From Flavobacteriales bacterium (GTDB taxonomy: Bacteria > Bacteroidota > Bacteroidia > Flavobacteriales_D > Sanyastnellaceae), in the NCBI GenBank assembly GCA_030828175.1, contig JAURDB010000001.1, positions 1 through 55,778 on the forward strand: a stretch of 55,778 nucleotides of DNA, written 5' to 3'. The position numbers were made by a program, and so were the translations under genes. How positions within the stretch are numbered: position 1 is the first letter of the stretch; the number at the start of each line of letters is the position of its first letter. The notes beneath the pieces were generated by a model. That model was not told the origin of the DNA. It saw only the letters and a list, made by a program, of their open reading frames with translations, and ran no database searches. Of the stretch, positions 1-55,778 are shown one piece after another.

Positions 1-585
1 GTAAGCCTCCTGTATGGACAGGCCATAAACGTCTTGGATTCCGGGGCGGTTGACGAGGTCGATGTCCAATGCATCAATGACCTTGAGCCATTCGTAATAG
101 CCTCCTTCGAGCACGGTATCAATGGCCTCGCGGAATTCGACCTCCGCCTCTGGTAGGGAAGGCTGAACGGCAGTCGCCGTGAGCGCATCGAACCCCGGTG
201 CCTCCACAACCAAATCGTACTTCCCTGGACTGAGGTCCAACGGCAAAGCCAACGGAAGCACGTGCATCATCTGATTGTTCCAGGATTCGCCGACCGGTGC
301 GATATCTTCAGGCGCCCACTCCAACACCACCGTGCCGTTGAACAGCATTTGGGCCGTCACCCCCTCCGGAATGGTGGACCCTACCGAATCCAAAGTGCTT
401 GCGGTTTGATACAGGCATGCCACGGCAGAAGCGTCGCCTGAAGCCAGGACCACAGTGGCCGACAATTCCGGCGCGCGCTCGGGAAATGCGATTTCACGGA
501 TGACGCCATCTGCCCATTGCTCACATCCCGTCATGAGAATGAAGCCTGCCAGCCATAAGGGGTGCTTTAGAACTTGAATTGCCAT
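1..585 (-). CDS. DUF4249-like lipoprotein, partial (N-terminal 195 aa; C-terminus lies beyond the window edge)
   Basis: This gene is absent from the ORF track because it runs off the window. Hand translation from ATG at 585 (minus strand) gives MAIQVLKHPLWLAGFILMTGCEQWADGVIREIAFPERAPELSATVVLASGD... and stays open to position 1. It has a lipobox (LMTGC). The start overlaps the last codons of the upstream TonB-dependent receptor, and that receptor + small lipoprotein pairing is typical of Bacteroidota. Confidence 0.55.
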   Translation of the reverse strand, partial: MAIQVLKHPLWLAGFILMTGCEQWADGVIREIAFPERAPELSATVVLASGDASAVACLYQTASTLDSVGSTIPEGVTAQMLFNGTVVLEWAPEDIAPVGESWNNQMMHVLPLALPLDLSPGKYDLVVEAPGFDALTATAVQPSLPEAEVEFREAIDTVLEGGYYEWLKVIDALDIDLVNRPGIQDVYGLSIQEAY

Positions 586-2951
586 GCCACAGAAGGAATA
601 AAGGGAAACAGACCGTATTCGCGAATGACCGGGGTACCATCGTCGGCAGTGCCCGTCAGCGCGAAGAAGGGGTTCACATGGTTGGTCGCGTTGTACACGC
701 TCAGAACGAGTGAGCGCTCGCCGTTCTCCTTGACCTTGGTGCGGGTAGCACTGATGTCCATCCTTCGGTAGGGACTGAGGCGAAAGGAGTTGCGGTTGGT
801 GGGAACATCGAAATCGATGGGCGTCAACCCACCTTCCCAACCGGGAACCACACTGGTATAGGTGACTTCATTGAGGGTCAACGCACGACCGGTTCCGTAG
901 ACATAAGTACCCCCCAGCGTCCATTTGTCGCTCAATTCGTGCAAGACCACGATGGACAAATCATGTCTGCGATCGTAGGTAAAAGGAAAACGGTTGCCAT
1001 TGTTGACATCGTCAAAGCGCCGGTCCGTCCAGCTCAAGGTGTAGCCCACCCATCCGGAGGTCTTCCCCCGCTTCTTCTGTACCAGCAGCTCCACCCCGTA
1101 ACTGCGTCCTTCGCCTTGGGTGACCTCGTCTTCCCAAGTCGAATTCTGGAAAGCAAAGGCTGCGGTACCAAAGCTTGATCCTTCCTTGTATCCCAGCAGG
1201 TTGTCCATCTCCTTGTAGTAGCCTTCAATGCTGACTTCATACCCGTCGAATGTGCGAGCGCCCCCCAATGCCACCTGCCAACTTTCCTGCGGCCGAATCC
1301 GCGCGGTGGAAGGAAGCCAAAGGTCTGTGGGCAACGTCAGGCCTTCGTTGGTCAGCAGGTTGACGAATTGGGTCATCTCGGCATAGGATGCCTTGAGCGC
1401 AACACCATTGGACAAGCGCTGATTCAGGGCGAGTCTGGGTTGGAGGGATTGATAGGAGACACCCTCCACAAAAAGGCTGGAGATGTGGCAGCCCACGTTG
1501 GCCTTCAACCTGTCATTCAGGTCAACTTCATCCTCGACGTAAACAAAAGCCTCCGTGGAGAAAAGGTCAGGCGAACCCAGCGTGGTGTCGAGATTGAACT
1601 CATCTCCCGCATTGAGGATGACCTGGGTCGCTCCCGGGTAAAATTGGTGCCGCGTCAGGTTTCCGCCGAATCTCACATAGTGGCGGTTGTTCGGGGTGTA
1701 GTCGAAATCAATCCGGCCTCCAAAATCGCGAATGCCTGAATTGTAGAGCGACGCGATGCGCTGCACCTCGTCATCCCCCGGGCCGGTGCGTGTTTCGGAG
1801 AAGTCGAAACCGGTATTGAAGTCGTACCGGCTTTTCATGAGGGTGACATTGCTGAAGAGATTGTGGGTCCATTCGTGGTTCCAGCGCAGGGCCAACACGG
1901 AATTGCGCCAATCGAGCCCCACGTCGATTTCATCCACACCGCCGGGAAAAGTCTCACGTGTGTCCAGACCGAAATCATCCAGGCCCTGAAATGTGCTCAG
2001 ATACAGCCTGTCACGGTTGCCCAGACGCCAATTCACCTTGGCGTTCAGGTCGTGGAAGAAATAAGCAGGGTTGACGGAAGACCCCTCGGGCGTGGAGGCC
2101 CGAATGATGGGGTTGATCAACAGGTCCAGATAAGTCCGCCGACCACTGACCATGAAAGAGGCCTTGTCTTTCACCAAGGGACCTTCAAGGGTCAGTTTGG
2201 AGGCTATCATGGAAACCGAACCTGCGCCGTGGATTTCCTTTTTGTGCCCTTCTTTCATCGTGACCTCCAGAATCGAGCTGAGTCGTCCACCATATCGGGC
2301 CGGATATCCTCCCTTGGTGATGGAGAGGTTGCGAACGGCATCGGCATTGAACACGGAAAAGAAGCCGAAAAGGTGACTCACGCTGTACAGCGGCACCCCG
2401 TCCAAAAGAATCAAGTTCTGGTCCGGACTGCCCCCCCGGACATAGATGCCGCTGGAGCCTTCGTTGCCCGATTGTACGCCGGGTAGCAACTGCAGTGTCT
2501 TCAAAAGGTCCACCTCACCCGCAATGGCCGGCATGCGTTTGATCTGTTCAACCGGAATGTCAATCTTGGACATCTGCACCCGCTCCTCGATGCGTTCCGA
2601 TGCACCGGCTTCCACCACCGCCTCTCCCAGTTGCAAACCCGCCGAGAGTTCGACGTCCAGTTTGGCGTCTCCATTCAGCGTGATTTCGACTTTCTGGGGG
2701 GCATATCCGAGATAGGAGAACAAGACCTCCTGGGTTCCACATGGCAAAGTGATGCTGTAGTGGCCATACAAGTTGGCAGCCGTTCCGGATGCGGATGCCG
2801 CGTGCCATACCGTGGCGCCCAACAGCTGTTCTCCACTTTCTACATCGACCACGTAACCACTCAGCGTGCACTCAGCATCCTGCGCCATTGCCGAGACGGC
2901 GACGAAAAGAAAAATGGGAAAAAAGAAGATCGGCTTCAGATTCTGCTTCAT
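567..2951 (-). CDS. TonB-dependent outer-membrane receptor with N-terminal CarboxypepD_reg-like domain
   Basis: The ORF is 567..3035. The likely start is the internal Met at 2951 (MKQNLKPIFFFPIFLFVAVSAMAQ signal peptide). It has a CTLSGYVVD carboxypeptidase-regulatory-like N-terminus, a plug-like region (DQNLILLDGVPLY), and a beta-barrel ending in the terminal aromatic ...AWQFKF. Confidence 0.9.
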   Translation of the reverse strand: MKQNLKPIFFFPIFLFVAVSAMAQDAECTLSGYVVDVESGEQLLGATVWHAASASGTAANLYGHYSITLPCGTQEVLFSYLGYAPQKVEITLNGDAKLDVELSAGLQLGEAVVEAGASERIEERVQMSKIDIPVEQIKRMPAIAGEVDLLKTLQLLPGVQSGNEGSSGIYVRGGSPDQNLILLDGVPLYSVSHLFGFFSVFNADAVRNLSITKGGYPARYGGRLSSILEVTMKEGHKKEIHGAGSVSMIASKLTLEGPLVKDKASFMVSGRRTYLDLLINPIIRASTPEGSSVNPAYFFHDLNAKVNWRLGNRDRLYLSTFQGLDDFGLDTRETFPGGVDEIDVGLDWRNSVLALRWNHEWTHNLFSNVTLMKSRYDFNTGFDFSETRTGPGDDEVQRIASLYNSGIRDFGGRIDFDYTPNNRHYVRFGGNLTRHQFYPGATQVILNAGDEFNLDTTLGSPDLFSTEAFVYVEDEVDLNDRLKANVGCHISSLFVEGVSYQSLQPRLALNQRLSNGVALKASYAEMTQFVNLLTNEGLTLPTDLWLPSTARIRPQESWQVALGGARTFDGYEVSIEGYYKEMDNLLGYKEGSSFGTAAFAFQNSTWEDEVTQGEGRSYGVELLVQKKRGKTSGWVGYTLSWTDRRFDDVNNGNRFPFTYDRRHDLSIVVLHELSDKWTLGGTYVYGTGRALTLNEVTYTSVVPGWEGGLTPIDFDVPTNRNSFRLSPYRRMDISATRTKVKENGERSLVLSVYNATNHVNPFFALTGTADDGTPVIREYGLFPFIPSVAWQFKF

Positions 2952-3115
2952 GGAAAGGAGTAGAAGGGGGCAAGTTCGGTTGAAATCGGCGGGCATGACT
3001 CCGCGCTTCGTGGACGGGGCATTCAGGTTCATCAACGCGGTTCAGGGGGCTTCAGCATGTCCAACCTTTCTCCCCCTTCGTTATCTTTGGAGTCCCTTCT
3101 GAGCGGAAGGAAAAA

Positions 3116-3188
3116 CGGGATGTGGCGCAGTTGGTAGCGCGCGTCGTTCGGGACGACGAGGTCGCTGGTTCGAGTCCAGTCATCCCGA
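3116..3188 (+). tRNA. tRNA-Pro (anticodon CGG)
   Basis: A hand-folded 73-nt cloverleaf fits. Acceptor stem is CGGGATG/CATCCCG, D stem GCGC/GCGC, anticodon stem CGTCG/CGACG with loop TTCGGGA (CGG, G37), T stem GCTGG/CCAGT with loop TTCGAGT, and discriminator A. No CCA is encoded. Confidence 0.85.
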
Positions 3189-3193
3189 CTCAA

Positions 3194-3224
3194 AAAGAAG
3201 GCGGTTCCCCGGGAGTCGCCTTTT
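3194..3224. terminator. Putative bidirectional terminator between tRNA-Pro and the convergent aro gene
   Basis: An A-run precedes an imperfect GC hairpin (aaggcg...cgcctt) and a T-run follows it. The element sits exactly between the tRNA 3' end and the stop codon at 3225-3227 of the minus-strand CDS. Confidence 0.4.
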
Positions 3225-4301
3225 TCATGTCCCTTTCGGGGTTGCCTCTTCGTTTTCCGCACCCTCTTGCATGATTCTCTTCTGAATGGCAATGGAAGCC
3301 TGGTGAATCGATTTGAAGACATCAGAAGTGAACCCGGGATCTATGCCCTGTTCCAAGCCGAGGTCTTGGTTGCGTTTGAGCAACTCATTCCAGCGGGTGT
3401 TCTGCAGGATCGTCAAGCCATGTGCCTTTTTGTAATGGCCGATTTTCTCTGAGAGTCCCATCCTGCGGGCAAACAATTCAATCAGGGCTTCGTCGACCAT
3501 GTTGATTTCGGCCCGCATGGAAAACAGGTCATCGGCCTCGATTTCCGCTCCCGAAGAACGCATCACCATTCCCGAAATCAATTCAGCAAAGGCCTGGGGT
3601 GTCAATTGTTGCGCTGCGTCGGTCCAGGCCTCATCCGGTGCAGGATGCGTCTCAACCATCAACCCATCGAATGCCAGGTCCATGGCCATTTGACTCACCT
3701 CGGACAAGAGCTCCCTTTTGCCACAGATATGACTGGGGTCATTCAGCAGGGGAATCTGGGGCAAGCGATTGCGGAAATCGATGGGGATTTGCCACAACGG
3801 GGCATTGCGGTACTTCTTCTGGCCGTGGACGGCGAATCCCCGGTGGATGGCCATGAGGTTGCTGATGCCAGCCAGATCCATGCGTTCGAAAGCACCCAAC
3901 CAAAGCGCGAGATCGGGATGGGTCGGGTTTTTAATCGCTACGGGTACTTCCACACCTTTTAGGCTGTCCGCAATCTCTTGCACCTGAAAAGGATTGGTTG
4001 TTGTCCTTGCCCCCACCCAGAGCAAATCGATCTCGGCTTTCAGCGCTTCCTCCACATGCCGGGCATTGGCCACCTCGGTGCACACCTTGAGCCCAAAGCT
4101 CGATTTCACCTCTGTCAACCATGGCAGACCGGTGCTTCCGACGCCTTCAAAAGCGCCGGGTTGGGTTCGGGGCTTCCAGATTCCGGCCCGGAAATAGTCA
4201 ATGCTTGAGGAAACCAATCCTTCAGCGGTGGTCAAGACTTGATCTCTTGACTCCGCGCTGCAAGGTCCGGCAATGAGTATGGGTGTATGGGAATCCATCA
4301 T
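3225..4301 (-). CDS. Bifunctional 3-deoxy-7-phosphoheptulonate (DAHP) synthase / chorismate mutase type II
   Basis: 358 aa. The N-terminus PILIAGPCSAES and the KDSA/DAHPS type I-beta-like body are followed by a C-terminal AroQ-like chorismate mutase segment (EINMVDEALIELFARRMGLSEKIGHYK). A 4-nt overlap with the upstream aminotransferase indicates an operon. Confidence 0.85.
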   Translation of the reverse strand: MMDSHTPILIAGPCSAESRDQVLTTAEGLVSSSIDYFRAGIWKPRTQPGAFEGVGSTGLPWLTEVKSSFGLKVCTEVANARHVEEALKAEIDLLWVGARTTTNPFQVQEIADSLKGVEVPVAIKNPTHPDLALWLGAFERMDLAGISNLMAIHRGFAVHGQKKYRNAPLWQIPIDFRNRLPQIPLLNDPSHICGKRELLSEVSQMAMDLAFDGLMVETHPAPDEAWTDAAQQLTPQAFAELISGMVMRSSGAEIEADDLFSMRAEINMVDEALIELFARRMGLSEKIGHYKKAHGLTILQNTRWNELLKRNQDLGLEQGIDPGFTSDVFKSIHQASIAIQKRIMQEGAENEEATPKGT

Positions 4302-5488
4302 GACAAAAGTGGGGATGCAATTCGGATGCGATCATGTGCTTCTGCCAAGCGCCCAGGGGTGCTGCACAGGGAAAGTCGGACAAAGGGGAGCCCTTGGCTG
4401 CCAAACACGCTCCCCGGCGTGAGAAATACATGGCATTGCTCCAAGAGTGCATCAGAAAGACGGTCGCCGTCCCATGCCTCCGGCGTCCTGGCCCAGAGGA
4501 ACAGCCCGGCTTGTCCTTCGCGCACATGGCAGCCCAGTTCGCAGAGGAGCCGGAGCCCCGTTTCCCTTCTTCTTCTCAGGGATTCGTTCATTTGGGCGAT
4601 GTCTGCTTCTCCTGCTTCCATGGCCATCATCGCCGCCTTTTGCAAGGGGCGCCAACTTCCAGAAGCAAACTGCGTGGAGACCTTGTACATCGGCCCGATG
4701 AGGCCGGGGGCCCCAACGGCGAATCCGATGCGCGCACCCGAAAGTCGGTGCGATTTGCTCAAGGAGTGGAGCTCAATGCAGTGGTCCAGACTCCCGTTGA
4801 GCTGGTGGATGCTGAAAGGGGGCTGCGCGTTCAAAACCCGCGCATAAGGGTTGTCATGCACGACCAGCAACCCATTTTCTCGGGCCCAGTCCACCACCTC
4901 TTGGAGACGCACCGCATCGGGGGAGGCGCCGGTTGGCATGTGCGGGTAATTCAGCCACATCAACCTGACGGGATGACCCTCGTCCGCGGAACGCCGGGTG
5001 AGGACATCCAATGCAGCAACATCCGGATGGAAATTTTCCTCCTCATCGAGGTTGTAGGGGCACACGACTCCTCCGGCCAGCCGGGTAGCAGAAGAATAGG
5101 TGGGGTAGCCCGGGTTGGGAACGAGCGCAGCGTCTCCCGGATCCAAATGAGCCAATGACAAAAAGCCACAACCTTCCTTGCTCCCCATCAAGGGCACAAT
5201 GCCCCGGACATCCATGGCAATGCCGAATGCACTCCGGAGATACTGCCCCATGCCATCCACCAGGCCGGCGGAGCCTTGGTAGGGTTGGTACCGAAATGCA
5301 TCGGCTTCTTGCATGTCACGGTTGATTTCCCCCAAGATTTCATTCATGGGAGGGAGGTCCGGGCTTCCGACTCCCAGGTTGATGACATCCTTGCCCTCCG
5401 CCATCATCCGCCTGATTTCCGCAAGCTTGTCGGCGAAATAGTAGTTGGATGAGCGCGCCGCCCGTGCTGCTACGTGGGGCTTTTTCAT
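4298..5488 (-). CDS. Class I/II pyridoxal-phosphate aminotransferase (aromatic/prephenate aminotransferase context)
   Basis: 396 aa. It has aminotransferase class I features (NLGVGSPDLPP, NPGYPTY, SLSKSH with the PLP lysine). ATGA-type overlaps occur on both sides within the aromatic amino-acid operon. Confidence 0.85.
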   Translation of the reverse strand: MKKPHVAARAARSSNYYFADKLAEIRRMMAEGKDVINLGVGSPDLPPMNEILGEINRDMQEADAFRYQPYQGSAGLVDGMGQYLRSAFGIAMDVRGIVPLMGSKEGCGFLSLAHLDPGDAALVPNPGYPTYSSATRLAGGVVCPYNLDEEENFHPDVAALDVLTRRSADEGHPVRLMWLNYPHMPTGASPDAVRLQEVVDWARENGLLVVHDNPYARVLNAQPPFSIHQLNGSLDHCIELHSLSKSHRLSGARIGFAVGAPGLIGPMYKVSTQFASGSWRPLQKAAMMAMEAGEADIAQMNESLRRRRETGLRLLCELGCHVREGQAGLFLWARTPEAWDGDRLSDALLEQCHVFLTPGSVFGSQGLPFVRLSLCSTPGRLAEAHDRIRIASPLLS

Positions 5489-6315
5489 GATTCAGCCGTG
5501 ATGTCCCGCCTGTAAATGCCAAGGAGGGAGAGCGCCTCCGCATAGCGCCCCAATTCTTCGAGGCCCGAAAGCAAACGATCGGCATCTGTCCCCTCCAGGT
5601 CCATGACGAATTCATAGGCATAAGGGCGTCCCAACAGCGGCATTGACTCCACCTTCGACAGTGAAATCTCATGGCGGAACAAAATGGAAAGCGCAGCGTT
5701 CAGGCTGCCGGTTTGGTGCGGAAGAACCAGGGTGGCCGTAGCCAGATTGGCTCCTGTTGGAATCGAACCTGTCCTCCCTCGTTCAATGACCAGGAACCGC
5801 GTCAAGTTCGCAGAATCGTCCGCGATGTCAGACCCGAGACATTGCAAACCATAAATCTCCAAAGCACGGGCACTGGCGATGCATCCCACGTGCTGCCATT
5901 GGTTGTCCTTGATCAACTTGGCGGCCACGGCTGTGTCCTCATCATGGACCAGGCGGATCCCGGGGTAAGGCTGAAAGAAGTGGCGACATTGGTTCAGCGC
6001 CATATGATGTGACCGCACCTCCTTCAACGACTCCGTGGTGACCCCGGGCAGGGCCCCGAGATTCTGGATGATGGGCATTCGGACCTCACCTACAATGCGC
6101 AATTCTCGGCTTCCCAGCAGCCTGAGATTCCGCTGCATCGTGCCCGAAATGGTGTTCTCCAGTGCCATCACGGCACGGTCACACTTTCCTTCCAGCAAAT
6201 CGTCGAGCAAGTCCGGGAAATCCCGACACGGATGAAGGACCAGTCCATCTCCAAACCACTTCAACGCCGCCTCTTCATGAAAGGCCCCCCGTATGCCTTG
6301 TATTCCTACCTTCAT
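5485..6315 (-). CDS. pheA: Prephenate dehydratase
   Basis: The ORF is 5485..6444. The likely start is Met at 6315 (MKVGIQGIRGAFHEEAA, a typical PDT N-terminus). A C-terminal ACT-like domain is present (TLVLPHQTGSLNAALS, ESMPLLGRPYAYEFVMDLEG). Confidence 0.85.
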   Translation of the reverse strand: MKVGIQGIRGAFHEEAALKWFGDGLVLHPCRDFPDLLDDLLEGKCDRAVMALENTISGTMQRNLRLLGSRELRIVGEVRMPIIQNLGALPGVTTESLKEVRSHHMALNQCRHFFQPYPGIRLVHDEDTAVAAKLIKDNQWQHVGCIASARALEIYGLQCLGSDIADDSANLTRFLVIERGRTGSIPTGANLATATLVLPHQTGSLNAALSILFRHEISLSKVESMPLLGRPYAYEFVMDLEGTDADRLLSGLEELGRYAEALSLLGIYRRDITAES

Positions 6316-6474
6316 CTGCACTGCGACGGCAAAATCAACCGCTCCGTTTCTGAGCGGCTTAAGTTCGCATGATTCTGCTGATGGTGCCGATTGAAAGGCA
6401 TAAGCTTCCCACGCCTCATTGTGACCAAAGCCCACGTGATGCATTTCGCATCAGCGCTTCATCCCCGTATCGAG

Positions 6475-9400
6475 ATGTCAGACGGGAATCGGCGGTACAT
6501 TTCCGGCATGATTCCATTTCCTCGTGCCCTTTTGATTGCTTTGTGTTTCCTTTTGACAGGGAGCGTCAATTCCCAAATGGCCAATCCTTATGTGCATTCC
6601 GACCCCATGGAAGTGCGTTTGGCGCCACTATGGGAAACCCCCAACGAAGGACAGCAATCCCAGTGGAGAAAGACCGGATTCTGGAGTCAATTCAAGGCGG
6701 AACACCCCCTTTGGCAGGCCCAATTTCACCCTGCAACCGCCACAGTTCATAGGGCTTATGGCCCGGCCATTCCCGCATCCAACCCAACGGATTGGCTGGA
6801 GGAGCAATTGGAATTTGCAGGTTGGTCTTCCGAGCTGGGGCCTTGGAATACCGTGGCCATGGGAAAACACAACATGAGCCGCTCTGTGCAAATGGTGGAG
6901 GGTCGCGTGGTTCTGGGAACGGAGTTCGTCGTCAAGACGGCCGAATCCGGAGTGGTCATGTGGGGAGCCCAATGCTTTGAGAATGCTGCATGGCCTGAGG
7001 ACAATGCTTTTTTGGCGGAGCAGGAACTGATGGACGCGGCCACAGCCGGATTGGATTTGTCATCCATGATGGCGGCCATGGGAGAGGAGTCTCTTCTGCC
7101 CGTTTTGGAAGAGGAGGGAGAACTGCGTGTTTATGCTTTCCGTCCCGTCAAAAAAGTTCAAGTATCCGGCACGCGGGAGGACGGTACTCCCGTGCAGTAT
7201 GCCACCTGGGTGGACATGGTGACGGGTCAGGTTTGGGAACGACAGAACCAAGTCCGGCACATAGGCAAGCCGCATGGCAAGCCTGCCAAGAAGCAAGTAC
7301 TTTCCATGGGGTCCCCGGCCATGCTGCAGACACTGAATTGCCAGATCACCGGTACCGTGCATTTGACCCAGCCTTTCGAAGAAGCCGTAGAGGTCGGTCT
7401 GGAAAACCTTTGGGTTCAAACGCAACAAGGAGCAGCCAATACGGCGCAAGGAGGGATGCTCACCCTCGATGGAGATGCCCCACAGCAAATTGGCCTCGAC
7501 CTGATGGGGTTATGGAGCACGGTCACTTCAAATGGGGTGACACCCAACTTTGAGGTGACGCTGGAAGGAGACGAGGTCGTGACATGGGATGGCACTGCGA
7601 ACATTCGGGAATTGAGTGCTTATCACAGTGTGAACCGCATTCACGACCACATGCAGTCGTGGTTGCCCGGGTTTGATGGGCTTGACTTTGCATTGCCCAC
7701 ACTGATTGATGTTTCCGGGACTTGCAATGCATTCTATACCCCGGGCGACCCCAGCATCAACTTCTATTCCGAAGGCGATGGGTGCAATGCTTTTTCGCTT
7801 GTGGCCGACGTGGTTTTCCACGAGTATGGTCATGGCATCAATGACCTTTTCTACGAAAGCCTGGGGAGCTCATTCATCAATGGTGCCATGGGGGAGGGCT
7901 ACGCTGACCTTTGGGCCATCAGCCTCAGTGAAAATCCCATCTTGGGAGAGGGGTGCTACAGTGACGATGCGGAGTCGTACATCAGGCGGTACGACATGGA
8001 CCCCAAGGTGTACCCCCAGGACTTGGTCGGACAAGTGCACGCGGATGGCGAAATCATCTGTGGCGCCTGGTATGACACCCACCTCCTCATGGGTGGCGAT
8101 TGGGACCTGACGCGGGAACTGTTTGTGGAGGCCTACGCCGGGCTGCAAGCGACGAATTTCGATGGCAATGAAGGCGAGGCCTATGTGGAGGTTTTGCTGG
8201 ACGTCCTCCAGGCAGACGATGACAATGCCGACCTGTCCGATGGAACACCCAATGGTGCAGCGATCCTGGAAGGATTCGGCATCCACGGCATCACCCTGTT
8301 CAGCAATGTCGACATCGGTCACGTGGCCGAGGAGTACAGCCCTGCAGGCGACCCCATCGTCCTCGATGCCAATGCCTTGGTGCTGTTTCCCTTCAGTCAG
8401 TATTTCGGCAGTTGCAATGTCTATTACCGGAGTCACGTCTACGAGGACTGGACGGAAATGCCCATGGTTCAAACGGCCGGGAGCACCTATTCTGCCGATA
8501 TCCCCGCCCAGGAGACCGGTACCGTTCTCGAATATCATTTCGGCATCACCGACATCTATGGCTCCGTCAGCGCCATCACGCCGTACAGCGCAGACAACGC
8601 TGCAAACCCCAATTTGCCATTTAACACCATTGTGGGGCTCAGTCCTGTGCTGATTGACGATCAAGACGATTACTCCGAATTCGGCTTCTGGCAATTGGGG
8701 TTGCCTGAAGACAATGCGACCACAGGACAATGGGAATCCGCCATTCCGGTTGGTTCATTCAGCAACCCGGGCGACCCCAGTTCCATTTGCGCACCCGACG
8801 AGGACCATACGCCCGGAGACGGGATTTACGCTTTCATCACCGGAGTCAGCCCCGGAGCGGATGCCGGCATTGGTTCGAACGACGTGGATGAAGGCAGCAC
8901 CACGCTTCAGTCCGAATCCATCGACCTGACCGGATTGACCACTCCGGTTCTCAGCTATTGGAGATGGTACGTCAACGCTCCAGCCAGCGGTGCCAACCCC
9001 GGCGCCGACTGGTGGCAAGTTTCCGTGAGTTCAGACGGAGGTGAGAATTGGATCAAGGTCGAAGAAACACTGACACAAGACATCTCTTGGCGAAGGAATG
9101 CTTTTGCCATAGAAGACTACGTTCCCCTGACCGACGCATTCCAAATTCGATTTACCGCATCTGACAGCCTGCGTCCTGATCAAGGTTTGCAGTTCGATGG
9201 AGGCTCCCTGATTGAAGCAGCCGTGGATGACCTGATCATTCATGACTTTGTCACTTCCGGGCTTGCAAACCAGGACCTCGACCATGGAATTGTTGCATGG
9301 CCCGTGCCCTTCTCTGACCGACTCCATGCCGCAGGATGGAATCCAGGCACCAATGTGCGGCTGCTGGATGCCCTTGGAAAAGAGGTGGCCAAAATCCAAG

Positions 9401-9522
9401 CCGGCCCCCTGGGTGAAGTTCACTTTGACACGGCGTTGATGCCTTCGGGCGTGCATGTTCTCGAAGGCGAGAATAGACAAGGAATCCTCCGACGAAAGGA
9501 AGTGGTGAGAGCAGGCAATTGA
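6475..9522 (+). CDS. Secreted thermolysin-clan (M4/M36-like) zinc metalloprotease with MAM-like domain and T9SS C-terminal domain
   Basis: The ORF is 6391..9522. The start is probably 6475 or 6508 (signal peptide MIPFPRALLIALCFLLTGSVNSQ). The zinc motif VVFHEYGHG is followed by a downstream GAMGEGYADLW, giving a gluzincin HExxH...E arrangement. A C-terminal sorting-type beta-sandwich is present. Confidence 0.8.
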   Translation: MSDGNRRYISGMIPFPRALLIALCFLLTGSVNSQMANPYVHSDPMEVRLAPLWETPNEGQQSQWRKTGFWSQFKAEHPLWQAQFHPATATVHRAYGPAIPASNPTDWLEEQLEFAGWSSELGPWNTVAMGKHNMSRSVQMVEGRVVLGTEFVVKTAESGVVMWGAQCFENAAWPEDNAFLAEQELMDAATAGLDLSSMMAAMGEESLLPVLEEEGELRVYAFRPVKKVQVSGTREDGTPVQYATWVDMVTGQVWERQNQVRHIGKPHGKPAKKQVLSMGSPAMLQTLNCQITGTVHLTQPFEEAVEVGLENLWVQTQQGAANTAQGGMLTLDGDAPQQIGLDLMGLWSTVTSNGVTPNFEVTLEGDEVVTWDGTANIRELSAYHSVNRIHDHMQSWLPGFDGLDFALPTLIDVSGTCNAFYTPGDPSINFYSEGDGCNAFSLVADVVFHEYGHGINDLFYESLGSSFINGAMGEGYADLWAISLSENPILGEGCYSDDAESYIRRYDMDPKVYPQDLVGQVHADGEIICGAWYDTHLLMGGDWDLTRELFVEAYAGLQATNFDGNEGEAYVEVLLDVLQADDDNADLSDGTPNGAAILEGFGIHGITLFSNVDIGHVAEEYSPAGDPIVLDANALVLFPFSQYFGSCNVYYRSHVYEDWTEMPMVQTAGSTYSADIPAQETGTVLEYHFGITDIYGSVSAITPYSADNAANPNLPFNTIVGLSPVLIDDQDDYSEFGFWQLGLPEDNATTGQWESAIPVGSFSNPGDPSSICAPDEDHTPGDGIYAFITGVSPGADAGIGSNDVDEGSTTLQSESIDLTGLTTPVLSYWRWYVNAPASGANPGADWWQVSVSSDGGENWIKVEETLTQDISWRRNAFAIEDYVPLTDAFQIRFTASDSLRPDQGLQFDGGSLIEAAVDDLIIHDFVTSGLANQDLDHGIVAWPVPFSDRLHAAGWNPGTNVRLLDALGKEVAKIQAGPLGEVHFDTALMPSGVHVLEGENRQGILRRKEVVRAGN
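9289..9519 (+). other. T9SS (Por) C-terminal sorting domain of the metalloprotease
   Basis: The last ~77 aa are IVAWPVPFSDRLHAAGWNPGTNVRLLDALGKEVAKIQ...SGVHVLEGENRQGILRRKEVVRAGN. They show the usual 'P-N/V-P-F...L.D..G..V......G.Y.l' layout of type A T9SS CTDs. Confidence 0.6.
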
Positions 9523-9563
9523 TTCCCTGCGCCGCACCATCTTTGCACCGCGATTTGTAAGCG

Positions 9564-9932
9564 ATGTCAAAGCCAATCAAACCCAGGCGCATGGCCATCA
9601 AGGCCGAGTGGCAGAGGGACAGCAATTCTTCCCCAGGGTTCAACAAATACTTCATTACCATCCGGGAAGTGGATGGTACGGAACTGAAAATGCCGGCCTA
9701 CGGTCGGGACATGCAGGATGCCTTGAGCCGCTTGGTCAAGACGGAAAGGGCCGAGAAATTGGCAGAAGTCACGGAAAAGGTGCCTGATTTTGTGTACGTC
9801 TTGCTGTTCCTGGGCACGCTCGGCGTAGGGGCAACACTGAGCCGAGCCAGTGGCGACCCGCTGTATTTCGCGGTAGGCGCAGGTGCGTTGGTTCTCCTCG
9901 TTGGATTGTACCTGCTCCGCTCCAAGAAATAG
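9564..9932 (+). CDS. Hypothetical small membrane protein
   Basis: 122 aa. A soluble N-terminal half is followed by two hydrophobic helices (FVYVLLFLGTLGVGATL, FAVGAGALVLLVGLYLL). I recognise no family. Confidence 0.5.
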   Translation: MSKPIKPRRMAIKAEWQRDSNSSPGFNKYFITIREVDGTELKMPAYGRDMQDALSRLVKTERAEKLAEVTEKVPDFVYVLLFLGTLGVGATLSRASGDPLYFAVGAGALVLLVGLYLLRSKK

Positions 9933-9934
9933 CG

Positions 9935-10294
9935 TCAGTTTCCAATTCCAGTCTGGCCCTGCGTGGGCGTCACCCAAGTGACATGGACGAGCTCGGCGGA
10001 AGCGGGCATGGAGGTCTTGACGCGCATGAATCCTTCGACCGTAAGCTGCTCGGTAGCAAAGAACTGTCGCACATCCAGTGTCTTGATGACGCCGGGTGCG
10101 ACACGCAATTCAAACAAGGCCAGAAAGCCGTAGCGCCCATCCTCAAAAGAACGAGCGGGACCCAAAGTCGGCAGTGATCCCGCAAAACTGTTGTCAAATG
10201 CACTCGGACGGTGCATTTCAGATGTGCCCGGCGTTTGTGCCTGGGAATTTGCCACTGAGAACGACAAAACCAACAGAAGGAAGAAACTGCGCAT
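9935..10294 (-). CDS. Hypothetical secreted protein
   Basis: The ORF is 9935..10348. The likely start is Met at 10294, giving the signal peptide MRSFFLLLVLSFSVANSQAQ. I recognise no family. Confidence 0.5.
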   Translation of the reverse strand: MRSFFLLLVLSFSVANSQAQTPGTSEMHRPSAFDNSFAGSLPTLGPARSFEDGRYGFLALFELRVAPGVIKTLDVRQFFATEQLTVEGFMRVKTSMPASAELVHVTWVTPTQGQTGIGN

Positions 10295-10379
10295 CAGATA
10301 TGGATTTCCCACATGTACGTCTGAATGGGCCGCAGGGTTACCCGACAAGAGGAGAATTCACCGACCTATATTTGGAACC

Positions 10380-11108
10380 ATGGGAAGAGCCTTTGAATTC
10401 AGGAAAGAGCGCAAAATGAAAAGGTGGGCTGCCATGTCCAAAACCTTTGCCCGGCTCAATAAGGACATCATCCTCTCCATCAAGGAGGGAGGAGGCATTG
10501 CAGACCCTGATGTGAATGCCCGCCTTCGCGCGGTTTTGCAGAATTGTCGGGCTGCGAACATGCCCAAAGACAACATTGAGCGCGCCATCAAGAAGGCAAC
10601 AGATAAAGATACCGTGGACCTGAAGCAGGTGACCTTTGAAGGTTACGGTCCGCATGGAATTGCCATTTTCGTGGAGACCGCCACTGACAACAACAACCGC
10701 ACTGTGGCCAACGTCCGCAGTTACTTCAACAAATGCAATGGGAACTTGGGGACCACGGGCAGTGTGGAGTTCATGTTCTCACATGTTTGCCATTTCAAGG
10801 TCTCCGCTGAAGGACGCGATGCAGAGGAGCTCGAACTTGAGCTCATTGATTTCGGTGCCGAAGAGGTGGGTGATGACGGCGAGGCCATTATGATCTATGG
10901 CGCTTTCGAGAGCTATGGCGGGCTACAGAAAAAATTAGAGGAAGACGGAATGGAAATTCTGGAGTCCGGATTTGACCGCATTCCCGCTACAACCAAAGAA
11001 CTGGGCCCCGAAGAAACCCTCGAGGTCGAGAAGCTGTTGGAAAAGCTTGAAGAGGACGAAGACGTTCAGAACGTCTTCCACACCATGGGGTCCAGCTCAG
11101 AGGACTGA
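10380..11108 (+). CDS. YebC/PmpR family DNA-binding transcriptional regulator
   Basis: The ORF is 10191..11108. The true start is at 10380, giving the canonical N-terminus MGRAFEFRKERKMKRWAAMSKTFARL. The protein is 242 aa, the typical family length. Confidence 0.9.
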   Translation: MGRAFEFRKERKMKRWAAMSKTFARLNKDIILSIKEGGGIADPDVNARLRAVLQNCRAANMPKDNIERAIKKATDKDTVDLKQVTFEGYGPHGIAIFVETATDNNNRTVANVRSYFNKCNGNLGTTGSVEFMFSHVCHFKVSAEGRDAEELELELIDFGAEEVGDDGEAIMIYGAFESYGGLQKKLEEDGMEILESGFDRIPATTKELGPEETLEVEKLLEKLEEDEDVQNVFHTMGSSSED

Positions 11109-11120
11109 AACGGGCCCATC

Positions 11121-11567
11121 TTATTCGCAAATGACCCCAAACTCCACCAGCAGTTGGAGGAGGTCATTGGTGCCAACGATGCCATCCGGCACGATGTCAG
11201 CCAAGCAACTTTGGTCCGTAGAGAAGACACAGGAACCATTGTCAACCTCTGCATTTGATTCATAATTGAATGCCGTGGGGTAAGTACATCCACAAGTTGC
11301 TGGATGATCCAGAATTGTGAATGAAGTGGAAGCAGTGGCACCTGAAGCGTCTTGAGCTGAGATGGTGTAATCTCCGGCAGGAAGGGCTGTTAGATCCAAA
11401 TTGGTCAGGTAGGTTACTTCACCTACCGCACCTGTCGGGGTCAATTCTACCAGACCGGTCGAACTACCAGAGCAGCGGGTGGAGTACGAAACTGCTTCAA
11501 GTGTGAATTGGGCTGAGGCTGTTGTTACGGACAACAAGAAGACCATGAGGCCGATAATCTTGGACAT
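11121..11567 (-). CDS. Small secreted protein: SprB-repeat-like domain + one Cys-framed 'CNY' module + single dockerin-like half-tail
   Basis: The ORF is 11121..11606. The start is at 11567 (MSKIIGLMVFLLSVTTASAQ). The segment CSGSSTGLVELTPTG...LPAGDYTISAQDASGATAS resembles a SprB repeat. GCTYPTAFNYESNAEVDNGSCVF is one copy of the module repeated in the neighbouring giants. The protein ends CLADIVPDGIVGTNDLLQLLVEFGVICE. Confidence 0.7.
   Translation of the reverse strand: MSKIIGLMVFLLSVTTASAQFTLEAVSYSTRCSGSSTGLVELTPTGAVGEVTYLTNLDLTALPAGDYTISAQDASGATASTSFTILDHPATCGCTYPTAFNYESNAEVDNGSCVFSTDQSCLADIVPDGIVGTNDLLQLLVEFGVICE
11124..11207 (-). other. Single dockerin-like half-module at the extreme C-terminus
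   Basis: The sequence is CLADIVPDGIVGTNDLLQLLVEFGVICE. It has one D-x-x-x-D-G-x-V-x-x-x-D-L-L segment bracketed by Cys, and the stop codon comes 1 residue after the last Cys. Confidence 0.5.
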
Positions 11568-11743
11568 GTGAAAAATTTGGTATAGTGAATTTACGGCTTT
11601 GCACAATAAGTACAGTTTTCCGCATCATCATAAAACGTGTAACAAATATAATATCCATCTAAACATCATATTTTGCAATGAAACGGGTTAATTGACCACC
11701 TAATAGTTTGTTCTCGTATTGGTACTCCGATTAACTTTAAACT

Positions 11744-14700
11744 ATGGACCAAATTCGCCTGAGCCTTTTGCTCATATACTGCTTCATAGCTGCAATCCCT
11801 CTTTCAGTTTGTGGACAGGCTTCCCCCATTTTCAATGCTTCCACCGGTACTGGATACCTGAGTATATCAGAAGCCATTCAATCCGCTTCTGAAGGGGATT
11901 TGATTACCCTGGGAGCCGTCACGTTCAACGAAAGACTCCTGATTCAAAAACCCATCACGCTCATCGGTGATGCTGCCGGGGGTACTGTTCTGGATGTGCG
12001 AGGAACCACGGGTTGGGGAATCTGGTTGGGTTCCAGTGGCATCACTATTGAGAATCTTACGGTTCTTTCGAACGTCAGCCATGAGGGATATGGTTTGCAT
12101 TGCGACCCCGGTACGACAGACCTGACGCTTCGAAATGTCCGCGTCCTCAACAACGGAACTTCTGGAATTGACCTGAATGGTCTGGTAGGTCCTGGAACGA
12201 ATTTGATTGAGGATTGTGAAGCGGTCAATTGTGCAGCTGGATTCGGTCTGGCTTTGAGCAGTTGTCAAAATGTCGTGGTCCGGAATTTCATCTCTTCCAA
12301 GAACGGTTTTGGCGACATCGGAATCCTGGAAAGTGCATACACAACAAATGATTCCGAGTCCATCACTTTTGAAGGTTCTCTTGAGCTTGATGGGCCACAG
12401 GCTGATGGCCTTGGAGGCATCATCATTCAATCCGACACCACGGTGATTGAACCGGGAATTGGCTTGGGTTTTGACATCGACATGAAGTCGGGACTGATTC
12501 ACCAATTGACAGGAACCACCACATATGACGGTGACCCATTGGGATATGTCCTCTGCAGTTCGTCCGTAGTTGCTGAACTTTCCGACAACCTTACCTCAGG
12601 ACTGGGCGTGGCTGACTTGCTCGGTCGGAATCTGGTCACCGGAGAAGTGGAGGTTTGGCCAGGGATGTCGCTTCAAGAAGCCTTGAATGCTGCCGCGAGT
12701 GATGACATCATTCGGGTGGCAAATCCGGGTCTGTACGACAGCACTGTGGTCAACGTCAACAAATCCATCACCATTCTGGGACCCAATGCTGGTTTGGCGG
12801 CCAATGATCCTGCTCGGACAACGGAAGCGGTTTTCTCAGGAGGATTGTCCATCAATGCATCGAATGTCACGGTGGATGGCATTCGACTGTTGGGGAAAAA
12901 CAATGCTCCATTTGGTCTTGAAGTCACTGCCGGAGTCACCGATGTCAATGTAAGTAACACCGTCATTCGGGGTTGGCTTGAAGAAAGTGGAGACTTCAAT
13001 GCCGTTGGCTTGCGCGCCAATGGGGGCGTCAATTTGACGGAGTGTTCGCTAAGGAACTGGCCCCTGGCTGCTGTTCTGAACAGCGGGGAAGTATCACTCT
13101 CAAATTGTCAGATTACAGACAACCGTGCAGGAGTCGAAATGAACAGTTCAAACGGGTTTTACGATGAAATGCGGGTCAACAATTGCACCCTCAGAAATGC
13201 CGGTGCTGACGCGTTCTTGATTTCGTCCACCGACCCAGCCGACAGCCTCGTGGTCATCGGGGGTACTGCCAATCTGCACTCCTACGCCTTCCGATTCGAC
13301 GACGATTGTGCCTTCAGGGTGGAAAATGGGGTCTATTCAGAATCAGAAGTGCAAATTTTGGGATTGGATACCGAGTCAAGAATCGCGCTTTGCGAGTCCA
13401 ATGACTTCAACAATCCTGCCATTGTCGTTGATGCTTGTACGGACGCATCTGCAACGAATTATGAGCCATGTGCCACCATTGATTCAGGGAACTGTTTGTT
13501 TGGTGGATGTACGGATCTCGGAGCGTGCAACTTTGACCCGGATGCAGCATCAGATGATGGAAGCTGTGAATTCCAGTCCTGTGCTGGATGTTTGAATCCC
13601 ATTGCATGTAATTACGATGCATCCGCCACCATCAGCAATGGTGGTTGTGAATTCCTTTCTTGTAGAGGATGCACGGATCCGTCAGCATTGAACTATGCCT
13701 CTTCGGCCACATATGATGACGGCTCTTGTTTGTTCCCCGGTTGCACCAACCCTGAGGCGGACAACTATGACGCAGATGCCAACTTCGACAACGGAGTGTG
13801 CTTCTTCTTTGGATGCACGGATCCCGGGGCTTGCAACTTTGATCCTCAAGCCAACTTGAACCTGGGAACCTGTGAATTCACCAGTTGTGCAGGCTGTTTG
13901 AACCCAAGGGCTTGCAATTATGATGCGACTGCGGTTATCGACGCCGGCAATTGTGACTTCACAAGCTGCAGGGGCTGCACCAATCCCGACGCATTGAATT
14001 ATGATGTGAATGCAACGGTAGATGACGGATCGTGTCGGATTCCCGGTTGTACGGATGCAACGGCCACCAATTATGATGCCGACGCCAACATCAACGACGG
14101 CTCCTGCATTTTCAGCGGCTGCCTGGATGCGTCTGCATGCAACTTCGATCCCAACGCAAGCATCAATGACGGAAGCTGCGAATTCACTTCTTGCGCAGGT
14201 TGCGCGATTGAGGGATTCTGCAACTACGACCCCAATGTCACGATACACGATGGCAGCCTTTGTGATTACTTGAGCTGTTGTGGTGACCCTGCGGCTACGA
14301 ACTACGATCCCGCCATCCTGCCTCAACTCACTTTTGGTTGTACCTACGGCATGTCAGCTGGGATGGCCTTCCTCGAGACATGCACGTTGCCCATTGCTTG
14401 CAATTACCTCGCGGATGCTCCTTGTGAATTCGACTCTTGCGCAGGTTGCACGGATGCCACTGCCTGCAATTACGACGCGGCAGCTACCCTCAGCACCAAT
14501 ACTTGCACATTCCCCATGGATCTCTACGGAGACGCCAATGTGGACTGTGACGGCAACTGCCTCAATGACACCGATGGTGACGGCATCTGCAATGAGGACG
14601 AAGTCAATGGCTGCACAGATGAGGGCGCCTGTAACTACGATGTCAATGCTACAGAAGACGACGGCTCATGTGAGACCACTTCGTGTGGTGGATGCACGGA

Positions 14701-16300
14701 TTCAGGCGCCTGTAACTTCGACAATACCGCCTTGTTGAACAATGGATCCTGCGAGTATGAGACGTGCTCGGGATGTACAGATGAAACCGCTTGCAATTAC
14801 GACGCTCTGGCTACCATCTCTGGAGAATGCACTTTCCCAATCGATACATACGGAACGGATGCTGTGGATTGTGATGGAAATTGTCTCGGCGATTCAGACG
14901 AAGACGGAGTGTGCGACGGGGATGAAATCCAAGGCTGCACGAACGCAAGTGCTTGCAATTTCAATGCAGCAGCCACGGATGATGATGGGTCATGTGACCT
15001 CCTTTCGTGCAAGGGATGCACGGACCCCACCTCCTGTAATTTCGATGCTTCAGCCACTGTTCCAGACAACAGCTGTGAGTATGAAAGTTGCGCAGGGTGT
15101 CAAGATCCGGCAGCATGCAACTATGATCCCAGCGCGACGATTGACGCGGCTTGTACTTTCCCTCTCGAGACGTACCTCGATTGTGACGGCAACTGTTTGG
15201 TTGATACAGACGGTGATGGTGTTTGTGAGCCCAATGAAGTGGGAGGATGTACCGATGCGGAGGCATGCAATTTCTCTGACACGGCAACCGACGATGATGG
15301 ATCGTGCGAATACATCAGCTGCGCGGGTTGCACCAATCCTGGCGCATGCAATTATCAGCCCTCGGCTACGATCAACGACGGAAGTTGCAATTACACTGAC
15401 TGTCAAGGATGCACCGATTCACAAGCTTGTAATTACGTTCCCGATGCCACAGTGGAAGATGGAAGCTGCATTTATGTGCTGGACCTCTACAATGTCACCT
15501 ATCTGACATGCGGGGGAGGCTGCATCAATGACACGGACGGCGACGGAGAATGCGATGAAGAGGAGCAAGTCGGTTGTTTGGATGCCTCAGCATGTAACTA
15601 CAATGCCAACGCTGAATTCGACGACGGCAGCTGCGAATTCACTTCGTGCGAGGGCTGTACCGACAATACGGCCTGTAATTACAATGAAGGCGCCCTGTAT
15701 GATGATGGAAGTTGTACCAACCCCGTCAACTTGTATGGTAAGGATTACGTCGACTGTTTCAATGTTTGTCTGAACGATGCTGACGGAGATGGCATCTGTG
15801 ATGAGGAGGAGTTGGGTTGCACCGATCCAACGGCCTGTAACTATGATCCCATTGCATCAAGCGATGACGGCTCGTGTTTCTATCCCAGTGAGGATTACCT
15901 GGATTGTGATGGAAATTGTTTGAACGATGCCGATGGGGACCTCGTTTGTGACGAGTTGGAAATCCTCGGATGTACGGACCCGGCAGCCTGTAGCTATGAC
16001 AACACAGCAACGGAAGATGACGGCTCATGTCAATATATCGTCAACGACTGTGATACATGTGTGGATGGCGTGATCGTGGATGGTGACGCCGATGATGATG
16101 GCATCTGTGATGCCGATGATGTTTGTCCTGGGGATTTCAACTCGGATGGAATCCGCAGTGCTTCTGATGTACTCGTGGTTTTGGCGGCCTATGGTTGTGA
16201 TACCGACTGTGGAGCTGCCGACCTGGACGGAAATGGTTTCGTGACGGCATCAGACGTTTTGGCCATGCTCAGTTACTTCGGTACTGTCTGCCCGAACTGA
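11744..16300 (+). CDS. Giant secreted protein (1518 aa): two right-handed parallel beta-helix domains + ~27 Cys-framed modules with TSP3-like spacers + double dockerin-like C-terminal tail
   Basis: The signal peptide is MDQIRLSLLLIYCFIAAIPLSVCGQ. There are two beta-helix starts (ISEAIQSASEGDLITLGAVTFNE...; SLQEALNAAASDDIIRVANPGLYDS...). From about aa 563 onward come tandem GCTDxxACNYDxxAxxDDGSC units and DCDGNCLNDTDGDGIC spacers. The protein ends ...VCPGDFNSDGIRSASDVLVVLAAYGCDTDCGAADLDGNGFVTASDVLAMLSYFGTVCPN. Confidence 0.9.
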   Translation: MDQIRLSLLLIYCFIAAIPLSVCGQASPIFNASTGTGYLSISEAIQSASEGDLITLGAVTFNERLLIQKPITLIGDAAGGTVLDVRGTTGWGIWLGSSGITIENLTVLSNVSHEGYGLHCDPGTTDLTLRNVRVLNNGTSGIDLNGLVGPGTNLIEDCEAVNCAAGFGLALSSCQNVVVRNFISSKNGFGDIGILESAYTTNDSESITFEGSLELDGPQADGLGGIIIQSDTTVIEPGIGLGFDIDMKSGLIHQLTGTTTYDGDPLGYVLCSSSVVAELSDNLTSGLGVADLLGRNLVTGEVEVWPGMSLQEALNAAASDDIIRVANPGLYDSTVVNVNKSITILGPNAGLAANDPARTTEAVFSGGLSINASNVTVDGIRLLGKNNAPFGLEVTAGVTDVNVSNTVIRGWLEESGDFNAVGLRANGGVNLTECSLRNWPLAAVLNSGEVSLSNCQITDNRAGVEMNSSNGFYDEMRVNNCTLRNAGADAFLISSTDPADSLVVIGGTANLHSYAFRFDDDCAFRVENGVYSESEVQILGLDTESRIALCESNDFNNPAIVVDACTDASATNYEPCATIDSGNCLFGGCTDLGACNFDPDAASDDGSCEFQSCAGCLNPIACNYDASATISNGGCEFLSCRGCTDPSALNYASSATYDDGSCLFPGCTNPEADNYDADANFDNGVCFFFGCTDPGACNFDPQANLNLGTCEFTSCAGCLNPRACNYDATAVIDAGNCDFTSCRGCTNPDALNYDVNATVDDGSCRIPGCTDATATNYDADANINDGSCIFSGCLDASACNFDPNASINDGSCEFTSCAGCAIEGFCNYDPNVTIHDGSLCDYLSCCGDPAATNYDPAILPQLTFGCTYGMSAGMAFLETCTLPIACNYLADAPCEFDSCAGCTDATACNYDAAATLSTNTCTFPMDLYGDANVDCDGNCLNDTDGDGICNEDEVNGCTDEGACNYDVNATEDDGSCETTSCGGCTDSGACNFDNTALLNNGSCEYETCSGCTDETACNYDALATISGECTFPIDTYGTDAVDCDGNCLGDSDEDGVCDGDEIQGCTNASACNFNAAATDDDGSCDLLSCKGCTDPTSCNFDASATVPDNSCEYESCAGCQDPAACNYDPSATIDAACTFPLETYLDCDGNCLVDTDGDGVCEPNEVGGCTDAEACNFSDTATDDDGSCEYISCAGCTNPGACNYQPSATINDGSCNYTDCQGCTDSQACNYVPDATVEDGSCIYVLDLYNVTYLTCGGGCINDTDGDGECDEEEQVGCLDASACNYNANAEFDDGSCEFTSCEGCTDNTACNYNEGALYDDGSCTNPVNLYGKDYVDCFNVCLNDADGDGICDEEELGCTDPTACNYDPIASSDDGSCFYPSEDYLDCDGNCLNDADGDLVCDELEILGCTDPAACSYDNTATEDDGSCQYIVNDCDTCVDGVIVDGDADDDGICDADDVCPGDFNSDGIRSASDVLVVLAAYGCDTDCGAADLDGNGFVTASDVLAMLSYFGTVCPN
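13430..16120 (+). repeat. Coding tandem-repeat array: ~27 degenerate 23-27-codon Cys-framed modules organised in ~108-codon super-repeats
   Basis: I counted the units by eye in the translation. The recurring consensus is [S/T]-C-x-G-C-T-[DN]-x-x-A-C-N-[YF]-[DN]-x-x-A-x-x-[DN]-D-G-S-C-x-[YF]. The 3' half (about 14440-16120) adds a DCDGNCLxDxDGDGxCDxxE spacer after every 1-3 units. Confidence 0.85.
16121..16297 (+). other. Cysteine-framed double dockerin-like C-terminal tail
   Basis: The sequence is VCPGDFNSDGIRSASDVLVVLAAYGCDTDCGAADLDGNGFVTASDVLAMLSYFGTVCPN. It has two EF-hand-like D-x-N-x-D-G-x-[IV]-x-x-S-D-V-L segments and 4 conserved Cys, and it lies at the extreme C-terminus. Confidence 0.7.
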
Positions 16301-16322
16301 TTCAACCCTCCTTTATGAAACG

Positions 16323-16348
16323 AAAAGGGCCGCATTGCGGCCCTTTTT
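16323..16348 (+). terminator. Rho-independent terminator after the 1518-aa gene
   Basis: The sequence is aaaa-GGGCCGC-att-GCGGCCC-ttttt. It forms a perfect 7-bp GC stem with a 3-nt loop, followed by a T5 run, 23 nt after the stop codon. Confidence 0.75.
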
Positions 16349-16415
16349 GCTTGTGGACATTCGATGAATTTCGAATTTTATTCGACCGAACCGCTCGAAT
16401 GATATACAAATGACC

Positions 16416-16423
16416 TATATTTG
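16416..16423 (+). promoter_or_regulatory. Bacteroidota-type -7 promoter box (TAnnTTTG) for the 16443 gene
   Basis: TATATTTG lies 20 nt upstream of ATG 16443 in an AT-rich spacer. Its position inside the longer ORF (16410) supports the start at 16443. I saw no clean -33 TTTG. Confidence 0.4.
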
Positions 16424-16442
16424 TAGTCGAAAGTCATATATT

Positions 16443-19379
16443 ATGCCTCGAACTCTATTCTCATCGCTGCTCTGTCTCTTGATGGCACCGATCATGGCCC
16501 AATCGGAATCCACGCAGCCCGTGACAAACGTGACGACCGGCGCAACTTTTGAAACCATTGCAGAGGCCTTGAACGTGGCGTCATCTGGTGACGTTTTGAA
16601 TTTGGCTGGTTACAGGTTTACAGAACACATTGCAATCGATGTACCTCTCACCTTAACGGGAGCAGAAGGTGGGACCACGGTCATTGACGTGTCGCAGCAG
16701 GATGGCTGGGGAATTACCCTTTCAAGCGACAACATCACCTTGAAAAACCTGTCCATCCTCGCCGGTGATGTGAATACGGCATATGCCATCCACAGTGAAC
16801 CCGGAATCACGGGGCTCACATTGGAAGACATAGCGGTTTACGATTCCCACAGAACATGCATTGACCTGAATGGATTGACGGGGCCGAGCGTAAATACCCT
16901 GAGAAACCTGACTGTTTCAGGCAGTTCCATTGGATTTGGCCTCGCCATGAGTTCCTGTTCCAACATGTTCATCGAGAACATCACGAGTTCAGACAATGGT
17001 TACGGTGACATTGCCATTATGGAATCCAATTACTATGACCAAGAAATATCCGACGTGGTATTCACTGGATTCCTTGATTTGGAGGGGCCTCAGAATTTGG
17101 GGGGAGGTGGCATTATTGTTCAGGTGAGTCCTGAAGAAGTGCCGGTTGGCGCCGGAGCAGGTTTTCCCATCAGCGTCAATTCAACGGGTTTTGATTACCT
17201 CTTGGAAGCACCCGGAGATTTGACCGGATGCATTTTGGTGCACAGTGAGGACGTCAGGGCCATTGCCCAGACACTCGGTGCAAATGTGACCCCCTTGGTA
17301 TCCTATGACTTGGTTACGCAAAACCTCGTCGTTTTCCCCGGGATGTCCATTCAAAGTGCCCTGGATGCAGCCTCCGATGGGGACGTCATCGAGGTGGACC
17401 CCGGATCCTTTGATTCTACTCCGTTGCAGATTGCGGGCAATGTCACCTTGAAAGGAGCCAACGCTGGTATTTCAGGGACTTCCACAGCCCGATCATCGGA
17501 AACGCTGGTGCAAGGCATTGTCGTAACGGATGGAACACCGCTCATCGACGGCATCCACATTTCCGGTGGAGCTGGAACCGCTGGACTCGTCGTTATGGAA
17601 GCAGCCGCCGGAGTGGAATTGCGCAACAGCATCATTTCTGGAAATGGGACGGAAACCGGTGTGATCTGCAGGAATTCATCCTTGCTGCACGATGTCGTAG
17701 TCGAAAGCTTTGACAAAGGCATCCAACATCTCTCTGGGGCATTGGTCATGGAATCCAGTGTCATCAAGGGAAATGGCACGGGGGTATCCATCGAGCACAC
17801 GTCTTCTTTTGCCGAAACCACCACGCTGCAAAACTGCCAACTGTTGAACACCGGTGGAACCGGCATCCTCGTTCAGTCGGGCGGGTCAAATGACCTGTTG
17901 ACGATTGAAAATTCCACGATTGAATTGCACGCCACAGGCTTGAACGTGACCGGCGACATCTCCCTGGCCATAAGCGGCAATGTCTTTGTGAATTCAGAGG
18001 ACCACACGATGGGCCTTGACAGGGAAGCCAGAATCGCACTTTGCGGCAGCAATGGATTCGAACCCGCTTTGCGCATCAACGGATGCACAGACAACAACGC
18101 AGACAATTTTGAGCCATGTGCCACTGTGGACCAAGGATGTGAATTTCATGGATGCACGGCACCCAAGGCTTGCAATTATGATGCCTCGGCGACGACCGAC
18201 GACGGAAGCTGTGACTTCATCACCTGTTCGGCTTGTCCACTGGGATTTGCCTGCAATTATGATCCCGATGCCGACCTCTACCGAGTAGAAGCATGTGAAT
18301 TTCTGGACTGCGGGGAAGGCATGGCAGGCAGTGGGGAAGACAGGGGCAATCTCGCTGTGGTAGAGGGGTGTACCATTCCACAAGCCTGCAACTTCAACCC
18401 GAACGCCGATTCTGACGATGGGAGCTGCAATTTTGGATGCTATGGCTGCCAAGATGAAGCCGCGTGCAATTTCGATGCAGTGTTTACCCAAGCTTCCAAT
18501 GAAACGTGCCTGTACCAGCAGGACCTGCACAATTCACCCTACGTGGGCTGTGACGGGGCATGTGTGAACGACACCAATGAAAATGGAGTGTGCGATGAAG
18601 AAGAAGTCACAGGCTGTACGGATGAGGGGGCTTGCAATTTCAGCGCTTCCGCCACTTTGGATGTCGGAGATTGTGAGTATGCATCCTGTGCGGGTTGCAC
18701 CAATCCGGGCGCTTGCAACCACGATCCCTCGGCCACCCTTACGGATGCTTCTTGTGACTACACTTCTTGCGCTGGATGCACGGATTCAGGGGCGTGCAAC
18801 TACAACGCGATGGCCAGCATCGATGATGGCACTTGTTCCTATCCCATCGACTTGTACAACAAGCCATGGGTGGACTGTACGGCGACTTGCCTGAATGATG
18901 CCGATGGCGATGGCGTTTGTGATGAGGAGGAGACCAGCGGTTGCATGGAGAGTGGTGCGTGCAATTACGATGAGGAGGCGACCGACGACGATGGAACGTG
19001 CGAATATGAGTCTTGCTCAGGATGCACGGATGACGCCTACTGCAATTTCAATCCAGGCGCCACCATCAACGACGGAAGTTGTGCGGCTCCGGAAGACCTG
19101 TTCCCCAATGCCATTGTGGACGGAGTTTCCACGGTGGACTGTCTCGGACGCTGTCTCAATGATGAAGATGGCGATGGGATCTGTGATGAGGCAGAAATCG
19201 TCTGTCCTGGAGACCTCAATGGAGACGGTCTCCGGGGAGCTTCAGACATTCTTGTGATGTTGAGCGCCTTTGGGTGCACGGAGGGATGCGGATCACCAGA
19301 TTTGAATGGAGACGGCATCGTCGCTGCCAGTGATGTCCTGATGGCCCTTTCCACCTTCGGGGTGGCATGTCCTCAGTAA
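16443..19379 (+). CDS. Giant secreted paralogue (~978 aa): two beta-helix domains + ~11 Cys-framed modules with TSP3-like spacers + double dockerin-like tail
   Basis: The ORF is 16410..19379. The start is at 16443 (MPRTLFSSLLCLLMAPIMAQ). It is collinear with the 11744 protein across the beta-helix head (e.g. GWGITLSSDNITLKNLSIL vs GWGIWLGSSGITIENLTVL; GFGLAMSSCSN vs GFGLALSSCQN). It ends VCPGDLNGDGLRGASDILVMLSAFGCTEGCGSPDLNGDGIVAASDVLMALSTFGVACPQ. Confidence 0.9.
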   Translation: MPRTLFSSLLCLLMAPIMAQSESTQPVTNVTTGATFETIAEALNVASSGDVLNLAGYRFTEHIAIDVPLTLTGAEGGTTVIDVSQQDGWGITLSSDNITLKNLSILAGDVNTAYAIHSEPGITGLTLEDIAVYDSHRTCIDLNGLTGPSVNTLRNLTVSGSSIGFGLAMSSCSNMFIENITSSDNGYGDIAIMESNYYDQEISDVVFTGFLDLEGPQNLGGGGIIVQVSPEEVPVGAGAGFPISVNSTGFDYLLEAPGDLTGCILVHSEDVRAIAQTLGANVTPLVSYDLVTQNLVVFPGMSIQSALDAASDGDVIEVDPGSFDSTPLQIAGNVTLKGANAGISGTSTARSSETLVQGIVVTDGTPLIDGIHISGGAGTAGLVVMEAAAGVELRNSIISGNGTETGVICRNSSLLHDVVVESFDKGIQHLSGALVMESSVIKGNGTGVSIEHTSSFAETTTLQNCQLLNTGGTGILVQSGGSNDLLTIENSTIELHATGLNVTGDISLAISGNVFVNSEDHTMGLDREARIALCGSNGFEPALRINGCTDNNADNFEPCATVDQGCEFHGCTAPKACNYDASATTDDGSCDFITCSACPLGFACNYDPDADLYRVEACEFLDCGEGMAGSGEDRGNLAVVEGCTIPQACNFNPNADSDDGSCNFGCYGCQDEAACNFDAVFTQASNETCLYQQDLHNSPYVGCDGACVNDTNENGVCDEEEVTGCTDEGACNFSASATLDVGDCEYASCAGCTNPGACNHDPSATLTDASCDYTSCAGCTDSGACNYNAMASIDDGTCSYPIDLYNKPWVDCTATCLNDADGDGVCDEEETSGCMESGACNYDEEATDDDGTCEYESCSGCTDDAYCNFNPGATINDGSCAAPEDLFPNAIVDGVSTVDCLGRCLNDEDGDGICDEAEIVCPGDLNGDGLRGASDILVMLSAFGCTEGCGSPDLNGDGIVAASDVLMALSTFGVACPQ
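18081..19198 (+). repeat. Coding tandem-repeat array (~11 Cys-framed modules, 3 TSP3-like spacers)
   Basis: The units run GCTDNNADNFEPCATVDQGCEF / GCTAPKACNYDASATTDDGSCDF / ... / GCMESGACNYDEEATDDDGTCEY / SCSGCTDDAYCNFNPGATINDGSC. The spacers are GCDGACVNDTNENGVCDEEE, DCTATCLNDADGDGVCDEEE and DCLGRCLNDEDGDGICDEAE. Confidence 0.85.
19199..19376 (+). other. Cysteine-framed double dockerin-like C-terminal tail
   Basis: The sequence is VCPGDLNGDGLRGASDILVMLSAFGCTEGCGSPDLNGDGIVAASDVLMALSTFGVACPQ, with the same 4-Cys frame as 16121..16297. Confidence 0.7.
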
Positions 19380-19392
19380 TGGCATGAAATTT

Positions 19393-19428
19393 CCCTCCCG
19401 AGGCTGGCCGTCTGCGACCTCGGGAGGG
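19393..19428 (+). terminator. Strong hairpin between the 16443 and 19478 genes (possible partial terminator or processing site)
   Basis: CCCTCCCGAGG-(14 nt)-CCTCGGGAGGG forms a perfect 11-bp stem starting 14 nt after the stop codon. No T-run follows it. Confidence 0.4.
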
Positions 19429-19477
19429 CAATGCATTCATAATGGATGCATCTTCAGGCGGAACTACCAAAACCTCG

Positions 19478-22400
19478 ATGCGCCGCCCCATCCCCAATCC
19501 GTGGCGGGAGAATTGCCCTTGGCTTGCCATTCTTCTGGCAGGGTGGTGGATGTGTGGCCCAATGGCAATGCAAGCCCAGCATTGGAGCGATGGACTGCTT
19601 CCAGGCGCGGATTGGACCGCGGCATTCGATCAATTCGATAGCACCTGGCAGGACAGCATCCCTGAAAAAGGAAAAGGGTTCAAACCCTTCATGCGATGGC
19701 GAGAATTCGCAGAAAAGCGTTTTGCCTTTGAGGGGAGCGAGGAATGGTCGCCCAACGCCCCTTGGCAAGCCACACAGTGGGAAAGAGAAGGCAGGGCGGC
19801 CCGAACCCAGCCCCCGGATACGCTGTGGAGAAGCGCTGTACCCGCTGGGGTTCCCCTGGTGGGCGGAGCCGGACGCGTCAATCGGGTGGTGGTCCACCCC
19901 CTTGATACCAGCCGATGGCTCGCCTGTGCACCGAGTGGTGGACTCTGGCAATCGCAAACATCCGGCAACAGCTGGTCTCTCATGGGAACGCAGGATTGGG
20001 CGGGAATGGGGGTTTCTGACGCCGCTTTCCATCCAAACGACCCCGATTGCATACTGGCGGCCACGGGGGATTCCGACTTCGGAAGTGCATACGCCATTGG
20101 GCTGATGCAAACCTGTGATGGCGGAAACACCTGGAGTCCCACAGGACTTCAGTTCGAAATGGAGCAAACCTTGACCTGCAGCCGCGTTCATCGAAAGGCG
20201 GGGGACCCCCAACAGATCCTTGTGGCCACAGGCGATGGCATCTGGTTGAGCGAAGACGACGGCGTTACGTTCAGCAAGACCTTGGAAGGGGTTTGTTCCG
20301 ACCTGATTCCCCACCCGGGCGATTCAGCAGTATGGCATGCAGCGCGCAGGCCAGGAGAGTTGTTTCGATCGACCGATGGCGGACGCCATTGGGAGTCCAT
20401 TCCCGGAATGCCCTCGGCGTATCTCGCCAGTCGATATGTGCTTGCCACGACACCTGCCGACCCCTCTCTTGTAGCCGCCATCGCATCCAAGAGCGGAAGC
20501 CAAGGATTGCTTGGGTTGTACCTCAGCGCAGACAGCGGAGCGACTTTCTCTGCACTGCCGGATTTGCCCAACCTGTTGGGGTGGACCGCAGACGGCTCCG
20601 ATTTGGGCGGGCAAGGCTTTTACGACCTCGCCCTGGCCGTGGACCCGACCGACCCCCATCATATGGTGGCAGGGGGTGTCAACCTCTGGGAGACATGGGA
20701 CGGGGGAGTGTCCTGGAACTGCACCGGCCATTGGTTTGGGGGAGGAGAGGCGCCATACGTGCATGCAGATCACCATGCTGTGACCTTCATTCCAGGGACC
20801 TCCGACTGGGTCAGTGCACATGATGGAGGCGTCAATCGATTGGGCGCAGCACAAAATGTAGACCTGAGCGAAGGCCTCGAGGTAGGACAGGTATATCGAC
20901 TGGCTTGGTCCGAGGCACAGCCGAACCAACTCCTCTCAGGAGCGCAAGACAATGGGATCAACCTCCTCAAGGACGGAGTGCATGCACAGGTCATCGGCGC
21001 CGATGGTTTTCACTGTTTGATCGATCCGGATGCACCAGACAACCTGATTGCATCAGAGTACTATGGCAAGGCACACCGCTCTACGGATGGTGGATGGAGC
21101 TGGGCTCCGTGGATATTGAGCAACGGGGACGGGGTGAACGAGCAGGGAGATTGGAACACCCCCTTGGCCCAGTCTCCCGTGGTTCCCAATCGAATCCATG
21201 TTGCAAAACACAGGGTTTATTGGACCGACGATGCAGGCATTACTTGGGGACAAACCCAGGCTTTGCCTGGTAATGAAATCGAAGTCTTGGCATTGTCGTT
21301 CACCGAAGACAGCATCCTTGCGGTGGCCAAGGGAAGCTTCGCTTTCATCACCCATGACCTGGATCAATGGACCCCTTTGACTGGGTTGCCCGGCATGCCC
21401 GTCCAAGACCTTTTGTTCGATGCGGGTTCTAGTGATGTGCTGTGGATGGCCTTCGGCGGATATTCGGCAGATGATCGCATCTGGCAATCTTTGGATGGGG
21501 GGGATTCCTGGGATTCATTCAGCGAGGGATTGCCCGCTTTGCCTGTCAATGCGCTCACCCAGGACCCAGGATCTGGAGACCTGTACGCAGGAACAGACGC
21601 TGGAGTCTATGTGAGGCCAGCGGGAAGCAGCAGCTGGACACCCTACAAATCAGGCCTGCCTGAAGTGCTGTGCAGCGACATCGGCATTCGACAGTCCACC
21701 GGGGAATTGCTGCTGGCGACCTACGGCAGAGGTCTTTGGAAAGCACCACTGCATACCCCCCCTGCAAGGGATGCAGGGATTGTTGCCATCCATGGGACGA
21801 AAGCTGTGAGATGTTCTGGCCCGCTTTCAGTTGCGACGGAAGTGCGCAATTGCGGCAGTGACACGTTGGTGGCAGTGAGTTTGCTCTGGAATGGAACAGA
21901 CACCGTTACCTATGGAATGCTGCTTCCACCCAATGCCGAAACGAGCCTGAATTGGCCCAACAGCTCCAGGGCTGCGGTTCCGGCAGGAGATCAGCTCGTG
22001 GTCCGCATTGTCAATGTGGTCGGCGCCGATGGAAATTGGAGCCAGGGAACCATTGAGTCTGGATTTGATGACGTGCCGGAAAACGATGTCTTGGGTGCAA
22101 CCTGGGAACACAGGGAGGGAACGGGGTGGGTGACCATGTCCACACTCGCAGACTGCAACCCCAGGGAATCTGCATGGGCCATCGCGGATACCACTGGCGA
22201 AATCCAATACCGAAGACAACATTTCCCCATCGAGTTGGCCATCATGGATTCACTCTGTTTGGGCCACGGATGCTATGAAGTCGTGCTGCATGACCAATCC
22301 CAAAATGGGTTCGCCGGGCCTCAATGCGGTTCACTCGGGTCCATGGAGCTTCTGTCTGCAACAGGCGACACGATTTGGTCCTTGTTGGACCCATCCTCTG

Positions 22401-22726
22401 CAGGGGTTGCATTTTCATCAGGCCTGGGCGGATCATTTTGCTTGCCGATGGCCGGGTGGGTAGGATGCACTGAGCCTGGCGCATGCAATTTCAACCCGGC
22501 TGCCTCTGTCGATGACGGCACCTGCATCATGGAATGCCACGACGCGCAGCCATGTCCAGAGGACCTCGATGGAGATGGCCTGTACGGAGCAACAGACATA
22601 CTGGCTGTGCTCTCCGAATTCGGCTGTATGTCAGGTTGCAGCATGGACATCACCGGCGACGGAACCGTATCTGCCAATGACGTCCTTGCCTTGTTGGCAT
22701 TGTACGGCGAATCATGTGTCCCATGA
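19478..22726 (+). CDS. Secreted BNR/Asp-box beta-propeller protein (sortilin/Ycf48-like) + Ig/CARDB-like region + one Cys-framed module + double dockerin-like tail
   Basis: The ORF is 19442..22726. The likely start is 19478 (MRRPIPNPWRENCPWLAILLAGWWMCGPMAMQAQ). There are at least 8 Asp-box-like S/T-x-D-x-G-x-[TS]-[WF] motifs (CDGGNTWSP, SEDDGVTFSK, STDGGRHWES, SADSGATFSA, TWDGGVSWNC, STDGGWSWAP, TDDAGITWGQ, SLDGGDSWDS). The C-terminus is GCTEPGACNFNPAASVDDGTC...PCPEDLDGDGLYGATDILAVLSEFGCMSGCSMDITGDGTVSANDVLALLALYGESCVP. Confidence 0.85.
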   Translation: MRRPIPNPWRENCPWLAILLAGWWMCGPMAMQAQHWSDGLLPGADWTAAFDQFDSTWQDSIPEKGKGFKPFMRWREFAEKRFAFEGSEEWSPNAPWQATQWEREGRAARTQPPDTLWRSAVPAGVPLVGGAGRVNRVVVHPLDTSRWLACAPSGGLWQSQTSGNSWSLMGTQDWAGMGVSDAAFHPNDPDCILAATGDSDFGSAYAIGLMQTCDGGNTWSPTGLQFEMEQTLTCSRVHRKAGDPQQILVATGDGIWLSEDDGVTFSKTLEGVCSDLIPHPGDSAVWHAARRPGELFRSTDGGRHWESIPGMPSAYLASRYVLATTPADPSLVAAIASKSGSQGLLGLYLSADSGATFSALPDLPNLLGWTADGSDLGGQGFYDLALAVDPTDPHHMVAGGVNLWETWDGGVSWNCTGHWFGGGEAPYVHADHHAVTFIPGTSDWVSAHDGGVNRLGAAQNVDLSEGLEVGQVYRLAWSEAQPNQLLSGAQDNGINLLKDGVHAQVIGADGFHCLIDPDAPDNLIASEYYGKAHRSTDGGWSWAPWILSNGDGVNEQGDWNTPLAQSPVVPNRIHVAKHRVYWTDDAGITWGQTQALPGNEIEVLALSFTEDSILAVAKGSFAFITHDLDQWTPLTGLPGMPVQDLLFDAGSSDVLWMAFGGYSADDRIWQSLDGGDSWDSFSEGLPALPVNALTQDPGSGDLYAGTDAGVYVRPAGSSSWTPYKSGLPEVLCSDIGIRQSTGELLLATYGRGLWKAPLHTPPARDAGIVAIHGTKAVRCSGPLSVATEVRNCGSDTLVAVSLLWNGTDTVTYGMLLPPNAETSLNWPNSSRAAVPAGDQLVVRIVNVVGADGNWSQGTIESGFDDVPENDVLGATWEHREGTGWVTMSTLADCNPRESAWAIADTTGEIQYRRQHFPIELAIMDSLCLGHGCYEVVLHDQSQNGFAGPQCGSLGSMELLSATGDTIWSLLDPSSAGVAFSSGLGGSFCLPMAGWVGCTEPGACNFNPAASVDDGTCIMECHDAQPCPEDLDGDGLYGATDILAVLSEFGCMSGCSMDITGDGTVSANDVLALLALYGESCVP
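22550..22723 (+). other. Cysteine-framed double dockerin-like C-terminal tail
   Basis: The sequence is PCPEDLDGDGLYGATDILAVLSEFGCMSGCSMDITGDGTVSANDVLALLALYGESCVP. Confidence 0.7.
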
Positions 22727-22754
22727 GGATTCCGGATGCATCTTGCGTCTTCTT

Positions 22755-23651
22755 ATGGCTGCACGACCTCCCCGCCCGAAAGTGAACATCCGACGATGGA
22801 CCTCAGAAATTGAGGCCCCACTTCACGCTTTGGTTCGGTCAGAATTGGGCTTGGCCAGCATAACCGCCTCCCGGAATCTGATCAAAGGCGGTGCTGTTCG
22901 GGTAGAAGGAGAAGTGGTCAAAACCCCTTCACTTGTCATTCCGGTAGGCCAGGAGATATCGGTGCCCGAAGAGCGTGAAGCACGGAAGACCGAACACGCC
23001 GACGCCCCGAAATCCATTCGGCCTTCGGACGACCTTCCATTTGAAATTCTCTACGAAGACGAGGATGTCTTTTGCTATTTGAAACCGGCTGGATGGGTAC
23101 TCGCGTCGCCAAACCCACGGGTCGACACCAGTTTTACTCGGGTCAAGGAATATTTGATCGCCCGTGATGTCGAAGGAGGAAATCCTGAGAGATCCGTGCA
23201 TTTCGTCAACATGATCGACCGGGACAGCAGTGGCATCGCCGTGGTCGTTCGCGATATGGGATTGCGCAAGCGGCTTCAGGAGAATTGGGCTTCCCAGCGT
23301 TTTGAGTCCTATCTGCTGTTGCAGGGAGAAATTCCGGAAGATGGCGAGTTCAGTGCCCGCAGAAAACCGGATGAGAAATATTCAGCCAAGAAATTCCCCT
23401 TCAGGCGCATGCGCTCAGGTGGCAGGTATTGCATCCTGAAAGTGCAGGCGGGCTTACAGGACATTCCCGACATCCTGCCCGGTTTGCGCCATCACAATTG
23501 CATGGTGTGCGGCCTCGGACAGGATGCACCCGACCCATTGGGCAGACAAGGGGTTCACCTTTTCAGGGTCGTCATGACGGACACCGAGCTGGACGCCATG
23601 TGGGAGGTCAAGACCCGGGTTCCAAAAGAGTTTCTCCGGGTGGTGAAATGA
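22755..23651 (+). CDS. RluA-family pseudouridine synthase with N-terminal S4 RNA-binding domain
   Basis: The ORF is 22512..23651, but its first 81 codons overlap the preceding gene. The start is at 22755 (MAARPP...). It has an S4-like segment (ASRNLIKGGAVRVEGEVVKTPSLVIPVGQEISV) and a catalytic-Asp motif VNMIDRDSSGIAVV, a variant of HRLDxxTSG. Confidence 0.75.
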   Translation: MAARPPRPKVNIRRWTSEIEAPLHALVRSELGLASITASRNLIKGGAVRVEGEVVKTPSLVIPVGQEISVPEEREARKTEHADAPKSIRPSDDLPFEILYEDEDVFCYLKPAGWVLASPNPRVDTSFTRVKEYLIARDVEGGNPERSVHFVNMIDRDSSGIAVVVRDMGLRKRLQENWASQRFESYLLLQGEIPEDGEFSARRKPDEKYSAKKFPFRRMRSGGRYCILKVQAGLQDIPDILPGLRHHNCMVCGLGQDAPDPLGRQGVHLFRVVMTDTELDAMWEVKTRVPKEFLRVVK

Positions 23652-23679
23652 GAAGCGCCCCGACGTTTCGGAGCGCTTC
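23652..23679 (+). terminator. Hairpin immediately after the rluA-like stop codon
   Basis: GAAGCGC-c-CCGA-cgtt-TCGG-a-GCGCTTC forms an interrupted 11-bp stem. No clear T-run follows. Confidence 0.4.
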
Positions 23680-23874
23680 AACCTTAACCAAATCTGTACC
23701 GGATCTCTCGCCGGTACCTTGAACCAAAAAATCGCTGCTTTCAGCTGTGAAGTGTATTCCAACTTCTGTGCCAAAACGCATCGAGGAGGAGGGGGGGCGC
23801 ATGATCGAACTCCCAAAGAATGCCAATGAGCGTGATTCCGCCCATGGTATCTTTGCGCAACGCAACCATCTGAA

Positions 23875-25053
23875 ATGAGCAGAAAAGTCGTTATCGTCTC
23901 CGCCCGCCGGACCCCGATGGGGTCATTTCTGGGCAGTCTTTCTTCCGTTCCGGCCACCGCCTTGGGCAGTGCTGCCATCTCCGCAGCCCTTGAGTCGGCC
24001 GGAGTCCAAGGAGCAGACATCCAGGAAGTCTTCATGGGGAATGTCCTCCAGGCCGGATTGGGCCAAGCGCCCGCCAGGCAAGCAGCCATGGGGGCCGGGA
24101 TCCCCGACACCGTCCCATGCACCACGGTGAACAAGGTCTGTGCATCGGGCATGAAGGCCATTCACATGGCGGTCCACGCCATTGCATCCGGGGAGTCAGA
24201 CATCGTGGTGGCAGGCGGCATGGAGAACATGTCCAAGGCGCCGCATTATTTGGATGGCAGACAGGCTGTCAAGCTCGGCAACATCCAAGCTGTGGACGGC
24301 ATGGTTCACGATGGTCTGACGGACGCTTACAACCAGCAACACATGGGCGTTTGCGCCGAACTGTGTGCAAAGGACCACGGTTTCACCAGAGAGGACCAGG
24401 ATGCGTTTGCCATTGAGAGCTACCGCCGATCCGCAGAGGCGTGGGCAGGGGGCGCCTTCTCATCCGAGATCGCGGCCGTGGCCGTGCCCCAGCGAAAGGG
24501 CGATCCCGTCATGGTGACGGAAGACGAGGAATACCGCAATGTCAAAATCGAAAAGATCCCGCAGCTGCGGCCGGTTTTTGATCGTGAAGGGTCGGTTACG
24601 GCAGCCAATGCCAGCACGCTCAACGACGGCGCCTCGGCTTTGGTCCTGATGGCCGAAGAAACCGCCCAGGCCCGAGGCATACAGCCCCTGGCGCGCATCC
24701 TGTCCAATGCCGATGCTGCGCACGACCCGGATCGTTTCACAACGGCACCCGCCAAAGCCTTGCCCATCGCGTTGGACCGTGCGGGAAAGACCATGGAAGA
24801 AATGGACCTGGTCGAGCTGAATGAGGCTTTTGCGGTCGTGGGGTTGGCCAACATCAAGTTGATGGGCCTCGATGCCGACAAAGTCAATGTGCACGGCGGA
24901 GCCGTTTCGCTCGGTCACCCCTTGGGGAATTCCGGAAGCCGCATCGTCGTCACGCTCGTCCATGCATTGGCCCGCCATGACAAACGTTATGGAGCGGCTG
25001 GCATCTGCAATGGCGGCGGAGGTGCGAGCGCCATGGTGATTGAGCGCATCTGA
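23875..25053 (+). CDS. Acetyl-CoA C-acetyltransferase (thiolase II)
   Basis: 392 aa. It has thiolase hallmarks: VNKVCASGMKA (active-site Cys), NVHGGAVSLGHPLGNSG, and GICNGGGGASAMVIE. Confidence 0.92.
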   Translation: MSRKVVIVSARRTPMGSFLGSLSSVPATALGSAAISAALESAGVQGADIQEVFMGNVLQAGLGQAPARQAAMGAGIPDTVPCTTVNKVCASGMKAIHMAVHAIASGESDIVVAGGMENMSKAPHYLDGRQAVKLGNIQAVDGMVHDGLTDAYNQQHMGVCAELCAKDHGFTREDQDAFAIESYRRSAEAWAGGAFSSEIAAVAVPQRKGDPVMVTEDEEYRNVKIEKIPQLRPVFDREGSVTAANASTLNDGASALVLMAEETAQARGIQPLARILSNADAAHDPDRFTTAPAKALPIALDRAGKTMEEMDLVELNEAFAVVGLANIKLMGLDADKVNVHGGAVSLGHPLGNSGSRIVVTLVHALARHDKRYGAAGICNGGGGASAMVIERI

Positions 25054-25056
25054 TCC

Positions 25057-25797
25057 ATGCAGCCCGGAATCATACGCGTCCCCTTGGCCCCCATCCGCAA
25101 GGAAGCGGATGACCGTTCGGAAATGGTAACCCAGGCTTTGTTCGGGGAAGCTGTTGAATGGGAAGTGACAGAGGCGACAGGATGGGTCCGGGTCCGTTTG
25201 ACCCGTGATGGATACACCGGATTCACAGATGAGAAACTGATCTCATCAGCGCCGGACGCCCTGGATGCGTTTGGTGAGGACACCACGACGTTGCAGGCCC
25301 CTCTGACCATGCTGGAATGGATGGGAAGGCCTTACCACCTTCCGGCGGGGTCGCGGGTTCCGAAAGCCATATGGCCACACACCTCGCCCCCTGTGCAGCT
25401 GCCAGTGGAAGTCGCCGCCCAATTCCTCGGCGCGCCCTACCTGTGGGGCGGAAAAAGCGTTTTGGGCATCGATTGCAGTGGCTTGACCCAATTGGGCTGT
25501 TTCCTCTGTGGATGGGAGCTGCCTCGCGACGCCTCTGACCAGTGGCGCGCGCTGGCGCCGTCACAGGTTCTTTTCGATGACCTTGCACACGGGGACTTGG
25601 TCTTCTTTCACAAGGTCAGCCCCGAGAAGATCACCCATGTGGGATTCGCATGGAAGCCCGAGGGACAACCCATGGGCGTTCTTCACGCATCTGGAGAAGT
25701 CCGCATTGACGCCTTGGACGATGGAGGAATCACGCGCGGGGGCGAGAGGACCCATCATTGGACCGGCGCTGCCCGCCTACCGGTCACTCTTGGATGA
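25057..25797 (+). CDS. NlpC/P60 (C40) family peptidoglycan peptidase with SH3-like N-terminal domain
   Basis: 246 aa. The motif LGAPYLWGGKSVLGIDCSGLTQ carries the catalytic Cys, and a downstream ITHVGF carries the His. The gene begins 3 nt after the thiolase stop codon. Confidence 0.85.
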   Translation: MQPGIIRVPLAPIRKEADDRSEMVTQALFGEAVEWEVTEATGWVRVRLTRDGYTGFTDEKLISSAPDALDAFGEDTTTLQAPLTMLEWMGRPYHLPAGSRVPKAIWPHTSPPVQLPVEVAAQFLGAPYLWGGKSVLGIDCSGLTQLGCFLCGWELPRDASDQWRALAPSQVLFDDLAHGDLVFFHKVSPEKITHVGFAWKPEGQPMGVLHASGEVRIDALDDGGITRGGERTHHWTGAARLPVTLG

Positions 25798-27313
25798 CCA
25801 AACGCTGGGTTTCCTTGACGTTGCGGAAGAGATAGACGCCTTCTGACAGGCCGTCGAGTCTGATTCTTTCGTTGGCGGAACGGAAGGTGCCCGCCAACAC
25901 CTCGCGGCCGCCCAGGTCGAACAAGGACCACGCGGTGCCCACGAATTCGGGGTGCACCAACACTTGAACCTGACCGGACGCGGGATTGGGCTGCAGCCGG
26001 ATCTCGGGGTCAGGTGCCTTCATCGGCTCCACGCTGGAAAGAAGGGGCGTCTCCAACGAAATGTCCTCGTCCCCGTCCTGGTAGAACACATAGTCGAAAA
26101 AGACGAAGAACATCTCATCTTCCGTGTTGTCACCGTATTGGACCAAAGCCGGGGGATCGCTCGGGTTGAATGGGTTGTTTGCCGTGTTGTCATATGTGGC
26201 GATGCCATGCAAGGTGTACCCGGCCGGAATGCGCGTCAAATGGGGAAAGGTGAAGAAGCCCTGCCAGTTGAAGTCCCAGGCTGGGATGGAGATCAGGGGA
26301 ATGGTGTCCTGGCCGTTGGAGCCGGTGGCAAAAACCTCCCATGAGACGCCCACAAGGTGGCAATGGGGTACGATGCTGATCAGACTGAGTGCAGTGGGAA
26401 TGTAATACGTCCCGTGAAAGGTCTTGACCTGATTGGCCGGAATGAAAAAAGGCTCCCCCAATGTCCAAGGCCCCATGATGCCTGTGGTGACCTCCCGCTC
26501 AATGGGGCCGTCCGTCAGGAACACATTGATTTCCGTTTGGTCCGTTTCCTCCACGGCACTGGGACCGTAATGCATTTGTACCAACAGGTCACTCTGCGCT
26601 GGGATAACCCGACCGATGCCCTCCGGGTACACCACCGTTTGCGTACCGGGAACCCATCCTCCAAAGAAGTTCTCGTAGGCTTCAAACCCGAAATCGCCGA
26701 AGCTCTCGTAGCCAGGACTTGGATCCTGACTGTCCAATGACGCCGCGGTGCCTTCAATGTCCACTCCCAGAATGGCGTGGTGGGCAATGGCACCGTTGCC
26801 CGGTCTCACCTCCAAGGCCCGGACGTGAACGTCTTCTTCGAATCCAGTGGGCATGACGAAGACCTGGTATTGGTCGGTCATGTCGCCTCCGTGGGTGTAT
26901 GGCTCCGGCATGGAGAACACCAGGTCCGGTTCTCCCACCTGGCTTCCTTCCGGAAAAACCGGCAAGCCAGGGTTGTCCGCAGGATCGCCCTCCGGCATTT
27001 CCGCATCCACCCAAGCGCTGATGGTTTCGATTTCATCCGCGGTCAAGACGCGTTCCCCCACAAAGTGGCTGTATTCGGCATTGGGCGTCCAAGGCGGCAT
27101 GTAGCCAATGGAAGTCACGTATTCGATGAAGGGCCCATACGCCGCGACTTCGTCGTAGGTGGTGAAGGGCATGGGACCGATTTCTCCGGCTCGGTGACAC
27201 TCCGTGCACGCATTGTGGATAATGGGGGCCACGTCGGCATGGTAGGTGACCTGGGCGGTGCAAGCCCCGGCTGCCATAACTAGAAAGAGGGTGAGAAACG
27301 GAAGTCGAATCAT
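25784..27313 (-). CDS. Secreted CxxCH-motif / PHM-DBH-like (copper type II ascorbate-dependent monooxygenase fold) protein with T9SS C-terminal domain
   Basis: The ORF is 25784..27364. The start is at 27313 (MIRLPFLTLFLVMAAGACTAQ). It carries CTECH at the N-terminus. PHM-like ligand motifs are present: AIAHHAILG (HH), LLVQMHYGP (compare the VLQVHYG motif of PHM as I recall it), VPHCHLVG (HxH) and TEDEMFFVF (Met). The last 72 aa form a T9SS-type CTD. Confidence 0.8.
   Translation of the reverse strand: MIRLPFLTLFLVMAAGACTAQVTYHADVAPIIHNACTECHRAGEIGPMPFTTYDEVAAYGPFIEYVTSIGYMPPWTPNAEYSHFVGERVLTADEIETISAWVDAEMPEGDPADNPGLPVFPEGSQVGEPDLVFSMPEPYTHGGDMTDQYQVFVMPTGFEEDVHVRALEVRPGNGAIAHHAILGVDIEGTAASLDSQDPSPGYESFGDFGFEAYENFFGGWVPGTQTVVYPEGIGRVIPAQSDLLVQMHYGPSAVEETDQTEINVFLTDGPIEREVTTGIMGPWTLGEPFFIPANQVKTFHGTYYIPTALSLISIVPHCHLVGVSWEVFATGSNGQDTIPLISIPAWDFNWQGFFTFPHLTRIPAGYTLHGIATYDNTANNPFNPSDPPALVQYGDNTEDEMFFVFFDYVFYQDGDEDISLETPLLSSVEPMKAPDPEIRLQPNPASGQVQVLVHPEFVGTAWSLFDLGGREVLAGTFRSANERIRLDGLSEGVYLFRNVKETQRLVIQE
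25787..26002 (-). other. T9SS (Por) C-terminal sorting domain
   Basis: The sequence is IRLQPNPASGQVQVLVHPEFVGTAWSLFDLGGREVLAGTFRSANERIRLDGLSEGVYLFRNVKETQRLVIQE. It has the classic 'PNPasg...l.D..Gr.v.......l.gl..GvY' pattern. Confidence 0.75.
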
Positions 27314-27360
27314 GGGGATGAATGTAAAAGCCGAGTGGGGGACATTGTGCAAGGCCTGGA

Positions 27361-27864
27361 TCAATCTTTCGTCAGCGGAATCTTGATTCCCTCAATGGGG
27401 CATCCCACGGCGTCGGTGCGCGGCACACTCACGGGCACGCCTGCCATCAACTCGGAAAGGGCCTCGTGCAGGTCCCTGCGGCGGGTGCGGTTCTTTCGTC
27501 TGCCGGGAGCGAAGTACCGGTCATTGATCCGCCCTCGGTAGACAACCGAGTCCCGGGCATCCAGAACGAAAACTTCGGGTGTCCAGAGGGCTCCCAGCCG
27601 TTCCGCCCATCCGGAAGTATCGGGCTGCAGAGACATGGAGAGTCCATATACGGCGTCGAATTCCGCAATCTGCTCTGCACGTGTGGAGGGGTTGGGAAAC
27701 AAGCCCACGAACGCCACGGGGGCATCCGCGAATTCCAATTCCATTGTGCGCAGGTCGTAGGTCATGTCCTGGCATATCGGACACAGCGGTGCCAGGAAAA
27801 TCAGGACGCGATAAAGGGCCGAAGAAGGGGACACAGCAGACACCAATTCAACAGCTGTCACCAA
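27361..27864 (-). CDS. Thioredoxin-fold redoxin (AhpC/TSA-like) with CPIC motif
   Basis: 167 aa. It has VLIFLAPLCPICQD (CxxC) in a thioredoxin-like context and sits between the two PHM-like paralogues. The ATG start lacks an obvious signal peptide, and the ORF overlaps the upstream gene by 17 nt, so the start is uncertain. Confidence 0.65.
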   Translation of the reverse strand: MVTAVELVSAVSPSSALYRVLIFLAPLCPICQDMTYDLRTMELEFADAPVAFVGLFPNPSTRAEQIAEFDAVYGLSMSLQPDTSGWAERLGALWTPEVFVLDARDSVVYRGRINDRYFAPGRRKNRTRRRDLHEALSELMAGVPVSVPRTDAVGCPIEGIKIPLTKD

Positions 27865-29296
27865 AGTTGCCCAAAAGGGTCAGGACGTCCGAGACGGTGA
27901 TGGCACCATCGCCGTCGACGTCCACATCACAGTTCTGGAGACACCCGAAATCCGCAAGCAACATCAAGACGTCCGACACCCCGATGATGCCGTCACCCGA
28001 GATGTCACCTGGGCACCCTGTGGCAACGGGACCCAGTGCCGTGTTTTCATCTCCCTCTTGGTAGGGAACCAGGTCCAGAAAGACGAAGAACATCTCGTCC
28101 TCCGTTCCTTCACCAAATGTGACCCATTGGGGCGGGTCGTTGGGGTTGAAAGGGTTGGAGGCGGTATTGTCATATGTGGCCTCTCCATGCAACGTATATC
28201 CCTCGGGCACCTTGGTCAGGTGGGTGAAAGTGAAGAATCCCTGCCAATTGAAATCCCATGCGGGTATGGAAATCAAAGGGATGGTGTCTTGGTTGTCGGG
28301 GGATGTGGCATAGACCAGCCAGGAAGAACCGATCAGGTGGCAATGCGGGGCAATGCTGATCAGGCTGACGTCTGCGGTGACCGGAAGCGTCCCGTGGAAA
28401 TGGGAAACCTGCCCCGGTGGAAGGATGAAGGGGGCATCCAAATGCTGGGGTCCCATGATGGCGGTGATGACCTCCCGCTCGATTGGCACATCGGACAAGA
28501 ACACGTTCACCTCGGTCAAATCGGTTTCCGCAACGGGAGTCGGGCCGTAGTGCATTTGCATGAGCAGGTCGGAGCCCGCAGGCAGGGTCCGGCCAATTCC
28601 CGGCGGATAGCTCACGCTCAAGGCGCCGGGGACCCAGGCACCGAAAAACGAGCTTTCGGCGTCGAAGCCGAATCCGCCAAAACTCTCGTAACCGGGACCC
28701 GGTTCAGCCGCATCGAGTTGGGCCGCCGTTCCCGATACATCGAGGCCGAGGATGGCGTGGTGAGCGACGTTGCCGTTTCCTGGTTCCACCTCCAGGGCCC
28801 GAATGGCCACGTCCTCTCCGAATCCAGATGGCATCACGAAGACCTGGTATTGATCCGTCATATCGCCCTCGTGGGTGTAAGGCTCAGGCATGGCGAGCAC
28901 CGCGTCTGGCGCACCCAGCAGGCTTCCATCGGGGAAGTCGGGAAGTCCCGGGTTGTCAGCCGGATCACCTTCCGGTTTGCCCGCATCCACCCATGCCTGA
29001 AGGGTCGCCTTCTGCTCGGGCGTGAGTACATTTTCCCCCACGAAGTGGCGGTAGTCCGCATCGGGCGACCATGGCGGCATGTAGCCGATGGACGTCACAT
29101 AGGCGATGAACTCGCCATACGCTTGCACCTCTGAAAATGAAGTGAACGGCATGGGCGCGATTTCGCCCGGCCGATGACATCCTGTGCAATGGTTGTGGAT
29201 GATGGGCGCCACATCCGCGTGATAGGTCACGGTCTGTGCACACACTTCCAAGCGCAGAGAAAAAAGAAGGGCCAGTAATGGCAACAGGCGCGGCAT
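27848..29296 (-). CDS. Secreted CxxCH-motif / PHM-DBH-like protein, paralogue carrying a double dockerin-like tail instead of a T9SS CTD
   Basis: The ORF is 27848..29587. The start is at 29296 (MPRLLPLLALLFSLRLEVCAQ). It carries CTGCH, NVAHHAILG, LLMQMHYGP, APHCHLIG and TEDEMFFVF. It is collinear with the 25784 protein up to ...YQEGDEN, then ends GCPGDISGDGIIGVSDVLMLLADFGCLQNCDVDVDGDGAITVSDVLTLLGNFGDSC. Confidence 0.8.
   Translation of the reverse strand: MPRLLPLLALLFSLRLEVCAQTVTYHADVAPIIHNHCTGCHRPGEIAPMPFTSFSEVQAYGEFIAYVTSIGYMPPWSPDADYRHFVGENVLTPEQKATLQAWVDAGKPEGDPADNPGLPDFPDGSLLGAPDAVLAMPEPYTHEGDMTDQYQVFVMPSGFGEDVAIRALEVEPGNGNVAHHAILGLDVSGTAAQLDAAEPGPGYESFGGFGFDAESSFFGAWVPGALSVSYPPGIGRTLPAGSDLLMQMHYGPTPVAETDLTEVNVFLSDVPIEREVITAIMGPQHLDAPFILPPGQVSHFHGTLPVTADVSLISIAPHCHLIGSSWLVYATSPDNQDTIPLISIPAWDFNWQGFFTFTHLTKVPEGYTLHGEATYDNTASNPFNPNDPPQWVTFGEGTEDEMFFVFLDLVPYQEGDENTALGPVATGCPGDISGDGIIGVSDVLMLLADFGCLQNCDVDVDGDGAITVSDVLTLLGNFGDSC
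27851..28018 (-). other. Cysteine-framed double dockerin-like C-terminal tail
   Basis: The sequence is GCPGDISGDGIIGVSDVLMLLADFGCLQNCDVDVDGDGAITVSDVLTLLGNFGDSC, and the stop codon directly follows the last Cys. Confidence 0.7.
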
Positions 29297-29353
29297 GCCT
29301 GAAGATAACGAATGGTGAGCGGATGGGTTTAAAGTGGCGTCCCTCCACCGCCA

Positions 29354-31147
29354 ATGGCTACATTGACGCCCATGCAATTGGCACTTTTGGATTTTGTCGT
29401 CATCGGTGGTGTTTTGTTCGCCGTGCTTGTCATTGGACTGTGGGCAGGCCGGTCGGGGAACGACAATGCCGACGACTTCTTTTTGGGAGGTCGGAACATG
29501 CCCTGGTGGCTCTTGGGCACCAGCATGGTGGCCACCACCTTCAGTGCAGACACCCCCAACTTGGTCACGGATCTGGTTCGACAACAAGGTGTCTCGGGAA
29601 ATTGGGCGTGGTGGGCCTTTCTGCTCACTGGCATGGTGACCGTGTTTGTCTACGCCCGGTTGTGGCGACGTTCCGGCGTGCTGACCGACATCGCCTTTTA
29701 CGAATTGCGATATGGGGGCAAGGCCGGGGCTTTTCTGCGCGGTTTCCGAGCGGTCTACCTGGGACTGGTCTTCAATGTGCTGGTCATGGCGACCGTGAGC
29801 CTCGCCGCCATCAAACTGGGCAGCATCCTACTCGGGTGGCCAGGCTGGCTGACCTTGCTCGTGACTTGTTCCGTGACGCTGCTTTTCAGCGTTTACGGGG
29901 GCTTGAAGGCCATTCTCTGGACGGATCTTTTCCAGTTTTTCCTGGCCATGGGAGGCGCCATCGCTGCCAGCGTGTATGTGCTCAGGCTGCCCGAAGTAGG
30001 CGGTCTGCAGGGTTTGATGACCCACCCCGCTGTGGTGGACAAACTCTCCGTCTGGCCCGATTTCAATGATCCCGCCGTTTGGGTTCCGGTCCTGCTGGTT
30101 CCGTTGGCGGTGCAGTGGTGGGCGAGCTATTACCCGGGAGCAGAGCCCGGTGGGGGAGGTTACATCGCACAAAGGATGTTCAGCGCCCGCAGCGAAGGGG
30201 ATGCCGTGGGTGCAACCCTTCTTTTTAATGTGGCCCATTACGCCTTGCGCCCTTGGCCTTGGATCCTGGTGGCCTTGGCATCCCTCATCGTGTACCCGGA
30301 CCTCACGGACATCGCTTCGGCCTTTCCCCAATTGGCAGCGGACAAAGTGGGCCACGATGTGGCCTATCCGGCCATGCTCAGCTTGCTCCCTGCCGGCATG
30401 CTGGGTTGGGTCGCCGCTTCACTGCTGGCCGCCTTCATATCGACCATGAGCACGCAGGTCAACCTCGGTGCGAGCTATCTCGTGCACGACGGCTGGGCGC
30501 GTTTCATCAGGCCCGATGCCAATGAGGCCGCCAAAGTGCGGGCCGGTCGTTGGGCCAGCCTGCTGTCTCTTCTCGCAGGTGCGCTGCTCAGCCTTTCTCT
30601 CACTTCGGCGGCACAGGCCTTCAACTTGCTCCTTTTGTTGGGAGCGGGAACGGGAGGGCTGTTCATTTTGCGCTGGTTCTGGTGGCGCATCTCTGCCAGC
30701 ACGGAAATCGTGGCCATGGTCGTCTCCCTGGCCGTCGCCGCGTATTTCACTTGGGTGCATGACGCCCTGGCGGCAGAACCTGTGGCCATGGTGCCGGCCA
30801 TGGCTCCTTGGGCCAAACTCGTTGTGGGCAGCTTGCTGACCACAGCGGGCTGGGTGGCTGCAGCCCTGGTTCTCCCGCCAGAATCTCCGGAGGTGCTGCA
30901 ACGCTTTGTCGACAAAGTGCAACCCGGCGGCCCGGGATGGAATCGGTTCCCCACCACGCAAGCCACCTCAGGGGAATGGAACGTCCCGCGTTCCTTGCTC
31001 ATGGCGTTCCTGGGGTGCGTCGCCGTTTATTCACTGCTCCTGGGCATGGGCGCGGTCTTGTTCGACGGAGGTTGGACCGCCCTGCTTTACGGGGCGATGG
31101 CAGGATTGGCCATCCAAGGGCTTCTCAGACTTCAAAAATCGGCGTGA
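29354..31147 (+). CDS. Sodium:solute symporter (SSF/SLC5 family)
   Basis: 597 aa and polytopic. It has the typical SSF N-terminus (DDFFLGGRNMPWWLLGTSMVATTFSADTP) and about 13 hydrophobic segments. Confidence 0.88.
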   Translation: MATLTPMQLALLDFVVIGGVLFAVLVIGLWAGRSGNDNADDFFLGGRNMPWWLLGTSMVATTFSADTPNLVTDLVRQQGVSGNWAWWAFLLTGMVTVFVYARLWRRSGVLTDIAFYELRYGGKAGAFLRGFRAVYLGLVFNVLVMATVSLAAIKLGSILLGWPGWLTLLVTCSVTLLFSVYGGLKAILWTDLFQFFLAMGGAIAASVYVLRLPEVGGLQGLMTHPAVVDKLSVWPDFNDPAVWVPVLLVPLAVQWWASYYPGAEPGGGGYIAQRMFSARSEGDAVGATLLFNVAHYALRPWPWILVALASLIVYPDLTDIASAFPQLAADKVGHDVAYPAMLSLLPAGMLGWVAASLLAAFISTMSTQVNLGASYLVHDGWARFIRPDANEAAKVRAGRWASLLSLLAGALLSLSLTSAAQAFNLLLLLGAGTGGLFILRWFWWRISASTEIVAMVVSLAVAAYFTWVHDALAAEPVAMVPAMAPWAKLVVGSLLTTAGWVAAALVLPPESPEVLQRFVDKVQPGGPGWNRFPTTQATSGEWNVPRSLLMAFLGCVAVYSLLLGMGAVLFDGGWTALLYGAMAGLAIQGLLRLQKSA

Positions 31148-32160
31148 ACCAGCCGTTCTCCACTTCCGCTCCCGGGCGACTTTGCCTCTTTGGAGAGCAC
31201 CAGGATTACCTGGGCTTGCCGGTGATCGCCATGGCGATGAACCGCAGGTGCCACCTGCATTTCAAGCCCCGCAGCGATCACAAGGTGCGTATGGTAAGTC
31301 AAGCCTTGGGCGAAATGGCTTCTTGGAACCTCGATGTCCGGGATGAGGAAAGAACGGATGATCCGCTGCGGCATGCCATGCGGGTCTTGATCGATGAATT
31401 TCGCCCGACTTCCGCAACCGGTTGGGATGTGGAAGTGGTCAGCACCATTCCCATTCAAGCCGGATGCAGTTCCTCTACTGCCTTGATGACCGCTTGGATT
31501 GCAGCCTGGCTTCGCATCCTTCAAGGCGGTTTTGATGCGTCCGACATCGTCAGGCGATGCCATCAATATGAGGTGTTGGATTTCGCAGGGGCAGGAGGGG
31601 ACATGGACCAATTCGCCTGTGGTCACGGAGGGCTGCATCGCTTCGGAGCGGGGGCGCCCCAACCCCTTCATCTGCCAGATGGGGTTTTCATTCTCGCAGA
31701 TTCGGGTCAACCCAAGGACACGCAGGGACATCTGCGCCGATGCCGGGATGCGCGCCTGCCATTGATGGCTGACCTCGATCGCAACGACATGGAGCGCACG
31801 GCGGATGAAATGGTGCTGGTCAAAGGAACCCGCATCAACCGTGACCTGGAGGAGAAATGGGGCCGCAGGATGCAGGAGGAGCCGGCCGGCGCAGCGGCTT
31901 TCGGTCGCGACTTGACCCGACACCATGAAGTGCTCCGTGACGCACTCGGACTGTCAACGCCCAGCATCGAAAACATCCTTCATGCCGCATTGAAGGCAGG
32001 TGCATGGGGAGGGAAGATCAATGGCTCCGGGGGAGGAGGCTGCGCTTTTGTACTTGCACCGAAAGACCGGACAGATGGCATTGTAGAGGCGATGCTGGGC
32101 GCAGGGGCAGCGGGCGCCTGGCCCGTACAAATGGACCAAGGCGTGACATGTCAAATGTGA
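31144..32160 (+). CDS. GHMP-family sugar 1-kinase (galactokinase-like)
   Basis: The ORF is 30808..32160, but its 5' part lies inside the symporter gene. The proposed start is GTG at 31144, forming a GTGA overlap with the symporter stop. It carries the galactokinase-type motif PGRLCLFGEHQDY, GHMP motif II IPIQAGCSSSTAL, and motif III KINGSGGGGCAFVL. Confidence 0.72.
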   Translation: MNQPFSTSAPGRLCLFGEHQDYLGLPVIAMAMNRRCHLHFKPRSDHKVRMVSQALGEMASWNLDVRDEERTDDPLRHAMRVLIDEFRPTSATGWDVEVVSTIPIQAGCSSSTALMTAWIAAWLRILQGGFDASDIVRRCHQYEVLDFAGAGGDMDQFACGHGGLHRFGAGAPQPLHLPDGVFILADSGQPKDTQGHLRRCRDARLPLMADLDRNDMERTADEMVLVKGTRINRDLEEKWGRRMQEEPAGAAAFGRDLTRHHEVLRDALGLSTPSIENILHAALKAGAWGGKINGSGGGGCAFVLAPKDRTDGIVEAMLGAGAAGAWPVQMDQGVTCQM

Positions 32161-32996
32161 ATCCCACCATCATCATGGCCGCCGGAAAGGGCAGCCGCAT
32201 GAAGGCCGACGCCGATGTGACACCCGAGACATTGGCGGAAGTGCGCTCCCGTCCCAAGCCGATGATCAGGATCGGAAAAGCACGCCGTCCCTTGCTCGGG
32301 CATTTGCTTGCCCTCTTGAAGGAAGAAGGGTGCGGAGATGCCTGCATCGTCATCGCCGAGGATGATGGTCTGACCCAGGAACATTTCGCGCGGCACCCCA
32401 TTCCGGGGATGAAGCTGTCCTTCGTTCGACAAGGCATACCTGCCGGGAGGAGCAAGCCATTGGGTACGGCACATGCCGTGCAACTCGCCCTGGAGGCCCA
32501 CCCGGAGTGGGGGCGGTATTCCGTCACCATCGCCAACGGGGACAATTTGCCGCCCCGAGGGATGTTTGCCGAACTTTTCCGGCACAAGGCAGCCCTTCCT
32601 GCGTTCCATCCCGATTTCCTCGGGTTGCCCAAGGATCGGATCCGCGCCTTTGCCGTCATCGAGGTGGACCCGGAAGGCCGAATGAAGGGAATCGTGGAGA
32701 AGCCCGGAACTGAGGACATGGAAAATGCCCGGTGGGCAGATGGCAACGTTCGGGTCAGCATGAACTATTTCAGGGTGCCATACGCTGCATTGCTCCATGC
32801 TGCGCGCCATGTTCCGGAGCATCCCGAACGGCGGGAAAAGGAGATCCCAACGGCCATTTCAATGTTGCATTCTTCCGGAAATGGCACATTGGAAGCATTG
32901 CCCATGAAGGGGGAATTCTTGGACCTTACGCATCCAGATGATGTCGAAAACGCGGGGCGCATCGCAGACAGCGGAGGGTTTGAGCTAAAATGCTGA
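32148..32996 (+). CDS. Sugar-1-phosphate nucleotidylyltransferase (NTP_transferase family)
   Basis: The ORF is 32004..32996. The start is at 32148 (MSNVNPTIIMAAGKGSRMK, the G-x-G-x-R pyrophosphorylase loop). A 13-nt overlap with the kinase gene suggests translational coupling. Confidence 0.78.
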   Translation: MSNVNPTIIMAAGKGSRMKADADVTPETLAEVRSRPKPMIRIGKARRPLLGHLLALLKEEGCGDACIVIAEDDGLTQEHFARHPIPGMKLSFVRQGIPAGRSKPLGTAHAVQLALEAHPEWGRYSVTIANGDNLPPRGMFAELFRHKAALPAFHPDFLGLPKDRIRAFAVIEVDPEGRMKGIVEKPGTEDMENARWADGNVRVSMNYFRVPYAALLHAARHVPEHPERREKEIPTAISMLHSSGNGTLEALPMKGEFLDLTHPDDVENAGRIADSGGFELKC

Positions 32997-33026
32997 ACTT
33001 GAGAATCCACGATATGTTATTCCAAT

Positions 33027-33722
33027 ATGAGCCGTGTTTCTACCTGCCTCCTTGCATTCTCTTTTGCATCCATCGTTCCTCAATTTGGCGTCAACTCCGC
33101 AGCACTTGCGCAATGTGACTCTCTGGACTTCAATCTTCTGTGTGAAGATGGCGCGCTGGTCAACGATGCCATTTTCGCTTGTGGTTTCGATTGCATTTTC
33201 GCCGGAGACCTGAGCGCATGCTTCTCCAATTGCATCTCTGCCGCCATCCCTACGATGAGCACGGGTTGCGTGGGATGCTTTGCAGAGCAGAGCACCTGTG
33301 CCCAGGACAATTGCTTTTTCGTTTGTGGTTTCGGGAGTGCTGCGGATTGTGAAGCGTGCATCCTGGCGAATTGTCAATCCCAATTCGAAGATTGTGCGGG
33401 CATCGTGGACATGGATGGAGATGGAGAGAGCGTCATTTGTGATTGCGACGACAGCGAATCGAGCGTTTTCCCGGGCGCCCCTGCGACAGCCTCCGGTTTG
33501 GACAACAATTGCGACGGCATCATCAGCCTCGAGGAAATCCTCTGCGCGATCAACCTGAACCTGGACCTGAATGAGGACCTGTTCATCACGGTGGCAGATG
33601 TCTTGTTGGTCCTGGCCGACTTCGGATGTTTGGTCGGCTGCGGGTCCGATGTCAATGGGGATGGGGCAGTCACAGTAAGCGATGTACTGGAGCTGCTCGG
33701 CGGCTTCGGTGAAGGCTGTTGA
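33027..33722 (+). CDS. Small secreted cysteine-rich protein with MopE-like metal-binding motif and double dockerin-like tail
   Basis: 231 aa. The signal peptide is MSRVSTCLLAFSFASIVPQFGVNSAALAQ. A ~110-aa segment is packed with Cys. The motif CDCDDSESSVFPGAPATASGLDNNCDG matches my recollection of the 'putative metal-binding (MopE) motif' DCDDxxxxxxPGAxExxxGxDNNCDG. The protein ends ...ADVLLVLADFGCLVGCGSDVNGDGAVTVSDVLELLGGFGEGC. Confidence 0.7.
   Translation: MSRVSTCLLAFSFASIVPQFGVNSAALAQCDSLDFNLLCEDGALVNDAIFACGFDCIFAGDLSACFSNCISAAIPTMSTGCVGCFAEQSTCAQDNCFFVCGFGSAADCEACILANCQSQFEDCAGIVDMDGDGESVICDCDDSESSVFPGAPATASGLDNNCDGIISLEEILCAINLNLDLNEDLFITVADVLLVLADFGCLVGCGSDVNGDGAVTVSDVLELLGGFGEGC
33540..33719 (+). 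other. Cysteine-framed dockerin-like C-terminal tail (first half degenerate)
   Basis: The sequence is ILCAINLNLDLNEDLFITVADVLLVLADFGCLVGCGSDVNGDGAVTVSDVLELLGGFGEGC. Confidence 0.6.
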
Positions 33723-33728
33723 GCCGGG

Positions 33729-34898
33729 TCACGAAAAGAATCCCCGGCCTTCTGCCGCCCGAGATCTGAGCAGCGGACTGCATCTGTAGCGGTCTTCTCC
33801 GTAGTGCGATCGCATGCGGTCGAGGGTCTCCACGCATCTGTCCAAGCCCACTTCCTCCGCCCATGCCAGCAGACCTTTCGGGTAATTGACTCCGCCTTGC
33901 ATGGCGCGGTCCACATCTTCGGCAGAGGCCACTCCCCAGAAAACGGCATCCGCAGCCTCGTTGATCAACATGACGAGGATCCGCCAGAGGATATCCTGTC
34001 CCAGGTCCTTGTCCATCCGGGGTTTCGGAGCGGGCACACCTTCTCCGTATGAATACCAGCCACGACCGGATTTCTTTCCGAGCCACCCAGCGTCCACATT
34101 TCTCTTTTGGGCAAAGGAGGGTTGATATCGGGAATCGAAATGGAACGCGGTCCAAACGCTTTCGGTCACGGCGTAATTGATGTCATTTCCAATGAGGTCC
34201 ATCAAGGTGAAAGGACCCATCCGAAAACCACCCAGGTCCGTCATGGCCCAATCGATGGTGGCTTCATCGGCCAGGCCTTCTTCGAGCATCCGAATGGCTT
34301 CACCATAGAAGGGCCGGGCAACGCGGTTCACAATGAATCCAGGCGTGTCCTTTGCCAATGCCGGGCGCTTGCCCCATTGCCGCATGAGGACCATCATTTC
34401 GTCTCCCAGGCCATTCCGCGCCTGCAAGCCGGGGATGACTTCGACCAAAGGAAGGAGCGGGGCGGGGTTGAAGAAGTGGAGACCGATGAAACGCTCGGGG
34501 TGCTTCAAGCCAGCAGCCAAAGCCGTGATGGACAGAGAAGATGTATTGGAAGCGATGACCGCATCCGAAGCGAGCACACTTTCCAAAGAGGCAAAGAGTG
34601 TCCTTTTGATGTTCACGTCCTCGACGATGGCTTCCACCACCAGGTCGCAAGGGGACAAATCGCCCACTTCAGTAGTGACGCTGATCCTGCGAAGAAGTGT
34701 ATCGGCGTCTTCCCTTGAAATGCGCCCTTTGGCTACGGCACGATCCTGGATGTGTCCCAGGAATGACAGGGCATTGTCGAGTTCATCGCGACCGCGGTCC
34801 AAGACAAACACCCTGTGGCCCGCAGTTGCAGCTACCTGGGCGATGCCACGACCCATGGTGCCAGCGCCAATCACCCCAACAGTCAAATGATCTTCCAT
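33729..34898 (-). CDS. 3-hydroxyacyl-CoA / 3-hydroxybutyryl-CoA dehydrogenase (with duplicated C-terminal domain)
   Basis: The ORF is 33729..34937. The start is at 34898 (MEDHLTVGVIGAGTMGRGIAQ, a Rossmann GxGxxG motif). The motif HFFNPAPLLPLVEVI is typical of the 3HCDH family. Confidence 0.9.
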   Translation of the reverse strand: MEDHLTVGVIGAGTMGRGIAQVAATAGHRVFVLDRGRDELDNALSFLGHIQDRAVAKGRISREDADTLLRRISVTTEVGDLSPCDLVVEAIVEDVNIKRTLFASLESVLASDAVIASNTSSLSITALAAGLKHPERFIGLHFFNPAPLLPLVEVIPGLQARNGLGDEMMVLMRQWGKRPALAKDTPGFIVNRVARPFYGEAIRMLEEGLADEATIDWAMTDLGGFRMGPFTLMDLIGNDINYAVTESVWTAFHFDSRYQPSFAQKRNVDAGWLGKKSGRGWYSYGEGVPAPKPRMDKDLGQDILWRILVMLINEAADAVFWGVASAEDVDRAMQGGVNYPKGLLAWAEEVGLDRCVETLDRMRSHYGEDRYRCSPLLRSRAAEGRGFFS

Positions 34899-34998
34899 AA
34901 CGCTGACAAAGGAAAGGTCAACACCGGCGAATGCCACATCCTGCCCCGCTGGAATTACCTACATCCCTGCACCACATTGCGTTAGATCTGCTGTTTGA

Positions 34999-35448
34999 AT
35001 GACCAAATGTTTGACTTGCCGCGGACGTTTGCCGCTCCAAGCGTCCGCCACATATTCCGGGGATTTCTGCTCCGAATTCTGCTTCTCTACCTATCCGGAC
35101 AACATCCGAAAACTGATGTCGGATGGAAGGGCATCTTACCAACGGGAAGCGCCTCCCCGCGCCACTGTGGACCGCATCTTGGAGAGGAACCAGCACATTT
35201 TGAGGGCATTTGGACGCTGGAGGAGCCAAGCGCCGGTCATGGGGGACATCGGCGCACTGGAGTGGATGCGGGAAAAGGGATTTGATTTTGAATACCACAC
35301 CCGGGTGTCCCGAAGGGGAGATGGCACCACCGAGGTATGGTGCTACGAAGTGGGGTACCGGCTGGAAACGGACGGCAGGGTAGAGCCGCTTCCTGCGCCA
35401 TCAGGAAGGCCGTCTTCTGGACCTTCGCTTGCGGCCCGAAGAACTTGA
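34999..35448 (+). CDS. Hypothetical protein with N-terminal CxxC...CxxxC zinc-ribbon-like motif
   Basis: 149 aa, beginning MTKCLTCRGRL...FCSEFC. The 3' end overlaps the convergent helicase gene by 48 nt. I recognise no family. Confidence 0.4.
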   Translation: MTKCLTCRGRLPLQASATYSGDFCSEFCFSTYPDNIRKLMSDGRASYQREAPPRATVDRILERNQHILRAFGRWRSQAPVMGDIGALEWMREKGFDFEYHTRVSRRGDGTTEVWCYEVGYRLETDGRVEPLPAPSGRPSSGPSLAARRT

Positions 35449-36693
35449 ACCCGGCTTGCGCTTCTTTTCGTGAAAAGCACCCTTGAAAGTAGGGTCGGCC
35501 TTTCTCTTTTCGCGATCAATGACCCGCGCCATGGCCTGCATTTCCCACTTGGGCGTAGGAACTTCGCCAACACCCTCCGGGAAATCCAAGAAGTTCAACG
35601 GGCGCCCCAACAGCCCTTCGACCCTTTGCAGCGCAGCCTTCTCACTTGGGTCAACCAAGGTGATGGCGCTTCCCGGACGTTGGGCCCTTCCCGTCCTTCC
35701 AATCCGGTGTATGTAGTCGTGGGGGTCCCGTGGCACCGTGACATTGACCACGAGGTCCAACTGCGGCACATCGATTCCTCTGCTGGCCACATCGGTTGCG
35801 ACGAGAAAACGCAATTCACCGGACTTGAATGCCTCCATGGCATTGATTCGGCTGTTCTGTCCCTTGTTCGCATGCAGCGTCCGGACGGATGTGCTCAGTT
35901 CTTCAGCGAGCTGCTTCCCGATTCTTTCGGCCTGGTCCTTCTCTCGCACAAACAACAGCGCTTGTTTTGGAGCATCGGGCCGGGAGAGGAGATGCACCAA
36001 CAAATTGAGCTTGGTGCCAAAATTGGGTGAGCGATAACCGGACTGTTCGATCGTGGAAACGGGCGTGGATTCGGGCGCTGCCTCCACACGGGTGGGCCAA
36101 AGCAGGAATTCACCTGCCATTTCTTCTGTTTTCGGGGGGTAAGTCGCTGAGAACAAAAGGTTTTGTCGGTTGCTGGGCAGGATCTCCAGCAAACGGCGCA
36201 GTTGCGGCATGAAGCCCAAGTCCATCATCCGGTCAGCCTCATCCAAAACAAGATGACTCAGCTCCTTGGTGTTGAAGGCATGCCGCAAGTACAACTCCAT
36301 GAAGCGCCCGGGCGTGGCCACTACTAGATCGCATCCTGCCTGCATCCTCTCCTGTTGCGCCCTGTGTCCTACACCTCCGTATACAACCTGTACCCTCAAG
36401 TCGGTTCGGCTGGCCAAACGTCCCGCCACATCCGCAATCTGCAGTGCGAGTTCCTTGGAAGGGGTCAGAACCACGCACCGAGGACCTTGGCCCTGGGCAT
36501 GTGAGAGCATGGCCATGACAGGCAACAGAAAGGCCAATGTCTTGCCGGTGCCGGTTTGTGCAATCCCGATCACGTCTTGTCCGGCTCGAATTCTGGGTAT
36601 GGCCTTGCACTGGATGTCAGTGGGCTCCGTAATGCCCATCTCCTCCAATATTTCAAGGTATTGCCTGGTGACCTTCAGATCGGCAAACGTCAT
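35401..36693 (-). CDS. DEAD-box ATP-dependent RNA helicase (RhlE-like)
   Basis: 430 aa. It carries a Q-motif region, AQTGTGKT (Walker A), DEAD (VLDEADRM), SAT, HRIGRTGR, and a basic C-terminal tail. Confidence 0.92.
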   Translation of the reverse strand: MTFADLKVTRQYLEILEEMGITEPTDIQCKAIPRIRAGQDVIGIAQTGTGKTLAFLLPVMAMLSHAQGQGPRCVVLTPSKELALQIADVAGRLASRTDLRVQVVYGGVGHRAQQERMQAGCDLVVATPGRFMELYLRHAFNTKELSHLVLDEADRMMDLGFMPQLRRLLEILPSNRQNLLFSATYPPKTEEMAGEFLLWPTRVEAAPESTPVSTIEQSGYRSPNFGTKLNLLVHLLSRPDAPKQALLFVREKDQAERIGKQLAEELSTSVRTLHANKGQNSRINAMEAFKSGELRFLVATDVASRGIDVPQLDLVVNVTVPRDPHDYIHRIGRTGRAQRPGSAITLVDPSEKAALQRVEGLLGRPLNFLDFPEGVGEVPTPKWEMQAMARVIDREKRKADPTFKGAFHEKKRKPGSSSSGRKRRSRRRPS

Positions 36694-36749
36694 GGTGCAA
36701 GATTAACCCATGCAAATGTTGCAGCAACGTTTCGTCATCATGCTTTCCT

Positions 36750-37781
36750 TTGCGGCAAGGAATGAGAACAACACCTGACTTCTCGATAGACCACGAACAA
36801 CTTTCTCCCGTTCGGAAATTTCTGGACAAGAGGGGCCTCGATTTGCCACCCATTCCAGTGGACATGCAAGAGGACTGGAGCCTTCCCTTCATGCGCTGGG
36901 TGGTGGATCACACCACGGATGGAATGGAATGCCGCCTCCAACAGGATGACCATCCCGGCATCGTGATCGGAACCCACAGGGACATTGTCTGCGACCCCGC
37001 CCTGTACAATTTGGCCCGGGTAGAGGCGGGCAGACCCACCACCCACATCGTTCTCGGTAGCAATCTGGCCCGTCAGGATTGGGTTCGGCGCATCATGGAA
37101 GCCAACAAGGCTTTGTTCATCGACCGATCATTGACTGGAAAAGCTGCGCTGAAACAGCAAATCAGGTTGAGCAAAGAGGTGGCATCGATTGTCCGCAATG
37201 GAGGGCACGTCTGGATTGCACAGGCGCCAGGAAGGGCCAAAAACGGTTGGGATGAAACCCATTCGGGTTTGCTGAGAATGCTTGCGCTGGACTGGGGCGG
37301 TGAAGAAATAGGGCCGGCGGCACTGGATGGCCTCTTGCGCCCATTGGCCATTCGCTATGCCTACAACCCTTGTGACGGACTCCTGATTGAGGAGAAAATC
37401 AGGGGGAGCAAAAAGGAGCAAGATGATGAGAGGAGCATGCTGATGGGTCTCGAGGGATGGAAGGGGAAAATCAGAATGTCAGAAGGACAGGCGATTTCCA
37501 CGGAACACATGGACAAGGAGGCAGGTTGGAATGGGCTGGCCAAGGAAATCGACCGTCAGATGGATCGGTTGGTGGAATTCAGTTCTTGGGCAGTTGCAGC
37601 GCGGTCCGCCCTCCATGAGGCAGGAACAGCGTCCCTGCCCATGGGCATGCAAGAGCGGGCGCGCAGCCTCCAGGAGGCGCATCAGGACACATTGGGTACA
37701 TTATCGGAAGACAGCCTGTTCCGCCACATGTGCGAGGTTTACCGCGAAGGGAGCAGGCAAGGGTTGGTCACTTCGGATTGA
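36750..37781 (+). CDS. PlsC-like acyltransferase family protein (function uncertain)
   Basis: 343 aa. GTHRDIVCDPAL resembles the H(x)4-5D acyltransferase catalytic block, and WIAQAPGRAKNG resembles block III. The assignment rests on motifs only. Confidence 0.55.
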   Translation: MRQGMRTTPDFSIDHEQLSPVRKFLDKRGLDLPPIPVDMQEDWSLPFMRWVVDHTTDGMECRLQQDDHPGIVIGTHRDIVCDPALYNLARVEAGRPTTHIVLGSNLARQDWVRRIMEANKALFIDRSLTGKAALKQQIRLSKEVASIVRNGGHVWIAQAPGRAKNGWDETHSGLLRMLALDWGGEEIGPAALDGLLRPLAIRYAYNPCDGLLIEEKIRGSKKEQDDERSMLMGLEGWKGKIRMSEGQAISTEHMDKEAGWNGLAKEIDRQMDRLVEFSSWAVAARSALHEAGTASLPMGMQERARSLQEAHQDTLGTLSEDSLFRHMCEVYREGSRQGLVTSD

Positions 37782-38532
37782 ACCTTCCCAAACCGTCGTG
37801 GGCGGCCATGACAATCCCGGCTGCCATTGCTGCGTTCAAAGACTCGGATTGACCCTTTCCCGGGATGGTGATGAATTCAGAGCACAATGGACGCACCGCG
37901 GAAGAAATTCCATGGCTCTCACTGCCTATGACAGCCACTGTCGGCACATCATCATCAGACTCTTCCTCCCACACGGATTTTCCCGACAGGTCCAGTCCAA
38001 GGATGCGACACCCTGAAGATGCCGCATTTTCGAGAACATCGGGAAGATCCACCACCCAAGCCCCTACCCGAAAAATGGCACCCATGGTGGCTTGTACCAC
38101 TTTGGGATTGAATGGGTCTACCGAATCACCAGAGATCCAAACGCCAGAAAGTCCGAACCAATCGGCCGTGCGAAGAATGGTTCCCAGGTTTCCTGGGTCG
38201 GCAATGCCATCCAGTGCCAGGCTGAAAGGTGGCCATTCCTCTCGTTCCGCAGGAGGTGAAGCAGAAGCGTCGGGCATCTCCATGACGGCCATGATGCCGG
38301 GCGGCGTTCTCAAAGAGCTCATCCTGGCCATGTCCTTGGCAGAGACGCATTCCGGATTCCAATCCGCTTCTACCGACACCCGGGATTCTGCGTATACGGC
38401 ACAGACTTTCCAACCACTGGACATCGCCTCAGCGACTCCTTTGTGTCCCTCTACGACGAATTTCCGCTCTTCCCAGCGTGTTTTTCTGTCACGCAGGGTC
38501 CGCACGACCATAATCTCGTTCTTCGTAGGCAT
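37768..38532 (-). CDS. TrmH/SpoU-family RNA 2'-O-methyltransferase
   Basis: The ORF is 37768..38805. The family-typical length favours a start at 38532 (MPTKNEIMVVRTLRDRK...), with alternatives at 38511 and 38586. SpoU motifs are present: DPGNLGTILRTADWFG, VIGSESHGIS and IPGKGQSESLNAAMAAGI. Confidence 0.75.
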   Translation of the reverse strand: MPTKNEIMVVRTLRDRKTRWEERKFVVEGHKGVAEAMSSGWKVCAVYAESRVSVEADWNPECVSAKDMARMSSLRTPPGIMAVMEMPDASASPPAEREEWPPFSLALDGIADPGNLGTILRTADWFGLSGVWISGDSVDPFNPKVVQATMGAIFRVGAWVVDLPDVLENAASSGCRILGLDLSGKSVWEEESDDDVPTVAVIGSESHGISSAVRPLCSEFITIPGKGQSESLNAAMAAGIVMAAHDGLGRFNPK

Positions 38533-40834
38533 GTTTCCCGGTGTCTGGACAAGTGCAAGATGGGCCTTGATGGCCGCTCTGACCATGGGGGCGTCCATTC
38601 CTCTTTTCGCAGCAAATCTTGCCAAAGGGGATTCAACCGATTTCACTCCTTTGGTGTGGGAAGTTGATTGGGCATGGGAGAATGGCACCGACGGGGATGG
38701 TCTCTCCTTGCAGGAATTGAAGGACAGGCTTTCTGGAGGCCTCGTCTTGAGGCCCCCGGAACGATGGCTTGGCATCCCTTTCAGACATGATTGGTCGCGC
38801 CTCAACGGCCGCTGGATACGGGCGTTGAAGGATGGTCAACCCGTGCCTACCGGGACGGCCAACGTTTTCGACGGTCTGGCCATGGAACGAAGTGCTGCCC
38901 TCATGAGGTCCAGAATGATCCGCGCCGGATATCTGGAGAGCCGGCTTCGGTTGGATACCGCTAGCATACGCCCCGGCAAATTGAGGTTGGATGTCATTCT
39001 TTCACCGGGCCCACGGTATTTCTGTGCCTCCACCCGGGTGCAATGCGAAAAAAGCGGATTGGACCCGGGAGAGGTCGAGCGCCTTGCCCAGGCGTGGAGC
39101 CAATGGGAAGGAAAGCCCCTCGACCTGAATGACCTGGAAGAGGAGCGGGAACGAATTGCGAGGGACTTTGCGCAACGCGGGTGGTTCGGGTTGATCTCCG
39201 ATTTCATCAGCATTGCGGTTGACACAAGTGACAGCCAAACAACGCACGGCGTTCATCTGGTCCTCGAAGTGGCCCCCATCATCCAGTCCGGCGACACCCT
39301 GCCGCACCGAAAAGCATACCTGGACAGCATCAGTTTCCATTGGCACCCCAAAGACGGCGATTTCATGAAGAAATGGCAGGAGAAAGGAGTGTGGTGGCGG
39401 ATGCCGGAAAACCGAACCGTGATAGGCTTGGCACACCGGCTGCATCTGGAGACGGGCAAGCTGTACAACCCCCTTGACATCTCTTCGGCAAGGCAATCCA
39501 TCAGGATGTTCCCCCTCATCGAGGACGTAAGGGTTGACATCGCACCCCGCTTCGATAAGAAGTCCAGCGATTTGCCGTTGCATGTCCACTTCGACGCCTA
39601 CCCATCCGAAAGAAGGGTAATGAAGGTAAATGGCGCCTTGACCTCAAGACAAGGACTGGGAGGTGAAATGGCGGTTTCCTTGTCCGACCAGGATTTCAGG
39701 CAGCGCATGGAGCGTTTGGCGCTCGATGTATCCCTTGGCCGGGAGACCGTTGTTCCGTTCTATGCTACCGGAGACAGGGGGGGACAAAACCTGCTCAACT
39801 CCAGGGTGGTCAGCGCTGGAGTCACCTATTCGGCGCATCGACTCATACCCTTCGCTTCCGATCGCTTTCCTGAATCCAACCGTCCCGAAAGCAGCCTCAC
39901 CTTTTCGCTGCGCGATGAAAAGCGGGACGATTTCACAAGAACCTACGTGCAGCTCGGCCTGGTGGAAAGGTTCATCGAAAACCAGGAAACGGGCTCACAC
40001 GTCGAAATGCGGTTGTTTGAAGTGGCGGTGACCTCGAGCCAATTGTTCGATGAATTCCAGGAGGCTTTGGACAGCCTGGGCTCGGACATATTCGCATCTT
40101 CCTTTGAGCCTCGTGCCCTGTTGAGTTCTGGCATCCATTGGAAGCTGAGGCCTTCCAAGAACAGAACGAAAACGTGGATGTGGGCCATGGATGTGGGGTT
40201 CGAAGGCGCCGGAAACCTGTTCCATTTGCTGGATGCCAGGTCACCAGAAAGCACAACCGTGCCGCTCCCGAGTATTTTGGATGCCACACGCGAAGTGCAG
40301 GTAGCCCGATATACCCGATGGGTATTTGAGGGCAGGGGAGGCTGGACCCCAAATGGTCGAGATGGCATTTTTGCGCGCTTGACTGCAGGCGTGGCAGCAT
40401 CTTCCATCGATGGGGTTTCCGTCCCCTTGGAAAAGCAGTTCTATGTTGGAGGGCCCAATAGCATGAGGGGTTGGCAGGCCATGGGACTCGGGCCCGGGGG
40501 GACCGGGCAGGATGGCCTCCGGGGACGGGGGGACATTCGCTTGGAATTCAACCTGGAAGCCAGGAAATACGTCAACGAGTGGATACAGTTGGCGGCATTC
40601 TCAGATGCTGGGAATGTCTGGATGACCCGCCCAGAGACTGAGAGGCCCCATGTGGAATTCAACCGAGACCGTTTTCTCGAACAGGTGGGATGGGCAGCAG
40701 GGGCGGGTCTCCGGCTGGACTTTGGTTATTTCCTGGTGCGTTTTGATGCGGGCTACCCCCTGATTTCTCCCAGCGGAGAATTTCCCACCGGGAGACGTTG
40801 GCGGATTCATCCAGCCGTTTCATTGCCCTTTTGA
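38531..40834 (+). CDS. Omp85/BamA-TamA family outer-membrane protein (bacterial surface antigen D15 barrel)
   Basis: The ORF is 37865..40834, but its first ~220 codons are antisense to the TrmH gene. The proposed start is 38531 (MFPGVWTSARWALMAALTMGASIPLFAA signal-like). It has the barrel motif FYVGGPNSMRGW and a C-terminal ...AVSLPF. Confidence 0.72.
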   Translation: MFPGVWTSARWALMAALTMGASIPLFAANLAKGDSTDFTPLVWEVDWAWENGTDGDGLSLQELKDRLSGGLVLRPPERWLGIPFRHDWSRLNGRWIRALKDGQPVPTGTANVFDGLAMERSAALMRSRMIRAGYLESRLRLDTASIRPGKLRLDVILSPGPRYFCASTRVQCEKSGLDPGEVERLAQAWSQWEGKPLDLNDLEEERERIARDFAQRGWFGLISDFISIAVDTSDSQTTHGVHLVLEVAPIIQSGDTLPHRKAYLDSISFHWHPKDGDFMKKWQEKGVWWRMPENRTVIGLAHRLHLETGKLYNPLDISSARQSIRMFPLIEDVRVDIAPRFDKKSSDLPLHVHFDAYPSERRVMKVNGALTSRQGLGGEMAVSLSDQDFRQRMERLALDVSLGRETVVPFYATGDRGGQNLLNSRVVSAGVTYSAHRLIPFASDRFPESNRPESSLTFSLRDEKRDDFTRTYVQLGLVERFIENQETGSHVEMRLFEVAVTSSQLFDEFQEALDSLGSDIFASSFEPRALLSSGIHWKLRPSKNRTKTWMWAMDVGFEGAGNLFHLLDARSPESTTVPLPSILDATREVQVARYTRWVFEGRGGWTPNGRDGIFARLTAGVAASSIDGVSVPLEKQFYVGGPNSMRGWQAMGLGPGGTGQDGLRGRGDIRLEFNLEARKYVNEWIQLAAFSDAGNVWMTRPETERPHVEFNRDRFLEQVGWAAGAGLRLDFGYFLVRFDAGYPLISPSGEFPTGRRWRIHPAVSLPF

Positions 40835-40856
40835 ACCTTCCTAAATTTGCCCGTTC

Positions 40857-41768
40857 ATGACTGCAGAAAATCAACAGCGGGATTCCCAGGCTGCCGACGC
40901 CGAGAATGGAGGAGGCAACGGGCTGGGCTGGTTCCGCCGGATGAAGGAAGGCATCACCACGAAGACGGCGGAGAAGAAGGAAATCCCAGAAGGGAATTGG
41001 TACAAGTGTCCCTCGTGCAAAACCGTCATTGCCAGTGCAGAGCACGAAGCCAAACTCTGGGTTTGCGGCCATTGTGACCACCACGAGCGCATCGGTTCCG
41101 AGCAGTACTTCGGCTTGCTCTTTGATGATGGCAAATTCCGCGAGTTGCAAGCCAAGATGACTTCGGCCAATCCTTTGGGGTTCAAGGACACGAAGGATTA
41201 CGAGGACCGCTTGGCTTCTTCCATGGAAAAGACGGGGCTGAAGGACGCCATCCGCACAGGGGTAGGGGAAGTCAACGGACGCTCCATGGTGATCAGCAGC
41301 ATGGACTTCGGATTCATCGGGGGTTCCATGGGTTCGGTGGTGGGAGAGAAGATCTCCAGGGCAGTGGATTACGCCATCAAGAACGGATTGCCCTACGTGT
41401 GCATCACAAAGTCAGGAGGAGCAAGGATGATGGAAGCCGGACTTTCATTGATGCAGATGGCCAAGACCAGTGCCAAATTGAGTCTCCTGGCCAAAGCAGG
41501 CCTGCCTTACATCTGCATCCTCACCGATCCCACTACCGGAGGGGTCACCGCATCCTTTGCCATGTTGGGTGACCTGCATTTGGCAGAGCCGAATGCCTTG
41601 ATTGGATTCGCCGGCCCCCGCGTGGTCAGAGAGACCATTGGCAAGGATTTGCCTCCAGGATTCCAGAAGTCGGAATTCCTCTTGGAACACGGCTTCGTCG
41701 ATCGGATCGTGCACCGGAGCAAACTGAGAGAAGAGCTTTCAGAGCTGGCGGGCATGCTGATGGATTGA
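40857..41768 (+). CDS. accD: Acetyl-CoA carboxylase carboxyltransferase beta subunit
   Basis: 303 aa. It has a Zn-ribbon ([26 protein letters not shown]) and a carboxyltransferase body ([15 protein letters not shown]). Confidence 0.9.
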
Positions 41769-41785
41769 ATGAAGGGGCGAACACC

Positions 41786-41816
41786 TTTGCCAATCAGCGG
41801 ACACTCACTACTTTTG
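41786..41816 (+). promoter_or_regulatory. Bacteroidota-type promoter (-33 TTTG / -7 TAnnTTTG) upstream of rpsO
   Basis: TTTG lies at 41786-41789 and TACTTTTG at 41809-41816, with a 19-nt spacer. The -7 box ends 47 nt upstream of ATG 41864. Confidence 0.45.
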
Positions 41817-41863
41817 CACCCCTGAAAATCAGGTCGCATCAAGAACATCCAAGAGATTTCCAC

Positions 41864-42133
41864 ATGTACCTCACACCCGAAAAAAAGCAGGAGTTCTTTG
41901 CCAAGTATGGCAAGAGCGCCGAAGATACCGGCAGCGCTGAAGGCCAGATTGCCATGTTCTCCTTTCGCATCTCCCACCTGACGGAGCACCTCAAGAAGAA
42001 CCGCAAGGATGCCAACACCCAGCGTTCGCTGATCACACTCGTCGGCAAGCGCCGTCGTTTGCTTGATTACCTCAAGCGCAAGGACATTACGCGTTACCGC
42101 GCCATCGTCAAGGATCTCGGCCTCCGCCGCTGA
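41864..42133 (+). CDS. rpsO: 30S ribosomal protein S15
   Basis: The ORF is 41765..42133. The start is at 41864, giving an 89-aa protein [49 protein letters not shown]... Confidence 0.95.
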
Positions 42134-42254
42134 TCCTTCACCGGCACGATACAGCCTCGTTGCGGCACGGGCCCCGGTCGCAACGTCCAACTCTGAACCT
42201 TCCACGGGGAAACGCCCCGGGGACTTTACGGGTGCCCGATTTGACAACTCCTTT

Positions 42255-44387
42255 ATGGAACCGAACATTGTAACCAAGACCATCGATTTAGGCGATGGTC
42301 GTCCCGTGACGATTGAGACCGGGAAACTCGCCAAGCAGGCCCACGGTAGCGTGGTCGTGCGCCAAGGCGACACCATGCTGCTGGCTGCCGCAGTCAGCAA
42401 CCACGACGCCTCGGAAGGGGTGGATTTTCTCCCCCTCACGGTAGACTACCGTGAAAAATATGCTTCTACCGGACGATTCCCGGGTGGATTCTTCAAGCGC
42501 GAGGCGCGCCCAAGCGACACGGAAGTGCTCGTCATGCGACTGGTGGACCGGGCCCTGCGTCCGACTTTCCCAGAGGATTACCACGCCGAGACGCAGGTCA
42601 TGATCCAGCTCATGTCCGCCGACAAGGTGAACATGCCCGACAGCTTGGCCGGACTGGCTGCATCTGCAGCGCTCGCCGTGAGCGACATCCCGTTTGACGG
42701 TCCCATTTCCGAAGTGCGCGTGGCACGCATCGACGGCAAGTTTGTCATCAATCCTACCTACGAACAGTTGGAGCAAGCCGACATCGACATGATGATCGCC
42801 GGCTCGATGGACAGCATCGTCATGGTGGAGGGAGAGATGCACGAAGTATCCGAGGAGGAGATGGTAAGCGCCATCGAGGCCGCCCATGCCGCCATCAAGG
42901 TTCAGTGCCAGGCACAGCTCGACATGGCGGCTGAAGTGCCCGGCTCCTCGCCCAAGCGGGATTACGAGCACGAAAAGCACGACGATGCCCTGAAGCAAGC
43001 CATTCACGACGCTTGCTACCAGAAGTACTACGATGCGGCAAAGAACGCCGGCTCCAAGAAGGAGCGGGGCGAAACTTTCAAGTCGATCAAGGAGGACTTC
43101 CTCGCCAACATGAGCGACGAGGACAAGGCCGCCAAGCAGTATATGCTCCGCGATTACTTCAAGGGGACGCAAAAGAAGGCCATCCGTGACCTGCTCCTCA
43201 ACGAAGGCATCCGCCTGGATGGACGTGGCACGAAGGACATCCGCCCCATCTGGTGCGAGGTGGACTACCTCCCCGGGCCGCATGGCTCCGCCATTTTCAC
43301 CCGCGGTGAAACACAGAGCCTCACCACCTTGACCCTGGGCACAAAGGACGATGAGCAGCTCATCGACAACGCCTTGGTGCGCAAGACCGAGAAGTTCCTG
43401 CTCCATTACAACTTCCCACCGTTCTCAACGGGAGAGGCCCGTCCCATCCGCGGCACGAGCCGCCGGGAAATTGGTCACGGAAACCTCGCCCTGCGCGCGC
43501 TGAAGCCCATGCTTCCTCCGGTGGACGACTGTCCTTACACCATCCGCCTCGTCAGTGAGATTTTGGAATCCAATGGATCCAGCTCCATGGCCACGGTATG
43601 TGCCGGCACGCTCGCCCTTATGGACGGTGGCGTGCCCATCAAGCGGCCGGTAAGCGGCATCGCCATGGGCTTGATCACGGACACGGAGTCCGGCAAATAT
43701 GCCGTCTTGAGCGACATCCTCGGTGACGAGGATCACCTCGGCGACATGGACTTCAAGGTGACCGGCACCACGGAAGGCATCACAGCCTGCCAGATGGACA
43801 TCAAGATCAAGGGCCTGTCCTTTGAGCAGTTGACCGAAGCTTTGCTTCAAGCCAAGGAAGGGCGCGCCCACATTCTCGGCGAGATGATGAAGACCATGGA
43901 TCAGCCCCGGGAGGACTACAAGGACCATGCACCCCGCATCGTTTCCTTCGAGGTTCCCGCTGAAGCCATTGGTCCGATCATCGGCCCAGGAGGAAAGATC
44001 ATCAACGAAATCCAGGACACCACTGGCGCCAACGTCAGCATCGAGGATGCGGACGGAAAGGGCCTGGTGGAGGTCTCAGGAGACAACAAGGAGAAGATCG
44101 ACGCAGCCGTTGCGCGCATCCGGGCCATCGCCTTCCCGCCGACTGTGGAAGTAGGAGAGGTCTATGAGGGAGCCGTCAAGACCGTCATGCCCTATGGTGC
44201 TTTCGTAGAAATCATCCCTGGACAAGACGGGCTGTTGCACATCTCCGAGCTCGAGCATCACCGCGTGACCGAGGTCACGGACGTCATCAAAGAAGGAGAC
44301 ATCGTCAAATTCAAGGTGACCGGCCGCGATCCCCGCTCAGGCAAACTCAAGCTGAGTAGGAAAGTGCTTCTTCCCAAGCCCGAGTGA
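42255..44387 (+). CDS. pnp: Polyribonucleotide nucleotidyltransferase (PNPase)
   Basis: The ORF is 42063..44387. The start is at 42255 ([32 protein letters not shown]). It has two RNase PH domains, a KH domain ([15 protein letters not shown]) and an S1 domain ([18 protein letters not shown]). It follows rpsO in the conserved gene order. Confidence 0.95.
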
Positions 44388-44463
44388 AACGATAATCGAG
44401 AAAATACGTTTGAAGGGGAGGTAAGGGGTAACTTCCCTCCCCTGAAAACCGATTGCACCGCCC

Positions 44464-45333
44464 ATGAGACAGCTGAAAATCACGAAACAGGTCACCAACA
44501 GGGAGACCGCATCATTGGACAAATACCTCCAGGAGATCGGTCGCGTTGACCTGATCACTGCAGAAGAGGAGGTAGAATTGGCCCGGCGCATCAAGCAAGG
44601 GGACCAAGCGGCCTTGGAAAAGATGACCAAAGCCAACCTGCGTTTCGTGGTTTCCGTTTCCAAGCAATACCAGAACCAAGGCCTGTCCTTGCCCGACTTG
44701 ATCAACGAGGGAAACTTGGGGCTCATCAAAGCCGCGCAGCGATTTGACGAAACCCGGGGATTCAAGTTCATTTCATACGCGGTCTGGTGGATCCGCCAAA
44801 GCATCCTGCAGGCCTTGGCCGAGCAAAGCAGGATCGTGCGCCTGCCCCTGAACAAGATCGGTTCGATCAACAAGATCAACAAGGCTTTTGCCCGCCTTGA
44901 ACAGGAGTTCGAACGTCCTCCCACGCCGGCGGAACTTGCTGAGGTGCTGGACATGACCCTCGACGAGGTGAAGCAAAGCTTGAAGAACGCAGGCCGTCAC
45001 GTTTCCATGGACGCCCCACTCAAGGATGGGGACGACAGCTCCAGTACGATGTACGACGTACTGCAGACAAACGACACACCTTCTCCGGACACCGTTCTCA
45101 TTACGGAATCCCTCCGAAAGGAAATTGAGCGGTCCTTGCAAACGCTGACCAGCCGTGAAGCCGATGTCATCCGCCTCTACTTCGGATTGGGGGGAGAGCA
45201 CCCGTTGACGCTGGAAGAAATTGGAGAGCGCTTTGACCTCACCCGTGAGCGGGTGCGTCAGATCAAGGAAAAAGCCATTCGCCGCCTCAAGCACACGAGC
45301 CGGAGCCGAATCCTCAAGTCTTACTTGGGCTGA
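44464..45333 (+). CDS. rpoD: Primary RNA polymerase sigma-70 factor (short Bacteroidota type)
   Basis: 289 aa. Region 2 is [37 protein letters not shown], and region 4 is [27 protein letters not shown]. Confidence 0.92.
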
Positions 45334-45971
45334 TTCGACAGCGCATTCCAAAGAAAACGGCATGCAGCCGTGCGAAACGGGCCCCAGACGAGGGCCCGTT
45401 TTTCATAAACGGACTTTGCAGCGTCCTTCGGTATTCCCAAGAACTTTTCCATCGATCGGCGAATGCCCAAATCGTCGGGTGCAAACACGTCGGGACGATT
45501 CAAGGCGAACATCAGGTGCATTTGAACCGTCCACCTGCCCAGCCCTTTGACACGGGTCCAGGATGCAATGATTTCTTCATCGGACCAATCCGAGACGAGA
45601 TCAAAAGAGCCGGGATTGTCCAGGTAATGCAGGGCCAGGTCGGTGAGGTAACCATGCTTCTGACGACTGATCCCAACGGAACGGTGATCCTCCTCATGGG
45701 CAGCCAATACAGCTCCAGCATCCAGCCCATCTCCATGCAGGGCGCAGAAGCGCGTCCAAATCGTGGCAGCCGCTTGGGTACTGAGCTGTTGACCCACTAT
45801 GGCACGCGCCAAACTAAGAAAGGCAGAATCACCGCCGGCGATATCGGGATCCGGTAGACTGCGTATCACCTCATGGAAAGCAGGGTCCACGTTGTGGATG
45901 TGGGCGCGGGCCGCTTCCCAAGACCACAACATCGGCGAAGCTCCCTTCGTTTGTCCATCACGTAAGTCCAC
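45321..45971 (-). CDS. HhH-GPD superfamily DNA-3-methyladenine glycosylase II (AlkA-like)
   Basis: 216 aa. It has a helix-hairpin-helix/GPD-like segment ([35 protein letters not shown]). The 3' end overlaps rpoD by 13 nt in convergent orientation. Confidence 0.78.
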
Positions 45972-46013
45972 GGCGACAATGTAACATCTGCCGCCTCACC
46001 TTAGTTTCGCGTC

Positions 46014-47543
46014 ATGCCATCCGCCCATCGTCCCGTCAGGAAACACACCCTGTTGCATGGGTTGACCCCTTGGCTCTTGTTTATCTCAGTCGGGCTTTTC
46101 TGGGCTTCATTGAGTGGGTGCCGGGGGGATCGCTTTTACCTCGGAGCGGACGCCAGGGTCAACTTCAGCCAGGACACCGTTCTTTTCGACACGGTCTTCA
46201 CCACCATTGGCAGCGCAAGTCAAGCATTCAGGATTGTGAATGACAGTCCAGGAAGGATTCTGTTGGAGGACATTTCATTGGTGGATGGCAGTTCGAGTGA
46301 ATTCCGAATCAACGTGGACGGCATACCGGGCCCCAGCGTGGGCAACCTTGCGTTGGAGGAGGGGGATTCCATTTACGTTTTCGTGGAAGTCACCATTGAT
46401 CCCGGGACGGCCAACCTTCCCTTCATCATCGAAGACCAAGTCAGGGTCATTGTCAATGGCTTCAGCCAGTTGGTCACCTTGCATGCATGGGGACAGAATG
46501 CAGTATTCCATGGGCAACCCGGAGGTTTGACGACCCTTGATTGCGACGATATCTGGACGGCGGAGCGGCCCCATGTGATATACGGCGTGGTAGGCGTGGC
46601 GCAGGATTGCAACCTGACGATCGAGGCGGGCAGCGCCGTGCATGTGCATGCGGGAGGCGGGATCTACGTGGACAGGGGAACCTTGACAGTCAACGGAGAA
46701 CAAGACCAGCAGGTCGTGTTTGAGGGAGACCGACTGGAGCCGGAATATGCCGACATCCCCGGGCAATGGGGCATACAGGTTGACACCCTCATCCAAACCG
46801 AGGTAGGTGTCGCCCAAGCCAGCATTCTGGGGGGAGGAATCTGGATTTACGGATCGCCAGGCAGCACGCTTCGCCACACCATCATCCGCAACGGCACAAT
46901 CGGGATCCAAGTCGACACGACGGGCACCGCAGGAGCTTCCCTGACCATGGAGAATTGCATCGTGCACAACATGTCGGCCATCGGCCTGCTGGCCCAAGGA
47001 GCCAACATCGATGGCACCAACAATTTGTTCTATGACTGTGCCCAAGCCTGCGCGGCGTACACGCTGGGTGGTCGCTATCGGTTCACGCACAGCACCTTTG
47101 CCAACTACTGGTCCGAAGGCACGCGCGGCACGCCTTGCGTGCTCATCAACGACCACTACGAGGACGCAAACGGCAACCTTCAAATCCGCCCGCTGACAGA
47201 AACCCGATTCCTGAACTGCATCATGTGGGGAAACAATGCGGAACTGGATGAATTCGATGAATTGGTCATCGACCTTGAAGGCGATGACAACGATCTCTTC
47301 ATCCGCGGAAGCGCCGTGGATATGGATGCCACAGGGCCTTCGGAATGGGTGGAGGAAAGCTCCATCGATGCTGCCCCACCCTTTGCCGATGTCTTCAATC
47401 GGGACTTCCATATCCTCAGCGGAAACAACCTTTGGAACGGAATCGGAGTGCCAACCGGTTTGCCCTTGCTCTCCACTGACCTCGATGGATTGCCACGCGT
47501 GGTGGGCAGCGCACCCGACAAGGGATGTTACGAGCGTCAATGA
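46014..47543 (+). CDS. Lipoprotein with right-handed parallel beta-helix repeats
   Basis: 509 aa. It has a lipobox (LSGC). An Ig-like N-terminal segment is followed by repetitive beta-helix rungs (NCIVHNMSAIGLLAQGANIDGTNNLFYDC...). No catalytic assignment is possible from the sequence. Confidence 0.65.
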   Translation: MPSAHRPVRKHTLLHGLTPWLLFISVGLFWASLSGCRGDRFYLGADARVNFSQDTVLFDTVFTTIGSASQAFRIVNDSPGRILLEDISLVDGSSSEFRINVDGIPGPSVGNLALEEGDSIYVFVEVTIDPGTANLPFIIEDQVRVIVNGFSQLVTLHAWGQNAVFHGQPGGLTTLDCDDIWTAERPHVIYGVVGVAQDCNLTIEAGSAVHVHAGGGIYVDRGTLTVNGEQDQQVVFEGDRLEPEYADIPGQWGIQVDTLIQTEVGVAQASILGGGIWIYGSPGSTLRHTIIRNGTIGIQVDTTGTAGASLTMENCIVHNMSAIGLLAQGANIDGTNNLFYDCAQACAAYTLGGRYRFTHSTFANYWSEGTRGTPCVLINDHYEDANGNLQIRPLTETRFLNCIMWGNNAELDEFDELVIDLEGDDNDLFIRGSAVDMDATGPSEWVEESSIDAAPPFADVFNRDFHILSGNNLWNGIGVPTGLPLLSTDLDGLPRVVGSAPDKGCYERQ

Positions 47544-47579
47544 GCGTGCGCTAAATCCAATAGAAGTTCTTCCCGGGTC

Positions 47580-50500
47580 ATGAGTCGGCACATCCTCGAT
47601 GCGCTGATGCGCTTGTTTGCACTGATTTCCCTGCGGGAGGAAGGCCTCGAGAAGGGAAGGGAGGTGGTCGCTCATTTCTTGAGGAGTCGCCTGTCACGGG
47701 ATTCTGTCACAGAATGGCTCGCGGTCTTCGAGAGATATCTCGTCGAACTTGGGGGAGCCGTAGAGACCAGGGAGGCAAAGGGCCTCAAACGAACCGCTTT
47801 GAGATCCACCAAGGTCCTGAGGGCGTGCAGCGACATCAACCGGGACCTTCAAGCCAGTGAAAAGGCGTTGGTCTTCTTGCGGATGTTGGAATTCGAGCAC
47901 GCCCTGCTCAAGGAAGGGGCGGAACCCGACGCGCTCAGCAGGGAGTTGTCCAATCTGGTGGCAGAGGTCTTCGGGATCCGAGAAGGGGAGAAGCGCTGCT
48001 ATGAAACCCTTGTGTTCGATACGGCCCAATGGCCCGTGATGACACAGCGCTACCACGAGGCCTTTCTGATTGGAGATCAACCGCAGCTCGGAGGTGTCGT
48101 CAAACCGGGCTGGACTACATCCTTGGCTTGTTTTCGACATCCAGAATCCCAGGTGGTTTTCATTCGGCCCATGGGGACGGGCGCCGTGCATCTGAACGGG
48201 GAGTTGCTCGACCTGCAGCGCACCCAGCCCTTTACTCCGGGTTCCACTTTGCGTCATTCGGGTGCCGCGCCCCTGCATTTCGTGGACATCCAGCGTTCCT
48301 TCATGGAAGAAGAGAACATTCCGGACCTGTCTCTCGAAATTCAAGAGGTCAGCCACTGGTTCCAATATCCAGAGGAACAGGCCCTTCATCCCTTCAGGGC
48401 CCAAGCGCAGTCTGGCATGTTGGTCGGCGTGATGGGCGCGAGTGGTTCGGGAAAATCAACGTTGCTCAATCTTCTGGCCGGCATCGAGAAGCCCACATTT
48501 GGCGCCATCACCATCGACGGAATCAACGTCACGGAGGACCAGGCACGCTCTTGGATCGGTCTGGTGCCTCAGGAAGACCATCTGTTGCCAGAATTGACCG
48601 TTCGGGAGAATCTCTATTACGCGGCCCGACTGGCCTTTTCCGAGGACAGCGAAGCAGACACGGAACAACGCGTGCAGGATTGCCTCGTGCAATTGGGACT
48701 CTGGGATGCAAAAGACCTGGCGGTCGGTGATGCCTTGAACAAGACCATCAGCGGAGGACAGCGCAAGCGGCTGAACATCGCCATGGAGTTGATTCGCGAC
48801 CCCCGTGTCCTTCTCGTGGATGAGCCCACCAGTGGACTGAGCAGCAAGGATTCCGAACTGCTGATGGATTTGTTGAAGCAGATGACCCACAGCGGAACCT
48901 TGGTCATTGCGGTCATCCACCAGCCGAGTGGCGACATTTTCAGGAGTTTTGACGCCTTGTGGGTGCTTGATCACGGAGGATACCCCGTCTTCACCGGTCG
49001 GCCTTTGGATGCCCTTGTCCACTTCCGCAGCATCGTGAATCACTTCGACGCGGAACAAGTCGCCTGTGCCCAATGCGGGCACGTCAATCCGGAGCAGATA
49101 TTCGACATCATCGATGTTCCCGTGCTCGATGGCAGGGGCAAGCCGACAGGGCAGCGGCGCATCAGCCCCAAAGAGTGGAATGATTTCTACAACGTATTGC
49201 TCGTCCCAAGCATGGAAGCTGAGATGCTCCGTACCTCAGACCCTTCCTCCGCGGAGCTGCCGACCGGGCATCAACCACCATCTTGGCGCAGTCAATGGGG
49301 CATCCAAACCAAACGCGACATTGCCCGCAAGTGGAAGAACCGCCAATATCTGCTGATCAACCTCCTTGAGGCGCCCCTGTTGGCTTTGCTCTTGGCCTTC
49401 ATCCTTCGGGCCTCAGAGAAGGGAGGCGAATACTCCTTCGGCGATGCGGCCAACATCCCGCATTTTCTTTTCATTGCTGTGATTGTGGCCATTTTCATGG
49501 GGTTGACGGTCAGCGCTGAGGAGTTGTTTCGAGACAAGCTGATGCGGAAACGGGAACACCACCTCAGACTCGACTGGGGTGCCTATCTGTCGGCCAAGTG
49601 CAGCGTTCTCTTCGGAATATCGGCCCTGCAAACCCTTCTGTTTGCTGCACTCTCCCATCCCTTGCTGCATCTGCCTGGAAAGTTCGGAGCCTACTGGTTT
49701 ACCCTCTTCACCGTTGCGGCATGTGCCAATTTGTTCGGCCTGATCATCTCGTTGCTCTTCAACAGCGTTCGGGTCATTTACCTGGCCATTCCATTGTTCA
49801 TCATTCCCCAACTGATGCTCGGGGGCGCCATTGTCACTTATGACAACATGCATCCTGCCTTGGCCAAGGCCTCTGGAGCTTCTCCTGCTGGCCAGCTCAT
49901 GATCAGCCGATGGGGTTTCGAAGCACTGACCACGCTGTACGCGGCAGAATCAAAATATGAAGCTGCCCTCTTCTCAGAACATCAGTCCCTGGCCGCCGCT
50001 TCCTATCGGCGAGACCGTTGGGCCCCAGAAATGCAACGTCGGCTCAACGCGGCTCAAGCCGGCGATGTGGACGCATTGGCCGTGGTTGCCCATGAGTGGA
50101 ACGCATTCTACAAAATGGGGGAACTCAAGGTCAACGTAGCGTTTGAGGACGGCTTGGATGAAGTCGAATACGCGGCATTGAGCCAAGAACTCGAACAGTA
50201 CAGAGACCGGATGCGCCAAGCGTGGCGCGCTGCTCGGCAAGCCCTGGATGAACAGATGAAAGCACAAGGATGGGACGATCCGAAAGTCGTGACCCGGATA
50301 AAATCAGACCAACACAACCAGAATCTGATGGATTGGACCACACAGGACAATGTGCTCAATCAAGGAATTACGCGTTCCGGCAACGCCCTCATCAATACCC
50401 GTGACGCACTCTATGCGGAAGCACAAGGTCCGGGCTTGGGCGCTTTCCATGCTGCCCAATCCAAGTGGGGTGGATGGATCATACCCAAGAGGTGGAGCAA

Positions 50501-50594
50501 TTGGGGGGTCATGTGGCTGGCCACGTTGTTGCTGATGGCCGGATTGATCTGGAGTCCCTCTATCAAGCCTCGGGGTCGACTTCCACAAACTTGA
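47580..50594 (+). CDS. ABCG-type (ABC-2) transporter, fused ATPase + permease with ~270-aa N-terminal extension
   Basis: 1004 aa. It carries Walker A GASGSGKST, the signature ISGGQRKRLNIA, and Walker B LLVDEPTSGL. Six C-terminal TM segments are interrupted by a long extracytoplasmic or cytoplasmic insert. Confidence 0.85.
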   Translation: MSRHILDALMRLFALISLREEGLEKGREVVAHFLRSRLSRDSVTEWLAVFERYLVELGGAVETREAKGLKRTALRSTKVLRACSDINRDLQASEKALVFLRMLEFEHALLKEGAEPDALSRELSNLVAEVFGIREGEKRCYETLVFDTAQWPVMTQRYHEAFLIGDQPQLGGVVKPGWTTSLACFRHPESQVVFIRPMGTGAVHLNGELLDLQRTQPFTPGSTLRHSGAAPLHFVDIQRSFMEEENIPDLSLEIQEVSHWFQYPEEQALHPFRAQAQSGMLVGVMGASGSGKSTLLNLLAGIEKPTFGAITIDGINVTEDQARSWIGLVPQEDHLLPELTVRENLYYAARLAFSEDSEADTEQRVQDCLVQLGLWDAKDLAVGDALNKTISGGQRKRLNIAMELIRDPRVLLVDEPTSGLSSKDSELLMDLLKQMTHSGTLVIAVIHQPSGDIFRSFDALWVLDHGGYPVFTGRPLDALVHFRSIVNHFDAEQVACAQCGHVNPEQIFDIIDVPVLDGRGKPTGQRRISPKEWNDFYNVLLVPSMEAEMLRTSDPSSAELPTGHQPPSWRSQWGIQTKRDIARKWKNRQYLLINLLEAPLLALLLAFILRASEKGGEYSFGDAANIPHFLFIAVIVAIFMGLTVSAEELFRDKLMRKREHHLRLDWGAYLSAKCSVLFGISALQTLLFAALSHPLLHLPGKFGAYWFTLFTVAACANLFGLIISLLFNSVRVIYLAIPLFIIPQLMLGGAIVTYDNMHPALAKASGASPAGQLMISRWGFEALTTLYAAESKYEAALFSEHQSLAAASYRRDRWAPEMQRRLNAAQAGDVDALAVVAHEWNAFYKMGELKVNVAFEDGLDEVEYAALSQELEQYRDRMRQAWRAARQALDEQMKAQGWDDPKVVTRIKSDQHNQNLMDWTTQDNVLNQGITRSGNALINTRDALYAEAQGPGLGAFHAAQSKWGGWIIPKRWSNWGVMWLATLLLMAGLIWSPSIKPRGRLPQT

Positions 50595-50931
50595 AAGGAA
50601 CGCCCACAATGTGGTCGTAATCCTCACCGGCCTCCAACATGTCTTCGTCGTCGGCATCGAAGTACCAGAGGACTTCCAGCGCTTCACTCACCTCAAGCCG
50701 CTTGAAAAGATCCAACAGGCATTTGCTGCTGCTCGTGTTGAAATACTCCAACTGCACCTGAACGGTGAGTTTGAAGTCCTTCGTGATTTGCTGGGCCCAG
50801 TCCAGAACCGGCCGATAGAAATCGACTGCATTTTCTGGAATGGACCGACCGGATAAAACCAGCGACTGGTCTTCCGGTGAAAATTTAATCTCAGGTGTCT
50901 TGACTGAACCGGCGATGTGAAGAGGACCCAT
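50563..50931 (-). CDS. SiaC-like (DUF1987) regulatory phosphoprotein
   Basis: 122 aa. MGPLHIAGSVKTPEIKFSPEDQSLVLSGRSIPENAVDFYRPVLDW matches the DUF1987 N-terminal pattern (t.TP.v.f....g.l.i.G.S.PEn...FY.Pvl.W) as I recall it. Confidence 0.72.
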   Translation of the reverse strand: MGPLHIAGSVKTPEIKFSPEDQSLVLSGRSIPENAVDFYRPVLDWAQQITKDFKLTVQVQLEYFNTSSSKCLLDLFKRLEVSEALEVLWYFDADDEDMLEAGEDYDHIVGVPFKFVEVDPEA

Positions 50932-50944
50932 GGTTCGAAAATAA

Positions 50945-51514
50945 TCAACGAGACGAACGAACCTCTACCGAAAAATACAAGTTGGCCTGTCCATGGCTGT
51001 CAACAATCCGTATTCGAGGGGGACGAATGGAAAGTCTGGCGAGTGAGACCCAGCCCAAACCCGCGCCTCCTCGGAGGGTCCGTCCCTTGTTGTCCAGCCA
51101 ATTTCTGTACAGACTGCGCCAGTCCATGACATCGTTTTCCAGCGCATCACATGCCCAGGATTGGAGTTGGGCATACTGGGCCACCCACTGTTCCACCTGA
51201 ATTTGATCTCCTTGACGAATGGGGTTCAAACTTCGAATCCTGAATCGAGGCTCTCCTTCGACGGGCCTGCCCGAGAGCACAAAACGAGCTGGAAGATCGC
51301 GTGGGGCATGGCGCTCCAGGTTCTGAATGCACTCTATGATCGCACGAAACACCCTTCGGTCTCCAGCGCGTTGCACGACCAGTGGCTCAATCCGCTTCAA
51401 CAATGCATCCACATTCTCCTCTGTAGGAAGGTCATCGAACTGGACCAACCTGCACCACGGGGCGCCAGTGGCGCGATCGAAGCGCTTCTTGGGTGCGACA
51501 GGACGGGACATCAA
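50945..51514 (-). CDS. SiaB-like (GHKL/anti-sigma-kinase-fold) protein kinase
   Basis: 189 aa. It has ECIQNLERH (N-box-like) and RGGAGLGWVSLARLS (G-box-like). It lies immediately upstream of the DUF1987 gene, which is the conserved SiaB-SiaC order. Confidence 0.62.
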   Translation of the reverse strand: MMSRPVAPKKRFDRATGAPWCRLVQFDDLPTEENVDALLKRIEPLVVQRAGDRRVFRAIIECIQNLERHAPRDLPARFVLSGRPVEGEPRFRIRSLNPIRQGDQIQVEQWVAQYAQLQSWACDALENDVMDWRSLYRNWLDNKGRTLRGGAGLGWVSLARLSIRPPRIRIVDSHGQANLYFSVEVRSSR

Positions 51515-51593
51515 AGTGAGAATGCGAAATCACTCTTCATACGGGACCCATGCCAATGAGGTTGCCGGAAAACCCGAATTATCTTCGGTCGCC

Positions 51594-52361
51594 ATGAAAA
51601 CCCCTGCCCCAACTCCTGCTTGGTACGAAGCGTGGTTCGACAGCCCACATTACCACGAGTTGTATGGCCACAGAAGCGAAGCAGAGGCCCGAGACTTCAT
51701 GTCGAACCTCCATGAGAAGTGGGATTGGAAGGAACTGCATTTGCTGGACCTGGCTTGCGGAAAGGGGCGGCATGCGCGCGCTGCTGCTGATTTGGGCCAT
51801 CGGGTGGTAGGGTTGGACCTGAGCCGGAACAGCATCCAATCCGCACGCGCCGCTCACGCACAGGTTGCCCACCTTTCTTTCGTGGAAGGGGACATGAGGA
51901 CCTTTGAATTGGACGAGAAATTTGACGGGGTTCTCAATCTGTTTACGAGTTTCGGGTATTTCGATGACCCCGCTGACCACGCGGCCGTGCTGAACCGAAT
52001 CGCCGCCCACCTCAAACCCGGTGGGTTTCTCATCCTGGATTTTTTGGAGACCCATTTCGCGAAGCGACACTTGTCTCCATCCGATACGCTGGTGCGTTCC
52101 GGTGTGGAATACCACATATCGAGAGAGCTAAAGGCCGGGGAAAATGGGAAATGGGACACCTTCATCAAGCACATCCGCCATCAAGAGGACGGGCAGTGGC
52201 AGGAACATGTGGAGCGCGTGGCCGCATTGACCCACGCCCACCTGTCTGACATGCTCACAAACTCCGGTTTTGAAATCGAGGAGCGTTTCGGCACCTACCG
52301 CCTCGACCCTTGGGTGGAAGGGGAGACACCCCGCATCATTCTACACGCAACCAAAGCATGA
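51594..52361 (+). CDS. Class I SAM-dependent methyltransferase
   Basis: The ORF is 51327..52361. The start is at 51594 (MKTPAPTPAWYEAWF). Motif I is LLDLACGKGRHA and the post-I motif is VVGLDLS. Confidence 0.8.
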   Translation: MKTPAPTPAWYEAWFDSPHYHELYGHRSEAEARDFMSNLHEKWDWKELHLLDLACGKGRHARAAADLGHRVVGLDLSRNSIQSARAAHAQVAHLSFVEGDMRTFELDEKFDGVLNLFTSFGYFDDPADHAAVLNRIAAHLKPGGFLILDFLETHFAKRHLSPSDTLVRSGVEYHISRELKAGENGKWDTFIKHIRHQEDGQWQEHVERVAALTHAHLSDMLTNSGFEIEERFGTYRLDPWVEGETPRIILHATKA

Positions 52362-53098
52362 CGGCAGGAATCACATTGGTGCTCATCGCCCTCATGGGGG
52401 GCTGGATGGGGGAGTGGGTGGGTGACCGGTTCAACAGGCACATGCCCTTGGTCCTGTCCTTTGGAGGTGCTTTTCTTTTGGGCCTTTGCTTTCTCCATCT
52501 CCTTCCCGAAGCGTTCAGCATGAATTTCCATGCTGGACAATGGGTCATCGCAGGCTTTCTGATCCAGATTGGCCTCGAGTTCCTGAGCAAGGGCATGGAA
52601 CACGGACACGTTCATGGAAACCGCTTCGGGCTCATCGCCTTCATCAGCTTGTGCCTGCATGCCTTGATTGAAGCCATGCCCTTCGGCTTGGGGGACATCG
52701 CTGAAGCCGCCGGACACCATCACCATCACGGCGAACACGTCCACAACCACCATACTGGGGGCGGGACATTGCCATTGCTCGTGGGCATATCCCTGCACAA
52801 ATTGCCGGTAGCGCTCGCGCTGATGACCATTCTCAAAGCCACCGTGAAATCAGCAGTGCGCAGGTGGGCATGGCTCATTGTCTTTGCCTTGATTCCCGTC
52901 GCGGGAATGGGCATTGCATCCAGTCTCCCGCAAAATCAAGCGGTTTTCGGCGCACTGAATGGCATCCTCGTGGGAATCCTGCTTCACATCTCCACCACGA
53001 TTCTATTTGAAACAGCGGACGGCCATGACTTCAATGCCCGGAAGCTCTTGACGGTCCTCGCAGGCCTTTTGATGGCATTCATAGCCAACCCACATTGA
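52358..53098 (+). CDS. ZIP-family divalent metal transporter with His-rich loop
   Basis: The ORF is 52310..53098. The start is at 52358, an ATGA overlap with the methyltransferase stop. The protein is polytopic. It has a central loop AAGHHHHHGEHVHNHHTGG, plus FLHLLPEAF and LHKLPVALAL helices. Confidence 0.65.
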   Translation: MTAGITLVLIALMGGWMGEWVGDRFNRHMPLVLSFGGAFLLGLCFLHLLPEAFSMNFHAGQWVIAGFLIQIGLEFLSKGMEHGHVHGNRFGLIAFISLCLHALIEAMPFGLGDIAEAAGHHHHHGEHVHNHHTGGGTLPLLVGISLHKLPVALALMTILKATVKSAVRRWAWLIVFALIPVAGMGIASSLPQNQAVFGALNGILVGILLHISTTILFETADGHDFNARKLLTVLAGLLMAFIANPH

Positions 53099-53258
53099 GT
53101 TTATTGTAACCCTTCTGGAGTTCGGCGCGTATCGTGGGCCAAAGCTTGCCCCATGAAGCGCTTTCGCATCCGCATTACCATCAAAAAGTTCGAGCGCATT
53201 GAACTCAGCGCAGACCGCTTCGGGTTCGAACTGTTCGAACACTGTTTGAACTGAATGC

Positions 53259-54131
53259 TTAGAAAAGGCGAGAAAGCACTCCTTTCGCTTTTTCGAGCGC
53301 CTCGACGTTCCACTGCTTTTTCTGTCCGCCCCATTTGGGTGGAGCATCCATCAAAATTTCGGTCGGAAGATTGCCCACGAGCTCGTCTTTCGCCATGGGG
53401 CAACCTCCCCAGCCCCCGAGTGCACCGTCAAAGTGCCGGCACCCTCCCCGCCAGGCCGCTGCCATCAATGCTTCTGCATGCTCTTTTCTGCCGTGCAAGT
53501 GAGCGCCTACCTCAAGAAGGGGTGCCGATTGATTCACCATGGCGCAAACGGACGCTATGACATCAGGTCGTCCAGCGCCCACGGTGTCGCTCAAGGCCAA
53601 ACGGCCTACGCCCAATTCGGAATGCAATCGAAGCGCCCATTCCGCAGCATGTTCAGGTGACCAAGGATCTCCATAAGGGTTGCCAAAACCCATGCTGAGA
53701 TAGACCACCATCCCTTTGCCCGCAGCCTCCACTGCATGGCTCATCTGTTCCAACCGACGCCATCCCTCTTCGATGCCGCCGCCGGTATTTCTCTGCTGGA
53801 AAGTCTCAGAAATGGAAAAGGGAAAACCAATCAGATCTGCGCGTCCGTGATCCAGGGCTTCCATACAGCCCCTTTCATTGGCCACAATGGCCAACACCTT
53901 CGTTTCCGTTTCAGGCAAAGCCGAAAGCACCAGGGGCGTATCCGCCATCTGGGGAACCGCCCGGGGCGAAACGAAACTGCCTGCATCGAGGACGTCGAAA
54001 CCCACCTCCATCAGCAGGGAGAGGTACTCCACCTTCCTTTCGGTAGGAATGAAAGGGGATACGCCCTGCATCGCATCCCTCGGACAATCGGTCAGGAACC
54101 AAGGGTCAGCACGTGGCTCAACATCATTCAT
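53259..54131 (-). CDS. Hydroxymethylglutaryl-CoA lyase
   Basis: The ORF is 53259..54167. The start is probably 54131. It has the HMGL-like motif LTDCPRDAMQG, then DAGSFVSPRAVPQMADT and VGAHLHGR. Confidence 0.85.
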   Translation of the reverse strand: MNDVEPRADPWFLTDCPRDAMQGVSPFIPTERKVEYLSLLMEVGFDVLDAGSFVSPRAVPQMADTPLVLSALPETETKVLAIVANERGCMEALDHGRADLIGFPFSISETFQQRNTGGGIEEGWRRLEQMSHAVEAAGKGMVVYLSMGFGNPYGDPWSPEHAAEWALRLHSELGVGRLALSDTVGAGRPDVIASVCAMVNQSAPLLEVGAHLHGRKEHAEALMAAAWRGGCRHFDGALGGWGGCPMAKDELVGNLPTEILMDAPPKWGGQKKQWNVEALEKAKGVLSRLF

Positions 54132-54232
54132 GAAGCAAAGATTGGACAAAATGAAACCCGATGACACAGGGCATCGTATCCCGTCCTGACGCCATGCAAG
54201 GCACGATCACAACGCAATTCAATCCACGCAAC

Positions 54233-54487
54233 ATGGACCTCCGAACATTCAATCGACTGCCCCTCGACGAAAAGACGAATTACATGTGGGACCACGGCAA
54301 CTGCATCTCGCAACGCTTGGTCGAAAACCGATACATTCTCTGCATTTTCGAGATCAATGGATTCTATGTGGAGGCCATCTACAGCAAACAAAACAACCGG
54401 GTCAACGCCATTTTGCCCATCATGGGCATGGAGGCTTGGGAGGCTTATGTGGATCGGGTAATCCGCAATGTTTCCGAGATGAACTGA
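54233..54487 (+). CDS. Hypothetical small protein
   Basis: The ORF is 54161..54487. A start at 54233 (MDLRTFNRLPLDEKTNYMWDHG...) leaves a ~100-nt divergent spacer to the HMG-CoA lyase gene. I recognise no family. Confidence 0.4.
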   Translation: MDLRTFNRLPLDEKTNYMWDHGNCISQRLVENRYILCIFEINGFYVEAIYSKQNNRVNAILPIMGMEAWEAYVDRVIRNVSEMN

Positions 54488-55778
54488 CCCAGGACCAGCT
54501 CCTGTCCTGACCTCTGTATCTCAGCTCGTTCTGAGAAAAGGCCAGCCTGGTTCCACACCACTGGGCGCATTCCGGTGAATCATGGGAAACCCGTTCCAGC
54601 ATGGAGCGGGTTTCCCATTTCAAGTACCCCCTTGGGTGATTGGGAAAGACCACCCAGGACGCCCCGTCAAAAGACAACACGCACTGATTCAAAGCAAATT
54701 GTCGGGGTGCCTGCTCCACAAAATGCTGATGCCTGAGAAGAGCGCAAGCCGTGAGGGTCCCTGCTGCCAAATACAGAAACGCCCCACGTCGGCGAAGGGC
54801 CAAGAATGCCCCTAGCGCCACGCAAGCACCTGCTGATTTTACGGATTCGGCTCCCAACGGAAGCAGAAACACCGGTCCATCACCGGCCTTTTGCGCGCAT
54901 TGGATCAGAAGATCGGTGGCACCGATCAAGAGCGCTTGCATGGGCTCGGAAAATGGAGGCGGCACAACCCACCATACTGCGGTCATTCCGGCAAGGACCG
55001 TGACCCAAGGAGCCGCCACGAGATTGGCAGGTAAAAACAGCCACGGAATCTTTCCGAAAGCATCCCATGCAATGGGCGCTGTATACGCGGTGGCGACAAC
55101 GGGGACCGCTGCGGCCATCCACAATCCATTCACCCACTTAGACTTCGACTTCACCCGGATGGACCGGGCATGCAAGGAAAGAATCCCAGCTGTTGCCAAG
55201 AAACTCAGAGAAACGCCCAAATCATGAACCAAGTGAGGCGAAACCGCCCACATGCAAATCCCGACAAAAGCCAGAACGGTCATAGCATGGGGGCGCCTTC
55301 CCCGGGAAAGCCCCCATGATGCCAAGGTCGCCATCCCCAAGGCCCTCACCGCAGACTGGGGAAAGCCACACAAGCCCACGAAAAGCCACAAAATGGGCAC
55401 GAGAATCCAGGGCGTCCAACGGCGCGAAATGCCCAGCCCACGGAGAAGCAACAGAAGGAATCCCGCAACAAGCCCGGTGTGAAAACCCGAAACCGCCGTC
55501 ATGTGCCCCAAACCCAAATCAGCAAAGGTCTTTCGCAGGGGGCGGGACATGGAAGACCGATCTCCAGAAGCCAAGGCGATGATCAACGCCCGGGCATCCC
55601 CCTCCGGCAACCCGCAATACCGATCCAGCATGGCATCCCGAAGCTGCTGGATGCGATAGCGAACCTGGCCTGGGACCGAACGGGGAGGGGAAGGCTCTCC
55701 CATCCACAGTGTCTCACATTTGAATCGGATTCCTCTTCCTTGCAGGAATCGCCGTTCATCGAAGCCAAAGGCGTACAG
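54420..55778 (-). CDS. comEC: ComEC/Rec2 family competence channel protein, partial (N-terminus lies beyond the window edge)
   Basis: The track lists 54420..55703, but the frame stays open to 55778 (LYAFGFDERRFLQGRGIRFKCETLW-MGEPS...). The FDxRRxLxxxGI pattern and the polytopic competence domain (LGLGHMTAVSGFHTGLVAGFLL) are ComEC hallmarks. Confidence 0.8.
   Translation of the reverse strand: MYAFGFDERRFLQGRGIRFKCETLWMGEPSPPRSVPGQVRYRIQQLRDAMLDRYCGLPEGDARALIIALASGDRSSMSRPLRKTFADLGLGHMTAVSGFHTGLVAGFLLLLLRGLGISRRWTPWILVPILWLFVGLCGFPQSAVRALGMATLASWGLSRGRRPHAMTVLAFVGICMWAVSPHLVHDLGVSLSFLATAGILSLHARSIRVKSKSKWVNGLWMAAAVPVVATAYTAPIAWDAFGKIPWLFLPANLVAAPWVTVLAGMTAVWWVVPPPFSEPMQALLIGATDLLIQCAQKAGDGPVFLLPLGAESVKSAGACVALGAFLALRRRGAFLYLAAGTLTACALLRHQHFVEQAPRQFALNQCVLSFDGASWVVFPNHPRGYLKWETRSMLERVSHDSPECAQWCGTRLAFSQNELRYRGQDRSWSWVSSSRKHCGLPDPHKPPKPPCP

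Follow-up and report, generated by a model that had tools for sequence, protein, structure and literature searches.

Four adjacent genes for exported proteins with a shared Cys-framed module and a dockerin-like tail in uncultured marine Flavobacteriales

Gene order and transcription signals

The window analysed here is a stretch of 55,778 nucleotides that is 99% identical to the MAG BS301-5m-G28; the lineage is one of uncultured marine Flavobacteriales. Four adjacent genes lie within it: g1 (11121..11567) on the minus strand, and g2 (11744..16300), g3 (16443..19379) and g4 (19478..22726) on the plus strand. Their coordinates are as given in a preliminary description of the sequence. Each product begins with an SPI-type signal peptide ending in AQ or GQ, which is kept in orthologues; no conserved lipobox is found in these signal peptides or in those of the orthologues. 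Profile searches recover both the common repeat and the common tail that the preliminary description had seen behind differing heads; the tail is present on all four proteins, with two segments in g2, g3 and g4 and a single segment in g1.

The order YebC-g1-g2-g3-g4-RluA is the same across about 20 related loci, 18 GTDB species genomes among them. The genes stay adjacent and in order, and even the number of modules is kept, across species whose heads have diverged to 42-70% identity. Conservation of adjacency and architecture in these loci favours a functional unit over a set of unrelated hypothetical proteins, as had been supposed.

The divergent genes g1 and g2 are separated by a spacer of 176 nt (11568..11743) which is as AT-rich as first described, at 31.8% GC against approximately 56% for the window. 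Length (153-180 nt) and GC (0.31-0.44) are both kept in 14 orthologous spacers, and an (A/T)TTTG block is conserved about 45 nt ahead of the g2 ATG. Two TATATTTG boxes stand at the positions claimed for them. The box upstream of g1 (11650-11643, minus strand) lies within the spacer and shows no conservation at the aligned position in orthologous spacers. The other, a Bacteroidota-type -7 promoter box (16416..16423, plus strand), lies 20 nt ahead of the g3 ATG; of 16 orthologous spacers, 12 have it unchanged and the remaining four read TATATTTA. TAnnTTTG occurs just eight times on both strands of the 55.8 kb. Most of these sites, including those at 10367, 16416, 23848, 40842, 44405 and 11650 (minus strand), precede an ORF start by 15-80 nt.

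An intrinsic terminator follows g2 (16323..16348, plus strand), with an 11-bp stem and a U run (z = -4.6). The g3-g4 intergenic region carries RNA features on the plus strand (19393..19461): a terminator-like hairpin without a U run (19393-19428), a second hairpin (19433-19449) and the invariant motif GCAnCTTCAnGnGG (19448-19461). Across nine loci, 13 of the 19 pairs stay paired through two-sided changes. The four genes appear to be separately transcribed and not one operon, because g1 is divergent, an intrinsic terminator closes g2 and a conserved promoter box of its own precedes g3. On the point of co-expression, the separate promoters and the terminator were counted against the explanation favoured below.

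Heads, module and tail

The g1 product is an exported protein of 148 residues with one SprB-like Ig unit, one copy of the module (11223-11291) and a single Cys-framed EF-hand segment, or half a dockerin (11127-11207). A SprB repeat match for its head does exist, but it is weak: at 15.6 bits (E 0.013) it stays under the cut-off of 28. Orthologues of g1 in syntenic loci are 61-83% identical.

The exported g2 protein (1518 residues) has a double beta-helix head (residues 1 to about 560). About 27 Cys modules, together with acidic DxDxDG inserts, make up its stalk (13436-16120), and its dockerin-like tail (16124-16291) is Cys-clamped and has two segments. The length of the protein (1516-1519 residues) and its number of strict module matches (22-24) are both kept across species. 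The g3 protein (978 residues) is a paralogue with two right-handed beta-helix domains (residues 25-545), a stalk of about ten modules (18081-19202) and a two-segment tail (19203-19370). The preliminary description had made g2 and g3 collinear paralogues with double beta-helix heads, and this holds: they are 37% identical, the g3 head matches Pfam Beta_helix at 3.8e-10, and its AF2 model contains two beta-helices at a pLDDT of about 90.

Pfam Beta_helix and NosD matches are found for these heads; a faint Pel9A-like Pfam match is seen in orthologues, and searches of PDB sequences with the heads return no match. Among structures, the best Foldseek matches are proteins that likewise have tandem right-handed beta-helices, namely the PL6 lyases AlyGC (5gkd) and Patl3640 (7o77), Pel9A (1ru4) and the GH55 laminarinase (4pew). 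Two-domain PL6 lyases are reached at E 5e-6 and the range extends to 1e-3; the likeness is at fold level only, with 10-12% identity. NosD and adhesin-like beta-helices match nearly equally well. The predicted head architecture resembles that of two-domain PL6 lyases, Pel9A and GH55.

The exported g4 protein (1082 residues) has a beta-propeller head followed by further beta-rich domains, one module (22463-22531) and a two-segment tail (22553-22717). The assignment of the head as a BNR propeller is borne out by a Sortilin-Vps10/BNR match at 4.5e-20; the GH74 xyloglucanase 6p2n is matched at 5e-8. The head is probably a beta-propeller of the sortilin/VPS10 type, akin to GH74-like proteins. The same head family, at 31-37% identity, occurs in type IX secretion system (T9SS) cargo (PF18962/TIGR04183; VPS10-, PKD-domain and SprB-type surface proteins), which shares with g1 to g4 the layout of signal peptide, head, repeats and C-terminal appendage. 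The T9SS sorting domain PF18962 is present in 56 of 72 distant homologues of the g4 head; every close homologue, like a middle tier, has a Cys-clamped dockerin in its place. This lineage therefore seems to replace the T9SS sorting domain on the g4 head by the dockerin-like tail. Since the head is mostly T9SS cargo in other Bacteroidota, an extracellular location is favoured, and the homology argues for this destination for g1 to g4.

The Cys-framed module shared by all four proteins has 24-27 residues, with the consensus GCTDxxACNYDxxAxxDDGSCxF. The HMM finds single copies in g1 and g4, about 27 in g2 and about ten in g3 (per-copy E-values down to 1e-15), and none elsewhere in a six-frame translation of the window. 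The module has no family match in Pfam or NCBIfam. Over 13,000 representative proteins contain it, and module proteins are named nothing beyond 'hypothetical protein' in the source databases; by sequence it appears to be an independent, unnamed family. An extra linker Cys accompanies 46% of modules with Cys at position 8, against 1.4% of those without, and we infer that one or two disulfides hold the module together. Elsewhere, the same MAG encodes giant module proteins that reach 4,400 residues; the largest giant exported proteins have 4,600 residues in the related loci that were fetched and 6,618 in the representative library.

Long arrays of short Cys-framed repeats also form thrombospondin type 3 stalks, EGF-like arrays and SprB-like giant adhesins. 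Acidic DxDxDG inserts like those of the g2 stalk are found in thrombospondin type 3-like stalks, and these loops among the modules recall thrombospondin type 3 calcium sites. TSP3_bac is matched in one orthologue only, at 17 bits. AF2 confidence in the stalk is low (pLDDT 25-65).

The tail contains two EF-hand-like loops (DxNxDGxxxxxD) with canonical calcium-ligand positions 1, 3, 5 and 12, a helix after each loop and a Cys pair closing each segment. It matches the solved dockerin 2y3n_B at E 2e-5 (4e-6 with a profile), and scores narrowly under the Pfam dockerin cut-off. Its AF2 model has a pLDDT of 88.9. The best 17 Foldseek matches of the tail are all dockerin-containing chains, most of them in cohesin complexes, and the best of them gives a TM of 0.79 with an rmsd of 1.3 A. 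Like dockerins of PF00404 (2y3n_B, 6kgc, 2ccl), it is built of two duplicated segments, each some 22 residues long and made up of a calcium loop followed by a helix, at the C-terminus of modular secreted proteins, enzymes in the case of dockerins. Unlike them, it has a conserved Cys pair per segment (four Cys in all) and a free-standing single-segment version, which g1 and the giant proteins carry. It also differs from cellulosomal and non-cellulosomal dockerins in its Gram-negative marine Flavobacteriales host, with no cohesin or scaffoldin in the window. The window's five double tails each align over the whole length of the 67-position model of NF041540 (GC-type dockerin domain-anchored protein), with which they share a G-C motif after helix 1; they narrowly miss its 29-bit cut-off (21.9-27.9 bits), and no match is obtained for the half tail of g1. 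We found no paper on the GC-type dockerin family. By sequence and predicted fold, the tail is best described as a cysteine-clamped dockerin.

Two of these double tails lie outside the reported interval. One (27851-28015) ends an exported protein of 482 residues (27848..29296, minus strand) whose syntenic orthologues are 74-92% identical. By eye, its CxxCH and His-rich motifs recall copper monooxygenases (PHM/DBH), a family to which it has no match; the CxxCH haem motif would also be compatible with periplasmic life. The other (33564-33719) ends a Cys-rich exported protein of 231 residues (33027..33722, plus strand) with a MopE-type metal-binding motif. These tails, and the module proteins found elsewhere in the MAG and among the representatives, contradict the idea of a dedicated system: g1 to g4 are not a closed, self-contained system.

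Possible roles of the shared parts

The explanation we favour, at about even odds, is that the heads act on or bind polysaccharide, that the disulfide-braced stalk is probably stabilised by calcium, and that the tail docks to a receptor. The products would be exported by Sec, form their disulfides after export and reach the cell exterior. The common receptor that the calcium-loaded dockerin would then bind non-covalently may be a cohesin-like protein or some other component of the surface; the braced stalk would keep the heads off the cell, where they may bind or process algal polysaccharide or particles. Tail conservation speaks for this explanation: identity in g3 is highest in the tail (76%, with 68% in the stalk, 67% in helix 1 and 44% in helix 2), and families of giant proteins show almost no variation in it. 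The extracellular destination is further backed by the best 149 module proteins, of which 57 terminate with the EF segment and at least 28 with a T9SS-type CTD (C-terminal domain), but none with both. Counted against the explanation are the lack of a cohesin or other receptor candidate in the window scans, a tail that is not a T9SS CTD, the CxxCH motif of one tail-bearing neighbour, the low confidence of the stalk model, head similarity at fold level only and the narrowly missed dockerin cut-offs.

A second, rather unlikely, reading is that the tail serves chiefly as a signal for sorting or export, which substitutes for the T9SS CTD and is read by a secretion or attachment machinery instead of by a cohesin. 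Several observations fit this reading. The tail always stands at the extreme C-terminus, is carried by many unrelated heads and is the best-conserved region of g3. Pfam and NCBIfam scans find no T9SS CTD on g1 to g4, which have the dockerin-like tail where module proteins of other lineages end in a T9SS CTD. Tail and PF18962 alternate on the g4 head family and on module proteins and almost never co-occur. Pfam scans of the window ORFs find no cohesin or other receptor candidate. T9SS cargo is still encoded next door; the tail would therefore be an alternative route, not a result of T9SS loss. Against this, the tail is predicted to fold as a pair of helical EF-hands, whereas T9SS recognises beta-sandwich CTDs, and we know of no system with an export signal of this kind. 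There is no sign of tail cleavage, and one protein (P0377) combines a weak tail-segment match, which may lie anywhere in the protein, with a T9SS-type C-terminus.

It is similarly improbable that these are four ordinary soluble secreted proteins sharing promiscuous domains, in which tail and module only give stability in calcium-rich, oxidising seawater and there is neither a common anchor nor a joint system. Separate transcription units, the spread of tail and module over many unrelated genes in the window and genome-wide, and the lack of a receptor in the window scans are consistent with this. It does not account well for the adjacency, order and module number kept despite head divergence, nor for a tail that is better conserved than the heads; wherever it has been solved, the dockerin fold serves for interaction between proteins.

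Composition and inheritance

The preliminary description had judged the coding DNA of the interval to be richer in A/T than its flanks. This is correct for g1 to g3, whose GC3 (0.50, 0.53 and 0.58) is below that of all 26 flanking genes (0.59-0.75, mean 0.66); g4 (0.61) lies near the lower end of that range. Amino-acid content with flank codon preferences predicts a GC3 of 0.65-0.67, so the bias of g1 to g3 is real and synonymous. A modest deficit persists in relatives, where the genes (0.45-0.80) track the host background (0.55-0.85), and low GC3 is also seen in further exported-protein genes of the window.

Horizontal acquisition as a genomic island, for which the GC and GC3 of g1 to g3, both lower than those of each flanking gene, and the AT-rich promoter spacer would speak, is very improbable given the same placement between YebC and RluA/thiolase in relatives, host-tracking GC3, low GC3 in other exported-protein genes, no tRNA gene adjoining the cluster (the nearest is 8 kb off), no integrase or transposase family in Pfam scans of the 30 other window ORFs and no tandem repeats at DNA level. 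The 'island' of the preliminary description, if read as acquired or variable DNA, thus loses its footing, and a mobile island is largely refuted by the fixed placement and host-tracking composition.

The cluster instead appears to be stable, vertically inherited and chromosomal, and to draw on a lineage-wide protein construction kit. This kit has three parts: a functional head, a spacer of one to about 27 modules, and a C-terminal dockerin.

Four exported proteins with different heads on shared parts

The preliminary description had placed four adjacent genes for exported proteins at 11121..11567 on the minus strand (g1) and at 11744..16300 (g2), 16443..19379 (g3) and 19478..22726 (g4) on the plus strand; all four ORFs are present at exactly these coordinates. 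Each protein carries the proposed signal peptide; these are of type I, end in AQ or GQ and are kept in orthologues. Comparison with orthologues gave no conserved lipobox in any of the four, and the Cys in the g2 signal peptide is not conserved; lipoprotein anchoring of g2 is thereby ruled out.

The proposed common module is also found in all four proteins. A hidden Markov model (HMM) built from evident copies of GCTDxxACNYDxxAxxDDGSCxF detects about 27 copies in g2 and about 10 in g3, and a single copy in each of g1 and g4; per-copy E-values reach 1e-15, and the rest of the 55.8-kb window, translated in six frames, has none. The C-terminal tail is likewise shared by g1-g4; it is not uniform, as g1 has a single segment and g2, g3 and g4 have two.

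Of the heads that had been proposed, the Beta_helix of g3 and the BNR propeller of g4 were recovered, while the match of g1 to the SprB repeat is sub-threshold (PF13573, a 37-residue model; E 0.013; 15.6 bits, cut-off 28). By eye, the pattern C.G...G...Y...aG.Y.v is there in g1 and the closing Cys is absent. The g3 head is a right-handed parallel beta-helix (PF13229, E 3.8e-10, 40 bits, cut-off 25.9), which AlphaFold2 models as two tandem beta-helices with pLDDT of about 90. The g2 protein is 37% identical to g3 and collinear with it from head into stalk, in agreement with their description as paralogues.

A Foldseek comparison, which the preliminary description had called for, shows that the g3 head resembles polysaccharide lyases and hydrolases at fold level and 10-12% identity; the structures it matches best are PL6 alginate lyases of two-domain type, GH55, Pel9A, AlgE epimerases and NosD. 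Since the match is at fold level only, mapping of PL6/PL9 residues is unreliable. Invariant polar residues in beta-helix 1 (H117, D141, N143, D189, Q227) hint at a putative site. Sequence-level PDB searches returned nothing usable for the g2 head; for the g3 profile, the tail was the sole region matched apart from one module that weakly matches the Cys-rich region of MPEG1 (E 0.024), which is probably spurious.

The g4 head matches Sortilin-Vps10 above threshold (PF15902, E 4.5e-20, 72.3 bits, cut-off 33) and the NCBIfam F510_1955 glycosylhydrolase model below it (79.6 bits, cut-off 175). It is similar to both GH74 and sortilin propellers; the GH74 enzyme 6p2n matches residues 130-268 only. 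Taken from predicted folds and family matches, the g2-g4 heads suggest a putative role in glycan binding or processing.

No Pfam or NCBIfam model matches the module. PF22842, which is listed for orthologues, was rejected as its family, being the Pel9A-like beta-helix of the head. With a three-module supra-repeat as query, HMMER searched exhaustively through 1.84 billion representative proteins and found 13,292 at E <= 1e-3, with lengths of up to 6,618 aa; 1,585 of these reach E <= 1e-30. Ten clusters of module proteins were sampled; just one has named members, and every name is 'hypothetical protein'.

Where module position 8 is Cys, 46% of modules have an extra linker Cys; where it is not, 1.4% do. 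Given this co-occurrence, the stalk is probably held by disulfides, in a 2-Cys form (one disulfide) and a 4-Cys form (two disulfides). The structure model of the stalk is of low confidence. Tandem Repeats Finder detects no DNA-level tandem repeats in the stalk, and module number is conserved across species; the repeats are therefore old, and recent expansion or gene conversion is ruled out.

Among eight module-rich representative proteins (P0178, P0179, P0193, P0197, P0198, P0200, P0205 and P0208), some have C-termini that are Pro/Ala/Arg-rich and apparently membrane-anchored, and seem from their look to be non-bacterial, possibly algal; in others the C-terminal motif is SVRC, which recalls the Fibrobacter paralogous domain. 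The module may on this basis be shared between phyla or even domains.

A dockerin-like tail at the position of the T9SS sorting domain

A type I dockerin (PF00404) is a tandem pair of segments, each about 22 residues long and made up of a helix preceded by a calcium-binding loop that has Asp/Asn at positions 1, 3, 5 and 12. With C-termini aligned, the tails of g2, g3 and g4 share the consensus CPxDxNGDGxxxxxDxLxxLxxFGCxxxCxxDxxGDGxxxxxDxLxxLxxFGxxC. The loop DxNxDGxxxxxD plus helix occurs twice in each of these and in the tails of two further window genes, at 27848-29296 on the minus strand and 33027-33722 on the plus strand, and the canonical calcium-ligand positions 1, 3, 5 and 12 are kept. 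Four invariant Cys frame the segments, the distinguishing feature of this tail. A lone framed segment is found on g1 and on giant module proteins. In g3 the tail is the best-conserved region, at 76% identity.

Existing family models recognise the tail just below threshold. Pfam Dockerin narrowly misses g2 and g3 (19.8 and 13.6 bits, gathering cut-off 22.9) and gives no match to g4. The NCBI model NF041540 (GC-type dockerin domain-anchored protein) scores 21.9, 22.8, 27.9, 25.9 and 22.8 bits for the five double tails, under its 29-bit cut-off; four of the five alignments cover model positions 1-67 and that of the 33027 tail covers 13-67. By sequence, the solved dockerin 2y3n_B matches the tail at E 2e-5, or 4e-6 when an orthologue profile is used. 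A tail-profile search of a 5.8-billion-protein database returned chiefly short C-terminal fragments, which were used for alignment and not for architecture.

An AlphaFold2 model of the g4 module plus tail, made with an alignment of 66 sequences, has a mean pLDDT of 88.9 and two helices at residues 43-50 and 71-78. When this predicted tail was used as a Foldseek query against the PDB, the 17 best matches were all dockerin-containing chains, most of them in cohesin complexes; the best, 2y3n_B, has probability 1.00, TM 0.79 and rmsd 1.3 A over 52 columns. The tail is thus predicted to take the three-dimensional fold of a dockerin. Pfam scans of the window proteins found no cohesin family or other receptor and no scaffoldin with multiple cohesins, and a quick look beside giant module genes of the same metagenome-assembled genome (MAG; loci L046 and L060) gave no obvious conserved partner.

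The C-terminal sorting domain (CTD) used by type IX secretion systems (T9SS) is a beta-sandwich of about 75-100 aa. The tail is not such a domain: g1-g4 have no match to PF18962 or TIGR04183 in Pfam/NCBIfam searches at E <= 0.1. The two C-termini alternate on homologous proteins. Within the g4-head family, the C-terminus is the Cys-clamped double dockerin in each of the 36 close homologues and throughout a middle tier (31-37% identity); among more distant homologues, PF18962 is present in 56 of 72, and the names that sources give are, among others, 'T9SS type A sorting domain-containing protein', 'PKD domain-containing protein' and 'VPS10 domain-containing protein'. Of the 149 best module proteins, 57 end in an EF segment and at least 28 in a T9SS-type CTD; none has both. 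In other Bacteroidota these heads and stalks belong to extracellular T9SS cargo; here the CTD position is occupied by the dockerin-like tail. By inference from this homology, g1-g4 are likely to be extracellular proteins, the g4-head family giving the strongest indirect evidence.

In the proposed mechanism the tail would make a specific calcium-dependent interaction and the disulfide-braced stalk would act as a spacer. It is conceivable, if rather improbable, that the Cys-clamped tail characterises a surface-attachment or sorting system of marine Flavobacteriales that is as yet undescribed, in which it has repeatedly taken over from the T9SS CTD on the same heads and supports a calcium-dependent matrix. 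The tail may instead be a sorting signal rather than a cohesin binder; its alternation with the CTD fits this explanation, whereas its fold, unrelated to that of the CTD, does not.

Conservation and transcription of the cluster

The window is 99% identical to the MAG Flavobacteriales bacterium BS301-5m-G28. The four genes had been read as an island; instead, all syntenic loci recovered, about 20 with 18 GTDB species genomes among them, have the cluster at one and the same position and with identical gene order. This order begins with an M36-like peptidase, two small genes and YebC, continues through g1, g2, g3 and g4, and is followed by RluA-like, thiolase, NlpC/P60, a T9SS-CTD protein and the tail-bearing CxxCH protein (27848-29296). 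Module and tail counts per protein are equal across these loci. The heads have diverged to 42-70% identity, compared with 87-90% for YebC. It may be that tail and module merely stabilise soluble exoenzymes; the strict conservation of cluster and tail argues against this.

The coding DNA had also been described as A/T-rich. This applies to g1-g3, with GC3 of 0.50, 0.53 and 0.58 against 0.59-0.75 in all 26 flanking genes; g4 is just marginally low (0.61). After amino-acid correction, GC3 of g1-g3 remains 0.07-0.18 under that expected from flank codon preferences. The deficit is retained in 14 loci with background GC3 from about 0.55 to 0.85 and follows the GC3 of each host; it is therefore a property of the genes and no sign of recent transfer. 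Other exported-protein genes of the window are likewise at the low end of GC3. The only tRNA gene of the window is 8 kb from the cluster, and no integrase or transposase family was recovered when 30 further ORFs of the window were scanned with Pfam. Horizontal acquisition as a genomic island is essentially refuted by the fixed synteny, the host-tracking GC3, and the absence of an adjacent tRNA gene and, in the 30 scanned ORFs, of mobility families.

Three species carry a longer g3-like paralogue of 1,150-1,170 aa (L015, L018, L019) whose fetched surroundings lack the cluster and its flanking genes; a protein of beta-helix, stalk and tail therefore also exists outside the four-gene cluster.

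The g1/g2 spacer (11568-11743) is AT-rich as proposed (31.8% GC), and the TATATTTG boxes reported upstream of g1 (11650-11643, minus strand) and g3 (16416-16423) are both present. TAnnTTTG occurs eight times in the window, mostly 15-80 nt upstream of an ORF start; such placement is consistent with the Bacteroidota -7 promoter element. A sigma-70-type promoter scan found fewer sites than in shuffled sequences and is uninformative for Bacteroidota. The g3 box, TATATTTG(TAG), recurs unchanged in 12 of 16 orthologous spacers. The g1 box is genome-specific and not conserved at the aligned position in 14 orthologous spacers, while other blocks of the spacer are conserved: TGAAT.TA near the g1 start, TGTAA(N4-5)TATAATA in mid-spacer and (A/T)TTTG about 45 nt before the g2 ATG. 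The true g1 promoter may therefore be other than the TATATTTG box.

The g3-g4 spacer contains two hairpins followed by an invariant motif (19393-19461), with equivalents in L001, L004, L006, L008, L010, L016, L021 and L023. Pairing is kept via compensatory changes in 13 of 19 pairs, and the motif, GCAnCTTCAnGnGG, lies about 20 nt upstream of the g4 start codon. This spacer has no TAnnTTTG box and no Rfam match; the element might combine a terminator with a conserved leader, or serve as a g4 promoter of non-canonical type. Known RNA elements in the intergenic regions were ruled out, as Rfam gives a terminator hairpin only. Since g1 is divergent from g2, g2 closes with a canonical intrinsic terminator (z = -4.6) and g3 has a separate box, the genes form neighbouring transcription units and not one operon.

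Module and tail beyond the four genes

The four genes had been regarded as a dedicated system. Their parts are more widely used: the tail is present on two more window genes, and module proteins are encoded on other contigs of the same MAG. The gene at 27848-29296 (minus strand) encodes an exported protein of 482 aa for which no Pfam family was found; it has a haem-binding CxxCH motif and a Cys-clamped double dockerin tail. By eye, its His-rich motifs recall copper monooxygenases; it is syntenic in all relatives, where it adjoins an AhpC/redoxin-family gene. The product of the gene at 33027-33722 (plus strand) is small, exported and rich in Cys; it has a double tail and a putative metal-binding motif of MopE type (PF11617, E 9e-8). 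Tail and MopE motif are also found together in some homologues of the g4 head and in fragments from metagenomes.

Two genes that flank the cluster encode an M36-like metallopeptidase with an HEYGH motif and a sub-threshold Pfam hit (6511-9522, plus strand) and a 526-aa protein with a near-threshold T9SS sorting domain (25.2 bits; 25784-27364, minus strand). One genome neighbourhood therefore has both T9SS cargo and proteins with the dockerin tail. At 46014-47543 (plus strand), amid housekeeping genes, lies a beta-helix protein (Pfam Beta_helix, E 1.7e-7; weak DUF5123) with neither module nor tail.

On other contigs of the same MAG and its relatives, module proteins are 1,000-4,600 aa long with up to about 100 modules, and nearly all those of this clade end in a single Cys-framed segment that is almost invariant per family. 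Giants of 2,000-4,600 aa with 30-108 modules are found at L060 (2897-16066), in L048, L066 and L076, in L028, L030, L033 and L038, and in L046. Many share an N-terminal domain (YGLEVEVVAEH...TTY...D.LSSV.GD) and a terminal single, near-invariant Cys-framed EF-hand segment.

If the tail does mark a surface-attachment system, double tails would dock enzymes on the surface, and the single-segment tails of g1 and of the 2,000-4,600-aa module giants would pair in trans; lone EF-hands pair. The result would be a calcium-dependent protein matrix around the cell, built on an unnamed disulfide mini-module present in more than 13,000 representative proteins.

The architecture of T9SS cargo is well described, and a GC-type dockerin family is curated at NCBI. 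Dockerin-like modules are also known outside cellulosomes; published papers cite a survey of them in all three domains of life. Literature searches found no paper on 'GC-type dockerin', on dockerins of marine Flavobacteria or on motif strings of the module, and the sole name given to these proteins in source annotations is 'hypothetical protein'. Four things appear to be undescribed: the Cys-clamped dockerin variant, together with its free-standing half form; the systematic way in which tail and T9SS CTD alternate between homologous heads; the family of Cys mini-modules, unnamed and very large; and the conserved cluster g1-g4.

Marine Flavobacteriales are major degraders of algal polysaccharides, and their surface enzymology is at present ascribed almost wholly to SusC/D systems and T9SS cargo. 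On many exported proteins, this lineage has a dockerin-like, Cys-clamped calcium module where relatives have a T9SS sorting domain; the heads that bear it include beta-helix, propeller and metal-binding-motif domains. The lineage also makes proteins thousands of residues long from a repeat that is nameless in databases. If the tail docks or sorts, it would represent a second, unrecognised route by which Bacteroidota display enzymes and adhesins, and would extend assembly of the cohesin-dockerin type to abundant ocean bacteria. At minimum, the Cys module and the Cys-clamped dockerin are two annotatable domains that cover thousands of 'hypothetical proteins' in marine metagenomes.

Follow-up and report, generated by a model that had tools for sequence, protein, structure and literature searches.

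Organization of the P1 gene

The window, a 55,778-nt stretch of a Flavobacteriales contig, contains an open reading frame (11744..16300, forward strand; present in the ORF list) encoding a protein of 1518 aa, here called P1. The protein was split at an N-[YF] anchor to define its repeat units, with 4-Cys units of 27 aa designated type B and 2-Cys units of 24 aa type A. The following features were assigned, all on the forward strand.

11744..16300, +: whole P1 gene, with signal peptide, beta-helix head, array of 27 units and seven spacers, and dockerin-like C-terminal tag (ORF list, domain scans, unit HMM)
11744..13363, +: right-handed beta-helix head preceded by a signal peptide (MDQIRLSLLLIYCFIAAIPLSVCGQ), together aa 1 to ~540 (TIGR04247; PF13229 on relatives)
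13430..14605, +: first array half (aa 563-954), which holds 14 units plus the first spacer (N-[YF] splitting, unit HMM)
13502..13807 and 13808..14113, +: two 102-aa B-B-A-A super-repeats within the first half (self-comparison, autocorrelation)
14606..14929, 14930..15241 and 15242..15568, +: three full super-repeats of 108, 104 and 109 aa, each B-B-B' followed by a TSP3-type spacer, 14 Cys
14837..14929, +: example of a TSP3-type spacer (PIDTYGTDAVDCDGNCLGDSDEDGVCDGDEI, aa 1032-1062; loop conservation, weak TSP3_bac match)
~14513..14605, 15161..15241, 15476..15568, 15722..15811 and 15884..15964, +: other TSP3-type spacers
15569..16123, +: two shortened super-repeats (aa 1276-1356, 10 Cys; aa 1357-1407, 6 Cys), then the last unit with a variant spacer, aa 1408-1460
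16037..16123, +: the variant spacer
16124..16297, +: dockerin-like double tag bracketed by cysteines (CPGDFNSDG...FGTVCPN), aa 1461-1518 (PF00404, NF041540, 2y3n_B)

The P1 head matched the NosD-family model TIGR04247 at 47.5 bits, far under the family cutoff. PF13229 (Beta_helix) is present on P0274, a fragmentary orthologue with 73% identity, and the paralogue P2 matched PF13229/PF05048 above threshold. A homology search with the P1 head returned a single fragment, and a PDB sequence search with it gave nothing meaningful. Several ORFs in other frames or on the other strand lie inside the array (e.g. 13682..14326, reverse; 14742..15506, forward). They were dismissed as by-products of repeat composition, since homologues and unit matches occur in the P1 frame only. 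A scan for promoters and terminators yielded hits at or under shuffle expectation. A defence-system reading of the locus was dropped, as PADLOC gave no match.

The repeat unit and its higher-order arrangement

An HMM built from the units of P1 recognized 27 significant copies in the protein (per-unit E ~1e-7 to 1e-13), each 24 or 27 aa long and covering aa 563-1432; nucleotide 13430 corresponds exactly to aa 563. A reversed-sequence control gave zero matches. An earlier note on this DNA, made from the sequence alone, had described an array of ~27 modules, which is confirmed. Elsewhere in the window the HMM detected ~10 copies in 16410..19379 and single copies in 19442..22726 and 11121..11606 (reverse strand), and the remaining six-frame translation held no further match. 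Copies are thereby confirmed in all three neighbouring genes named previously, but two of the gene starts given then (16443 and 19478) were slightly off, the ORFs beginning at 16410 and 19442. No tandem repeat was found by TRF at the DNA level, so that the repetition is maintained at the protein level only.

The unit is strongly conserved. Across 964 units from 120 homologues, the consensus comprised G2 (98%), C3 (99%), A8 (94%), N10 (95%), Y/F11 (98%) and A15 (91%), with D/N12 near-invariant and D18, D19, G20 and S21 frequent. Conservation falls on cysteines and on small or core residues, whereas the surface positions 6, 7, 13, 14 and 17 are variable, as expected of a structural module. Copy number is conserved as well: P1 orthologues carry 27, 27, 26 and 25 units, with positional orthology for 24 of 27 and 21 of 27 units.

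The three full super-repeats in the second half of the array (108, 104 and 109 aa) are mutually 51-59% identical, and the ~108-aa periodicity noticed before is therefore real. In the first half, aa 587-688 and aa 689-790 share 67% identity and a lag of 102 gave the strongest autocorrelation; this 102-aa super-repeat is absent from the earlier note.

Cysteine covariation suggests a disulfide map

From aa 541 to its end (~980 aa), P1 contains 116 cysteines. The super-repeats at aa 955-1062, 1063-1166 and 1167-1275 hold 14 each, followed by 10, 6 and 10. The claim that cysteine counts are always even thus stands at the level of super-repeats and of the region as a whole; it fails for single units, the irregular units at 563, 818 and 844 having three each. 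Parity had been taken earlier as a sign of full disulfide bonding, and it extends well beyond P1, fitting 783 of 805 unit junctions in 122 proteins, although bonding itself is presumed from it. The framing cysteines are moreover conserved across homologues, so this disulfide reading withstands the objection that they might be lost in orthologues.

The presence of C9 proved to be coupled to the linker after the unit. When C9 is present the linker contains 1, 3 or 5 cysteines (597/608 junctions), and when it is absent the linker contains none (170/184). Among the 805 junctions, informative ones tied the optional C9 to cysteines after its own unit in 232 cases versus 5. The 'xSC' cysteine that had been assigned to the following unit hence belongs to the preceding one, and the register proposed before was one linker out of place. 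Together with parsimony, this covariation implies a core disulfide C3-C22 that would be invariant and a second one, C9-C27, that would be optional.

Calcium-loop spacers

The spacers are ~30 aa long and carry the loop motif DxDxDG[VI]CDxxE. Its positions are highly conserved (n=753): D1 99%, D3 90%, D5 89%, G6 90%, V/I7 93%, D9 87% and E12 95%. A C-x3-C-x9-C spacing was present in 640 of 767 spacers, and 667 of the 767 fit a DxDxDGxxDxxD-type loop pattern with flanking cysteines. Spacers of the window reached 11.3-12.9 bits against TSP3_bac (PF18884), under the Pfam cutoff of 25, and several homologues bear precomputed PF18884/PF03495 matches. These matches and the 87-99% loop conservation agree with the earlier description of the spacer as TSP3/EF-hand-like. 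Judged by the loop motif, the spacers probably bind Ca2+.

Neighbouring genes and C-terminal tags

Three nearby genes share the unit with P1. Their relevant features are:

11124..11291, -: C-terminus of P4, one 2-Cys unit (~11220..11291) then a half-dockerin tag (11124..11204)
16410..19379, +: paralogue P2, 989 aa, beta-helix head, ~10 units with TSP3-type spacers (~18081..19085) and a dockerin-like tag (19203..19376)
22460..22723, +: C-terminus of P3, one 4-Cys unit (22460..22531) between head and dockerin-like tag (22553..22723; NF041540 28.6 bits)

P4 is a small gene (11121..11606, reverse strand, 161 aa), and P3 (19442..22726, forward) has a Sortilin/VPS10-type head. The four genes thus carry 27, ~10, 1 and 1 units, and in each case the units separate a head domain from a C-terminal tag of one common type.

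Tags in the window scored 19.8-21.6 bits against the dockerin model PF00404 (cutoff 22.9). NF041540 (dockerin_GC) aligned over its full length (1-67/67) at 23.3 bits (P1), 23.5 bits and the value listed for P3, with a cutoff of 29. The P1 tag also matched the solved dockerin 2y3n_B (phmmer E 2.4e-4, residues 2-54). An AlphaFold2 model of the C-terminal 111 aa, from a four-sequence alignment, was of low confidence (pLDDT 52.6) and contained two helices, each after a loop. No cohesin partner was present among the window ORFs scanned. T9SS C-terminal sorting domains (PF18962, TIGR T9SS CTD) were not detected on P1-P3; T9SS tails do occur on unit-bearing relatives (L044, L065, L038, L033 and L017).

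The unit is a widespread domain family outside curated collections

No model in Pfam-A (2025) or NCBIfam 20.0 matched the unit, even with E<=10 allowed, in agreement with the earlier remark that the module is not a named family. In the searchable literature the unit motif strings do not occur, and work on dockerins and T9SS in marine flavobacteria yielded nothing about the unit. Myxococcal cysteine-rich repeats and the MopE metal-binding motif had no Pfam or NCBIfam match on the window proteins. The unit is a new domain family outside the curated collections, of a known general kind.

At least 16,401 cluster representatives contain the unit. Its carriers are mostly uncultured marine Flavobacteriales/Crocinitomicaceae, and the proteins are secreted and end in T9SS tails or in dockerin-like tags bracketed by cysteines. 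Further partner domains are SprB and fasciclin. The signal peptide of P1 and these partners in its relatives support the extracellular location that had been proposed. Unit numbers vary widely in the family: one protein (L064) has 45 units within 1572 aa, and some ORFs carry at least 100.

Structure of the unit and its probable relation to the perforin-2 hinge

AlphaFold2 modelled a super-repeat (aa 955-1089, 135 aa) with a mean pLDDT of 90.2 and an equal short-bridge pattern in each unit. The pTM was only 0.57, so that rigidity and length of the array are not established by the model. A Foldseek search with this model against the PDB gave no match at E<=10; modules of 23-24 residues are below the reach of Foldseek.

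Two independently built profiles of bacterial sequences only (A1 and A4) matched a single protein among 177,635 PDB sequences, MPEG1, and did so end to end. The E-values were 5.7e-5 and 6.5e-5 for human and 0.002-0.025 for mouse MPEG1, with 22-23 residues spanned. The match site is the 'truncated EGF-like' hinge of perforin-2 (6U2J chain residues 331-353), and the unit thereby has a structural precedent. The hinge module is an interdomain connector (PMC6989145, PMC7593815, PMC9713709), named by its authors by analogy to EGF and without a link to bacterial families. Viral sequences also contain the unit. A MACPF protein of the giant virus Terrestrivirus in BFVD matched one unit with an rmsd of 0.2 A and 52% identity, and phage proteins in IMG/VR carry it. 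A tblastn search with two segments of the repeat against the INPHARED set of GenBank phages gave no match, probably because the low-complexity filter masks the query, as the unit is clearly present in IMG/VR and BFVD.

We see an even chance that all these copies share common descent. The unit would then be a mobile, ancient mini-domain found in surface proteins of marine Bacteroidota, in their phages, in cyanophages, in giant-virus MACPF proteins and in the MPEG1 hinge. On this account the 'truncated EGF-like' module, the pivot of perforin-2 in pore formation, would not be a relic of EGF but would belong to a very large microbial family outside the curated collections, and the unit would have moved between kingdoms with or next to MACPF domains. 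The likeness might instead reflect convergence on a short motif, the bacterial unit being lineage-specific and unrelated to the hinge. The shortness of the match, the modest E-values (6e-5 human, 0.02 mouse) and the empty Foldseek search against the PDB speak for convergence, which we nevertheless hold to be rather doubtful. It fits poorly with the end-to-end match of both profiles to MPEG1 alone, with the close agreement of the giant-virus MACPF copy, and with the scores of divergent MPEG1-family sequences (P0122-P0124), which reached 21-25 bits compared to a null maximum of 9.2 in 20,000 shuffles.

A putative extracellular stalk

We consider it fairly probable that the array is an extracellular stalk, stiffened by disulfides and Ca2+, that holds the beta-helix head off a dockerin-like anchor. 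The unit would be an ancient protein-level mini-domain of 24-27 residues in which the C3-C22 disulfide encloses a core of G2, A8, N10, Y/F11 and A15. Units of 27 residues would have an additional, overlapping disulfide, from C9 to C27 or to one of the three cysteines in the next spacer. After every second to fourth unit, a spacer would contribute its TSP3/EF-hand-type Ca2+ loop and a disulfide of its own. The 27 units and seven spacers could thus form a stalk of fixed length, resistant to protease and shear. It would link the N-terminal head, which probably binds or degrades polysaccharides or binds surfaces, to the C-terminal tag, which may anchor or sort the protein at the cell surface. In 1 to >100 copies, the unit may be an all-purpose connector within the proteins that marine Flavobacteriales secrete.

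Some observations count against a stalk: the near-invariant N10 and Y/F11 and the frequent D12, D18 and D19 could equally bind Ca2+ or a ligand, arrays of >100 units exceed the apparent need of a simple spacer, and the dockerin-like tag lacks a cohesin-like partner among the window ORFs scanned. Part of this would fit units that are themselves functional, as a multivalent and possibly Ca2+-dependent adhesin or lectin for algal or particle polysaccharides or for cells, with the head as an accessory. Such a function could explain the near-invariance of N10, Y/F11 and D/N12 and the frequent D18, D19, G20 and S21, as well as proteins that consist almost entirely of units (L064 and the ORFs with at least 100). 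The SprB and fasciclin partners are of adhesion type, and the hosts are particle-associated marine Flavobacteriales. We judge this function unlikely, since conservation is largely confined to small or core residues, with variation where surface positions are expected. Moreover, the single copies in P3 and P4 are plain head-to-tag linkers, the MPEG1 copy is a hinge without reported ligand, and orthologues keep their copy number. Free metal-chelating thiols, as in metallothionein- or MopE-like Cu/Zn-binding proteins, would account for the abundance of cysteines in P1, and a few homologues bear precomputed PF11617 (MopE metal-binding motif) matches. This seems highly improbable to us: C9 is gained and lost together with downstream cysteines, which is typical of disulfide partners and not of metal clusters, 2-Cys units are frequent (~1000/2664 canonical units), the unit has no Cys-x-Cys or CxxC metal-type clusters, and the proteins are exported to an oxidising environment.

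Our analysis provides family boundaries, a putative disulfide map and a Ca-loop spacer for a unit shared by 16,401 or more protein clusters. Neither Pfam nor NCBIfam recognizes the unit, which leaves much of the sequence of the largest surface proteins in abundant uncultured marine Flavobacteriales without annotation at present. With a curated model, thousands of giant proteins now listed as 'hypothetical' would be annotated, and work on particle attachment and polysaccharide use could more easily distinguish the stalk from the functional head. The perforin-2 link offers a testable idea on the origin and mechanics of the hinge and a ready structural template for the bacterial unit. The unit is small, seems to be very stable and tolerates variation in copy number, which makes it a candidate block for engineered rigid linkers.

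Comparison with known systems

EGF and calcium-binding EGF arrays, as in the fibrillin and Notch ectodomains, likewise string small extracellular modules rich in disulfides into long tandem series. An EGF-like domain has ~40 residues and six cysteines bonded C1-C3, C2-C4 and C5-C6, and Ca2+ at intervals stiffens EGF-type arrays into rod-like stalks. The bacterial unit differs in holding 2 or 4 cysteines in 24 or 27 residues, in having its Ca2+ sites in separate spacers, and in its host. The putative overlap of C3-C22 and C9-C27 corresponds only to the first two EGF disulfides, in the N-terminal half of EGF. EGF models matched neither the super-repeat or unit block at E<=10 nor the whole proteins at E<=1. 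Thrombospondin type 3 and bacterial TSP3 repeats (PF02412, PF18884) share the spacer loop DxDxDG[VI]xDxx[ED] and its flanking disulfide-forming cysteines; the resemblance is confined to the spacers, the 27 units being unlike TSP3.

The tags resemble dockerin type I and the GC-type dockerin domain (NF041540) in two ~22-residue segments of predicted Ca2+ loop plus helix, in the end-to-end alignment and in a G-C after helix 1. They differ from dockerins in bearing four bracketing cysteines, in scores that all fall just under the curated cutoffs, and in a half-size single-loop tag that is common at the C-termini of unit-bearing relatives. The hinge of MPEG1/perforin-2 (PDB 6U2J, 6U23, 6SB1, 6SB3, 8A1D) stands alone as one copy in a pore-forming protein of animals, and lacks the putative second disulfide, the TSP3 spacer and the tandem array of the bacterial proteins. 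It shares with the unit the 22-residue frame G-C-T-[DN]-x-x-[AS]-x-N-F-[ND]-x-x-A-N-x-D-D-x-S-C and the two framing cysteines, and corresponds end to end to its 2-Cys form.

A cysteine-framed unit in four adjacent genes, with a 27-unit array in one of them

Splitting the C-terminal part of P1 at the N-[YF] anchor yielded 27 units of 24 or 27 residues each (aa 563-1432). The earlier note had reported an array from 13430. Indeed, aa 563 is exactly nt 13430, and an HMM built from the units recovered all 27 copies (per-unit E about 1e-7 to 1e-13). Recurrence of the unit in three neighbouring genes was likewise confirmed by this HMM. No further match was present elsewhere in the six-frame translation of the window, and the reversed-sequence control gave zero matches. 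The four genes are arranged as head, n units and C-terminal tag, with n = 27, about 10, 1 and 1:

11744..16300, + strand: P1, ORF of 1518 aa; right-handed beta-helix head, 27 units
16410..19379, + strand: P2; right-handed beta-helix head, ~10 units
19442..22726, + strand: P3; Sortilin/VPS10-type head, 1 unit near the end
11121..11606, - strand: P4, small gene; weak SprB-like match, 1 unit
11124..11204, - strand: half-dockerin tag of P4, with one Ca-loop and one helix between bracketing Cys

Two forms of the unit were distinguished. Form A has 24 aa and 2 Cys (xGCT[DN]xxAxN[YF][DN]xxA[TN]xDDGSCx[YF]); form B has 27 aa and 4 Cys, the additional ones being Cys9 ('ACNY') and that of an 'xSC' at the end. 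In the second half of the P1 array, the ~108-aa super-repeat is present as previously described, in the order B-B-B'-spacer (108/104/109 aa, 51-59% identical), followed by versions of 81, 51 and 54 aa. A 102-aa super-repeat, B-B-A-A, in the first half had been missed (aa 587-688 vs 689-790, 67% identical). TRF detected no tandem repeat at the DNA level in the array, indicating that the copies are old and that their likeness is maintained solely at the protein level. The repeat region also contains long alternative-frame and antisense ORFs (13682..14326 (-), 14280..14738 (+), 14742..15506 (+) and 14961..15406 (-)); the unit matches none of them, and they most likely just reflect a composition that is repetitive and poor in stops.

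That the unit belongs to no named family was borne out, as no model of Pfam-A (2025) or NCBIfam 20.0 matched it even at E<=10. PADLOC had no matching model, and unit motif strings were absent from the searchable literature. P1 aa 955-1089 were modelled with AlphaFold2 using a 49-row super-repeat alignment (mean pLDDT 90.2, all residues >=70, pTM 0.57). The model has hardly any regular secondary structure; short beta-bridge positions are repeated in every unit at G2-C3, residue 11 and residues 17-18. A Foldseek search of this model against the PDB gave no analogue, even at E<=10.

Probable cysteine pairing and the Ca-loop spacer

Three kinds of linker follow the units in the family, with 0 Cys (median 5 aa), 1 Cys (median 7 aa) or 3 Cys (median 30 aa), the last being the Asp-rich spacer. 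The cysteine counts of the super-repeat had been called always even. The counts given for the second-half super-repeats and their shortened versions were correct (14, 14, 14, 10, 6 and 10), and the stretch from aa 541 to the end of P1 holds 116 Cys, again an even number; the rule does not extend to single units, three of which are irregular with 3 Cys each. Cys550, directly ahead of the array and also kept in P2, probably pairs with the extra Cys of P1 unit 1.

We asked whether the optional Cys9 is tied to the Cys of the linker after its unit or of the linker before, using 805 adjacent unit pairs from 122 proteins (P1, P2 and 120 homologues). When Cys9 was present, the following linker had 1, 3 or 5 Cys (597/608); when it was absent, the following linker had none (170/184). 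Counting Cys9 with the following linker made the total even at 783 of the 805 junctions, which confirms and extends the parity rule, vs 556 with the preceding linker. At the 237 junctions whose flanking units differ in Cys9, parity tracked the preceding unit in 232 cases and the following one in 5. The 'xSC' Cys thus belongs to the preceding unit, and the boundary drawn in the earlier note has to be moved. Since form A retains C3 and C22 alone, these two must pair; together with the covariation, this suggests C3-C22 plus C9-C27 as the parsimonious disulfide map. Where a spacer follows, C9 would, by the same parsimony, bond one of its three Cys, and the remaining two would bond each other.

A spacer profile was anchored at the third Cys of 753 distinct 3-Cys linkers. 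Its 12-residue loop is conserved at D1 (99%), D3 (90%, +9% N), D5 (89%, +10% N), G6 (90%), V/I7 (93%), C8, D9 (87%, +12% N) and E12 (95%), in agreement with the earlier TSP3/EF-hand-like reading. The pattern [DN]x[DN]x[DN]GxC[DNES]xx[ED] fitted 667/767 3-Cys linkers, and 640/767 had the spacing C-x3-C-x9-C. Precomputed PF18884 or PF03495 matches exist on many homologues; the window's own spacers reach only 11-13 bits on PF18884. Judged by its sequence, the loop is of the TSP3/EF-hand type of Ca2+ loop, and we infer that the spacer binds Ca2+.

C-terminal tag, secretion and gene context

The C-terminal tag of P1-P3 is 57-58 aa long and consists of two segments, each a Ca-loop followed by a helix, with four bracketing Cys. 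Solved cellulosomal dockerins can be aligned with it end to end (2y3n_B, E 2.4e-4; 2ccl_B and 1ohz_B, E 0.005-0.012). The tag covers the whole 'GC-type dockerin' model of NCBIfam (NF041540) at 23.3, 23.5 and 28.6 bits (cutoff 29) and scores 19.8-21.6 bits on PF00404 (cutoff 22.9). An AlphaFold tag model from four sequences placed a helix after each loop at low confidence (pLDDT 52.6). No cohesin partner was seen among the window ORFs scanned. A half-size, single-loop tag of 28-32 aa, CPGDLNGDGxIxxxDLLxFxxxYGxxC, occupies the extreme C-terminus of P4 and of many relatives, including proteins of loci L011, L021, L031, L034, L048, L057, L059 and L064 from other genomes. This half-dockerin resembles a tag for sorting or anchoring, common to the family and substituting for the T9SS C-terminal domain; the doubled tag of P1-P3 is read as a surface anchor or sorting tag.

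Array partners in other genomes include Por_Secre_tail (T9SS), SprB repeats and a fasciclin domain, in support of the extracellular location proposed before; unit-bearing proteins are secreted cell-surface proteins. The P1 signal peptide (11744..11818, +) ends LSVC-GQ, which by its sequence might be a lipoprotein-type cleavage site instead of one for signal peptidase I. A 1043-aa secreted protein is encoded immediately upstream of the cluster, at 6391..9522 (+); it has the zinc-protease motif HEYGHG, matches M36 (fungalysin) weakly and contains no units. Another right-handed beta-helix protein (46014..47543 (+), PF13229, 509 aa) also has none by HMM scan. The remaining window genes are ordinary Bacteroidota genes (SusC-type TonB receptor, aromatic amino-acid synthesis, YebC, thiolase, Omp85 family protein, PNPase and others); one window gene has a weak, sub-threshold match to a T9SS sorting tail.

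Distribution and stability of the array

A word-indexed search with three super-repeats returned >4,432 proteins, all 'hypothetical', many of them from TARA or other marine metagenomes or Flavobacteriales MAGs. When 1.84 billion cluster representatives were searched exhaustively (hmmsearch) with a two-unit profile lacking the spacer, 16,401 proteins passed E<=1e-3; 8,281 of these also passed E<=1e-10, and 2,174 passed E<=1e-30. The longest protein has 6,618 aa and 94 matched stretches. In a scan with a single genome for each GTDB species, 346 stretches were confirmed. Nearly all of the best 76 loci come from uncultured marine Flavobacteriales or Crocinitomicaceae MAGs. These 76 loci hold 2,456 units in 111 ORFs (median 13), and several ORFs with 80-110 units extend past the locus edge.

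Window 12917..21010 shares 98.7% identity over 8,094 nt with locus L001, from Flavobacteriales bacterium BS301-5m-G28, so the window belongs to that species. Synteny of the four-gene cluster extends to L002, L003, L005 and L007, whose P1 orthologues have 27, 27, 26 and 25 units. The best match lay at the same ordinal position for 24/27 units in L002 and 21/27 in L003, with mean identities of 77-79% to the orthologous unit vs 63% to the best paralogous P1 unit. Unit number and positional orthology indicate an old, length-conserved array that is neither homogenised nor expanding. Some cluster or array contigs are assigned to MAGs that bear the names Nitrosopumilus sp. and Comamonadaceae (L002, CAXQGL010000043.1, with the full syntenic P4-P1-P2 cluster; L027, L050, L053), most likely as binning contamination by Flavobacteriales-type contigs.

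Matches in the perforin-2 hinge and in viral proteins

A profile of 20 window units was searched against all PDB sequences, and its sole target was MPEG1/perforin-2: human chains (6U2J, 6U23) matched at residues 331-353 (E 5.7e-5) and mouse chains (6SB1, 6SB3, 8A1D) at E 0.002-0.004. With a second profile of 70 diverse 2-Cys units exclusively from other genomes, all five hits were again MPEG1 (E 6.5e-5 human, about 0.02 mouse). Further MPEG1-family sequences were retrieved with a human MPEG1 bait. Three of those retrieved, P0122, P0123 and the divergent P0124 (SGCTNPASENFDFNANLDDSTC), scored 24.7, 21.0 and 21.3 bits at this very site with the bacterial-only HMM, whereas 20,000 composition-matched shuffles reached at most 9.2 bits. 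The site is the 'truncated EGF-like' hinge module of MPEG1, an interdomain connector (PMC6989145, PMC7593815, PMC9713709); in the pore state this module is no longer resolved (PMC9713709).

Foldseek against predicted viral structures aligned one unit with a Terrestrivirus MACPF-domain protein (23 columns, 52% identity, rmsd 0.2 A). Single units were matched in a cyanophage S-RIM44 PA14-domain protein and a Synechococcus phage S-CAM3 Rhs-like protein, and at E<=1e-3 there were array matches in 13 viral proteins. Several of these belong to Virus NIOZ-UU157, and one NIOZ-UU157 array protein has a crassvirus muzzle protein C-terminal domain in its annotation. IMG/VR contigs (L077-L156) held 288 confirmed unit stretches. 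A recurrent protein type there, of ~1000 aa, combines 12-20 units with a signal peptide and a tail of T9SS type (e.g. L087:3228-6377, L095:3345-6473). These contigs have about 30-35% GC, some are 100-245 kb long, and some neighbouring genes match phage endolysin PHROGs while most match nothing; they are either large flavobacterial phages whose surface protein is host-like, or bacterial DNA that was misfiled. Taken together, the MPEG1, giant-virus, cyanophage and IMG/VR matches indicate that the unit is not confined to Flavobacteriales and that its pairing with MACPF recurs.

Role of the array

We lean towards a structural stalk. The units would act as disulfide-stapled beads and the spacers as Ca2+-loaded joints, together forming a stable, extended stalk of defined length that would keep the beta-helix head apart from the dockerin-like anchor on the surface of the marine bacterium. 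Across units, Cys and small or core residues are kept and likely surface positions vary; in MPEG1 the unit is a connector. Both observations favour a structural over a binding role. The main rival, in which the array would itself serve as a multivalent adhesin or lectin, seems doubtful to us on this evidence, although it would better account for proteins consisting nearly wholly of units and for the near-invariant N10 and Y/F11. Free thiols chelating metal are unlikely, given the pairwise Cys covariation.

As a structural stalk, the array would be functionally similar to the tandem cbEGF/TSP3 stalks of animal matrix proteins. EGF modules have 6 Cys in about 40 residues vs 2-4 Cys in the 24-27 residues of the unit; with fewer Cys, shorter length and no profile match to the EGF family, the unit is not a member of it. 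Likeness to TSP3 is limited to the spacers. We rate the unit as a large, uncurated disulfide-rich repeat family. Among its relatives of solved structure, the closest is the MPEG1 hinge module, which occurs singly and likewise lacks a curated family.

Follow-up and report, generated by a model that had tools for sequence, protein, structure and literature searches.

Why should six otherwise different secreted proteins, encoded within one stretch of a Flavobacteriales genome, end in the same small cysteine-framed segment, and what might such a segment do at the extreme C-terminus? The stretch in question (henceforth the window) comprises the 55,778 nucleotides at positions 1 to 55,778 of contig JAURDB010000001.1 (assembly GCA_030828175.1). 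A preliminary description, made from the sequence alone, had pointed to a double dockerin-like tail on these proteins and had suggested that it is a sorting or anchoring module.

Six C-terminal tails and the proteins that carry them

Six window proteins end in the same small Ca2+-binding dockerin-type module, which is full in five of them and halved in the sixth. Tail A (16121–16297, plus strand) is a full module of 59 amino acids with four cysteines at the end of ORF A (...FGTVCPN), and full GC-type dockerin modules likewise terminate ORF B (tail B, 19200–19376, plus strand; ...FGVACPQ), ORF C (tail C, 22550–22723, plus strand; ...YGESCVP) and ORF D (tail D, 27851–28018, minus strand; ...FGDSC). 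Tail E (33540–33719, plus strand; ...FGEGC) has a degenerate first loop, DLNEDLF, with no glycine at position 6, and its first cysteine is displaced four residues upstream of the motif position. Tail F (11124–11207, minus strand; ...FGVICE) is a half module consisting of one Ca2+ loop and a helix between two framing cysteines (C-x-x-D...FG-x-x-C). In the translations the last cysteine lies 0–2 residues from the stop codon in all six tails, as first described; the start originally given for tail B, 19199, is off frame by one base and is replaced here by 19200, and the shared motif originally drawn up fits the other full tails but not the first half of tail E, where both the loop and the position of the cysteine depart from it.

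A profile hidden Markov model (HMM) was built from the five full tails and searched against a six-frame translation of the window. It recovered all five with E-values of 1e-27 to 1e-30 (97.3 bits for A, 99.1 for B, 88.9 for E and, over the tail stretch, 99.2 for C and 93.0 for D), together with the half tail F (E = 2e-6), which aligns to model positions 24–56. No further copy was found in the six frames, the remaining matches all having an E-value of 3 or worse. A degenerate nucleotide pattern encoding FGCxxxCxxD[x][ND]x[ND]G matched twice in the window, compared to 0.00 matches expected from shuffled sequence. The copies are 47–58% identical in DNA and 41–61% identical in protein, and are therefore old and due neither to an assembly artefact nor to a recent duplication.

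All six carriers have an N-terminal signal-peptide-like segment, given the right start codon, and signal peptides are also present on carriers elsewhere, in agreement with the earlier view that these are secreted proteins. Carrier A (11744–16300, plus strand) is an exported protein of 1518 amino acids with a signal-peptide-like N-terminus and a NosD-like N-terminal stretch, the latter giving a partial TIGR04247 match far under the model cut-off. Carrier B (16410–19379, plus strand; 989 amino acids) is an exported right-handed beta-helix protein (PF13229 and PF05048) with a signal peptide ending in ...IMAQS. Carrier C (19478–22726, plus strand; ~1082 amino acids), the start of which was set at MRRPIP as in the 99% identical protein P0489, is a VPS10/sortilin-type propeller (PF15902 and NF045728). 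Carrier D (27848–29296, minus strand; 482 amino acids) is exported, and in it a PHM/DBH-like copper monooxygenase fold (E = 9e-14 against PHM in Foldseek) comes after a haem-binding CxxCH motif; with its corrected start it has exact matches on four public contigs, and locus D is thereby reproduced in four independent assemblies. No exact match to ORF B or to the thiolase was found on public record. Carrier E (33027–33722, plus strand; 231 amino acids) is exported and Cys-rich, with a MopE-type metal-binding motif (PF11617) and a signal peptide ending in ...ALAQC, and carrier F (11121–11567, minus strand; ~148 amino acids, start set at MSKIIG) is exported and has a weak SprB-repeat match. The passengers found elsewhere are diverse and include S8, M12 and trypsin-like peptidases, a choice-of-anchor B protein, redoxin, PAD and beta-helix proteins.

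Family membership and predicted fold of the tail

The tail is not an unrecognised module, as had been supposed: NCBIfam model NF041540 (“GC-type dockerin domain-anchored protein”) covers the five full tails end to end (model positions 1–67 of 67 for A–D and 13–67 for E), the alignment always ending at the last cysteine. The scores (23.1 bits for A, 23.0 for B, 28.1 for C, 26.0 for D and 22.7 for E) are all below the cut-off of 29, which relatives from Flavobacteriales metagenome-assembled genomes (MAGs) do pass (L044, 36.2 bits; L006, 39.9 bits), and 10 of 73 subfamily representatives also attain it, or nearly so (E ≤ 1e-6). By sequence the tails are sub-threshold members of a large NF041540 subfamily that is typical of uncultured marine Flavobacteriales. 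Like the proteins of the model, they are C-terminal, carry the Gly-Cys signature and show a double Ca2+-loop layout. They differ from the model in being about 11 residues shorter than its 67 positions and in being single, terminal and framed by four cysteines, whereas NF041540 also scores multi-copy internal ‘GPC’ arrays (for example P0131, 54.9 bits). Literature searches found no publication on the GC-type dockerin family, and the titles and abstracts of papers on dockerins and the type IX secretion system (T9SS) or Flavobacteriales do not describe the tail.

The Pfam dockerin family PF00404 matches tails A (residues 1462–1511 of the carrier; 19.8 bits), B (13.6 bits) and E (13.9 bits) below its gathering threshold of 22.9, gives no match to tails C and D at E ≤ 0.1, and matches 26 of the 73 relatives at E ≤ 1e-3. 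Matches to the Pfam families EF-hand_1, _6 and _7 are also sub-threshold, and those to calmodulin in the PDB span one loop only. The best sequence match in the PDB is a dockerin, 2Y3N_B (E = 3.9e-7). Consistent with this, the AlphaFold2 model of tail A (pLDDT 84.9) contains two helices and no sheet, with I16 and V61 forming a beta-bridge, and dockerins occupy ranks 1–24 of its Foldseek matches in the PDB (best 2y3n_B, TM-score 0.79, rmsd 1.5 Å over 58 columns). In the full-length model of carrier D the tail helices are placed at residues 440–448 and 468–476. As in dockerins, the entering helix is not predicted. The alignments show two tandem Ca2+-loop–helix segments (one in tail F) in which loop positions 1, 3, 5 and 12 are D/N, apart from the degenerate first loop of tail E. 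In 79 sequences each loop invariably has Asp at positions 1 and 12, and small residues ([AV][STN]) at loop positions 10–11 are kept in both halves together with the helix residues. The tail is predicted to be a compact dockerin-fold domain with two Ca2+-binding loops of EF-hand-like type, a helix after each, and an unusually short CxxxC linker between the halves, and the label ‘dockerin-like’ was well chosen.

The likeness to cellulosomal dockerins (PF00404; 2Y3N from Pseudobacteroides cellulosolvens) extends to the duplicated loop–helix unit, the FG after each helix and the small residues at loop positions 10–11. In contrast to 2Y3N, the window tails have four conserved cysteines and seven rather than twelve residues between the first FG and the second loop. 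They also stay under the Pfam gathering threshold, the window offers no cohesin or cellulosome context, and the proteins that bear them (peptidases, oxidoreductases and beta-helix proteins) belong to an aerobic, marine lineage of Gram-negative bacteria. When the cysteines were counted by HMM columns, all four were retained in 291 of 304 distinct tails. Among the exceptions, the second and third cysteines were lost together twice and the first and fourth once; these three co-losses and the structural model suggest that there are probably two disulfides, C1–C4 joining the N- and C-termini and C2–C3 closing the linker.

Distribution of the tail and its exchange with the T9SS type A domain

Public contigs were scanned with a degenerate DNA pattern, which located at least 120 loci; as the pattern detects only CxxD-spaced tails, the counts per genome are lower bounds. 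The form with a single copy, four cysteines and a terminal position is widespread among uncultured marine Flavobacteriales. Among the matches listed, 126 of 127 full tails on contigs labelled Bacteroidota are terminal, as are 70 of the 73 single-copy database representatives, so that the ‘strictly terminal’ position claimed at the outset becomes an almost, but not quite, invariable one. In P0173 and P0263 a FISUMP domain follows the tail, and closely related modules also occur internally and in tandem arrays. A terminal half module like tail F was also found in P0463, L041 and L118. The representative clusters matched by the profile as a whole number 15,082 and are very diverse in architecture. 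Tails on MAGs labelled Comamonadaceae and ‘Methanobacteriota archaeon SP189’ were not taken as a wider host range, their sequences being close to Flavobacteriales MAG tails and their presence probably due to mis-binning. The same four-cysteine terminal tail was also present on high-GC contigs labelled Planctomycetota, a phylum that is not known to possess a T9SS; this and the occasional internal position argue against a dedicated T9SS signal, and a function independent of the T9SS would explain the tail on these contigs.

The tail is also distinct from the T9SS C-terminal domains themselves. Neither TIGR04183 (type A) nor TIGR04131 (type B) matches the tails even at E ≤ 10, and the predicted fold is helical rather than a beta-sandwich, so identity with a T9SS C-terminal domain was rejected. 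Identity with LPXTG or PEP-CTERM signals was rejected as well, since the proteins stop 0–2 residues past the last cysteine and have no hydrophobic stretch and no basic cluster. The two observations that would have refuted the original sorting idea, namely that the tail is a known T9SS C-terminal domain subtype or that it is often internal or on proteins without signal peptides, were thus not made.

What the tail and the type A domain do have in common is their place, the extreme C-terminus of the same passenger families. The window itself contains one paralogue pair with alternative tails: D′ (25784–27313, minus strand) is 69% identical to carrier D over 417 amino acids (BLASTP) but ends, without a dockerin tail, in a T9SS type A domain (residues 442–508, about 25790–25990; TIGR04183, 27.9 bits, cut-off 23; PF18962, 25.2 bits). 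Among 120 homologues of the D passenger, the dockerin tail closes about 70 and a T9SS-like tail most of the remainder; 27 of this second group have a precomputed PF18962 match. In the best 120 homologues of the C passenger, the dockerin tail is present in 49 and PF18962 in most others, and none has both. The tail and the T9SS type A domain are therefore mutually exclusive alternatives in two unrelated passenger families. The dockerin has replaced the type A domain on many cargo families in this lineage, as shown for two, and would thereby perform at least that half of the domain's task which concerns surface retention.

A proposed docking handle and its alternatives

That the tail occupies the position of the T9SS domain in homologues fits the original idea of an anchoring or sorting tail, but nothing marks it as a sorting signal of the LPXTG, PEP-CTERM or T9SS type: it is predicted to be a folded helical Ca2+-binding domain, also occurs on contigs labelled Planctomycetota and is sometimes followed by another domain. 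Anchoring by docking is better supported than sorting, and the most likely role of the tail is Ca2+-dependent docking to a putative envelope receptor. Under such a mechanism, Sec would export the carriers, on which signal peptides are seen; the tail would fold with Ca2+ and become oxidised in the periplasm or outside the cell; and it would then act as a common Ca2+-dependent handle by which many unrelated enzymes and adhesin-like proteins are tethered to one shared receptor, cohesin-like or otherwise. We regard this explanation as a whole, from the stapled handle on Sec-exported carriers to the shared receptor and the replacement of the type A domain, as somewhat better than evenly balanced. 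A precedent is the ‘Planctosome’ proposed for Phycisphaerae, in which dockerins on secreted M12B and M14 peptidases would dock to cohesin-bearing envelope proteins (Andrei et al. 2019, PMC6461901). The likeness lies in the non-cellulosomal dockerins on secreted peptidases of aquatic Gram-negative bacteria; in contrast, the Planctosome belongs to another phylum, cohesin proteins were identified there and none was found here, and it is itself still a hypothesis (PMC6461901).

Docking by itself does not account for the passage of large Sec-exported proteins, their T9SS domain lost, across the outer membrane of a Bacteroidota cell. In an alternative reading the tail is itself the export or sorting signal, either as a third, non-beta-sandwich T9SS class or for another outer-membrane translocon, and would directly take on the secretory role of the type A domain. 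Such a reading draws on the strictness of the terminal position, on the exclusion of PF18962/TIGR04183 in the two passenger families and the window paralogue pair, on the resemblance of the carriers to typical T9SS cargo (peptidases, PAD, beta-helix and SprB-repeat proteins), on canonical T9SS cargo genes being the commonest neighbours of tail genes, and on the Sec signal being otherwise the only one that the carriers have. It is nevertheless unlikely, as the predicted helical Ca2+-binding fold is unlike the beta-sandwich of T9SS domains, the type A and type B models do not match, the Planctomycetota-labelled contigs carry the same tail, a FISUMP domain can follow it and its close relatives occur internally and in tandem.

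The search for a receptor bears on a further alternative, in which the tail has no protein partner and is a Ca2+- and disulfide-stabilised cap, or binds a ligand other than protein, for example polysaccharide from the same cell, algal glycans or mineral surfaces. In the window, 36 ORFs (nearly all long ORFs) were scanned against Pfam and none matched cohesin (PF00963), in line with the initial failure to find a cohesin-like partner there. Cohesin was also absent from the 25 most frequent Pfam families among 107 Bacteroidota and 42 Planctomycetota neighbour ORFs, a survey in which a single-ORF cohesin could be missed, and no other recurrent partner candidate emerged from these 25 families around tail genes; a phmmer search with the P0565 cohesin segment gave no match in the window or in the 120 loci. 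The lack of a recurrent partner gene would fit a cap, as would the great diversity of the matched architectures and, as far as Peer et al. are cited in PMC6461901, the wide occurrence of non-cellulosomal dockerin-like modules without known cohesins. However, the [AV][STN] pair and the helix residues are conserved in both halves as in cohesin-contacting dockerins, which exceeds the needs of stability, and the tail was swapped with an anchoring or sorting domain and not simply lost; we therefore consider a function without a protein partner quite improbable. It is similarly doubtful, though conceivable, that the dockerin provides a second route to the Bacteroidota cell surface, be it as a new, structurally unrelated class of T9SS signal or by a piggyback mechanism, in which the folded carrier would dock to a cohesin-like T9SS substrate while still periplasmic and then be co-translocated and co-anchored with it. 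Finally, although the tails are short and D/G/L-rich, a chance or compositional likeness of Asp/Gly-rich, Cys-containing protein ends or an assembly artefact is ruled out by the HMM E-values and the lack of other matches in the window, by the shuffles, by hundreds of independent homologues in public genomes and by the recovery of locus D from four assemblies.

Returning to the docking handle, the domain class is already curated in NCBIfam and its existence is not news; two results go past the database label, namely the exclusivity with the T9SS type A domain and the suggested C1–C4 and C2–C3 pairing. The NF041540 and PF00404 thresholds overlook most copies of the tail, including all six in the window, and the tail is a ready marker for exoproteome catalogues of uncultured lineages. 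If its receptor is found, this module of ~56 residues, predicted to be Ca2+-dependent and probably disulfide-locked, could become a compact docking tag. The new finding is that in abundant Flavobacteriales of the ocean a dockerin has systematically taken the place of the T9SS sorting domain on peptidases, oxidoreductases and adhesin-like proteins. The way in which these Flavobacteriales display or release extracellular enzymes must lie outside current models of Bacteroidota secretion, with a bearing on their processing of marine organic matter.

A dockerin-fold module at the ends of six secreted proteins

Translation of the six ORF ends revealed that a full module of 56-59 residues closes five proteins of the window (tails A, 16121-16297, plus strand; B, 19200-19376, plus; C, 22550-22723, plus; D, 27851-28018, minus; E, 33540-33719, plus), with the layout C-P-x-D-x-[ND]-x-D-G-...-D-[VI]-L-x-x-L-x-x-[FY]-G-C-x-x-x-C-x(2,3)-D-x-x-G-[DN]-G-...-D-V-L-x-x-L-x-x-[FY]-G-x-x-C. 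In the sixth protein the tail is a half module (tail F, 11124-11207, minus) consisting of one loop-helix between two Cys, and in tail E the first loop is degenerate and the first Cys displaced. The stop codon lies 0-2 residues past the final Cys in all six carriers (the proteins ending in these tails) and, given correct start codons, each carrier has a signal-peptide-like N-terminus. An HMM built from the five full tails detected these six sites only in the six-frame translation of the window, and the central FGCxxxC...DG motif, used as a DNA pattern, occurred twice compared to 0.00 expected from shuffles; a chance origin of the recurrence is excluded. Together, translations, HMM and DNA pattern establish that the recurrent Cys-framed terminal tail noticed in the preliminary description is real, at the coordinates proposed there apart from a one-base frame slip in tail B. 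The tail copies share 47-58% DNA identity and are therefore old copies maintained by selection.

Pfam Dockerin_1 matched three of the six tails, each below threshold, and the NCBIfam model NF041540 (‘GC-type dockerin domain-anchored protein’) gave end-to-end alignments to each of the five full tails, scoring 22.7-28.1 bits (cut-off, 29). Within the same Flavobacteriales subfamily, a tail from the public-genome scan (L044) passes this model at 36.2 bits, and the cut-off is about reached by 10 of 73 representatives. A profile search of PDB sequences had a single full-length match, to the 2Y3N dockerin (E = 3.9e-7); most of the other matches listed were calmodulin-type Ca2+-binding proteins with a single loop covered. 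An AlphaFold2 model of the tail (79-sequence alignment; pLDDT 84.9) has two helices and a beta-bridge joining loop 1 to the residue preceding the last Cys, and its best 24 PDB fold matches are all dockerins (best match: TM 0.79, rmsd 1.5 A, 58 columns). On the basis of the NF041540 alignment, the PDB match, the model and its fold matches, we assign the tail to the GC type of dockerin-fold domains, with scores just below the curated threshold. A literature search for this family found no describing paper, and the window module belongs to a known kind that is curated but unpublished. The preliminary description had proposed comparing the tails with dockerin and T9SS C-terminal domain models; the latter gave no match to the tails even at E ≤ 10.

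Solved dockerins have an internal two-fold symmetry, in which loop 1 starts near the end of the last helix and helix 1 ends near the start of loop 2. Because of this symmetry, the four framing Cys of a full tail (C1-C4, in order) may form disulfides as C1-C4 and C2-C3. Agreeing with this predicted pairing, the tail model bridges I16 to V61, which adjoins C4, while C2 and C3 are both absent in L101 and L102, and C1 and C4 in L088. All four Cys are in register in 291 of 304 distinct tails; a single Cys is missing in four, and several other apparent losses are Cys moved by one to three positions.

Distribution, terminal position and genomic setting

A database search with the tail profile recovered 15,082 representative clusters at E ≤ 1e-3, of which 906 reach E ≤ 1e-10. 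The top matches were of two kinds: multi-copy dockerin-like arrays, often internal, and single-copy modules, 70 of 73 of which lie no more than 2 residues from the C-terminus and nearly all of which retain the four Cys. Scanning GTDB species-representative genomes by DNA pattern yielded at least 120 loci, in which six-frame analysis found at least 149 tail-bearing ORFs, with two or more tail genes at at least 32 loci, as in the window. Among the loci listed, all records are MAGs, several with at least 4-7 carriers apiece, and on contigs labelled Bacteroidota the C-terminal position holds for 126 of 127 full tails. Exceptions to the terminal position are the homologues P0173 and P0263, in which a FISUMP domain lies downstream of the tail. 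Half-module terminal tails like that at 11124-11207 (minus) occur again at P0463, L041 (3155-4570, minus) and L118 (5904-6908, minus); we speculate that a lone EF-hand-like half may need pairing, for instance as a disulfide-linked homodimer mimicking a full dockerin. Genuine four-Cys terminal tails were found on high-GC contigs (0.56-0.72) labelled Phycisphaerales/Planctomycetota, one a complete chromosome. Tails from MAGs labelled ‘Methanobacteriota archaeon SP189’ or ‘Comamonadaceae’ (L012, L033, L006, L103) are closely like Flavobacteriales tails, and these contigs are probably mis-binned.

Pfam matches across the window, which include a TonB-dependent receptor with a CarboxypepD_reg-like domain, housekeeping genes and canonical T9SS cargo, indicate a Bacteroidota chromosome fragment. 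The carriers’ named relatives are all MAGs, labelled Flavobacteriales, Crocinitomicaceae or Bacteroidota, and the ORF D locus is present in JGI metagenome 3300018415 and in ENA and Logan assemblies. By eye, the end segment of an M36-like peptidase ORF (6391-9522, plus) resembles a T9SS C-terminal domain, and in a 509-aa beta-helix ORF (46014-47543, plus) the signal sequence is followed by a lipobox-like LSGC; several export classes therefore seem to be mixed in the window. Short Cys-rich GCT(D/E)PxACN(Y/F)xxxAxxDDGSC repeats, which look like disulfide-rich linker units, adjoin the tail upstream in ORFs C (about 22470-22540, plus) and F (about 11210-11290, minus), and P0263 has many tandem copies. 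Asp-rich DGDGICD motifs (MopE/thrombospondin type 3-like) lie directly upstream of tails A (about 16080-16120), B (about 19150-19199) and E (about 33440-33530), and PF11617 matches carrier E and 8 of 73 relatives.

Exchange with the T9SS C-terminal domain

The dockerin-tailed ORF D (27848-29296, minus) has a paralogue two genes away, D' (25784-27313, minus), whose C-terminus is instead a T9SS type A sorting domain scoring above the TIGR04183 cut-off. The two are 69% identical over 417 residues and diverge exactly from the C-terminal linker. Among the best 120 homologues of D’s passenger (the carrier minus its tail), about 70 have the dockerin tail and one the half module, the rest having mostly a T9SS-like tail (precomputed PF18962 match in 27), including that of the cultured species Sanyastnella coralliicola. 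The swap was seen again with the VPS10-type passenger of ORF C. The dockerin tail is present in 49 of its best 120 homologues, comprising all those at ≥ 53% identity and some at about 35%; PF18962 is found in the majority of the more distant homologues, and none of the 120 carries both. Since the nearest homologues are dockerin-tailed and those of wider Bacteroidota T9SS-tailed, it is probable that the T9SS domain came first and was replaced by the dockerin in this lineage. Signal peptides are about as frequent in carriers as in T9SS-tailed homologues, failures being mostly truncated N-termini.

The passenger of D and D' had no Pfam or PDB sequence match, and has 963 homologues at E ≤ 1e-10. 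It contains invariant His/Met motifs as well as a CxxCH haem motif in its N-terminal part, and a model of the D passenger (AlphaFold2; pLDDT 85.3) has fold matches to peptidylglycine alpha-hydroxylating monooxygenase and dopamine beta-hydroxylase (E = 9e-14). Overall, the passenger resembles a secreted bacterial cytochrome-c/PHM-like copper monooxygenase. Between the paralogues, a small ORF (27361-27864, minus) gave weak sub-threshold redoxin/AhpC-TSA matches, and in its longest reading frame it shares 17 nt with the 3' end of D. This arrangement is kept on three other assemblies, a fourth contig stopping just past the ORF, which is called at 134 or 166 aa elsewhere.

A putative docking handle and its partner

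The preliminary description had read the tail as a sorting or anchoring module; its dockerin-like character, terminal position and signal peptides are borne out, but the module was already curated as NF041540. The best-supported reading is that the tail serves as a Ca2+-dependent, disulfide-locked docking handle on diverse Sec-exported proteins, which would tether the carriers to one shared putative envelope receptor, in keeping with ‘anchored’ in the curated label and with the choice-of-anchor behaviour here. The main alternative, a true export signal in place of the T9SS C-terminal domain, draws on the clean swap and on the outer-membrane crossing of the carriers, which docking leaves unexplained; however, it is disfavoured by the helical fold, by the tails on Planctomycetota contigs and by copies that are occasionally internal. 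A further alternative is a tail that acts without any protein partner, as a purely stabilising element or by binding a non-protein ligand.

Pfam detected no cohesin among 36 ORFs scanned in the window, and none featured among the 25 most frequent families listed for 107 neighbours of tail genes or among the most frequent listed for 42 Planctomycetota neighbours. In the former set Por_Secre_tail was the commonest family (7), followed by ABC-transporter domains (6 each), and four neighbours had SprB repeats. P0565, a distant VPS10 homologue of ORF C's passenger, combines VPS10-type, cohesin (PF00963) and T9SS C-terminal domains in one protein, and cohesin-bearing T9SS cargo therefore exists in the VPS10 protein family. 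Its cohesin segment, as a phmmer query, had no match in the window or in the 120 loci listed, and the composition of its sequence suggests a different, low-GC lineage, so that it probably does not derive from these MAGs. P0565 is the kind of surface-anchored receptor that a GC-type dockerin could bind. The part worth pursuing is the systematic exchange of dockerin and T9SS domains in abundant uncultured marine Flavobacteriales.

Follow-up and report, generated by a model that had tools for sequence, protein, structure and literature searches.

Exchange of a T9SS sorting domain for a predicted dockerin tail on old paralogues of a haem-c/PHM-like protein in Flavobacteriales

Introduction

What does an exported enzyme gain when one of its paralogues ends in a T9SS sorting domain and the other in a dockerin-like tail? 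The question is raised by two genes, here called A and B, in a 55,778-nucleotide stretch of DNA (the window) from an uncultured marine Flavobacteriales bacterium. A sequence-only reading had described them as recently duplicated tandem genes that diverge abruptly at a single junction, and proposed that the dockerin-like tail fills the same functional slot as the T9SS C-terminal sorting domain (CTD) or, alternatively, sends an enzyme that is the same in all other respects elsewhere.

Results

Both open reading frames were found at the positions given for them. The features of the locus are:

25784..27313, minus strand: gene A, ORF of 509 aa; haem-c/PHM-like protein ending in a T9SS type A CTD; core 70% identical to B
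27254..27313, minus strand: A signal peptide, aa 1-20, MIRLPFLTLFLVMAAGACTA before Q; read from the sequence, cleavage site predicted
26054..27253, minus strand: A conserved core, aa 21-420, CxxCH motif and PHM-like domains; from BLASTP, homologue alignment and windowed identity
25787..25990, minus strand: A T9SS type A C-terminal sorting domain, aa 442-509; TIGR04183 spans 442-508 and PF18962 spans 442-503
27361..27864, minus strand: redoxin/AhpC-TSA-like ORF between B and A, 167 aa, CPIC motif; weak Pfam AhpC-TSA and Redoxin matches
27848..29296, minus strand: gene B, ORF of 482 aa; haem-c/PHM-like protein ending in a dockerin tail
29237..29296, minus strand: B signal peptide, aa 1-20, MPRLLPLLALLFSLRLEVCA before Q; read from the sequence, cleavage site predicted from the Q-rule
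28034..29236, minus strand: B conserved core, aa 21-421, invariant C37xxC40H41, H179H180, H249, H318xH320 and M402; from BLASTP, homologue alignment and fold search
27851..28015, minus strand: B dockerin tail, aa 428-482, two F-hand repeats and four framing invariant cysteines; from alignment, NF041540 and predicted fold

Pairwise BLASTP of the full-length proteins (509 versus 482 aa) aligned A18-420 with B19-421 without gaps, 70% of the 403 aa being identical, so the cores are collinear as described, and gave nothing significant beyond A420/B421. Cleavage of the A signal peptide at the predicted site would expose a glutamine, matching the Bacteroidetes Q-rule, in which Gln stands at the mature N-terminus after signal peptide cleavage (PMC5837995). 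The genes are not strictly adjacent, as 'tandem' had implied, since the redoxin-like ORF intervenes. This ORF is a probable operon partner; it is kept beside homologues in the loci L124 and L128, and the redoxins adjoining dockerin-type genes have no signal peptide.

The tail of A is a T9SS CTD, scoring 27.9 bits against TIGR04183 (cutoff 23) and, against PF18962 (cutoff 27), 29.6 bits for the tail alone and 25.2 bits within the whole protein. In 20-residue windows, amino-acid identity between A and B fell from 0.65 at A401-420 to 0.00 at A421-440, and nucleotide identity fell from 0.68 to 0.23 across the same step. In the homologue tails listed, the junction lies about four residues after a shared 'GDE' motif (...GDE[DN].[SA]L in the window pair). 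A collapse of identity within one window indicates abrupt replacement rather than gradual divergence of the tails. That no real module swap took place, the tails being divergent forms of one ancestor or one copy a decaying pseudogene, is an a priori possibility, to which only the whole-protein Pfam score of A, slightly under the gathering threshold, lends anything. It is contradicted by the windowed drop, by the end point of the BLASTP match, by tails that belong to unrelated families (TIGR04183 and dockerin) and by the predicted fold of the B tail. Moreover, both ORFs are intact and keep all candidate ligand residues, each tail type is conserved in dozens of orthologues, and the identical locus was assembled in four independent metagenomes. 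We regard this explanation as refuted, with hardly any probability left to it.

The duplication itself is not recent. Although the cores share 70% of their residues, their nucleotide identity is 67.6%, identity at third codon positions is 44%, and the same codon is used at only 48% of identical residues. In addition, A and B each have their own orthologue clade, extending down to about 50-65% identity. The low third-position identity and the separate clades mark A and B as old paralogues.

The core opens with a CxxCH haem-c motif, and the AF2 model of B (pLDDT 81.6) predicts for it the two-domain fold of PHM/dopamine-beta-hydroxylase (DBH)-like copper monooxygenases. PHM and DBH made up the 31 best fold matches of this B model in the PDB (E about 1e-12, TM 0.6-0.66 on the target). 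The candidate ligand residues (CxxCH, HH, H, HxH and M) were invariant across 47 homologues of both tail types. The predicted fold and the HH...H / HxH...M pattern are common to the A/B core and PHM/DBH (PDB 1phm, 4zel), but identity to these enzymes is only 13-18%, Pfam Cu2_monoox_C matched the core only at E = 0.095, and a PDB sequence search with the core gave no match. Unlike PHM/DBH, the A/B core carries the extra N-terminal CxxCH haem-c motif and has a linked redoxin gene.

In the 55-residue tail of B, four cysteines are invariant and both D-x-[DS]-x-D...D loops are intact. All top PDB matches of its AF2 model (pLDDT 83.8) were dockerins, the best being 2y3n_B (E 8.9e-4, TM 0.77/0.80, rmsd 1.3 A, 36% identity). 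The full NF041540 dockerin_GC model (1-67) aligned to it just below the cutoff of 29, at 26.4 bits for the tail alone and 21.2 bits for the whole protein; matches to PF00404 (under the 22.9-bit cutoff) and to EF-hand were weak. These results agree with the earlier description of a cysteine-framed double tail, and identify the B tail as a dockerin related to the NCBIfam 'GC-type dockerin'. Its two F-hand repeats probably bind Ca2+ and are probably stapled by disulfides among the four cysteines.

Members of NF041540 ('GC-type dockerin domain-anchored protein') likewise have a C-terminal double repeat of ~55-67 residues with conserved cysteines, and three proteins that pass its cutoff (P0374, P0422 and P0367) were recovered with a profile built from window-type tails. 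Single window tails, however, reach 21-26 bits against the cutoff of 29, come from Flavobacteriales hosts and close with 'FG..C', where the Planctomycetota-type sequences have 'WG.C'. A literature search found no paper describing the NF041540 family. With cellulosomal dockerins (PF00404; 2y3n_B, 2b59_B) the B tail shares its predicted fold (TM 0.77-0.80, rmsd 1.3 A), the pair of F-hand Ca2+ loops with a helix after each, and the usual C-terminal place on secreted enzymes. It differs from them in falling under the PF00404 threshold and in its four framing cysteines, and also in its Gram-negative Bacteroidota host, in a cargo that is not cellulolytic and in the lack of an identified cohesin.

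Four further ORFs of the window end in such a tail:

16121..16297, plus strand: dockerin tail on ORF 11744-16300 (1518 aa, N-terminal NosD-like stretch, like the adjoining beta-helix ORF); NF041540 23.2 bits, PF00404 19.8 bits
19200..19376, plus strand: dockerin tail on ORF 16410-19379 (989 aa, beta-helix/NosD-like); from sequence comparison
22550..22723, plus strand: dockerin tail on ORF 19442-22726 (1094 aa, Sortilin-Vps10-like); homologues alternate dockerin and T9SS CTD
33540..33719, plus strand: dockerin tail on ORF 33027-33722 (231 aa, Cys-rich, MopE-like motif); from sequence comparison

Beyond the window, ~100 Flavobacteriales proteins carry the tail, essentially always at the extreme C-terminus with 33-36 residues from 'FGC' to the stop, and nearly all have Sec signal peptides obeying the Q-rule. 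Their cargo includes subtilases (S8), C25 peptidases with propeptide, M36 and M43 peptidases, endonuclease I, and LVIVD, FG-GAP and adhesin-like repeat proteins. When the families in 54 dockerin-tailed proteins were ranked by frequency, the top 25 did not include PF18962. This strict C-terminal place, on extracellular-type cargo without a known outer-membrane export signal, also fits a sorting signal, a counterpoint to a docking function. No cohesin or other receptor was found in the window, and no conserved gene family in the neighbourhoods of about 100 dockerin-tailed genes. Phycisphaerales and Planctomycetota have the module too, two complete chromosomes among them, and multi-module proteins have copies at N-terminal and internal positions. 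In two proteins it lies upstream of a T9SS CTD: P0374 has four dockerin_GC copies (77.9 bits) and then a CTD (44.1 bits), and P0422 consists of cargo, dockerin_GC (32.9 bits) and CTD (45.1 bits), in that order.

Exchange of the tails is recurrent. Among 120 core homologues, 72 end in the dockerin and 46 in a T9SS CTD. In a second lineage, a tandem pair in the loci L126/L127 (83% amino-acid and 62% third-position identity in the core) is arranged dockerin-then-CTD and broken at the same junction, its CTD confirmed at 25.7 bits. In the Sortilin-Vps10 family of ORF 19442-22726, 77 members end in the dockerin and the remaining 43 mostly in a T9SS CTD. When tail type is mapped on a tree of the cores, dockerin-type proteins nest among CTD-type ones in a third clade, and the tails of the L126/L127 clade group with those of unrelated cargo ('VVPNG.IDI.D.L.LLSQYGC') rather than with B-clade tails. 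This core thus probably acquired the dockerin on two or more occasions, judged from a neighbour-joining tree in which gene conversion could inflate the number of independent swaps. The ancestral tail appears to have been the T9SS type A CTD, as L128 has the synteny of the window (SSF transporter, redoxin and CTD-type gene, NlpC/P60) without B. In uncultured marine Flavobacteriales the dockerin behaves as a mobile cassette, and many of the cargo families that bear it here carry T9SS CTDs in other Bacteroidota.

Discussion

The proposal that the dockerin fills the CTD's slot holds in the architectural sense, as follows from the recurrent exchange among homologues, in a second lineage and in the Sortilin-Vps10 family; as an equivalent export signal the dockerin is not supported. 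Were the two equivalent, the four-cysteine tail would add a third class to the outer-membrane sorting signals of marine Flavobacteriales, recognised either by an exporter other than the T9SS or by the T9SS itself with the help of a dedicated shuttle. The repeatedly exchanged junction, the C-terminal place, the Q-rule signal peptides, the absence of PF18962 from the most frequent families of these proteins and a cargo typical of T9SS substrates would all suit such a role, and we know of no other way for large cargo that is not lipoprotein to cross the outer membrane of Bacteroidota. Nevertheless, we consider it quite improbable. The module is found in Planctomycetota, a phylum that to our knowledge is not known to have a T9SS; it has N-terminal and internal copies and precedes a genuine CTD within one chain in P0374 and P0422; and one would not expect two lineages to keep both paralogues if the tails were equivalent. 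Furthermore, the two tails, which occupy equal positions on the same cargo families, are unrelated in sequence and fold, a predicted two-helix dockerin against the Ig-like beta-sandwich described for the T9SS signal (PMC11285876, PMC4804311).

Loss of the CTD might instead have ended export, leaving B in the periplasm, docked to a partner or stabilized by a Ca2+/disulfide knot, while A is extracellular; the swap would then serve to retain one enzyme copy inside. B indeed combines a Sec signal with the lack of any known signal for the outer membrane, the periplasm is where haem-c is attached and disulfides form, the redoxin is kept beside dockerin-type genes, and retention of both paralogues fits different compartments. 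We find this unlikely, though worth keeping in view: the same tail is carried by beta-helix/adhesin-like proteins of 1000-1500 aa, secreted-type proteases and nucleases, which are unlikely periplasmic residents, its union with a T9SS CTD in P0422 and P0374 implies a function outside the cell, and the absence of signal peptides from the neighbouring redoxins makes the link to a periplasmic partner uncertain.

The helical dockerin fold, its occurrence in Planctomycetota, the domain order in P0374 and P0422 and the retention of both paralogues in two lineages favour the earlier alternative, redirection to another destination. Our preferred reading, to which we assign a probability of roughly 0.55, is that A and B are old paralogues with a swapped tail, the dockerin being a docking module for a different destination and not an export signal; docking is its most likely function, and a role as export signal is probably not to be expected. 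A and B would then be a Sec-exported redox enzyme, genetically linked to a small redoxin, whose C-terminal targeting module is swapped at a fixed junction. The CTD of A would direct this copy via the type IX translocon onto the cell surface or into the medium, and the dockerin of B would dock the enzyme, non-covalently and in a Ca2+-dependent manner, onto a partner protein or scaffold. The same chemistry would thereby be placed at two locations or in two attachment modes, the final localization of each being our reading of its sequence. A cohesin/dockerin complex tethering peptidases has been hypothesized for Phycisphaerae, the 'Planctosome', with dockerins proposed to assemble on an outer-membrane scaffold (PMC6461901). 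There, as here, non-cellulosomal dockerins are found on peptidases of aquatic Gram-negative bacteria, but the 'Planctosome' is itself a hypothesis only and concerns another phylum, in which cohesins are reported, unlike here (PMC6461901).

The exchange of tails across lineages and enzyme families suggests that these bacteria have a second, unstudied way of placing proteins.

Results

A shared core with two different tails

Two minus-strand ORFs encode proteins A and B, whose common core comprises a CxxCH haem-c motif and PHM/DBH-like domains. The locus is organized as follows:

27313..25784, minus strand: A, 509-aa ORF with a T9SS C-terminal sorting domain (CTD)
27864..27361, minus strand: redoxin ORF, 167 aa, weakly matching AhpC-TSA/Redoxin and containing a CPIC motif
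29296..27848, minus strand: B, 482-aa ORF with a predicted dockerin tail

Both ORFs were found where the sequence-only reading had placed them, although they are not directly adjacent, being separated by the 167-aa ORF. We aligned the two proteins by BLASTP; A18-420 and B19-421 were 70% identical over 403 residues with zero gaps, and no significant similarity was detected past A420/B421. In 20-residue windows in ungapped register, amino-acid identity fell from 0.65 at A401-420 to 0.00 at A421-440, and nucleotide identity over the same step from 0.68 to 0.23; the break is therefore abrupt. Pairwise alignment and window identities thus agree with the sharp divergence that had been proposed, just past ...YQ[DE]GDE[DN].[SA]L. 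The description of the pair as recently duplicated, in contrast, did not survive: the cores share 67.6% nucleotide identity and only 44% identity at third codon positions, and fewer than half of their identical residues use the same codon. The identical B-redoxin-A locus has been assembled in four independent metagenomes.

An AlphaFold2 model of B (pLDDT 81.6) returned only PHM or DBH among its top 31 Foldseek matches in the PDB (E 1e-12 to 3e-9; TM on target 0.37-0.66, and 0.55-0.66 for PHM chains; ~300 aligned columns), and the core is thus modelled as the two-domain beta-sandwich PHM fold. It was the fold search only that identified PHM, as a profile search of the core against PDB sequences gave no match. 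Neither Cu2_monooxygen nor Cu2_monoox_C exceeded its Pfam threshold in the core of A or B; the single Pfam match was PF03712, in B only (E = 0.095, 12.6 bits against a cutoff of 23). In 47 homologues of both tail types, C37xxC40H41, H179H180, H249, H318xH320 and M402 were invariant, and H179, H180, H249, H318, H320 and M402 follow the order expected for CuH (three His) and CuM (two His and a Met). Given this invariance of the candidate ligands, neither copy is a pseudogene and both look like working haem-c plus copper enzymes. We found no description of a haem-c/PHM-like/redoxin enzyme in the searchable literature.

The redoxin of the window (27361-27864) has no room for a signal peptide, because its ORF opens just 17 nt before the stop of B. 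Its orthologue beside a dockerin-type gene in another genome (locus L124, 7469-7933) also lacks one, while that upstream of a CTD-type gene (locus L128, 5479-5991) has a clear signal peptide. The difference reflects either an unusual start or a change of compartment by the partner. Promoter and terminator counts in the B-redoxin-A region were the same as in shuffled sequences, so the scan is uninformative on operon structure.

The tail of A matches the T9SS type A sorting domain. It reached 27.9 bits against TIGR04183, above the curated cutoff of 23, with the match spanning residues 442-508 of 509, that is, the extreme C-terminus; against PF18962 it scored 29.6 bits alone (cutoff 27) and 25.2 bits within the whole protein. 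The leader of A is hydrophobic and ends in ...ACTA|Q. Hydrophobic leaders are likewise seen in B and the other tail-bearing proteins: they end in ...CTA|Q, ...VCA|Q or ...IMA|Q, and their cleavage would expose Gln, in line with the Q-rule that applies to substrates of signal peptidase I in Bacteroidetes (PMC5837995). As judged from these leaders, the proteins are Sec-exported non-lipoproteins. No T9SS core genes were found within the window, which does encode Bacteroidota-like proteins (TamL-like and SusC-like); the named homologues come from 'Flavobacteriales bacterium' MAGs.

The tail of B is dockerin-like

The tail of B consists of two tandem ~22-residue repeats, each with a loop of the Ca2+-binding type (DISGDGIIGVSD and DVDGDGAITVSD) followed by a predicted helix (H440-448 and H468-476). 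It matched NF041540 ('GC-type dockerin domain-anchored protein') over the full length of the model (positions 1-67), scoring 21.2 bits in the whole protein and 26.4 bits as the tail alone, short of the cutoff of 29. Single Planctomycetota tails were also below this cutoff (21.1 and 13.2 bits), which was passed by multi-copy proteins. PF00404 (Dockerin_1) gave 17.5 bits on the tail alone, under the gathering threshold of 22.9, and a weak EF-hand match was seen too; some database relatives of the tail carry precomputed PF00404 matches. Across 16 diverse tails, four cysteines (C2, C26, C30, C56) are invariant; they enclose two repeats that follow the pattern C-P-x-D-[LV]-x-G-D-G-x(6)-D-[VI]-L-x-[LV]-L-x(2)-[FY]-G. 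The Gly-Cys after the first repeat (G25-C26) is invariant as well, and the cysteines and the C-terminal placement are those of GC-type dockerins; the 16-tail alignment had no conserved stretch of 7-10 columns. The cysteines of B are probably stapled by disulfides.

We modelled the tail with AlphaFold2 from 99 sequences. The model (pLDDT 83.8) has two helices, and its 17 best PDB fold matches were all dockerins, the best being the type II dockerin 2y3n_B (E 8.9e-4, TM 0.77/0.80, rmsd 1.3 A, 36% identity), which assigns the tail a predicted dockerin three-dimensional fold. Fold and profile matches together therefore justify the term 'dockerin-like', though curated sequence thresholds are unreached. 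One-repeat variants exist too, since a half-dockerin 'CPDFNGDGQVQ.QDLL.FL.AWG..Y*' ends giant repeat proteins at four loci (L007, L064, L112, L113) and one PHM-like homologue, P0101, has a single repeat only. The 'GC-type dockerin' NCBIfam subfamily is curated, and we found no description of it in the searchable literature; a search there for dockerins in Flavobacteriales returned nothing relevant.

The tail exchange recurs

We scored tail types on the best 120 homologues of B and found a dockerin tail in 72 and a T9SS CTD in 46, with 4 truncated. Among the homologue tails listed, the split falls ~4 residues after the shared 'GDE' motif. A neighbour-joining tree of the cores, the only type of phylogeny built, contained one large dockerin clade (B orthologues) and one large CTD clade (A orthologues), and in a third clade the dockerin-type proteins P0094, P0097, P0100, P0104, P0108 and P0101 were nested among CTD-type proteins. 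This third lineage has a tandem pair of its own (loci L126 and L127), in which a 489-aa dockerin-type gene is directly followed by a 528-aa gene with a T9SS CTD as its tail (TIGR04183, 25.7 bits). The cores of this pair share 83% amino-acid, 80% nucleotide and 62% third-position identity, each is ~50% identical to A or B, and identity collapses at the same junction as in A and B. Two multicopper-oxidase/cupredoxin genes, one with a T9SS CTD, lie near the pair (85-2135, minus strand), which hints at a copper-enzyme neighbourhood.

The third-lineage dockerins carry a signature, 'VVPNG.IDI.D.L.LLSQYGC', that is absent from B-clade tails and common to the tails of unrelated proteins of 217-838 aa (L017, L026, L038, L118). 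Sharing of the signature with unrelated cargo rather than with the B clade points to a separate acquisition of the dockerin, the putative donor being in the same lineage. Gene conversion between the tandem copies is a possible alternative account of the pattern in this lineage.

In a 3.48-Mb genome (L128), an SSF transporter, redoxin, CTD-type gene and NlpC/P60 reproduce the synteny of the window without B, and another lineage has only a dockerin-type gene and redoxin in a different neighbourhood. Redoxin with a CTD-type gene is the likely ancestral arrangement. Among orthologues at 70-95% core identity, dockerin tails were 55-75% and CTDs 48-61% identical; both tail types thus change faster than the core, yet stay conserved.

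The exchange is not confined to the PHM-like family. Among 120 homologues of the Sortilin-Vps10-like ORF at 19442-22726, 77 have a dockerin tail and most of the other 43 a T9SS CTD; the CTD-bearing homologues are more distant, one of them bearing the name 'T9SS type A sorting domain-containing protein'. The dockerin thus occupies the architectural slot of the CTD, as had been proposed from A and B, with both families alternating between the two tails. In the searchable literature we found no account of dockerins and T9SS CTDs systematically replacing one another on the same cargo in marine Flavobacteriales, nor of natural paralogue pairs differing solely in the tail module; to go by titles and abstracts, no paper on dockerins plus the T9SS links them as alternatives.

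Spread of the dockerin tail

Five dockerin tails lie within 56 kb, three of them on consecutive large ORFs (11744-22726, plus strand):

11744-16300, plus strand: 1518 aa, NosD-like N-terminal stretch
16410-19379, plus strand: 989 aa, NosD-like N-terminal stretch with a clear beta-helix
19442-22726, plus strand: 1094 aa, Sortilin-Vps10-like
27848-29296, minus strand: B, 482 aa
33027-33722, plus strand: 231 aa, Cys-rich

Cys-rich repeat arrays precede the tail at ~16000-16120 and 19050-19200 of the window and in four database loci (L007, L021, L064, L112). Two types of repeat occur, 'GCTD..ACNY...A..DDGSC' and 'YGCDG.C.ND.DGDG.CD'. Pfam PF11617 (MopE-like) matches the second type, and some Flavobacteriales proteins are made up of dozens of such repeats. 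The ORF at 6391-9522 (plus strand; 1043 aa, weak M36/M4 metallopeptidase match) has a C-terminus that is CTD-like by eye; it reached 13 bits only against TIGR04183 and was not accepted as CTD-bearing. It could have a divergent sorting domain, or none.

We searched species-representative genomes, as a sample rather than a census, with a degenerate DNA pattern for the centre of the tail, [FY]GC-x3-C-x2-D-x-[DN]-G-[DN]-G, filtering out off-target 'YGCDGxCxNDxDGDG' and FG-GAP repeats by position. At least 119 loci matched, and ~100 of those listed encode a complete tail, with 33-36 residues from 'FGC' to the stop in almost all. The matches listed were overwhelmingly from Flavobacteriales, Crocinitomicaceae, Cryomorphaceae and Bacteroidota MAGs, and included 70 complete tail-bearing proteins of 127-1496 aa, nearly all with Q-rule leaders. 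Pfam annotation of 54 tail-bearing proteins revealed peptidases (Peptidase_S8, C25 with propeptide, M36, M43 and trypsin-like) as well as Endonuclease_1, LVIVD, Sortilin-Vps10, FG-GAP, CotH, lysyl oxidase and cupredoxins; PF18962 was not among their 25 most frequent families. Cargo of this kind bears T9SS CTDs elsewhere.

Loci labelled as archaeal or proteobacterial (Methanobacteriota, Luminiphilus, Comamonadaceae) were rejected as evidence of a wider range, since most of the proteins they encode are of the Flavobacteriales style, with leaders that end in ...A|Q or ...G|Q. The protein of L005 has a nearly identical counterpart in a Flavobacteriales MAG (L106). Contigs labelled Luminiphilus, Comamonadaceae, Methanobacteriota archaeon or Chryseobacterium gleum are probably mis-binned or mislabelled. 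Most proteins of the oddly labelled contigs (L005, L006, L010, L024, L027, L033, L076, L096, L103, L109, L112, L113) carry Q-rule leaders.

The four-cysteine module is C-terminal in proteins of Phycisphaerales/Planctomycetota too (L040, L063, L100, L108), including two complete chromosomes. We know of no T9SS in Planctomycetota. One dockerin-tailed protein, in a Phycisphaerae MAG (L100, 370-2961, minus strand), contains a region that resembles PorU and gingipains (C25-type) and weakly matches two T9SS sortase models, NF033707 and NF052324. A tail profile built from 44-105-aa tail fragments (16-tail alignment search) recovered 37,668 proteins at E <= 1e-3 from 1.84 billion representatives; those with the highest scores contain several modules, placed at the N-terminus, internally and at the C-terminus.

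Discussion

The T9SS CTD, the dockerin and the PHM fold are each of known kinds; it is the function of their arrangement that we infer here. The sequence-only reading argued from the shared slot that the dockerin may serve export as a CTD does, and this part of it we do not favour. The T9SS signal is described as an Ig-like beta-sandwich (PMC11285876, PMC4804311), a fold to which that predicted for the dockerin tail is unrelated. The module occurs in Planctomycetota, and it can stand upstream of a CTD: in P0374 (360 aa), four dockerin_GC modules (77.9 bits) lie between a signal peptide and a T9SS CTD (44.1 bits), and P0422 (2175 aa) has dockerin_GC at 1989-2044 (32.9 bits), then a T9SS CTD (45.1 bits). 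GC-type dockerin modules and a genuine T9SS type A CTD are also seen together in P0385 (514 aa). Furthermore, both paralogues are kept side by side in two lineages, unexpectedly if the tails did the same job. That the dockerin tail is a new sorting signal is, in our view, improbable, and that there was no real swap, given the abrupt loss of identity at the junction, is hardly credible.

The other option raised from the sequence, redirection of an otherwise identical enzyme to a different destination, is the most likely mechanism here. After Sec export, A would receive its haem and copper, and its CTD would then direct it through the T9SS to the far side of the outer membrane. B would be the same enzyme, except that a Ca2+-binding dockerin, probably stapled by disulfides, has taken the place of the CTD and would dock it non-covalently to a partner. 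Different tails on the same enzyme would therefore put one chemistry in two places, or give it two attachment modes; we rate this reading slightly above even (about 0.55). As for the partner, no cohesin match was obtained among the window ORFs scanned, and ORF clustering in 119 of the pattern-matched loci, around ~100 dockerin-tailed genes, found no family present in more than eight loci. Retention of B in the periplasm, to which its putative Sec leader would bring it, is an alternative that we judge unlikely. PorP is a precedent for a partner gene of a type B CTD. For Phycisphaerae, a 'planctosome' has been put forward as a hypothesis, in which cohesin and dockerin tether peptidases (PMC6461901).

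A broader and rather doubtful proposal is that uncultured marine Flavobacteriales of the Crocinitomicaceae/Cryomorphaceae type run a dockerin-based surface assembly alongside the T9SS. If so, each genome would encode dozens of Sec-exported enzymes and adhesins that have a disulfide-stapled dockerin in place of a CTD, and these would be displayed by docking onto T9SS-delivered scaffolds or an unrecognised cohesin analogue; P0374 is a candidate surface scaffold or adaptor of this kind. The scaffold might even carry dockerin-tailed proteins through the outer membrane as its passengers, and A and B would be the covalently anchored or released form and the scaffold-docked form of the same enzyme.

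T9SS CTDs are regarded as the standard means by which large secreted proteins pass the outer membrane of Bacteroidota. In the marine Flavobacteriales, a group both abundant and uncultured, a four-cysteine dockerin often takes the place of the CTD on members of the same cargo families, namely proteases, nucleases, proteins of the beta-helix and Sortilin-like kinds and a PHM-like oxidoreductase. Such proteins would escape predictors that rely on the CTD, and curated HMM cutoffs are not reached by several of the tails in the window. The paralogue pairs are natural controls, because they put different tails on the same enzyme, and make it possible to test what the dockerin binds and how dockerin-only proteins exit the periplasm. 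The A/B swap is thus a concrete, testable lead on protein sorting in this group; the answer would improve the prediction of secreted proteomes from MAGs and could reveal cellulosome-like display in marine polymer-degrading bacteria.
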